Positions 1-64,000 of a DNA stretch of 64,000 nucleotides are shown in pieces. The stretch comes from Schmidtea polychroa (Eukaryota): NCBI GenBank assembly GCA_044892525.1, contig CM097886.1:15810001-15874000 (forward strand), in the 5' to 3' direction. Within the stretch, counting starts at the first letter, position 1. Each line of letters starts with the position of its first letter. The notes beneath the pieces are model-generated. The model had not been told where the DNA came from and searched no databases. It was given only the letters and a program-made list of their open reading frames with translations. Both the position numbers and the translations under genes were made by a program.

Positions 1-366
1 TGGTCATAAAACAATTATGCGCGGTTGCTAGGAGGATGCGAACAGGGTGAAAGAGATGGTTATATAAGTTCCTAAAAGTGAAAGAGATTCCCCACTCGTA
101 ACCCATCATCACTAATGATTTATTACCATAAACATTTGCTTGCTTTCTATTACACAATTAAAATTCATGTTATGTAAAACCGTTAAAACCAACACCCCTC
201 TTCAATCAGCATGCAATATTATTTCATCAAGCAGATATCAAGCAAATCACAAACATAAATTAAAAACAAAAATAAACATATATATATTTATTATCAATAC
301 AAAACTGTTAATAAAATGATATCATAACAACACAGCCATTTTGTAGGGTAAATCTACCAGCTATCT

Positions 367-3300
367 TTACAGAAAGAAAAAGAACGAAAAGGATGCAGTC
401 AAAATAATGAAAATGTAATTAACAACAGATGTAGGTGGAGAATAATTAGCATAGAACAATCCTGATTTCTGAGGGCCTCCAATCAATTCCAGGTTCTCTA
501 CTTGCCTAGCAAATGAGCGGCCGAGAATCATTGTGTAATTCTGTTGGCCCTCTGGAATCGGTTTAAGGCTAACCGCACTGTCAGAGAACATCAAATCGCT
601 GCGGCCATATGGACTGGCGAACATGGCGAATACTGTATTGCTAAATGTGAAAATTGTCGATAATGTCATTTAATCAATATCGATGGAATTTGTGACAATA
701 ATATTGATTATATCACTAAATCAATATCGATGGAATTTGTGACAATATTATTGATTATATCACTAAATTAATATCGGTGGAATTTGTGACAATAATATTG
801 ATTATATAATTTAATCAATATCGATGGAATTTGTGACAATATTGATTATATAATTTAATCAATATCGATGGAATTTGTGACAATAATATTGATTATATCA
901 CTAAATCAATATCGATGGAATTTGTGACAATAATATTGATTATATCACTAAATCAATATCGATGGAATTTGTGACAATATTATTGATTATATCACTAAAT
1001 TAATATCGTTGGAATTTGTGACAATTGATTATATCACTAAATTAATATCGGTGGAATTTGTGACAATAATATTGATTATATAATTTAATCAATATCGATG
1101 GAATTTGTGACAATATTGATTATATAATTTAATCAATATCGATGGAATTTGTGACAATAATATTGATTATATCACTAAATCAATATCGATGGAATTTGTG
1201 ACAATATTATTGATTATATCACTAAATTAATATCGGCGGAATTTGTGACAATATGACAATTGATTATATCACTAAATTAATATCGGTGGAATTTGTGACA
1301 ATATGACAATAATATTGATTATATAATTTAATCAATATCGATGGAATTCGTGACAATATTATTGATTATATCACTAAATTAATATCGGTGGAATTTGTGA
1401 CAATATGACAATAATATTGATTATATCACTAAATTAATATCGGTGGAATTTGTGACAATAATATTGATTATATAATTTAATCAATATCGATGGAATTTGT
1501 GACAATAATATTGATTATATCACTAAATCAATATCGATGGAATTTGTGACAATATTATTGATTATATCACTAAATTAATATCGGTGGAATTTGTGACAAT
1601 AATATTGATTATATAATTTAATCAATATCGATGGAATTTGTGACAATAATATTGATTATATCACTAAATCAATATCGATGGAATTTGTGACAATATTATT
1701 GATTATATCACTAAATTAATATCGGTGGAATTTGTGACAATAATATTGATTATATAATTTAATCAATATCGATGGAATTTGTGACAATAATATTGATTAT
1801 ATCACTAAATCAATATCGATGGAATTCGTGACAATATTATTGATTATATCACTAAATTAATATCGGTGGAATTTGTGACAATATGAGAATAATATTGATT
1901 ATATCACTAAATTAATATCGGTGAAATTTGTGACAATATGACAATAATATTGATTATATAATTTAATCAATATCGATGGAATTTGTGACAATATTATTGA
2001 TTATATCACTAAATTAATATCGTTGGAATTTGTGACAATTGATTATATCACTAAATTAATATCGGTGGAATTTGTGACAATATGACAATAATATTGATTA
2101 TATAATTTAATCAATATCGATGGAATTTGTGACAATAATATTGATTATATCACTAAATCAATATCGGTGGAATTTGTGACAATAATATTGATTATATCAC
2201 TAAATCAATATCGATGGAATTTGTGACAATAACATCAATATTCAACAAAATATATGACCTTAACTCGAACCATTAGTCAATAAAAATAATCAATAAGCCC
2301 AGTGGTTACCGAAAAATGATGGACGCACCTTCCTCCCGAAAAAATAAAATTGTTAGCCCTGGATTCCATTTCATCGATATTAAATGCACTGAGGAACATA
2401 AAAAATTCAATAATCAATAACCTGTCGGATGCGAAATATTCCTGGCAATATCGAAGCAGGCGCCACATTTCATCTCGTTGCGGTTGGCTCTTGAATCCAC
2501 CAGTGACAATGACGTTACCGGGAATCTTTCCGAGGTTGCATTTGCTCCAGCTGTAGGTATCGACCCGGGTGCCGTCGGGACATAGTAGTTCGTAATCATC
2601 TGAGCGACGGTTGCGGGCCCAATCAACGGGGTTCCTGAACCGAATACTAATTGGAGCAATTCGATTATCGATCGGTTTTACCTGCCATCGGTGTTGTCAT
2701 GCACAGTTGTGTGTCGAGCGAACGCGACGTCCCCGTTCTCCAACATGCACCGGAATGCACCACTGTCACCGTAGTACTGTTCCCTTGAATCCGGTAAGCA
2801 CCTATCCTGGCCTCCGGCGGCGCAAATCTCGCACAGATTGATCGGATTTTTCCCAGTTGGATTGTATGGGTCACCAAGGATTCCTGGTATGCATGATCTG
2901 GCGATCAGTTCACCTAGAGTAAGCTAGCATTACAAGCTCCTTTCCGATAGTAAATTATATTACTAAATGCGTACACCAACTGATCACTGTACACCCGGAA
3001 CTGCACTGTCTCCATGGCAATATTCACTGGAATGACCCATCCGCTGGCCTTACCGGCTCCGCTGTGACACGTACGTTTATATTTCCAGTTTGAGATGAGA
3101 ATGCCTTTGTCGGCGCGCTTGGCAATCGCAACCGCATAATAATTAGTGTCGTCACCGTAATACCTGATAAGGGAGCGCGTTTATTTAATTAACTAGCCTT
3201 TAATAATTATTAAATATACTTAATCGAAGATTAAGTTTAAATTCATGATTAAAATGTTTAAACCTCCAAAAGTAACAAACAGTATAAACAAAACATTTTA

Positions 3301-6300
3301 TAAGTTTGAAGTTCTTAAGAATAGCTGTTGATTAAGTTCAAAGTTCACCAATAATTTCCCTTGATTATTTTTATAATAATAATTTCCAATATTCAAAGAG
3401 TTATTGAAAATTGATCGACCAATAAGAAAATCAATAGCAGAGAGCTCTTTTTATCGTAAGATCTAAGTGCTTATAAAATCTCATGCTTATATACAGTGCT
3501 TTTTTTCTGACGGAACGCTCCGGAACGGCGTTCTGGCACCTTTTTTCGCTGAATGATTTTAAAAAATTGACATATGTTTTGGTTTTTTGTCATATTTCTA
3601 TTTCTGACCTTTCAAATAGTCAATTACAGTCAAATTAAAAGTAGTAGTCGTACGCCAAAGCGAGTGAATCATAACTCCGTGCTTCCCATGTATTATTACT
3701 ATTATATAAAAAACGCCCACGGTAAATATACGCCATTAATATACTACGTCATTAAAACCGTTTCCTGTTGTCGGCGTTGTAAATTCTCATGCGCTTCGAT
3801 CCTTCGAAGTATGTTGATTTATGGTTACTTCGGGGAAGACTTTCTGCTGTAGACACTAAGAGCAAGGAAAGGAGTCGAGATGATTTGTCTGAAGAAAATT
3901 GGAAAAAATTATGGAATTTGCTATAAACAACTTTAGGATTTCATTTTTCTTTACATTTTTTCTACATTATAAAATTTATCGGTAATAAGTTGCTAATAAC
4001 TAATAAGTGTATATTTTGTGTCCTGCATAATTATTTTATTTGTTGTCTAATTTCAGCGTCATTTTTTTGCATATAAAGGATAGTACAGTTCCGATACGTT
4101 CCGGCACCTTTTTTCCAGAATAAAAAGCACTGCTTATATAAGATTTTAGACATTTTAAGAATTCAATTTAGAGAATTCTAATATTTCCCCAATCCGTGAT
4201 ATCATCAAATGATTTCAAGAATAAATCCTAAACTTCAATAGGACTTGTTTCGACTTAGGTATAAGCTCACGCGAGTTCAGGAACACACTTATACAAAAGG
4301 TATAAGTAACATTATTCACCATATGAAAACTTGTAATAGAAATAAAAATTTTGATAAATAATGAAAAAGAAATACGGAAGCAAATATAATGGTGCGATAG
4401 AATTATGCAAATAAATTTTACGATGAATTTCTAGATGAATCTTTCTTTTCCATTGATAAAGTAGGATTTCCTCTTTCTATAATGAGAGTGCGAGAAAATG
4501 CATTGGTTGGACAAGAAGCAATTAAGAGGTTTTCATCAATAAAAAATCAAAATCTTTCTATTTGCGCTGTAATATCAGTAGATGGAAAATATTTAACTTC
4601 ACAATATGTTTAAATTTTGTTTTTTTAGGGAACTTTATTGAAATTTCGATAGCTAAAATATTGAAACTAATATTTTTGTTTAGGACAACGGATGATTTCA
4701 TCATTATTCACTGAAAAATAAAAGATTTAGGCTTTTATCATTGCTGTCATACTCATCATTCTTTAATTTCATCGAAAATTCATTTTCAAAATGGAAGAGT
4801 ACTGACATGTTTATGATGCCTGATGAAGAAAAGTAAACGACATATGTGAATCAAGCAACTGAACTTTTCGCATTTAGTGATTTTCAGGGTTTTGGCGAGT
4901 CATGACAAGTTACATTTCGAAATTCCTTTTAATAGAGAAAATTGATAGTTAGATTATTAGTTAGTACATTTCATCTTTTGATTATATTGAATGAAAGAAA
5001 GACTGAATAACTCTATATTACATTTGTAGTAATAGATTTAGAATATAAAAATGTAAATTTTTGATTTTAACTATATTAAAAAAAGTTTAATAAACCAAAA
5101 GAATTTTTTTTAAAAATAAAAATTTGATACTCCTACCCATTTAATAATAAAAATAATTGTAATATAATTCAAATAAATTAATAATCCGCCGTATTTATTC
5201 AAAAAATGAAATATTTCGATCTAAAATAGGTCCTGATCACTCAAATACAAAATTTAATAATTATTTCTTTCTCCGTTTGCTCTTTGTTTGAATTTTTCTT
5301 CTCAGACATATTTTTTTAGAAGATTTAGAGAGGAAACAGAGAGAGTTGTTAAATTTTGTGTTGGAGTGATCAGAACCTATTTTTATGGCTCACGTAGTTA
5401 TTTATTTGAATTATAATTTAATAAATGATTTCGCTATCGATAAATTTATTTTGAAGTTTATATTATTATTATAATAAATCAATTAACTAAATTTAATTAA
5501 ATAGGTTTTTAATATTTGATATGATATAACATTTTTAAAAGAAATACTTGGTAGAATTTGATAAATTATACATGATTCGATAGAGAAATGTCGATTTTCA
5601 AATAATATTGAAATAAAAATGATGTATTATAGATAAATTTAATATTTTCAATATGACGATTAATTACGCAATCATTCACATGATAATTTGATTCTGTTAG
5701 TTTTCAATCGATTAATCGAATTTTAGATAAGCAATCAAATTATTAAATATTATTAATCAATGAAGATTACTCTTGAGCTATGGGAACCAAATTCAAATAT
5801 TTCCCACCAATATAGAGTTCTGCGGCATCCAATGTCATTAAATCCGCAAAACCATCACTGATGAGACGCATACAATTTGTGGTGGACAATCCCATTACGC
5901 AATAGAATTCCGGGCGTAACATTTTCGAATCCAGAGCCAATTTCATGTTGCGACATTTTAGCATTTCATCATCACTGATAACACACCACTTGAGGCCCGC
6001 AAAAGGGCACCTGTGCAAAGTTGTAATCGCATTTTGGAACTCTTGATCTGGAATAAGAACGGTTTGATAAAATGTATGAATATAATTTCAGTTTCCATCA
6101 ATGATTTTTGTTGGAACGAGAGTTAATGTCACATTATGATCGGTAATTTAAATATGTATACACTAAAACCTCGATTTGCGCCGTTAATTGGGCCCCAAGA
6201 AAGACGACGCAAATCGAAATTAATATTTCCATATAAAAATGTATTTTGTTAATTAGTATAAAACAAAAGATGCCTTGGATTAAAAACTATTTTTATTTCA

Positions 6301-9300
6301 ATCATTGTGTATATATGTAATACATAAACCAACATTAAATATAATACATAAATTCATTAAAATATTAAATAAAATATAAAACATAAATTCATTAAAATAT
6401 TAAATAAAATATAAAACATAAATTCATTAAATAACAAATAAAATAACATAAAAATTCATTAAATAAACAAAATATAAAATTCATTGCACAGAAACAGTTT
6501 GTAACTTTCTTTTTTTAATTCTAATTCGATGAACTTGACAATTCTAAGTCGATTACCGTTTTTGTAGACTGGTTATGGTTTGGTTCTCGTAATGTTACAG
6601 TTAAAAACTTGTCTAAAGTTTGCTGAACTTGTACAGCTTTTTTCCATATATATTTCTTTATAGTAATTGATAGCGTTATCAATAGTTCGCGTAACCGTTA
6701 AGCGTCGATTTTCGTCAGGGTTATTATCTACAAAAAATTTCCATTGCCTGTGAAATGAGTTGCATTGCTTTCGAAATACAACGAGCCGTTAACTGTTTTT
6801 CTTCTGGAACTATATCAGGAACTATTTCAAAGACAACGCAACTTCGAAAACGACGAAAATCAAGGTTTTAGTGTACAAAAGTTATAATATAATATATTAA
6901 ATAGTGTTTGTAGGATTGTATTATGTTCACATTGCAAATGAAAACACATTGAATTCTCCAAGTTGTAGTTATCAGTTTTATGTTAAAAATCAATTTTGGG
7001 GAAATCCTTTGAATATTTAAAAGTTAGTATTATATGCATAAGAATAAGAATTTCAATAATCTTAATACATCTTGTGATATTTTTCCAATTTACTGAACCA
7101 GTATAAACTAAACAATTTGGATCAGCAATCGAATCAACAACAACAGAATTTGTTTTACTGGGATGTATCGATGACAATGAATATAAAAGCCTGAAAACAG
7201 GTGTCTTGAAATTAAGGAAAACAAAATGGTGGGAAAACTTTAAACAATTGGAAAAAGAATTCTCGTCTCGACTATTTTGCATTAGTTACTATTACTATCC
7301 TTTTCTAAATATTTTAATCATAGACTTTATAATGTAAAAAAATTTGAAAAATTGCCAAATAGCGATCCGGAATTTTGAAATAAAAAGGATGATTGTGATT
7401 GGTTGCAGGGAAATTTGATCAAGAAAAAAGGAAGAGCCGTAAAATGTAGAATTAGTATTGAAATTCATAAGGCCAATAAAGCAAGGCTAAAATCAGCCAA
7501 TTTATCCACTATATTCGCAACTATTTTCTTTTCTTAAAATCGTTGTTTAAAATAATCAAATCAATTAAAATTATCCAATAAAAATAATAATTTTTTATCT
7601 TTGAATATTTCGTTTAACAAATCTGTTATATTTTATAAAATTCAATACAATCAATATAATAAGCATATTCCAATCAATAAATTCAATAACAAAAATCGAT
7701 AAAATCTTACTGATATATTGGAAAATGTTCAGTGATATTATATCTTGTGGGAAATAGAGATTGACAGTAGCATCAGAGAACATCAAATCATAGAGCGGTT
7801 GCGGAGCAGACACGTCTCCCGTTTGTCCAAGCAACAACAATAAATTCGAGGACAAGTTGAACACAACATTCGATTGGAACAAATTGAAATTGGACGACAA
7901 TGTTCCATTCGGGCCGAAATAACTGATAGCGATATTTAGAAAATCCTTATAAATGGGAATTCGAGTAGAAACCAGTTGCGTCATAAGCATTCTCGATTGA
8001 GGTTTGCCCCAATTGCACGCTTCTATCTGATTCAGTGCATTTACATAAGTTCCACTAAACACGAATTATCAATAATCACAACCACATAAACGGGAAAATT
8101 ATCTAAATTCAGTTATAGAGGAGCTTTTGCATATCTATAAGTAAATCTTATTCAACATCTCAACAGACTCATAAAGCGCAATGCGTGATATAAAGGATTC
8201 CACAATCTTCATGTGGATATCAATCTTCCTAATCTATAGAGATGTGAGTCGCTGACACGACGTGTTTTGATTCATCTTTTCTTTAAGTAAGAATGCCTTT
8301 ATTTATACTTTTTGTTTAAAATCTTTCTCTTAAGTTTCTCAAAAAGAAACACATAAAGGAAATAATTATAGAAAATGAAGAAAACGTAAAAAAAAGTTTT
8401 TGACCGGAAAAAGCTCATTGAATTCTTTATGTTTGATGGAATATAACATTCAATCCTTTAGGTGGAATAGCATTATAGTTACGACTTGGATTTTATGACC
8501 ATCTGGATTATACTTCTGATTTCAACAATTGGTCGAATAGATTTACTTGCTTCATTTTCTACAACTTGAAAATACTCGATACTCTCGATAAATAACTTTG
8601 TTTATTTGTTTTAAATTGCTTTTCCGATCTCTAAATGTTTTTTCGGACATTTTTTCTCTTCACTTTTTCGTTTCATTTTCAATCAATTTTTTCGTGTCCG
8701 TCTACTTATTTTAAATCCAAATTGTGTTTCACTTTTATACTCTGCCATCTAATAGTACTTGCAGGTAATTATTTTGATTTCTGCCTACAGCACATTCCTT
8801 TGGGTCATTCTTAATTCCTCTTCTGTCTCAGGCAGCTGTCGAGACATACAATTTTATTTTGTTATCTCTCTTTTTATTTTTTTGACTTCCCTTCCTACTT
8901 TGTTTTTCTTTTTTCTATTCTTCTTTAGATTTTACGTGTTAATTAATAATGGCCGGTTCTAGGACAAAATGGTATCGAACGAAATAGTACCAGAATTAAA
9001 TGGTAGGATAACAAGTTTATATTTTTGAGAGTTAAGATTTTAAATAACATCCATTTTGAAGCAGTATATTAATGATTAGTATAGTAATTAAGCAAGTTGT
9101 CTTTATTTTAGAATAAATGTTTGGCTCTTTCCGTCGTTAATTCCGATATTTTATCAATATAGAAAATTAAAGATAACTTATATTTGGCCGTCCTCTTAAA
9201 TTTTCTATTAACAATTAGTCTATATAATATAACATAATAAAATGCATTTTTATTGGTTATCTTTCAGTTTAGTTCGTTATTTTTTATTCATTTTAACCTT

Positions 9301-12300
9301 GTCATATTTCATTTTTAAATTTATTAATTTTCTTTTCTCACTTATGTATTCCAATGATGATTGCTAAACTAAAATGGAATCAAGTGAAATCATAATTGGT
9401 GAAGATGGAGTCGTGGATCTTTTAAAGATGCAACATGTCAATCGATTAGCGCGTAGAAATGCTTGAATGGTAAAAATAGAAGTGGCATTGTTCAATGAAT
9501 TTAATTATTCGCAACACTTTCAGAATTTCTATAAATAAAAACTGTTATAATTCCAGTTGGGTAAAGAAATCAGTTTTTCCAGCTTTTCATAATAGTATTT
9601 GTGTATTGTAACAATTATGTAGTAAATGTCGATAAATATCTAGATTTTTCTCCCCGTGTATTCGAGGAAAGTATAATTATTTTCATATCACTTCTATTGA
9701 GTATAAATCAAATTTTTTCGACTTTTGTGGTTTTATTCAACACACCTTCAATAGACATAAGTTAAATATACCCCTCCCCAATTGCGGTAAAACAAACAAA
9801 CACATGGATATAATATATCGATTTATTTGTTTAATGAATGAATCATGTTCACTTGTTTAAACGTGGATAGTAAACTTTGTATTTACCTCATTGAAATGTA
9901 TTATTCAATAATCAGTTTATTGATCGGTAGAGGGGAGTGGGGAGGGGGTTTATTCCTTTGTGTAGAACATGGATGGCGAACCTTTTTTAGATTGCGTGCC
10001 AATATTTTAAAATTGAAAAATAAAAACACGCTGGCGTGCCAAGTACATTTTTTAGCATTTTAATTGATTCCGTTACATTCCGTAGTTATTGTTCTCCATA
10101 TCGTTCAGTCCACCAATCTTGGAATTCCCTGCCACTTCCTTCTTCTGAAAGTTTTATTTTTTTTGCTTTGAACACGACATTTTATTTAGCAAAATTTCTA
10201 TTTTTAAATTATTAAATATTTACAAAAAAATATTTACAAATCTTTCACCAATAATATTGTCAACAAGATTTCTGTGTCATCAAATTCGTGCGCATCTTAA
10301 CTTGTTTATTTTTACTTGTATATATATATATATATAATAATATATATATATATATCGTAGGCAAATGGTAATTTTAGGAAAATAACATTTGGCTAGGCAA
10401 ATGCCATTTGCCTGGTCAAATAGCTTTAGCTATTATTTCATTTCCATTTGACTAGGAAAATAGCATTTGCCCAGGCAAAAGCCATTTGGCTAAATCTTTG
10501 TTGGGCAAATAATTCTAATGTTATTAATTTCGAAGTTATAAAGATTTGAAGAAAAAAATTGAAATAACCAAATTAATGGTAAATAAAAGTAATACTATTT
10601 TTAAGGAATTAGAAATCGGAGCTTTCTTAGTATTGGCAGTTCCAAAATTTGATAGAGGACCACTAGACCAAAAAAATATAGAGGGCATTATTACTGATAA
10701 AAAAATGGTGTTTATCGAATTGGGACCAACGTTGGAGTGTTAAAAAAATTGGTTTACTCGAAACGAACTAACAAAAGTGTCGTCAATAAGTTTTGAACAA
10801 AGTGATATTCCCCATGAAAATTGTATATCTTTACGAGAAGCATGTGCTTCAAAATCCATGTTTGCAGGCCAGGGATTTACGAAGTGCCAGTGCCAGCCTT
10901 CGAAAAACCAATGCAATACTAAAATATGTGCGTGTTTAAAAAATAACCATGTATGTAATAGTAGTTGTCAATTCAAGTAATCCTTGCCAAAATAAATAAA
11001 TATTTAAGACTTCTTATGCTCTCAATAAATAAGTATATTTTATAATAAAGAAAATACATTTAGCAATATTGTGTCACCAAAGAATTCGAGAATAAGAAAT
11101 ATTTATAAGTGAGGTTAAATTACGTGTAAGAACATTGATTACAGTGCTTTATTACATTATTGCATTGGAAATGATCAAATTTGCCAGTAGGTTGCCTCGC
11201 TTCACTTAAGAACAATCTAAGAAAACTTAATGGTCAAGTATAACCTAACCTAAAAATTCGAAACCCAGAATGTAAATTCCAGCTGTGTTCTTTAGCAGTA
11301 AAATATATCAATAATAATATTAGAATTATTTGCCCAACAAATATTTTCCTATTTTCCTAGTCAAATGGAAATGAAATAATAGCTAAAGCTAGTTGCCTAG
11401 CCAAATGTTATTTTCCTAAAATTACCATTTGCCTACGACATATATATATATATATATATATTCTATTGTTCGATTCCTAGTTAACGGTTTCTAAAATATT
11501 TGCACAATAAAATCATGCTGAAGTGTTAATTGCGATTTCAATGATTTTATACTACTAAAATTTACACAAATTTGTTTTATCTCAAAGGTTTGGCGTGCCA
11601 CACGAAATCGTCTCGCGTGCCATAGGTTCACCAGCGCTGGTGTAGAACGTATTTAAGTGAAATTGGTTGCTTATCCAATCCCATTGATAGCTTCTAATCA
11701 TATTAATAAAATACATCTTTTCACAATCAATTTGAAATGGTCTTAATAAGTATATTCTCCAAAATAATGAATAAATATCGATTTATGTGCAATTTGGAAA
11801 GTCACCCTGCCTCTTTAAAAAATTTCTTTTTTTTTGAAAATGTGGAATTTATTCAACCAATTGAAATGCTATAAATTAATTTTTTATTTAATATTTACAA
11901 ATATCTTTAGAATAACTAATTTATCGATTTTTAAGTGTTTTTCGATTTATTTATCCGTACGCAGCACATTGGAAAAGCTTTTGTAATATCGAAATCCAAT
12001 TTTATTTCCCTGTTCATAATTCACTTGTAAATAAACTAAAACTTATCGATTTTAATTTTTGCCTATTTAGAATTTACGATAAATATCAATGGGAACTCAT
12101 TAAAAACCAGAAAAAGCATCAAATTTACTCGGCTTGAACGGTCGGACAGAGCAGCTGGTAAAATCCGGCCAAATTTGGATTGTTGGCCACCCAATTCGTG
12201 AGAGTATCTCCACGCAAGAATGCCACCGATTTCTGGCCGGATATTCGAGCGGAATCAAGACAACTCATCGATCCGGCGTTACCGGCATATGGATCGGAAT

Positions 12301-13107
12301 TCGAGCAGAACCGTCGACTGTCACTGGTATTGGAGCACTTACTGCAGGCGAGATTACCGTTGTCGCCGAGCGCATTGAAAACCGGATTAGCACTGCCGAC
12401 AGCGCACGAGCCACTTGTAAAAAACCCATTCACGATTTTCACTTCATTGTTACATGTTGTGATATTCATCCATTGATTTTCAACCATTTTTGACAGAGGG
12501 TAAATCCAGCCTTCCGCTGTGCCAGTACCTGATTATAACATCAAACGTAATACAAATTCATGTTTATAATGGTTAGAATAAAATTCGAATTTTTAAAAAT
12601 TCATAAAATTATTTCCAAAGCCAACCTGCAAAACAAGCACTTGTTCCATTTAGCATGATTGGTGATGAAACTGTTCCTTTTATTACAACCACTACTGAAG
12701 TATAGGATAACTGCATTGTAGCTGGATCTGTGTTAAAATTGTAATTTTCTACAGCAAACATTCTCATTCCATAATTTTGCACAGCATAATACGCCAATCC
12801 AACATCTAAATTCACGATATCTGCTTGACGTTGATTGATTAGGTTCATACAGTCAAAAGAACTTCTGGTTAGCACACATGTGAAATTATATGTCAAGGTA
12901 ATGTTAGTAACACCTATTTGATTAACAAATTGAGTGCATTTAATATATTCCGATTCACTTATAACGCACCATCTTATATCTTATAGTTACAGAAATTAAC
13001 AACAATAAAATATACAATTATTATTTACCTTCAATATTTTCTACATGTAAAAATAATGATAAAAATAGTACTATAGGTAATAGAGAATTTAATTTCCCGT
13101 TGAACAT
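367..13107 (-). CDS. MELTF: Melanotransferrin-like, two-lobed transferrin family, predicted GPI-anchored (about 810 aa, 10 exons)
   Basis: Hand-spliced exons: 13107-13029, 12979-12626, 12528-12129, 8054-7711, 6047-5771, 3163-2964, 2913-2682, 2634-2422, 2388-2329, 640-367. All junctions are GT-AG with consistent phases and sum to 2433 nt. The protein has a signal peptide (MFNGKLNSLLPIVLFLSLFL), transferrin motifs in both lobes (IRWCVISESEYIKC, LKWCVISDDEMLKC, NYYAVAIAK, YYGDSGAFRC, GDVAF, YELLCPDG, DLMFSD) and a hydrophobic C-terminal tail (YIFIILTASFSFFFFL). Confidence 0.93.
667..2230. repeat. 47-bp minisatellite, about 33 units, with partial 141-bp higher-order trimer, in the last intron of the MELTF-like gene
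   Basis: Unit AATATCG(A/G)TGGAATTTGTGACAAT(A/T)ATATTGATTATAT(CAC/AAT)T(A/T)AAT(C/T). Trimer starts recur at 1483, 1624 and 1765. Confidence 0.97.
3494..4132. mobile_element. Non-autonomous hAT element (MITE)
   Basis: TIR CAGTGCTTTTT..TCTG at both ends. Perfect 8-bp TSD CTTATATA (3486-3493, 4133-4140). Subterminal GTTC(C/T)GGCACC motifs. Confidence 0.88.
4380..4810 (+). pseudogene. Degenerate Tc1/IS630-type DDE transposase remnant
   Basis: Broken frames read FSIDKVGF, NLSICAVISVDG, DNG*FH and IENSFSKWK, resembling the Tc1 DDE motifs. Confidence 0.6.
5227..5379. mobile_element. Small foldback MITE (about 150 bp)
   Basis: Imperfect inverted arms TAGGTCCTGATCACTCAAATACAAAATTTAA and TTAAATTTTGTGTTGGAGTGATCAGAACCTA. 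Confidence 0.75.
6161..6873. mobile_element. Non-autonomous Tc1/mariner(pogo)-type element
   Basis: TIR CACTAAAACCT(C/T)GATTT at both ends, flanked by TA. Contains an internal A-rich tandem repeat of about 35 bp at 6340-6485. Confidence 0.72.
9968..11639. mobile_element. Non-autonomous hAT (Buster/Charlie type) in a MELTF intron
   Basis: Imperfect TIRs CATGGATGGCGAACC and GGTTCACCAGCGCTG. 8-bp TSD GTGTAGAA, which fits the Buster nnnTAnnn target. Subterminal GCGTGCCA motifs. Confidence 0.85.
10353..11440 (+). mobile_element. Ginger2/TDD-like DNA transposon (internally deleted) nested in the hAT element
   Basis: Near-perfect TIR of about 48 bp, T(G/A)TCGTAGGCAAATGGTAATTTTAGGAAAATAACATTTGGCTAGGCAA, inserted in (TA)n. 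Frameshifted remnant 10546-10980 has PKFDRGPLD and a Cys-rich GQGFTKCQC..CNTKICAC..CNSSC end, typical of integrase-type transposases. Confidence 0.72.
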
Positions 13108-13385
13108 TTAAATTCTTAAAACTTATTATAAAACTAATTACATTATTTAAACACCACATAATAAAACTTATACAATTTTGTAAAATATAGAAAGATATGT
13201 AACGAAAGTTGTAACTTATAAAATACAGGAATTTTAAAAATTAAATTGTAAAATATATTTTATATATAATTTTATGGATTTTACAGTTCTAAAGATTTTT
13301 AGTTTAGTTTATTTTTAAGAAATCTATTGCATAAAATATTGTTATTATTGTGCTTTCAAAAGAAATTAAAATATATTCTCCTATG

Positions 13386-15374
13386 CAGGAGCGCAATTAG
13401 CCACCCTGCAAAACCTGCAGCTGCAGAGTTAAAGTGGACTACAATTTATGGGCCAATACATTTCTATGTTAAGAATATAGCAATTTGTCAAAATATTTGT
13501 GTATACGGGAATGAAGTCACTTCAAAATATTTGACCGTCTTTCTATATAATGACATCGGAGCAACATTGTTTGTGAATTTTACCAGTGGGTGTGTATCAA
13601 TTTCATATGTAAGTTGGAAGGCCCAGAACGAACTCATTTCAATAATTTCCAACAGAGTCAAAAGTTAACTCTGATAAGTTAAAGAATCTAAGTATATTGC
13701 AGTAATAATGGATTGCACACCAGATACAAGCCATCAAGAGCAACTTTGTGTATGCCTGAGACACGTGAAATGCAAACGCTATGTAAGAGTGACAGTTAAA
13801 GACCATTTCACCGGATTCCGTAATGTGAAAGATTCTACTAGACAAGGATTGCTTCAAGTATTTAACATCATCTTACAAACAAATCACAATTATCCCTTAA
13901 AGATATTTGAGCTCGGTGTTTTGATAATGGAGCCAATAAGAGGGCAAAGTCATCAGGTATACAGGCTCACCTGCTGCAGTTGAACAGGAAAGCTCTTTTT
14001 CATCCATGTGCAGCCATTCAATCAACCTTATAGTCTGTGACGCCGCCAAATCTTCACTGGAGTCATTTTCCTTCTTTGGAACGCTGCAACAATTATAGAC
14101 GATATTCGCCTCTTCTGTTTAACGTTGGGATATCTTGAAAAGGCACCTAAAAGATTTTACTTTGAAACCCTTGACTGACACACATTGGGAGTGTCGTATT
14201 GAAAGCACAAAACCTGCCCGATTTCAAACCCCATAACTTCATAAAGCTATTTTAGAACTATGTGATCATGTTGTGCGGATGAAGGGATGTATGACAACAA
14301 GTGATTCTCAGAGCTTTGCGAATAAAGGGGCATCCTGGAAATTTTTTTTTGTGCCTCGTTTCCTGGCATGAATTTCTTTCTCAAATGAATCGACCTAGTA
14401 AGATTCTGCAAAGTTTTTCGATCGGACTTGATATTCTCCAGCGTGAATTAAAAGCTGTCAGCAAATTTTTGCAGTATTTCCTTAAATGTGACTTTGAAGA
14501 TGCTGAAAGAGAGGCTAAGGAAATTGCAGAAGCTATGCACGTTCCCTTGTAGTTTGAAACATAGTGAGTCAGACGCACCAAAACACAGTTTGACTATGAA
14601 CATGCAGATGAAATTCCATTAAATAGAAAATTGAAGCTGAGGTTATAGTTTATATCGTTCTCACCGAAGAGGCATTAGTGAGCCTGGAAGAAAAGTTTTC
14701 ACATATGGCAAATCATGTCAGGATCTTTGGATTTTTGACTAATAGACGTGCAATGTCCAGCTGTTTTGAAAATGGTGAACTGTCCAAGTACTCTAAAATA
14801 TTCACTGAAGCAATGGAAGATGTTGATGATGAAGATCTCCAACGTGAAATTACCTGTTTCTTTGCAGCATAACCAGAAGAAAACAATGCTATGGGCATGT
14901 TGGAGTTCATTTACAAAATGAATGTGATCAACTTGTATTTAAATGTGTTTTTGCTTTGCGTGCATTCTTGACAATTTCAGTCACTGTGGCTTCTGGAAAA
15001 AATATTATCAACTTTAAAGCAGATTAAAAGTTATCTCCGCTCAAAAATCTCAGGAGCGTTTAAATGGTGTAGCTACTATCGCCATTGAAAATGAAGTCAG
15101 TCGTGATCTTGACTACTCTCAACTGATAAATGATTTCATGTCACTCAAATGTCACATGCTAAGTATTTGATCTCAATATATTTGTTATCTCCTGATCATA
15201 GTCTTTTATAGAACATTAAAAAACTGGGAATCTCCTATTGAAACAATAACTACATACAAATGTCATGCATTTTGGATCCTTAAGGTAAATCGAACTGTTT
15301 GTTTATTGACTTAGTAGGAATAGAAGACTGTTTTGTGAAATTCACAGGCCTAAAAAAACCTAGTTGCGGCCCTG
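13386..15374 (+). mobile_element. Degenerate hAT transposon (ZMYM1-like/Tip clade)
   Basis: TIRs CAGGAGCGCAATTAG and CTAGTTGCGGCCCTG. TSD CTCCTATG/CTCCTACG. Multi-stop transposase remnants MDCTPDTSHQEQL, HWECRIES and ERLNGVATIAIENE. Confidence 0.88.
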
Positions 15375-15719
15375 CTCCTACGGACGTACATTAAAATACG
15401 AAATTGGAAATACAAAAAGTATTCTAGAGATGAAAACCTTAAAATTAATTAAATTCAAATTCTTAATAAAATTGTAATTTATCAAAAAATATTTTCAAGC
15501 ATCATTAACGACTAATAAATACACTTGACAACTTAATATTTAAAATTAGATTGTTTATATCTAGAAAATAAACAAAGTTATCTGAAAGATGAACGGAGTT
15601 ATCTGGCAGATAACGAGACTTAATTTGAGGATAATGATTACCCCAAGTACCATGTTGGAGATGTTTCAAATGAGTTCTACAATGAATAAATATCTTAATT
15701 TTTTTTTACTTTTCTTACT

Positions 15720-15815
15720 TCGACTTATACACGGGTTTCCAATTTATGACAAAAAATAACTCAAAAATGTCACTTCGACTTATACTTGAGTCGACTTATA
15801 GTCGAATATATACGA
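15720..15815. mobile_element. Terminal fragment of a pogo/Tigger-like element
   Basis: Three TCGACTTATA motifs ending GTCGAATATATACG, resembling this superfamily's right end. Confidence 0.45.
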
Positions 15816-15921
15816 TAATTTCAGCCTTCTATAATAACATATAAATTGCGTATAACGTAATTTACAAATTTATTTTTATAATGTAAAACCATTTTATTAG
15901 ATACTGATAACGAGGAGAATA

Positions 15922-16289
15922 TTCGATGGGACCATGTTGTGAATTTCAAAGAAAAAATGACTCAAGCTAATGATTATGCAGTAGATAAAACGGATTTGAA
16001 TTTAAAGTCTTTTGCTATTTGGTCAGATTATATAAATTTCTTAAAATCAACACGTCAAATCTATCATCGGGCTATTGTTACTCTGTTGGTAGGTATTGAG
16101 ACAATTTGGAGAGATTATAATGCTTTCGAAACTTCTATTGATAGCGTCATCACTAAGAAATTTATCGAAGAGAGAAGTCGGGATTATATAAACACAAGGC
16201 GAGTTGCAGGCGAATTTGGAGTTGGGATTTCAAAAGATGGTTTAATTCGAGAACAGGTTTTGTTGGCTTATAAATTTGGAGTCCAGTAA
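15922..16289 (+). pseudogene. CSTF3: Intronless fragment of cleavage stimulation factor 77 kDa (suppressor of forked, HAT repeats)
   Basis: FKEKMTQANDYAVDK..FAIWSDYINFLK..RQIYHRA..IETIWRDYNAFE..KFIEERSRDYINTRRVA matches CstF-77 as recalled (YKEKMAQAYDFALDK..IWVDYINFLK..LWRDYNKYE..IEDRSRDYMNARRVA). Only about 110 aa are present, with an internal deletion. Confidence 0.8.
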
Positions 16290-16799
16290 ATAAAAATTGA
16301 TTATTTGTTTTGATATACTACAATAATAATAATAATATTAATAATAATAACTTCCGCGCACGTAATAACCCTTTGAAAGACATTTAAAATGAGCCATCGT
16401 TCAATAAAATCCATTGGCGGGAGCTCTCAAAATTTAAAATTCACAATTTGAGCATGACTCATCAAAAATCCATGTCACCTCCAGCTCACTTAATAATATT
16501 TTATTGATGAGTCATCATTTGACCTTGAATAAGTCCTTGGATTAGTCATGTCCTTTGTTTCAATGACCTTGAATGACTCACACGACCTTGAATGACCTTG
16601 ATGAGTCATCAGATTAGTGTTTAAAATTTGACCTTGAAATTTTTTTTTTAATTTCCTTCCATGGGAAGAGGGTATGTGATCTGGCGGTGACATATCCATT
16701 TACTTATATTATATCGAACAAAAGTAATTGGAGTGAATCCAATTTATTTATTACTGATAGAAAAGGGTAAAAAATATCATTAATGCTGCAGTAACTAAC

Positions 16800-17790
16800 T
16801 TGCAAAATTGACGAATTGTCATTTTAGTAGAGTGTAATGTTCATATTCGCTGTCTGTGGTGTGAAAATTGTTTAAACGAATTTTGAGAACACAAATCATT
16901 TTAAAAACATCAAGAATTATGCAAGAAAAATCAATTGGGTACAACATTGTATACATTACCCGAGATTAAAAATTTGGTATTAAAAGATTGGTATGGAATG
17001 AAAAGAATTGTACCACATTATTAGATTATATCATGGTATATTTCAAACTGATTTATTTCAATAATTTTGAGCTAAGTCGTTAGCTCATAACCGATTGGAA
17101 CCTTTGAATTTCTTTGGAATTCGCGGTAGGTCATGGAATTCGGCAATAATGACTTTAGATCAACTCATTGAATTATTTCAAAACACGGAAATGTATAATT
17201 TCTATGAAGGTGGAATTTGTGGTGGTGTGACATTTGTCAATTAACATAACGTAGAAATATATATAATATATAATATAGAAATCAATAATCTTAATGAAAG
17301 GGCTTTAAGTCAAAGTTTACCCTGTGGAGATTTCAGTTAAATTCATGACAACCTTGATAGTATTTTGGAAGATTACCCTTTTTGACAGAATCGCATTAGT
17401 ATGGATATACCATAGAAATTTATTTAGAAATACCGAATGAACTTCATGAACTTTAGGATGATTTTCCAATAGTTGACGAAAAGAAGTGCGTATCAAAAGT
17501 GGAGAAATTATTGTTGACACATTATCCAAAGTAGAGTTATGAAGTGCATTGACGATTACTGTAAATATATCTAATGTTAGGGTTAGAAATTGTAAATATT
17601 CATCGGGATATCAGATTCAGCCAAGATCATCTTTTCAAAGAGTATATCGATACTAACACCAAACTCAGAGCTGAATTAACAAATAATTTGGATAAAAATT
17701 ATAACAAACTGTATAATAATAGTCTATACGGCTAAACTTTTTATAGAAAAAGAATGAACTTAATTGTGTAATAATCAACAGAAAATGATT
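16800..17790 (+). pseudogene. Polinton/Maverick protein-primed DNA polymerase B remnant
   Basis: Broken frames read RSWNSAI, EMYNFYEGGICGGV, SQSLPCGDF and FKEYIDTNTKLRAE..KLYNNSLYG (polB motif B, KxxxNSxYG). Confidence 0.8.
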
Positions 17791-18435
17791 ACATACACTT
17801 CACAGCCAACTTTCTGAAAAAGTAAAAACATTGTGGATTATTTAATTGAAGCGATTCCGAATAAAGAATCAGTATATCAGTATATCAGACTGTTCCTGTC
17901 TGCAAACGTTTTAATTCTTTTTCCAGTATATTTATCTTTATCAAAATATATACATCTATACATTGCGATCAACTAATATTTACGAGGATTGGAAATAGTA
18001 TATGCTATGCCGTTAGAGACTGATAACGAGGAGAATAGCTAATCTATTTGCAATGTATCTTTTTCTTCTCCATATTCTCTTTGTTTCTGGTAAATATATA
18101 ATTATTCATATTCACCGGTAATTCTTTCGCCTTGCGTTATTATACCTTTAATCCAATATTATACTCCGTCTAAATAGTTGAATTTGTCCTACCTATCGAT
18201 CCGCTCCTGAATGTCTTAGATCGGCCATTAATAGTTTAAAGTTGATGGTGATTTGATTTTGAAAAGAACGGTATTTTTATTCCAAACCCTTCATTACAGT
18301 TTTGACTTGAAAGATATGTTAGGTTCGATGGGTATGTCTTCGAACTAACACAAAAACGTTCTATCTGACTCCAAGTAAATAATTTATGCGTGTAGGTAAA
18401 TAAATAAATAAGATAATATGTTTTAAATCTTTATT

Positions 18436-18608
18436 NNNNNNNNNNNNNNNNNNNNNNNNNNNNNNNNNNNNNNNNNNNNNNNNNNNNNNNNNNNNNNNNN
18501 NNNNNNNNNNNNNNNNNNNNNNNNNNNNNNNNNNNNNNNNNNNNNNNNNNNNNNNNNNNNNNNNNNNNNNNNNNNNNNNNNNNNNNNNNNNNNNNNNNNN
18601 NNNNNNNN
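18436..18608. other. Assembly gap (others at 26251-26451, 29223-29389, 33229-33380, 41289-41462, 50576-50757)
   Basis: Runs of N. Confidence 0.99.
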
Positions 18609-21010
18609 ATAAGTACAGATAACGGTTATACAAACCGCCCTAAAGAGTATTACTAAGGATCAAGGCTGGCCCTAAATGTGCCAACAGCCCGATATAGGTG
18701 AAAGGAAAAGAGATAGGGAATATCACCAAATTTTACGCGATAGAGTCAACCCAGAAATTGGTTAACTCTTTTTCAAATGAATATAACGATACAACACAAA
18801 AATACGTGCTGAAGTTATGGTATCCCTTTAATATTAAAGTAATTTAATTAGATAAAATATATATATATATATAATATATGTCAAAAAAACAATAACAATA
18901 CTAACTATATAATATTCCAAAGCAAAATAAACCACAGATGGGTTGTTGAGCTTGCTAAAAATCTATCCTTCTTTTTTCTTTAATTAATACTCCAATAGAT
19001 ATTGGAGATAAGTGTTTGAATAATTGATACGAAAATTCCAAAATATTTGTTAATATATTCCAATCGATAATTGTCTATCAAATCGCTAACGAGAAAATCT
19101 GTAGCTATTTATAATAATTTCTTTCAATTAATTCGCAATCTTTTCTATCGCATCCTATTTTTCCGTCCCTATAATCTGATTTTTATCTACTATTTATATG
19201 AATTTTATTTAACCTAATTCTATTAATAGTAATTGTTTAATTACTATTTTTATTATATTTTTTAAATAATTCCTATAATTCTATTTTTAGTAATTATTTA
19301 TTACTAATTATATTTTAGTTTTAATTTTAGTGTTTAATTTCTATTTTAGGTAATTTTTAAATACTATTTCTATTATACTTCTAATTAATTATTATTTAAT
19401 TTCGAACCTTCAATTCCGGTTCCTACTGAACCCCAACAGATACTCAAACCAAGTTTTTTCATACCCTTTAGCCTAATATAAATGTGGTAAAACTCCCCTT
19501 GCAATATCAAATTTGTGCGTTTTCGTTCGTGCTTAAAATTTAGTTTCACTTTGGCCTTTACTTATATTGGGATAAGCCACTTTTACTTTTGATTGTGCCA
19601 CCTGAATTTTTTTAATCTGAAAACCCTTCACTTATGACATTTATATCTGCAACGGTGTTAAATATTGCTTTTACCCTTTTTCCCTACCTTGCTATTATTA
19701 ACGTAAATCAATGTTAAATAATAAAAGTATAGAAAATATAAAATAATTACTAAAAATAGACTTGTACTATTTAGGCAATTCTTTGGACCCAATGACCTAA
19801 AATAGAAATAAATTAGGAACTATAACTATTTATAGTAAAAATCCCCGAAATTGATAAATTTAAATCATTATAAAAACCCCGAAATAATTCAGAAAGAGGA
19901 CGGTAAATAATTTTAAAAATCTAAAACTGCACAAATTATGATAGTAAGGTTCAAAACCCCGATATGTTAGTAAAGTGTAGTGAATCCAATAAATAATTCC
20001 AAGGTTCCTCATAATGAGAAACTTTCCAACTTATAACTTTTAATATGAAAGATTTAAAAAAATTGTAATTTTAGGAACTGTTGAAAGGTGACTGAAAATT
20101 TACACGATAAATTTTAGTATTTTTTTCGCAGGAATTTCAGACGAAATTCGACATTTATCATGAGAATAATCTCATTGGTATATTCTGACAATATAATTGT
20201 ATAAATAAATTAGCATTTATTATAATTGCACATCCAGACATTTAGTAGCTTTCGATTTCAAGTGACAGAAAAAAAACCGGCATTTAAAACAAAACCTTAA
20301 TTTTGCGCTCGTTCGCAATTTATATTTGTTTTCAACTCTGCGTTTGCAAATACGCAGCACTTTTTCTAATCGATAAAACGAAATAAATTTCATAAAATTT
20401 ACAGAATTATGCTCCAATGTTGAAATCTGAACGTCACTGTTGAGATTGATATGCACACACAAAAATTGAATATCGCTGTGATTTGATTGGCTGATGTCAG
20501 TTTAAGAATTTTAAAATTAAATTTGTCATTCATCTGATGATTAATTTAATTACATTTTATTTAATTGTAATTAAAATATTTATAATTTTGCAGATACTTT
20601 TGTTAAAAAGTATGTTCGAAACTTGCAGCATTATTTTAATATTTATCCTCCTCTTTTCAAATACCCATCATTTCATAGAAATTACATTAATTTAAAAGAT
20701 AATAAAATTGTTTAAATTGTTTTAATAACGTCAAAGTCTATTAGCGTATGAATCAGAGTTTCTCACAGATTTTTGTGGGGTCAAAATATTTCACCAAATG
20801 TCACGTAAAATTGAATTTGATACAATTATTTTTAAATGATTTTATAGTCACATTATTAGAACAGTTAGGTTACAGAGAAATGGATGTTCGAAATGATAGT
20901 ACTTTTGATTGTACCAGAAATTGTTTGATTGAGTAACAAGAATATTTAGGAGAGACTAGAAATTTAAACGTCGTAAGATGTTTGTAATGTGGCATAGATT
21001 AATAATAATG

Positions 21011-21050
<40 letters not shown>

Positions 21051-21299
21051 AAGAGCTTCTTTTGATTTTCAACTCTGATTTCTTCTCATTTTTAATTGAC
21101 ATTAAATTTATTATAAAAATTGACAATGAATCAGTAAAGATATCGATGTTTTTTTATATTAATGAATTTTCGGCACACCCTATTTCTTAGTATCTATTGA
21201 TTTTAGAAAAAATTGGAAAAAATTAATTTAGTATTTATAATATTGTTAAATAATATTGAGTTTTAAATTATTTGATTTGAATTTTAGAAGTTTTAAATG

Positions 21300-22130
21300 T
21301 CCCTGAAATTTAAATTAGTTGAACGTTGATGGATGGTTTGTAATTTTGATAATAATAGTTACTGCGGAATATTTCTGTAATGAATTTTCGAACACTTCTT
21401 GTGGTATTTGGCATTTTGTTTCGTGTAAGAGTGGTGCTGTTTTGTGTGCTTTTTCCCATTGTTCGTGATAATTACTGGTTTTGTTTTTAATGTGTTTGGA
21501 ATGTTTTATGTGTTTCCCCTATGTATGTTGCGTCACATCTTGTGCAAGTAATTTGATATACAATGTTTTTCGAAAAGCAAAAACATTTGGTAGACGAGCA
21601 GCAGAGACAATCTCGATCAAAAACGTTTGATGTTGGAAATTTTTTAGATTTCCGAAGTTGTGATTTTAAAGGTGTAGCAGTGATGAAGGTTGAACGAATA
21701 TGTACTGGCAGATCTGTATTGCAGATGAAAGATCTGATTTTAATATATGTCTTATTGTTTAAGGAAGAGAAGCTTAGATATATTACTGGTTTGTTGACGT
21801 GCTTCTTTGGTGTGTTCTGACTATTGGAGCTGTATTCATTTAAAAAGTATTTCTCTACGAACTGTTTTGGGTATCCATTTTGCAAAAAACGTATTTTAAA
21901 GTTTTCAAGGGTTTCTTGTTTTTTTGTTGTCAGAACAGTTTATTATTGCACTTTTTCTCTCTACTTTTAATAGTGCGATTTTTCATTGGAGTGGCACGTG
22001 ACTTTCCAAAGGAAAAATGTGTCCACTGTGTAGACTTTTAGTGAAAAAATCTGCGTTGAAAGTGAGTGTGTCGGACCTTCAGAGGAACTTATCAAGGTAT
22101 CTAATAAAGAAATTTTGCCTTCAGTTAGAA
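21300..22130 (-). mobile_element. 5'-truncated Penelope-like retroelement (RT thumb plus GIY-YIG endonuclease)
   Basis: ISLLDTLI..QNGYPKQFV..CFSKNIVYQITCTRCDATYIGETHKTF, with stops and frameshifts. Confidence 0.85.
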
Positions 22131-22746
22131 GCAATAATAATAATAATAATAATTTTGTAGAAGTCATCATTTAGTATCGAAACCATATTATTTACTATGA
22201 CTATTAAACAAAAAATTCTTATCAATTATTTTATGTCTAATATTTAACATTGGAGGAAATATTCGTTATGAGGAAATTTTATTATGGGCAATAATTTAAT
22301 TATGTAAATAAGATAGTTCAACAAATTCATACCTCTTATATGTTCGAATTTTTTTTATTTTTGTATAATATAATTAAATCACAACCAAAAATATCTTAGT
22401 GTGAAAATAATTGACTTTCTTGTCATTGATTTAGTACCACCAGTATTTTATCATGGGGATCTACTTTCACATATAAATCCTGTTTTTTGAAAATTCGATT
22501 TTGTTGGCTTTTCTCATTCTTTACTCACCTAATTGTTCTTAATCACTTAACAATTTTATGTTTGATTTCCACATTTTCTTCTTTCAGAACGATTCTGAAC
22601 ATTTTCTAATTGATTCGTTTTTACAATGTTGTGTCTCATAATCTATTCTATTCCTAAAGTTTTTCTGAAATTAAATTCGAAAAATCAATTACTTATTGAT
22701 TTTTACAAATTCGTCTGTATTCATTAATCAAATTTTATACTTTCCC

Positions 22747-22999
22747 CAGTGGCGGAACTTCAAAATTTGGCCCCCCGCGCAATGTAAAATATTTCCACTT
22801 AAATTTTTTGGTTAAAGTTTAATACATAGTTATTCACAGCAGCGCTATTCAATGATAGATTTATGTTTGTAGGCAAATAAAACTGCGGAAAAAAGTTTCA
22901 GAAAATGATTGTAAATATATTTTTAGTAATAATTTTGGGCCCCCTATAGTTGGTGGGCCCTCGCAACGCAAGGTCCTGCGTCCACTAGTTACGCCACTG
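22747..22999. mobile_element. hAT MITE (253 bp)
   Basis: TIRs CAGTGGCGGAACT and AGTTACGCCACTG. Perfect 8-bp TSD ACTTTCCC. Confidence 0.88.
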
Positions 23000-24171
23000 A
23001 CTTTCCCTAAACTCTGTGATAATTCAATTAAGAAATGTAATTGTTTTAATATTGTCACTTTCGCAAAATGGCAGTATTCGAAAAACATTTCGTATAATTG
23101 GAAATAAATATTAATCTCGCGAATATTTCTTCACACTGTTTACATTATATTTATTTCTCCTATCAAATATGTCAATCATAACATTTCATTCCATATTTAC
23201 TTTAATTTACCAAACCAAATACTACAAAGCTGACAGGACATTTTCTGTGTTACTTTATTCAACTCGTGTTACATGGCAGTAGAATAAAGAGCAGTAAATA
23301 TGAGTAAAACATAAAATTAGATAATGTCATCTTTCTGTTATAAAATGTGTTATTTAATGGTAAACTAATGTTCAGTCATTGCGGTAAACGATCGGCATCC
23401 GAATAATAGGGGACAATGGCGTCTTTTCCTGAGACTTATGTGCGTTTCAATGGTCATTAATGACATCTTTTCTTACCTGAGCAATTATTATTCAAATGTA
23501 CTTTTAATGAATAAAAATTTTTACATATCGATAATTCAGAGAGCTGTAGACATTGAAATCGACTGGTCGTGCACTTGTACAAAATATAACAGTGAAAACC
23601 GCAATGTCTTACATTTATTGTAATGTTTTCATTAATAGAATTACGCTCTAATATTCATTCATTCGTCTTGAAATTGCTTAGATATGTAACAAAATGGCAT
23701 CCCTTGGCCTTATGTATATGCAATTATGATTAAACATATTTAATTCATTACATCGCCTAATGTATAATGATTTAATATGAGCTTATTCCGAAAAAAATTT
23801 TTAAGTGAAATTTTAATAATATATTTAGTAAAAATAAGTGTACAACAACAACAGTTAATAAAAGCAAACTGACATCATGAAACACTAAAAAATAAAGTGG
23901 CCAAAACATGTCGTATTTCCCATGAACGGTGATCGCCTATGTCTGTAATTCTCAGGGCAAATAGCAACAGCAATAACAGCGGGGATCGGAAACTAATTTG
24001 TGCCAAATTAACGGCAACTATTATTATTAGTATGACGTAACGGAAATTATAAACAAATTTACTGTCAATTTGTGTATTATAGAGAATAATGATGAAATCG
24101 GTGGGCAAAACTATGAAACTATACGATTAATAGGAAATCATTCCATTGGTATAAGCATAAATGAACAATCA

Positions 24172-24451
24172 TTAATTTGTTGTGATCCCTAGATCCATCA
24201 GCATGGACTCCAGCTCTCTGATACATCTCTGATTATTGGGTACATTATCATATTGTCCGCTCGCTGTGTTTGCCAGGGGACGGTTCAGACTGTAAGAAGA
24301 GGTAAATTTTGAATTGGACGATGAGTTTGGAATTGGACTGTTTTGGGCTGAATATGAGCCTAACTGAGCAGTTCGTTGCTCGTAAGATGGTATATTATCA
24401 TATATCACAGCTCGAGAATGACTATCATCCTAAAATTATTATTGTTATTAA

Positions 24452-24534
<83 letters not shown>

Positions 24535-25108
24535 TTGATATTGTAATTTAAATAATTGGCATTATCCGGTATCAGAAAATCACAGTTTGTAAGTAGGCTA
24601 TTAAGTATCAAAGCAGTGTGCCTCTTGAACAATTAACGATAAATGAATTTTAAATTGTCCTTAATTAAATTGATTTCGAATTCTGATGATGTCATTGAAC
24701 ACACTCAAAAATGACGAGGTTACATAACACGTATACTAGTATGCTGGTATTTATCTACTAGTAGAATTGGTGTCGATGTCAAAAGCATCATTGTCTACTA
24801 ATTCCAGAAATATTATAGCATGCTTTGCTTGAGTGTGTGCTGAAAACGCCCGCATTTGTTGAATTTCTATTTGAGCACTGCACAACTCAAAATCAATTTT
24901 CACTGACGAATTTTTTGTAATTGGAATTCGAACTTTGCTCAATGATATCTTTGATTTTCTAAACGTGTCATTGTACTACTATCAAGCGATAACCGTTGAG
25001 GATAAGAGGAGGGGTGTACGGGTCTCAAATCAAATCAAATAAACCTTAATTAAGGCATACATACACAAATGTCTTTAGGTTACAATTACAATTAATTACA
25101 ATTATAAA

Positions 25109-25166
<58 letters not shown>

Positions 25167-27510
25167 TAATCAATATTTTATTTACTTTTGTTATCGGAAT
25201 ATTCACTTGTGCCGGACGTCGGTACGAGAAAGATGCGGCGTATTGGTTGCGATTGAAAGCATTATTCATTACAGGTAATCGGCTAGAAGTTGAAGACGAT
25301 GAAACTAGATTTGAAGTTGAATTATTAACTAGAGAAATTGACGGAGAACTTCTGCCATTGGGAACACTATTGACTGAATTGTAAAGCGGATGTAAAGGTT
25401 TTTTGATTTGACAAATTTGAGGCTGAGAATAAGTTTGATGTTGATAATCAGTATTTCCCGGTTGTGAAATAGCCGGCTTAGTGATCGTTATAACTGGACT
25501 GGACGGAAGACTGACACTGCTTGGGACTGGAGATTTTGCCCGGGGAGCTTTTTTCTGATTTGTGTCGACATTGCATTCGAATGTTGACGAATTCATAGAG
25601 AGTGACATTGAATTCCTAGCACTTCTAGAATCTTCCTGATCAGTGTCGGGATTTTTAACACATGCGGCTTTTAATTCTTTCACCAACTCCTTAATTGTTG
25701 TAACGGCTTTTCCAGCATCTTTGAATCGGAAAACGAAATAACCTTCTCCCGTTGAACATTTTCTTCCAGCTTCCAATCGAAGAAGATCATTCTTAGCTCC
25801 GAATCTGAAATTTAATTGAAATTGTCAGCAATTTCTACAATCAAAATAATTCAGATCTAACATAACGGTTATGAAAAAGAAAATAAATAGTAAAAAATGA
25901 ATAACATGTCACGAGAGAGTTTGGTATGAAAATTGGTTCGTAAACTAAATTGAAGTTATAGATATTAATTTGTACATGAAACCTATTTTGTGAATGTATA
26001 GTATACATTTATGATTGTAACAGATTTCTGACACTTGATAACAACATAGCCACAAACTAGATCTTAATAAAACTTTGTTTTCACATTACACCGGTCACAC
26101 TTTTATTTATCACCTATATTTCTCCATTATCAGATGGGTCTCTCGATGCGTCTATAGCCAATAAACCATATACCATTAGAATGTATTAAAATCCAAATAT
26201 TCTCAAAAACTTGGATTCAAAAATTATTTTTAAAAACCTCGCAATTAATANNNNNNNNNNNNNNNNNNNNNNNNNNNNNNNNNNNNNNNNNNNNNNNNNN
26301 NNNNNNNNNNNNNNNNNNNNNNNNNNNNNNNNNNNNNNNNNNNNNNNNNNNNNNNNNNNNNNNNNNNNNNNNNNNNNNNNNNNNNNNNNNNNNNNNNNNN
26401 NNNNNNNNNNNNNNNNNNNNNNNNNNNNNNNNNNNNNNNNNNNNNNNNNNNAGTAAATCATAACAAGGGTTTCAACGAATATATCATAAACATCGAATTA
26501 AATGTTTTTCTAGGTAGAAATTAGTTTAATTAATTAATTTAAATTAATTTAAAAACTAATCTCTAATTTATAGGTTAAAAATTTGCTACAATTAAATAAT
26601 TGAAATTAATTAGAAATTATTCAAGACCAAATGTAAGGATCGAAAAAATACCGGCGAATAAAAATGTATGGGAATTCATGGAGAGCTTCATTGCGCTTGA
26701 TGTCGCACAATTCAATGCCTTCAGGATTCAATTTCATGATGTAGCTGCCCTTTATTCCCATCCTTCTTGAGTCCTCGGATTCCTCAATGCAAACTGTGTA
26801 AACATTGTCTAAATAGTGACTATGATGGCATGGTTGATACCAATTAACTCAGCCTACCGGAACTTGTTGATTCGTATACTTCATTATCGTCCATGGCAAA
26901 ATAGATTTCTTCGGATTTGTAACTGAGATACGATTGCGGAGAATTCGGAATGATGCTCGAGTTTTCGTCATTGTATTTGTTGGAATCAGGCGCGTTGGAT
27001 TTTTTCGTCAAAGTCGACATGATATCGTCAGACTCTTTCTTATCAGATAATTCTTTAGTTTGTCTATTGTTTTCTCGTTTGATTGTCGCATCCTTATCCA
27101 CATTATCTGTCAGTTTTGTGGATTTGATTTCGTTGTCTTTGTTTTTATAAATGTGTTCTCCCAACAAGCTGCACCATTTTGTCAGGTCTTCTTCGTGTTC
27201 AGGAATGAAGTACAGTTTTTTCGAATTTAAAATTCCCGATGGAATGAGTTTGATTGCGAATTTCTCTGTGTTGTAAAAGTTTACCGGCTTGATTTCACTT
27301 GACTTGAATTCTGATAGATTGCACAGGACTTTCAATCCAATTGATTGGTTTAGTTTAGATCGGTAAATGGTCGACACATTTGAGAAGTTAGAAATCCTGC
27401 TTTGGTTGTCATCTTTATCATCATTTGAATTGGAAATTGATGATAATTTTAGCATAGAAATTTGATTCTGTTTCAGAATTTGGGCATCGCAATAAATCCA
27501 ATCAATCTAA
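24172..27510 (-). CDS. Dok-like adaptor protein (PH domain, IRS-type PTB domain, tyrosine-motif tail); 5' end unresolved
   Basis: Exons about 27510-26858, 26808-26652, 25804-25186 and 24429-24172 splice in phase. PH-like end KKLYFIPEHEEDLTKWCSLL. PTB FPYIFIRRFG..LRLEAGRKCSTGEGYFVF resembles Dok WPY..LRRYG..FEAGRRC.SGEG.F.F. Tail has YDNIP and YDNVP. The first coding exon was not identified. Confidence 0.78.
24434..24535. repeat. Compound (TTA)n(GTA)n microsatellite in a Dok-like intron
   Basis: Seen directly. Similar (TTA)n tracts occur at about 25110-25165, 48420-48515 and 54865-54940. Confidence 0.95.
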
Positions 27511-28503
27511 TTCAGATCAAAAACTATTAAAATATCAACAAACTAATTCCATTACTTTTGCTTTTTTTATATAATTAGCTTTTATATAAACTCGAGAAGA
27601 TTTCATTTTTTCAATCAAGGTTTTAAAATAAATTAGATAATTTGAAAGATTAATTTAATGTAATAAAACAAAGTTTTTATTTATTAATTTTTATTTTAAA
27701 GATTTGCATTATAATTTCTTATTTATATATTGGACTTCAAAATGAAGTTTGTAGATAAAATTTGATTCTTATTAAATTAAATTAAATTTTGAGGATATTA
27801 TTGAAATTGTTTTCAAATATTACAGATATTGTCGAAAGCCGGAAGACAAAATGCTGAAATTCTGTCCAAAATAAGAAAGTAAGATAAAATCATACAATAG
27901 TTTAAAAAAATTTAAATTTTAAACTATTAAGTCACATTATGTATGCGATAAATTGAAGAAATTAGAGATTTTTTGACACGTCAAGTAAAAAGTCTGTTCA
28001 TATCACTAAATTTTTTTCATTAGAGTTAAGAAATAATGCAAGGCATAATTCATATTTTTTGTTATCAATAAAGTTCTTATTACATAATAAACTCTGATTA
28101 GTGTTCTTGAGAAAGAAGTTTGGCAGTAAGTTTAACCGCTTATTTATATTATAAAAAGAAAATTAAGAACTCACATGGACCCAAAAATAAACCATCCGGG
28201 TTCACAAAGATTTTGGTGGTAAGAATTAGCACTTGACCTTAATCCACTAATAAAGAAACAAAACCAGCTGTATTAAAATTCTTGTATATGATAAAAGACT
28301 TTCATCTAGAGTTAGTTCAACTGACCACGAGAAAATTTAAAATAAAGGGTGAATTATATTTTAAATTAATAAATTATTTTTGTTTTTTGACAAAATAATC
28401 TCGATTAATTATCCATTCAAATTTGAGTTAAATATTAAAGTAGAATAAATAATACTGTAGGATACTGTTGAGCTCATTGTACTTGTTCACTCGCCAATAA
28501 ATG

Positions 28504-28505
<2 letters not shown>

Positions 28506-28590
<85 letters not shown>
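28506..28590. repeat. (TA)n microsatellite
   Basis: About 42 TA units. Another (TA)n tract lies at about 42668-42720. Confidence 0.97.
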
Positions 28591-28591
<1 letters not shown>

Positions 28592-29159
28592 CCTACTGAT
28601 AATCGTGAAATACTCCAAATCACTGGAGCTAGGAATCTCGATGATCTTTCTGAGAGTAATTGATTAAACCGATTATCAGATCAGGTTCTTCTAATTAACT
28701 TTATCTTTACACCGAAAAATAATTTAAGCTCCAAAAGTTAGATTCATTATTTAAGCTTGTTATCATATAAAATCAGATTATTATAAACCTCAAAGTAAAT
28801 CTTTCAGTAAAATGCGTTTTATTACAAATAATTTCAATGATAAAGTGTATATTTTAAGAAATATATAAAGTTTTAAATTTTATTTGTAATTTTTTTACTT
28901 ATTAGAAAAAATAAATTTCATTTATTGAAAATAGTTTTGGTAGCTGTACCTGACGTCTAACATAATTTTTAATATATAAATTAATTTATTAGGATTATTT
29001 TTTTTAGATATAAATGGAATAAAACTTTGTGCTTTCATATTACATGAAAATAATTATAACTAAAATATTAATATTTAGTTGCGTAATCAATCGAGTATTA
29101 CTTAAATAAATATTTAATTGCTGAATTAATATTTTAATTATTTAATTGTTGCCACCACG

Positions 29160-29976
29160 ATTCATCTTGGTAATACACTCATAGCAAATATTCTGTAAAT
29201 AGACAACATAATATGTGAGAATNNNNNNNNNNNNNNNNNNNNNNNNNNNNNNNNNNNNNNNNNNNNNNNNNNNNNNNNNNNNNNNNNNNNNNNNNNNNNN
29301 NNNNNNNNNNNNNNNNNNNNNNNNNNNNNNNNNNNNNNNNNNNNNNNNNNNNNNNNNNNNNNNNNNNNNNNNNNNNNNNNNNNNNNNNNCATGACAATTT
29401 TATTGCACTGAATATCATAAGTTGTCTTTGAATGTAGTTTCGTTTCCGAATAACTTTCAGCCTCCAATTGCTTTCCACCAACTGCAACAGCTCGATGTCC
29501 AGCTACAAAGCCACTGGGATCAGTTTTGAATAATAACGGTTTGTCCATTTCAATATCATAGGATAATGCTATCATTGAACAACCTAATGGTCGCATCTCA
29601 GCCGATTGGGTGTAAAGCTGATTAATATCCGCAATACAACGACATATTATGTCACAAGGCGTTTCATATCCAATTTTAAATTAAAATCTAGCTGCTTCCA
29701 TTTGTGCACGACATACTTGAGATTGACAATCAGGGATCATACCAATCATAACACCTCTAGTACTTTCAGTACTTTCAATCTTGTAGCTGAACTCTTCTCA
29801 ATCATTTTATCTGGAACTTTTCTTTGTGTAGCTACTACACCACAATTATTGCCTCGAATACCAACGGAAAGCAGTCCATCTAAGGCAATTGCCTTAAGTG
29901 CATATTCGACTTGGAATAATCTCCCTTCAGGTGGCAAAATAATCTTCGCTTCCATATTTCCTTTCAGAATACACAA
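29160..29976 (-). pseudogene. PSMA6: Intronless, disrupted proteasome alpha-1 subunit copy
   Basis: PEGRLFQVEYALKAI..TQRKVPDK and ADINQLYTQSAEMRPLGCSMI..KTDPSG. There is a 1-nt frameshift near 29770, an in-frame TAA at 29681-29683 and a degraded N-terminus. An N gap spans 29223-29389. Confidence 0.82.
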
Positions 29977-30040
29977 ATTAAATCAAATCGCAAATTCGAA
30001 AAACAATGGCTACACACTTCCAGAACTGATTCCTTGATTC

Positions 30041-30130
30041 GAATAAACAAAAACTTATTTTCTACCAAAATCCTTAAAATTCATAAAACAGTGAAACAAT
30101 AAACCTACTTCTCGCGTCTGTGTGCGCACA
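30041..30130. repeat. Direct repeat R, copy A (88/90 identical to copy B)
   Basis: GAATAAACAAAAACTTATTTTCTACCAAAATCC...CTACTTCTCGCGTCTGTGTGCGCACA. Overlaps a 16-bp inverted repeat (30112-30127 and 30157-30172). Confidence 0.95.
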
Positions 30131-30215
30131 CCAACAAAATTCGGTCAAATCATACCGCGCACACAGACGCGAAACAAAGATTTTCCCAATAATATTTCCC
30201 ACGGGTCTGCCACTC

Positions 30216-33082
30216 TTAATGTGTCCATTCTCTGGAGAATTCACCCTTCTGATCTTCCAGAATCAATGATACCCCCGCATCTTCAATTTCTTCACTAGTA
30301 AGGTCTTTATTTTGCCGTTTCATTTTTTCTTGTTTAAGGTTTTCGACGAATCTATTGAGCCAAGCCCTCGTGCGGACCAGTCTTCGCCAGTTAGAATAGG
30401 TCCTTGGATTTAAGCAACTCGTCTTCCACACTGGTTCGGAATCATTCTTTGTCGTAGTAAGGTAAGAGCTCTGAGTCCAGTTCTGATTCTTGGTCTCTTG
30501 CAGTCGCTTGCTTCACCACCTTGGCCAACTCTCCTCCCCCTCCTGTAGAAACCTTGGTCCTTCAAACCACAACTTTGAATCTCTAAGTTCTTCAGCTCGC
30601 ATTCCCCTAGATAGAAAATCCGCGACGTTTTCCTTTGTGGGCACATACCTCCATTGTGAGCTCCTTGTCGAACGCTGAATTTCCGCGACCCTGTTCGCTA
30701 CAAATACTTTACAATTACAACCTAATTGCGTTATCCAATGCAAAATGTCTTCACTATCCGTCCAGAAGATGATGTCTTGGATATTGGTCTTCCAACATTG
30801 AGATATCTTAAGTCCCAATCTCACCCCTAATTCTGCTGCCAACAGCTCCAGGCGTGGAATGCTCACTACCTTGATCGGCGCTACTCTAGATTTAGCCGCG
30901 ATTAGGTTCGTTCTGACTCTTTCCTCTTGACTCTCTCTGACGTAAGCTACGGCCCCATATGCGCATTTTGACGCATCTACAAAAACGTGAATCTTAGACT
31001 CACTATTTGCGTCTCTAATTAAACATCTTCCACATCTGACTGCATTTAAGGTTGGGAACTCTTTCAACCACCTCTCGACCTTTCTCCATAAATCTTGTGG
31101 TAATAAGTCATCCCAATCCAAACCCGCTAACCAAATCTCTTGCATCAACAACTTACCCCTGATCAGAAAGCTTCCTGATAAGCCCAAAGGGTCAATTATC
31201 CTCACTAAGCAACTCACAAATCACCGTTTCGAGAGCCATTGTTGGGTTGGAGGTTTGACATCGTAACCAAATTCATCTTCCGCCGCAATCCAAACGAGCC
31301 CAAGAGTATTTACTGCTACCTGGTTTCCATCGTTCAGGCTTAACAGCTTTGATATCCTTTCCACAGGAATCGTTTCTAACACCTTTTTTTCATTGGTGAG
31401 CCACTTGTTTGTTAGCATTCCTGCGTGTTCCCAGATATCATTTATTTCGTCCTTGACCCTAATTGCTTCCTCCGCCGACTGAAAGGAATCCATCGTATCA
31501 TCCATGTACGTGGACTCTATTATTGTTTCCGCCGCCATTGGAAACTTCTCCTGAAACCTCTCAGCGTTCTGCCTCGTGACCAACTGCGCCAGAAACGGAG
31601 ATATATTTAGTCCGAAAACTAGTCTTTCGAATTCAAATCCCTCAGTTTCTCCATTTTCAACCCACATGAACCTTAAATATTTCCTATCATCCGGGTTCAC
31701 CTTTATTTGTAAATACATCTCTTGTATATCACAAGCAATCGCTACAGGATATCTTCTGAATCACAACAATATCTCGAACAAATCATTTTGTAGCTTGGGG
31801 CCTTGTTCTATGGCATCATTTAAATTGAGACCATTGTTTTTCGCCGCTGCATCGAAGACTATCCTAATCTTGGTTGTTTCCTTGTTTATCCTTATCACTG
31901 GAAAATGTGGCAACCACTTCGTCTCACAAAACACCTTCTCCGCTAATACCCTGATATACCCTTTTCGCACATAATCATCAAGTACGTCTTTGTAACTTTC
32001 TTTTAACCGGTTGTCCTTCTTTAACCGTTTGTCTAGACTCGTCAAACGGTTCTCAGCCATTTTTACATTACCTTGAAGTTGGTACTTGTTCTCCTTCCAT
32101 AATAAACTAACCGTAAAACGCCCACCCTCGCACGACCTTCCTTTGATCGCCTTTTGCATTAACAATACTTCATTTTGGCTAAACTGGTTCTTCTCAACGA
32201 ACGTCTCCTCAATTTCCCAAAATTGCCGTATCTGATCTTCCAATCTCTCTGTTTTCGAGAAATAGCACTGCGAAAGGTGCGAATGCCGAGGGGATCCTTC
32301 ATTACTGATTTTGCCAAGGCATGTCCATCCCAGAGGCGTCAATCTAGCGACCGGCTCATCCATCGCTCCTACTACTTCTCGAATCGATCTATGCAAGTGT
32401 GGATAATCTGGACCGATCAAAACATCAATATGTGGCCTTTTCCCTAACACTGGGAATCGAACATCTTTTAGGTGATTCCAATTACCGGCCCTTCCTTGCC
32501 AATTAAAGATCCGGGAATCACTAGCGATTTCTTTGACCACCAGGACGTCAAAGTCCATTTTCACTTTGTTATTGTCACTCGCCAGCGTAACTCTTGCCGG
32601 TTTTTCCTCTAACATCTCAGTCTTTCCCCCAATCACGCCAACTGGAACGTTTCTCCATTGTCCTCCAACCTCTAATTTCTCCGTGGCCCACTTGCTAATG
32701 TAACTTACGTTGCTTGCGTCATCAAGCAGCACATTCACCCGCACTTCTCTACCGTCTCTAATCAACTTGACTGGAATCGTCCTCAAAGGGATATACTTCT
32801 TTTCACCGCGCTCTTCGCGACAAGTTACCATTGACATGTTTTCATTTATCACCTTCACTTGACTATCCTCAGCTTTGCAATCTGAATCATGCAAAAGGAA
32901 ATGATGCTTTGTTTTGCAACTTTTATCCTTACAGAAGCTGGACCTCTCGCAGTTCCTGGCGAAGTGGCCTCCAGCTAAGCAGTTAAAACAAAGTCTTAAC
33001 TCTTTGACAAGCTCGTTTCGTGCAGCTACCTTTAATTTTAAAAGTTCCGGACACTGGTTCAAGTAATGTTCAGATCCACATT
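30216..33082 (-). mobile_element. BEL/Pao LTR-retrotransposon internal fragment (gag Zn knuckles, protease, RT, RNase H; no integrase)
   Basis: CFNCL..H...C knuckles, protease LLDDASN, RT motifs WLPHFPVI..TTKIRIVFDAAAK, RLVFGLNISPF and YMDD, RNase H FVDASKCAYG..AKSRVAP..PRLEL and WRYVPTKENVAD. A single reading frame interrupted by three TGA codons. Confidence 0.95.
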
Positions 33083-33172
33083 GAATAAACAAAAACTTAT
33101 TTTCTACCAAAATCCTTAAAATTCATAAAACAGTGAAACAAAAAATCTACTTCTCGCGTCTGTGTGCGCACA
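33083..33172. repeat. Direct repeat R, copy B
   Basis: Same orientation as 30041-30130. The hairpin region is collapsed to TCTGTG-TGCG-CACAGA. Confidence 0.95.
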
Positions 33173-35305
33173 GATGCGAAACAAAAAGAAACGCGAAACA
33201 GACTGCCAGTCAGAGGTAAGTGACATTCNNNNNNNNNNNNNNNNNNNNNNNNNNNNNNNNNNNNNNNNNNNNNNNNNNNNNNNNNNNNNNNNNNNNNNNN
33301 NNNNNNNNNNNNNNNNNNNNNNNNNNNNNNNNNNNNNNNNNNNNNNNNNNNNNNNNNNNNNNNNNNNNNNNNNNNNNNNNAAAGTGAAGTAGAAGAAGAT
33401 ATAATATAAGATGATTAATTTTAATTTCCATTTTAATTACCATTATTCTTTCTTTTTAAAATGCATATCAACATTTTTATAAATACTAATATGAAAACAT
33501 ATGAAAAATAAAAGAAGGTTGATATAACTTTGAATTTAATATTTAATTAGTCTTTGCATGATTTACTTCTGTGGAATATGGATATTTGCACTTCATTAAC
33601 AACTACTAAAATATAAATGTTTTTAAACCGGGGCAATAAATCATTCAAACTTCTGTTTCTTCAGTGGCAATAATAGGTCTGCGTAACAAATTTCTAGAAA
33701 ATCAACATTTTGGATTCCAAACACAGGTTCGCTTTTTGTTAAGAGGCGTCTTTTGATTGAATTCGGTCTGTAACAAGAAATTACTATGGAGTCATTTTAA
33801 AAATCTGTATTGGGACAGATGTGGTGCTTGTATATTATTAATCAAATAATTGGAGTGTGTGCGTTTGTGCAGTTTGTTTGAAACCCAAAAAATAATAATG
33901 TAATAAATTTATGTAAAAATTAAATACTTTGAATATCCTTCAAATGGTTGCAATGAATATTTCACAAAATAATTCTTTCAGATTTGATCCATTCATTTAC
34001 CTATTCATTCTCGACATGAGTTATTAGGAAACGAAATATTCTTTTCCAATTTATTTTTAAAATTTTCTCGAATAATTTTCAATTTACCTAACTTATAAAC
34101 AATTTTTTTTTATATATTTATCAATTTTTCAATTATTTTGTTGAATTGATATTATTTTTAGGTGGAGCATAATATTCTCGATCAGAATAAGAAACTCAAC
34201 ATAATAAATTTTATTTTGTACTAAAAAACAACAATTGTTTGTATTTTTAAAAGATTAAAAAATTAAAAGATTTCGCTTGATATTAGGGGCAGGTTTACGT
34301 TCTGAATATTGCTTCTCGACATTTCGCTTTTGTTTAACCACTTGGCTGCTTTCTCTCTTCTATCGTTATGGAAATTCGACAGTGTTTTTCACTTTTTTTG
34401 TAGTGCTTTTGGGATATTAACAAATTTTAGATAGGCATTTTGTCTCGATCTGTTATCAAAACCAATAATCGAATCCTAACATAATAACTTTTGCCGATAC
34501 TAGTAGATCGTTATGTGTCCTCCAGATCCATGTGCACTCCAGATCCAGCTACCCCCCCCCCATTTTTTCAAAGAAATTTTTAAAGATCCTCCTACTTTTT
34601 TCTTTTTAATATAAATTTTTGTTTTAATTATCGATTACGTAATAATTTAATTTTATTTAAATTATTTATTGCATAATAATTTTAATTTTTGTTTTATTTA
34701 TCGATTACGTAAAAATTTAATTTTGTTTAAATTATTTATTGTGTAATAATTTTAATTTTTGTTTTAATTATCGATTATGTAATAATTTTATTTAAATCAT
34801 TGATTACATCATAAATTTTAATTTTTTATAAGACTTTTTTATGTCAATATACTTGAAATTTAATTCCCTATTAAATGAGACTATGATGTAATCAAAATTC
34901 TGAAATTTTATTTTTAGTACACCATTTTTGAATTTACACATCTTTTTAAACAAATCTTTCTCATTCATTCCTTCATCTTTATTGAAATATTTACAAACCA
35001 ACATGTTTTAGTTACAAAAATAGTTATCAATAAATCGAGTAAGGGTAGGAAATTATTTAGAATCAATAAGTAATACACAGACCTTAGTGTAATAAATGCT
35101 AATACATACTACAATAAACCTACTCACATGCGTATAAATATATTAAAAACGCACATATTAGCATTATTATTCAATACATACAAGTCATAGAGGTCAATCA
35201 CATACTAACCAACCAAAATCATTCATTGATATTGCATCTTTATTGCATATGAGTGATATCAAAACTGTAAAATTCATTACATCATTAAATTATCTTCTAT
35301 TACAG

Positions 35306-36653
35306 CAGGGGTGTCAAAATCGGTTTATACACCCGTTTCCACATGTTAAAAGTCTCTATAATGCATGTTGGTGTGTTCATCTATCGATGACTCACCATTT
35401 ATGAGAATGTTTATTTCATTTTTTCATTCTCAATTCAATTTTATTTATGGTTTCAGAAGTAAGTTTTTTAAATTTAAGTATATTTTAAGGCTTGAATTTT
35501 GATTTCATATAATTATGAGATCATTATTCAAGCTCTTAAATATTACTTGTAATCAGCATTTATAATATATTTATAATATATTGATAATTAAATTTCAGGT
35601 GCTTTTTTAGGTATTTTATGATATGTTATGAATTTGGAATTATTTCAATAAAATGTAAGTTATATATATTTTTAACTAAAAAGAAATAAAATAATCACCA
35701 AAAACATTTATTTTTTTAAAAAATAATGGTTCCAATCGATTTTTTGGAGATTCCCAGTAATCTTCCAAAATCTTTATAATTTTCTCCATTTTCATATGCA
35801 TTGATGAGACGGATTTTGTCATTTTCTGAAATTCTTTGAAAATATTATTTTTTTTTAGTTATTAAAATTTACGATTTTCGAATTTTTTTCTTCAATTCCA
35901 AAGATGTCAATGGAACTTGTTGAATATCTTCACACAAAGGCGTTTGACTAGAAATATCTGATATGCTGTAAAATATTTTAATTATTTGTAATTAAATAAA
36001 AAAATTCTTACATTGTCAGATCTTCACCTTCGCAAAATGGAAATGTCTCCAAAGAAATAATTGAAAATCTAAAGAAATATTAACTTCAAAAATATTTTAT
36101 AAATAGATCTTACGATGTTTTGTCGTCCATTTCTCAAAAACTCAAAGTTGAGTTGTCAGATTCAAAATCCAAATTTTTTTCAGCCATGAATTTTAATAAT
36201 TTTAAATTAATGATATGTTAACAGTATGTTAATGACTCTCTACTTTCGGAACAAAAAAACCTATATTAAATTTGCGTGTATTTTATATTATGTGTCCTGT
36301 GTTTGTATGAAAAATTATTTTTCTGTCACTTTCTCAATTCCTATAATAAAACTTTCTACATTCGGAACATTAAATTTTTGCACACAGGTAAGTTTGTGTG
36401 TTGCTATAATATAATTTTATCGATTTTTTTTTAGATTATAGAAACTCTTATATTGTGGAAACGGGTGTACAGAGGGTCACATTTACTATTATTGCACATC
36501 ATGTGGGCCGCATAATATATTTTTCTGATACATACATACACATACACATATATCCTATTTTTAGGCGGTAAATTATCAATAACCTGTAGTGGGCCGAAAA
36601 GTTATACGTTGTGTGCCGCATGCGGGCCGCGGGCCGCAAGTTTGACATATCTG
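35306..36653. mobile_element. Non-autonomous hAT (Buster type) nested in the long-TIR element
   Basis: TIRs CAGGGGTGTCAAA and TTTGACATATCTG. Perfect TSD TATTACAG. GGGCCGC subterminal repeats. Confidence 0.88.
35330..36467. mobile_element. TA-flanked DNA transposon nested in the hAT element, unclassified
   Basis: TIRs CACCCGTTTCCACA and TGTGGAAACGGGTG, with TA on both sides. Confidence 0.72.
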
Positions 36654-39600
36654 TATTACAGTGTTATACAGTAAATAATTTGATTATAACTTGTTTAAAT
36701 ATAAAAGTAAATTTTATAGTTAGTTTTTTAAATTCAAAGTAAAGTTAATTTGTATATAAAATAATTTTATAACTCTATTTTAGAACAGAAATTCAATATT
36801 ATTTGTGATAAAATTTCAGTGGCTTTTTTGAAAATTCTTTCGCTTCTATCCAGAGAACTACAGTTTATTGTTTGCGAAACTTTATCTCAGTCATTAATGG
36901 GTAGTTTAACTTTAAATAATAAATAATGTGATATAAATTTATAGATGAATTCAACTTACTGTCATTAGCTGTGGATATATGAATGAAATTCGGAAAGAAC
37001 TAGGTTTATTTCTTTATCCTAATATAAATATTTTATTAATTAATTTAAAGGATGCTCATATTCTGTTTTATTAGATGGTTCAATAGATTTCTTTGTTTAG
37101 GACTTCGCCAACTAAGTAATTGATAATAATAATTAAAATGAAAAAATAAATACAAATTTGTTGATATTATTAGAATTTGTTCTCAGAATAAAATCTTAAA
37201 AATAATAATAATTAATAATAATTAATAATAATACTAATAATTATAATAATAATAATGCTAGATTACCGACAAATTCGAGAGAAAATTAAATTATTACGTA
37301 ATCGATGATTAAAACAAAAATTTTAATTAAAAAGAAAAAAAAAGTAGGGGGATATATTTAAAAATTTTTAAAAAAAGAAAAAGTGAGGGGGGGTATCTGG
37401 ATCTGGAGTGCACATGGATCTGGAGGACTGATACTAATTCTCCAGTGATTTATGAGTTTTCCCTGAATTATCAATGAGGTTAATTAATTAATTAATTAAT
37501 TTGTATTATGGTTCTAGACCCTCTTAGGAACATCTCATCAATTTAAAATCATTTTATAAGTCCTCAGGTTCTCATTCATCACCGGTTACCACTTCCCCAT
37601 CCGAAAATAGTGATTTTTACTTTTTAAAATATTTTATTAGTTTTTAATTAATTTATAATAATTTTCAATTTTTCGTTATGTTGTATACCGTTTTTTAAAT
37701 CTCTCAGTAATTTTTTAATTAATTTATAAATTAAATTAGTCGTCCACGAAGAGTCGAAAAATATTTAATAAAAAAAATTATTTCTACTAAAGTTTAAGTT
37801 ATCATGTATTTCAAGCTCGGAAATATTTTTTATTGATTAAATTGATTTGTTTATATTAATTAATCATTCGATTAGTTTATATTTCTTAAATACCATTGTC
37901 TAAGGATCCCCAATAGATTTAAAATTATTTTATTAGTTTCACCTCTTCATTTGATACCTGTCCATTCTTTCCGAAAAATATTAATTTTTACTTTTTATAA
38001 TTTTTAATTAGTTTTGCAATTCAATTTTATTTTCTTGTTTTATGTTAAATTTTGTATTTTAATTGTGTTGCATACAAGTTTATTTATTTTTTATAGTAAA
38101 TGCCTAATTTATTAATTTTTAATAATACAAAGAGCTTCTTGTGTATGAGAAAAAAACAATACCACTGAAGAGAATGAGCGAACTAGAAATAACAATAATA
38201 AACATTACGCGGGGATAGAATATTTTGAATATGAAAAATTGGGAAGAATTGATACATTTTTATTATTAATCTGTTCAACCAGGCTCATTTCTGTTGATGG
38301 TATTAAAAAATTGAATGCTGAGAATTCTAAATGCTAAAACCAATAATTTAAAGAGATGAGGATAAATGCATTGCATTGAATTTTCGGCTCTGCCTTTTCA
38401 AGTGAGTTTCAAATTTACTTGAAAAAAAAGACAGTGCCGAAAATTCGTGAGTATCAACAAAAATCGATATATTACTGATTTATAGTCTACAAACTCTCTT
38501 TTTAATAAATTCAATCTAAAAAATAATATAATATGATATTTCTCATTTATTTATACTATTTATTTCATATGTGTATGGTTTATATGGTTATATTTATAAA
38601 TACATACTCATAGGTACAAATAATTCAAATAAACTCGCTATCTAAATAAACGATATACCTTATATGCTGTATTCTCAAGTACTTTTAGACTTAGAATATT
38701 TTAAAATAAGTAGGTAACTGTATTCAATAAAGAAAACAGTTATTTTCTTTCTTTTTTTATTAGTGAAACGTATTATTCTGAATGTAATATATAACAAATT
38801 GCAATAAATTATTATTTCTTGTATGCGATTTCTCTCAAGGCCCTGCTAGGAAACTTTGTACTGCGTCCCACTTTTGTTTGGGCCAGCCCTGCTGTTTGAT
38901 TAGGTTTTTCCACGCTACTCACAAAACGTACGCATCTTGCTCATTAGAAATGATAAAGAGCTTAAAAGAGGATAATCGCTTGTTTGGCCATATTGTTTTT
39001 AGACTGACTCATCTATATTTTTGTTTATTGGGATAAATAAAAATTTTAGTTTTTCAAAACTTCTCATCATCAAAGATAAGTTCTTTAGAGAAAATATGTT
39101 CAGTTGTTTAAATGAATGACTAAAAAAATCTAGAAACTAGTTACTAATTTAATTTCGAAATATGATTTAATATGAAATTCGAATCTGTTAATTTGACATG
39201 AATTCTCGAAAAATCGTGAATGAGATCTATCTGGTGTTGGACTGATTTGAAGGAGTAAATAATAAAATTAAAAAAGAACGATAACACACATGGTCCGTAC
39301 GCGCCGGAATGACCGAGCTTCACTTGAGTTGTGGTAGGACTAAATTCATGTTGTTAGAATAATAAATAGGTCATCGATTAGAATGAAATCCTGCCTCGCG
39401 TTAAATGACCAATTGAATCCCATAAGGATTGTGGCTATTTTAAGATGTGTGAAACTCGGATCGAATTGTTTTTACGCCGATTAAAATTTAAACATCTTCG
39501 AACTAACGTTCAGTTGACTAAATCTACCACCGACTGGACTAGATCATATTCTACTGACTTACTACCTCATCGCAACCTACTCTGAGTGGACATGCTGATA

Positions 39601-40900
39601 TGGAGTTTAATCTAAACGAAATCTTAACCAGATAACTCGAAATGATATAGTTTGTAGTAAATCAATACAATTTTAACGTTTGATGTTGATATTTAAAGTA
39701 CAGGTATGAGATTATGCGCTTTCGAGGAACTTAATGGTCGAAGGATCGAATCTTGTAAGCTATCTGTGTAAACATTGACAATGGATAAAATGTGTGAGCA
39801 ACGTACTGCCTTTTAACCAATATGATGGTTGACATGGATACACAAATGGTAAAAGTAAAACAGTGGTAAGTAAAATAAGTGTTCCATGGATGTGTCATAA
39901 ATCATAGAGATTCAATCAAGTTAACCCTCAAGCATCAACACTGGGAATGTGAGAAATATTTTCATAAGTTTAAATAATTTCCTGGGTTAACTGTGTTGTT
40001 ATCAATTTTATTGTACCCGCCTTTATTATATAATGTGCTTACACATCTGATTGGTCATCGCATTTATTTACCGTATTTTTGCTATAATGAGCCACGTTGA
40101 AAACAGAGCCTTTTCTGATATAGTTAGAACTCGTAGATTTAAGTTGATGGGCTCATAAATGATGATATTAACAAAGTTTCATCTGAAATTGAGATTAAAG
40201 AAATTACAAATTTCCACTTTTCAAATCTTAAATTTTTGTTCATTTTCAGTAAAAATTTTTTCATATATTGGTCAAACGAAATGATTTCCAGTTTCGTCTG
40301 TCGCTTTCATTCACAGCCAAATCCCAATTTTGGAATTGTAACTTTTTAATTACTCAAAAAATATACTACCAAAGGATAAAAGTATCATAATGATTCAAAA
40401 ACTGTTTTGGAAATATTTCTAAAAAAAAGTTACTTAAAACCCACCCAAGAAAAATTTCCAAACTAGATTCAAATTAACAGAAAGAGTGAAAGTCAAACAT
40501 TAGGAACTCGTTATTCTTTGCTAGTGCAAATATTTTTGATGAATAATTTTAGACGGAATATTGTCTGATGACTGTTTTCATTATCATTTGCGACAGGAAT
40601 AAATCATTGGAAAAGCGGTAATTATTTGCATATATATGACCTCATGCAAATGCCACATTGACATGGGCGCTTACGAATTATCCGACGATATCCTGTTAGT
40701 TACACCAACAGAATCGTCGTCAGATTACCGAGCACAGTTTGGGCTGGAAATGCAATCTGTCGACAAATCGAATTCAGACATTCACAATCATTGGCACGGA
40801 AAATATTAACAATTCCAAACCCAATATGGCACATTATTGAAAACAATAATTCAAAGGGGAGGATTTATTCACAACTAGCAAGTGAGAAGAAACAATCAAA

Positions 40901-56969
<16,069 letters not shown>

Positions 56970-59322
56970 GATTCAGAAAATTTCAACTTTCATAAATCGA
57001 TACAAATTGAAAAGAAAAAATTCGATATTGAAAAAAAATCGAGAAAAAAAAATAAAATGCAAGAAAATTAAATTTTAAGAAAATATTTAAATCAAATTTT
57101 CTTAGTAAATTAAATAATATGTTTATTTATTAAAACAAACGCTATTTTATTCAATTTAGTATAAATATTTATTATAATTATTCAATTAAATTTTTATTGA
57201 AATTTGGTAATCAATTTTATATTAAATTTTATATTGATGTGAATTAACGTTAAAAATTGTATTCAATAAATTATTTAAGTAAAATAATTTATTTCAATAA
57301 AACTACATTAGTAATATAGTATTTTATCTTTAAAAACAAAGTTAAAATTATTGGTGCTGGTTATTACGGGTCTCTCATTTACAATGAAGAATGTAAATGA
57401 CACAAAATAGTTATTATATGACCAGTTTTTAACCCGTGACAATCTCTTATTAATAATACTTTCACGAATTCACTAAATTCTTTACAAAATCCTTTTGAGA
57501 AATGAAAAAAAACTCGATTTAATTTTGTAATGGAGCATGCAAAAAATAAACAATATAATGTTATTTAAATAGTATTAAATATAATGTTTGTAATACTGGG
57601 TCTGCTATAATCCCATTTCCGCATCTCGTAGAAACCTATATTAAGTCCGATCATATTGGCTTCTTTTCTTTGTCAGTGAAGAATTCTCTTGATCATCCGC
57701 GATTTGTATTTATTCTTTTCATTAAAAAAAATTGCATTCCAATGACCAGTAAACAAATTATATCTTCTTCGGCCTGAAATAATTCACCTTTTTTGTATAG
57801 TTTTGGTGGGGTTTTAACACTGCCCTCATTTAATAAATCTCCTTCTCTAGATGTGATTGTGCTAGATTCATTTTCAAGTTTTCTGTGGCTTTATCCACTG
57901 CACTGAAATGATAAATGTATTAAGAATTTTCCGACACTCAATTATACATGTATTCTACAATCCGAGCTGTATTTCCCTGTGAATCTAAAGCATTACCATT
58001 TTCACTTACCCTTCACATGTATTATGTACATCATCAAACTTATCATGAAATCGCAATGTAGTTTTCCTTGAGTTGTTAGTTAAGATTCTCAAAATTTGGT
58101 TGAGGTTACATAAACGATTACTCCAATCGTTATAAAACAGCATCTTTAAAAATAGCCACTCACATTTTAGGTATTCCGTAGATTAAAGATAGCAAAATAC
58201 TACTATATATTCATCAATCATTCACAATTATTAAAAACATTTGAAAATGTCAGTAAGAATGTAGAACTATATTAAATAATATAGAAATTAAATATGGAGT
58301 TGGTAACTCTATTGATAGAAAGTGATGCAAAAGAACTCGCAAGATTGTTCTTGTCGAATTTGAAATCAATTCCGCGTCATTCGCAGTGAGATATTTTCTT
58401 CGTGTCGATTGTCTATTAGTGTACATTAAATGGCGTTCTAGTAATCCTGTTGTAAATAGGGGTTCTCGCTTAATAACTATTTTGCGCTGTTTCTTTCCAA
58501 CCTAATAGCACTCAATATCAATGGGCTGTATTATCCAATTGTCTAGACACATCACAATCATTTTTTGCATTATCAACTTGAATAACGTCCTCCTTTCTTT
58601 CTTTTCCTTTTTGCTTGAAATTGGAACGTAGTTACTGTTACAAGACTCTAGAAGAATTCGCAAGTGAACTGCAAGTAGTCGTCGTCCACAATGCGTTAAA
58701 ATTTATAAATCCTTTTATTGACACCAAGGATAAATAAAGGCAAAGACTAAAAAATGTCAGCTTTGCATTCGGAAGTCAACGATCAAACCTGATGATGTTC
58801 AAATCCTAACCAATGATTTCTCATAAATCCTCTTACGAAGTCACTACTTGAATGTATCGACATGAATGTGCCTGTTGAACCATCGTTAATTTTTTAGAAG
58901 TACCAACAAGCATAATATTATGAGAGTTAGTACGTTATATACAACGAGAATATATTCATCAGTTCACTCTTAAGGCTGAAATGAAATCTGTTGTTTTAGG
59001 AGCACTTAAAAGAAAATGAGAATTTCTCTTCTATCAGCACACTGAACTTCAGGAATCCGGAACTTAGTTAATTGGGAGTTATCAACTTTTAGATTTCAGT
59101 CAAGCTAAGCAGTACCAAAATGTAATACTATGGGTGCAGTTTGATTGAAATTATGGATATTTTAAGTTGAGCTATAGCATATTGATCATAGCCTATTTAT
59201 ATAAGTCGGTATCAATGTCTGATTGCTTGTTTTCCTTTTATTATGCAAATGGAACAAACCAACACAATAATATTTATTCGAAATTACCGCAATTACACTT
59301 TTGTTATCCACACACTTTAATA

Positions 59323-61782
<2,460 letters not shown>

Positions 61783-63044
61783 CTTTAATACAACAATTTC
61801 ACTTTGCACCACTTTCAGTAACTTTTTATTTTGCACAATTTTCACTATATCACCTTTTGCCTTCCAATGGAGATCTCCCTTTCTGTTACACTAAGACTCA
61901 ACTTGATTTGGATATTACTAAGTTTAAAATCGCTTCAATTACCATTAAATTTACCAAGCTTCTTTCTTTGACCAACTACCAACTCTGTTTACTTGGCTGC
62001 ACTTTTTATACTCATCCTATAATTAAATTCTTTCCCAATCAAATTGATTTCGATATTTTGGGAATCTTTTTCTCCGGGCTTCCCCATGCTCACCTAATTT
62101 GTTTTCACTTTAGAAGTTTTAGGTTTTTGGATAATTCATTTATTTTTATGATAATTTTACCCGAAATTAGTTTACAGTTCGGCTCTCTTTTCTCTCGGGT
62201 TTTCTTCATTCCACAATTTGGCGCTACTTAATGAAATAATTTTGTTTATCACACACTGCTCGGGTTTTCCATTAGATAATTAATTTTTTTGTAAATATTT
62301 CCTCCTTCTGATTTTATTTTATTATATTTAAACTCATCTCATTGTCTGGCATCCGCCTATACCAGTTTCTCCCAGAAACTATTTACTTTGAATCAATATT
62401 TTTGTATTATGAATTTGAGGTTTATTATTGATTTTTCAAATGTATTACAAACAAAATGTCAAATGAGAACATGACTTTCTAAAATTAAATAGTAAAATTA
62501 ATACAATTGGACACACTGGAATTCATACTATCAATGGAGGTTCCATAGATATTCGGCAAATATGTACATTGGAACCCAAAACTTAATCTATGCCGAGATG
62601 AAAGACTTAGGAAAAGTATAATTAATGTCTGTAGCGCTTGTGATAATTTAGCTTGAATTATTCACTAAAAGTACAAATAAATCCAAGAAAAATAGCACTC
62701 CTCAGAATAATTTATTTATTTATCTTAACTACTTTCTCTTTACTTTCTCTCTCTAATCGCTCTCCCATTGAGTAACTATACTCTCACCGTAAATACTTAA
62801 ATGTATCCATACAATTCTTATCTTTCTTTTATTTACTTTAACTGTTTGAAAAGCAACTGTAATCTCAATAGTTTTTGAATACAAAGTTTATTGCAATAAC
62901 TAAAAATCTAGGATCACTAAATGATCTGTAAAATGAACTTTAGCCCTATGATCAGCATAAATTACACTTAAAAATCAATAAAAATCAAAGAACCAATCGT
63001 AATATATTTAAGTCAGAATCTAATCTCCTTGAGGAATTCAAATT

Positions 63045-63363
63045 TCAATTCAGCTTCATCGGTAACGGATTGACCAAATACGATTCGACAAGTTCGAAAA
63101 TGTTGTGGAGTTCCTGATTGGCATCGATTACAACATGATCTTTATAATATTCCTTCAGTTCCGTTACTGTGGAATTATACAAGGCCAATTTGTGCTTGAT
63201 AACTTTTACATCGTCTTTTGGATGCTTGATCATTCGGTTGTATGCTGATTGGTTGACAGGGGGATTGTAGCTGAGATGGTATTGATCTCCAGTCACAGGA
63301 TCCAATCGCCTTTCACATAGTCGTTCCAAACTGACGAATGGCGGTACTTCAAGAAAAAACACC
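63045..63363 (-). CDS. AK8: Adenylate kinase 8-like, terminal exon (rest of the gene lies beyond the window)
   Basis: Acceptor TTCAG at 63364. RVFFLEVP..ERL..RRLDPVTGDQYHL.Y.PP..PKD..NPLP resembles the AK8 C-terminal kinase/lid region. The exon ends in a stop codon. Confidence 0.85.
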
Positions 63364-64000
63364 CTGAATAATGAACTATTAGTAATTGTTTATTGCTGGG
63401 AATAATCAAACCACCTTGGCCTGAATATATTCCCATTAACCCCCAATTATATTAATGAATATGGATATATGAATTCCTTTCGATTTAAGAGGCATTTGTA
63501 AATTCAAATGAACAATCCAATCGAACTGCTTTGTTAGTACACTCGTATCAGTGCTACACAGCACAGATTGGGGTTACCACTGGGAATATTTACAATTTAT
63601 TGCTGTCGATGAAGCATAGGTGAAATGTCATTAAAACTTTTGAAGTATTTATTGAGTAGACCTTCAGTTAATGAAAATTTTATTTGAATCAAATAATCGA
63701 ATCTCTAGAATTCAAAGTGCACTTTGCGTACAATTGGAAAAGTAAGGGAGAGATTTGTTCACGTGTTCTTTTAAGTACTTTTTGAAGTTTCAATAATTGT
63801 CAAAATTTCAGATTAATTAAATAAATGTACAAAACATTATAATAAGGACTGTAAATTAACCCTTCCCAGCCCATTTTTTTATTTTATGCAGGCTGGTTAA
63901 TACAATTGCTTTTCTGTTATATAATAGAACTGTTATGTATATTCAGCATTGCCAACTGTTCAAAATACATTTGGCTTCAAGTCGCGTTAGTTGCTGCCAA

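What the first reader, a model, noticed from the sequence alone, without database searches (positions are those of the whole stretch)
29160..33228. One hairpin-bearing leader placed in front of two unrelated cargos (BEL/Pao fragment and PSMA6 copy)
Seen: on the minus strand the order is R - BEL/Pao gag-ZnF to RNase H - R - intronless PSMA6. The two R copies are 88/90 identical. The retroelement is cut at both junctions and lacks the gag N-terminus and integrase, so this is not an ordinary LTR-internal-LTR element. Copy A has a perfect 16-bp stem with a 29-nt loop and a 12-bp palindrome GTGTGCGCACAC. It is preceded by TGGCAGACCCGTGGGAA (30212-30196), which loosely resembles a tRNA primer-binding site. 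Copy B joins in frame into the first Zn knuckle (TTT ATT C|AA TGT GGA), suggesting microhomology. Inference: R may be a retroelement leader or packaging/dimerisation-type signal that picks up different RNAs by template switching, giving a gene-capturing non-autonomous retro-system.
Basis: partly seen in the sequence, partly recalled or inferred. Interest (0 to 1): 0.75.

Follow-up and report, generated by a model that had tools for sequence, protein, structure and literature searches.

The report
Proteasome gene piece riding a retrotransposon
This is a broken copy of a known kind of jumping gene whose end repeat likely carries a piece of the host's own proteasome gene PSMA6, a piece that appears to be repeated hundreds to thousands of times in this flatworm-like genome.

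Summary
The layout is real: R - BEL/Pao gag-to-RNase H - R - PSMA6 piece, with the 88/90 repeat and the 16-bp hairpin. The 'PBS-like' motif is pol coding sequence. R is not the PSMA6 5'UTR. Contigs from public runs show that in other copies hairpin A is preceded by the sequence in front of copy B, which starts TGT. So A and B are most likely the 5' ends of two LTRs of one dead element that lost gag N-terminus, PBS, integrase and PPT by two deletions after insertion. The PSMA6 piece (about 510 nt, about 96% like the parent-like contig) most likely lies inside the LTR. It and the hairpin have 126-254 times the summed contig depth of the BEL interior in two DNA-like runs (inferred: hundreds to thousands of copies). 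The listed variants keep its reading frame. This copy's own junctions were not bridged by any listed contig. The scan already reported BEL/Pao LTRs with other host-gene cargo on other DNA of this genome; PSMA6 cargo and its amplification are new here. Verdict: new variant of LTR-mediated gene capture.

The parts
33229..33380 (.). assembly gap (152 N)
33083..33225 (-). copy B: likely 5' end of the 5' LTR, starts TGT at 33225; hairpin lacks the 35-nt loop; cut at 33083
   Evidence: 9 of 15 listed joints link 33189-33198 to hairpin A; LTR identity inferred
30196..33082 (-). BEL/Pao interior: gag Cys-His boxes (first Cys lost), protease, RT, RNase H, connection; stops at 31763, 31223, 30515, frame break near 30220; no gag N-terminus, no integrase
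   Evidence: 7.8 bits, 0.11% of 5467 null peptides reach it, 2 nt from the collinear position
30041..30178 (-). copy A: likely 3' LTR lacking its first ~47 nt; 16-bp hairpin 30112-30172, then T-rich tail
   Evidence: LTR identity inferred
29953..30040 (-). leader ending in an ATG (29955-29953) in frame with the PSMA6 piece
   Evidence: a similar leader+ATG joins PSMA6 at another codon boundary in other copies (table 7, read by eye)
29434..29941 (-). captured intronless PSMA6 (proteasome alpha-6) fragment, parent codons about 15-184; frame break 29779-29770, stop at 29683
29390..29433 (-). 44 nt of unidentified sequence after the PSMA6 piece
   Evidence: parent-like contig leaves here; no Pfam hit when read across the gap
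29223..29389 (.). assembly gap (167 N)
29147..29222 (-). candidate 3' end of the 3' LTR, ending ...ACA at 29147 before very AT-rich DNA; untested
   Evidence: read; GC step; no Pfam or PDB hit

Best explanation
The block is a decayed BEL/Pao retrotransposon copy whose two R repeats are likely the 5' ends of its two LTRs, and the intronless PSMA6 fragment likely sits inside the LTR, captured from host mRNA by an inferred reverse-transcriptase template switch and then amplified with the LTR family to an inferred hundreds to thousands of copies. Steps: (1) shown: BEL/Pao interior, direct repeats at both ends, host-derived PSMA6 fragment behind an in-frame ATG, very high contig depth of hairpin and PSMA6 piece. 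(2) inferred: capture into the LTR, copying into both LTRs at each cycle, spread mainly as solo LTRs or non-autonomous copies. (3) inferred: after insertion this copy lost two blocks by DNA-level deletion near the hairpin (rest of 5' LTR + PBS + gag N-terminus; integrase + PPT + start of 3' LTR), plus the loop of hairpin B, and picked up about 2% private changes, so it cannot move. (4) inferred, weak: the cargo frame is translated in live copies, which is why variants keep the frame.
For: (4 runs of 4 studies, contigs only): 9 of the 15 listed joints (26 not shown) join hairpin A (30172-30179) to B's upstream sequence (33189-33198), in X2, X5 and X7, so A and B are the same element end. B starts TGT, as Sinbad LTRs do (PMC554778 passages). 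Summed depth of PSMA6 piece and hairpin is 244 and 254 times the BEL median in X2, 166 and 126 times in X5; in X2, 41-72 contigs carry the listed variant at each of five PSMA6 positions against 1-11 in the BEL rows. The T-rich tail and leader have low depth like the BEL interior (X2 1278-3640, X5 about 290; table 4), as expected if this LTR subfamily goes with this interior. Parent-like contig X10 record 1 is 3.8% different, leaves the window at 29941 into the true N-terminus, not into R; X7 leaves at 29434 into the parent C-terminus, which matches P0151. Related BEL contigs (X7 record 25, X5 record 17) run on past the knuckle into other sequence, not into R, so the B junction is not the family norm. 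PBS-like motif is pol. Both listed deletions inside the PSMA6 piece keep the parent frame and a second leader-ATG joint falls on a codon boundary. Three stops in 954 codons imply about 1.9% private change, close to 3 of 103 differences between A and B. Earlier notes on other DNA of this genome describe BEL/Pao LTRs with host-gene pieces (leads, not evidence).
Against: No PBS, PPT, TSD or complete LTR is visible in the window, so LTR status is inferred. No listed contig bridges either junction of this copy; the exact copy seems absent from the runs (best share of words 0.43; in X2, 22 of 33 listed BEL rows have no contig with the window's letter), so a misjoin is not excluded. No listed contig spans hairpin and PSMA6 together; their link in the abundant copies rests on similar depth and on the leader. 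One X7 contig has a hairpin variant followed by 255 nt of other sequence, and 21 X2 contigs have another tail. Summed contig depth is not a copy number (tool's own caution); the bound of 108-4605 assumes long BEL contigs are single-copy. The 3 bases before TGT match the candidate target duplication in only 2 of 3. Nine amino-acid changes in 76 against P0151 (67 of 83 identical including the unrelated tail) give no sign of protein-level constraint. Sequence look-ups found no match to the earlier notes, so family identity with them is untested.
Confidence: 0.68

Rival explanations
1. One reading: R is an internal leader or packaging signal behind a PBS that picked up two unrelated RNAs (BEL gag-pol and PSMA6) by template switching, in a non-autonomous element.
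For: R precedes both pieces; strong hairpin; some R copies lead into other sequence (table 7); internal capture with further amplification is documented (PMC5131818 section 5).
Against: The PBS-like motif is pol; the sequence upstream of R starts TGT and shows no tRNA-like continuation by eye; related contigs run past the knuckle into other sequence, not R, and none listed shows R joined to gag; the R tail has the same low depth as the BEL interior.
Confidence: 0.12
2. R+PSMA6 is a separate high-copy unit (non-autonomous DNA or rolling-circle element, or a tandem repeat) and a BEL fragment lies between two units by insertion or deletion.
For: Hairpin and PSMA6 are over 100 times deeper than the BEL interior; both BEL junctions are unnatural; hairpin-bearing high-copy Helentron derivatives exist (PMC4067079 passages).
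Against: No subterminal inverted repeat pair and no short 3' palindrome found; the hairpin lies near the 5' end; start is TGT, not a T run; cargo is intronless over about 170 codons; tail depth matches the BEL interior.
Confidence: 0.1
3. The arrangement in this contig is a misassembly of high-copy repeat pieces; only the R+PSMA6 family and the BEL family are real.
For: 3839-bp contig between two gaps, GC 0.42 against 0.26-0.31; no listed contig bridges the junctions; copy not seen in the runs.
Against: Neither junction lies in a repeat shared by the joined pieces, the interior is collinear with homologs over 954 codons, and decay of interior and repeats is alike.
Confidence: 0.1

Closest known systems
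LTR-mediated retroposition in animals (Tan et al. 2016, PMC5131818; abstract, passages and section 5 read)
   Same: Partial mRNA piece, truncated at both ends, no poly(A), joined to LTR-element sequence; Pao/BEL elements among the carriers; captured loci can be copied again.
   Different: There the retrocopy replaced part of the internal ORFs and had a few insertion sites; here it likely lies inside the LTR behind an in-frame ATG and is inferred at hundreds to thousands of copies. Microsimilarity at the joints could not be tested.
BEL/Pao LTR retrotransposons (Sinbad, PMC554778 passages; de la Chaux and Wagner 2011, PMC3118150 passages)
   Same: Triple Cys-His box, LLD/LIG protease motifs, YxDD RT, DAS RNase H, Peptidase_A17 hit, repeat starting TGT.
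   Different: This copy lacks gag N-terminus, integrase, PBS and PPT; the passages read mention no host gene inside LTRs. Superfamily (Flow, Sinbad, etc.) not assigned: best homologs are only 40-51% identical and no named references were held.
Maize Bs1 (as described in PMC5131818; otherwise recalled)
   Same: LTR element carrying spliced host gene fragments.
   Different: Plant element; fragments of three genes lie between the LTRs.
Earlier notes of this scan on the same genome (e1-7907883, e1-7907913, e1-8073268, e1-8072467; unchecked AI notes)
   Same: BEL/Pao LTRs said to hold host mRNA pieces in a reading frame.
   Different: Other cargo (DUSP12, perilipin, eIF4A-III, ubiquitin); no note mentions proteasome; no ubiquitin found here; sequence identity of the families untested.

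Membership tests
BEL/Pao LTR retrotransposon | triple Cys-His box in Gag | tested here: met
   boxes at 33080 (first Cys lost at the junction), 32990, 32933
BEL/Pao LTR retrotransposon | protease LLD + LIG motifs, RT YxDD, RNase H DAS in that order | tested here: met
   32729, 32420, 31508, 30977; Pfam RVT_1 1e-10 and Peptidase_A17 1e-43
BEL/Pao LTR retrotransposon | integrase after RNase H | tested here: not met
   no homolog of 40 aligns beyond 30219; most have about 420-450 more residues. Read as a deletion in this copy.
BEL/Pao LTR retrotransposon | direct terminal repeats, TG...CA | tested here: inconclusive
   direct repeats at both ends and TGT start; only about 140 nt are paired; 3' end is a by-eye candidate behind a gap
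BEL/Pao LTR retrotransposon | PBS after 5' LTR and PPT before 3' LTR | tested here: not met
   both places are occupied by deletion joints; the proposed PBS is pol; no tRNA genes in the window to compare, no genome held
BEL/Pao LTR retrotransposon | target site duplication | tested here: inconclusive
   only 3 bases visible before TGT; 2 of 3 match the candidate 3' flank
LTR-mediated retrocopy (Tan et al. 2016) | partial, intronless host mRNA piece without poly(A), joined to LTR-element sequence | tested here: met
   whether the parent gene has introns was not testable
LTR-mediated retrocopy (Tan et al. 2016) | microsimilarity at the switch points | not testable with these tools
LTR-mediated retrocopy (Tan et al. 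2016) | cargo replaces part of the internal ORFs | tested here: not met
   cargo lies downstream of repeat A, not within gag-pol
LTR-mediated retrocopy (Tan et al. 2016) | further rounds of copying | tested here: met
   depth ratios 166-244 and dozens of variant contigs per position; copy number itself inferred
Helentron-derived HINE / DINE-1 | subterminal inverted repeats, short 3' palindrome, T-rich ends | tested here: not met
   against features in PMC4067079; part of the unit is hidden in a gap

The most novel reading that the evidence does not exclude
A BEL/Pao family has turned its LTR into a translated cargo cassette and has spread about two thirds of an essential proteasome gene to thousands of sites; the cargo helps the element, either as a truncated alpha-subunit protein or by making piRNA silencing of the element costly to the host's own PSMA6 mRNA.
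Probability: 0.15. Interest if true: 0.78.

Novelty: new variant of a known kind. Interest (0 to 1): 0.47.

Why it matters
Known animal cases of LTR-mediated capture are low-copy chimeras in the element's interior. Cargo inside the LTR is copied twice per cycle and survives as solo LTRs, which would explain how a piece of an essential housekeeping gene reaches hundreds to thousands of near-identical copies. That gives a testable case of conflict between transposon silencing and a host gene, and a practical warning: PSMA6 probes, RNAi fragments and read mapping in this animal would cross-react with the repeat. This particular copy is dead, and similar cassettes were already noted elsewhere in this genome.

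Tried and rejected
No genome is held, so the genome-wide BLAST of R and the tRNA comparison could not be run. Rfam on 29000-34000: one chance hit (E 0.83), nothing on R. No tRNA gene in the window. No third R copy in the window. A 22-nt R pattern found 0 matches in metagenome contigs. PBS reading rejected. R as PSMA6 5'UTR rejected. Ubiquitin at the candidate LTR end, suggested by an R-G-G read by eye: 0 hits in Pfam and PDB. Fused PSMA6-cargo proteins: none seen among 30 hits, 0 hits or the 11 of 150 listed representatives whose sequence I read. No RNA holder is listed on record; X7 and X10 are only guessed to be RNA, so nothing is concluded on expression. The source of P0151 could not be looked up. 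Literature: seven searches listed no paper whose title or abstract start describes host-gene pieces inside BEL/Pao LTRs or PSMA6 capture in flatworms; only listings were seen except for the five papers cited, most subscription papers and Repbase are not held, and supplements were not read (PMC3118150 file 9 gives LTR lengths by superfamily and may bear on the LTR size).

Full report
Setting. The finding coincides with one 3839-bp contig (29390-33228) between two N gaps, GC 0.42 against 0.26-0.31 for the other six contigs. No whole genome is held. The best named relatives of the PSMA6 piece are flatworm proteins at 57-66% identity, so the host is flatworm-like; earlier notes call it planarian-like.

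Observation. The two R copies (30041-30130, 33083-33172) are 88 of 90 identical and occur nowhere else in the window. Copy A has the perfect 16-bp stem with 29 nt between the arms; it folds far better than shuffles as RNA (z -6.15) and DNA (z -6.44). Reading, the likeness goes 13 nt further upstream (12 identical), and copy B equals A without the 35 nt of the loop region; B keeps a shorter hairpin. Rfam gives nothing on R.

The retroelement part. Pfam finds RVT_1 and Peptidase_A17. One frame of 954 codons from 33080 holds the three Cys-His boxes (first Cys lost), LLD and LIG protease motifs, YMDD and DAS, with three stops; these are the hallmarks listed for Pao/BEL elements in PMC554778 (passages). 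The proposed PBS (30212-30196) lies where homologs have the short conserved stretch that follows the connection helix. A score matrix from the 64 of 118 homologs anchored there gives the peptide read from 30220 7.8 bits, reached by 0.11% of 5467 control peptides, 2 nt from the collinear position; the match fades after about 9 residues. Related BEL contigs align down to 30208. It is pol sequence behind a frame break that related contigs do not share.

The PSMA6 part. It aligns without introns to flatworm PSMA6 from residue 15 on, with one frame break and one stop. An ATG at 29955 is in frame with it. In one search a 555-nt contig of run X10 matches 29466-29941 with 3.8% differences and then goes on for 75 nt that, read by eye, encode the normal N-terminus and lie on nothing in the block; so the parent's 5' end is not R. 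An X7 contig leaves at 29434 into a sequence that reads as the C-terminal part of P0151, an 89% identical PSMA6 found. The captured piece is therefore 29941-29434, about codons 15-184, followed by 44 nt of unknown origin.

What other copies look like (four runs of four studies, contigs only, lists cut to the best supported rows). Nine of 15 listed joints connect hairpin A (30172-30179) to the sequence in front of copy B (33189-33198), with variable linkers, in X2, X5 and X7. Thus A and B are the same element end, and A has lost its first ~47 nt. That end starts TGT at 33225. Summed depth of the PSMA6 bins is 244 (X2) and 166 (X5) times the median of the 20 BEL bins; the hairpin bin 254 and 126 times. 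Summed contig depth is not a copy number; taking long BEL contigs as single copies and allowing up to 31-fold overcounting gives 108-4605 copies for the PSMA6 piece and about 20 for the interior. Variant counts agree: 41-72 contigs per listed PSMA6 position against 1-11 in the BEL rows of X2. The T-rich tail of R and the leader are only about as deep as the interior (table 4), and 21 X2 contigs swap the tail for another, so the window holds one small subfamily of a very large family. Two listed deletions inside the PSMA6 piece (one X2 contig each) keep the parent frame, and in X5 and X7 a similar leader with ATG joins PSMA6 at a later codon boundary (29835) (letters read by eye). That is three of three such events in frame, from truncated lists, so it is suggestive only. 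Against protein-level constraint, this copy has nine amino-acid changes in 76 against P0151.

This copy's junctions. X7 record 25 aligns to exactly 33082 and goes on for 473 nt of other sequence, and X5 record 17 behaves alike, so relatives do not join R to the knuckle, and no microhomology is seen there. No listed contig bridges either junction. The exact copy seems absent from these runs (best share of words 0.43; 22 of 33 listed BEL rows in X2 have no contig with the window's letter), so the joints are unverified and a misjoin remains possible. Three stops imply about 1.9% private change, similar to 3 of 103 differences between A and B.

Mechanism. Most likely (0.68): LTR - gag-pol - LTR, with the PSMA6 piece inside the LTR. 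Capture by template switch in the particle is inferred from the precedent in PMC5131818 (section 5 and passages). Once inside an LTR, cargo is copied to both ends each cycle and persists in solo LTRs, which fits the depth excess (established LTR biology; inference here). The two large deletions remove PBS and PPT, so they must postdate insertion, and the copy is dead. All three deletions end at or near the hairpin, which may be a breakage or slippage site (inference). The role of the hairpin in live copies (promoter part, strand-transfer or packaging signal) is untested.

Comparison. It works like LTR-mediated retroposition and its interior is BEL/Pao by tested motifs; as a whole element it fails integrase, PBS and PPT tests because of deletions, and LTR ends and target duplication are inconclusive. 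It differs from the cases in PMC5131818 in cargo position and in scale. PMC3118150 (passages) reports planarian Flow families and PMC6431247 (passages) planarian Burro elements with host-like domains in their ORFs; the passages read describe no cargo inside LTRs. Four earlier notes on other DNA of this genome describe BEL/Pao LTRs with other host-gene pieces; they suggested the 'inside the LTR' reading, I could not check them, sequence look-ups found no look-alike, none mentions proteasome, and no ubiquitin was found here.

Verdict. Real feature, partly misread; new variant of a known kind; interest 0.47. The boldest reading left open (0.15) is that the cargo is translated or shields the family from small-RNA silencing (the shielding idea is recalled from plant gene-capture literature and comes from no call).

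Noticed in passing
window 10332-11461: Element of about 1.1 kb with long imperfect terminal inverted repeats (80, 70 and 35 nt arms, 89-94%) between TA runs; looks like a decayed DNA transposon.
   Followed up: partly
window 34512-37433: About 2.9 kb element with long terminal inverted repeats (56 and 67 nt arms) and a 70-nt subterminal tandem repeat; a second inverted pair (35328-35362 / 36435-36469) is nested inside.
   Followed up: partly
window 565-2232: 47-bp minisatellite, about 34 copies.
   Followed up: no
window 59534-61296: hAT-like transposase pieces (Dimer_Tnp_hAT 1e-4, DUF4371 9e-4).
   Followed up: partly
window 40904-42314, 2280-12980, 25105-27506: Host genes on the minus strand: Su(H)/CSL exons (BTD, TIG_SUH), transferrin-family exons, and an IRS-type PTB domain gene. 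The studied block lies between the Su(H) and PTB genes.
   Followed up: partly
window 29669-29738 (X10 record 2): A 108-nt contig with a 70-nt, 14% diverged PSMA6 piece and other sequence on both sides: a further rearranged PSMA6 copy in a run guessed to be RNA.
   Followed up: no
window 33142-33169 and 30157-30184: The left arm of hairpin A plus 12 upstream bases is complementary (24 of 28) to the right arm of copy B, a little further than to its own right arm; may be chance in AT-rich DNA.
   Followed up: no
window 29147-29222: One frame ends ...RGG just before the candidate LTR end, like a ubiquitin-type C-terminus, but without database support.
   Followed up: yes
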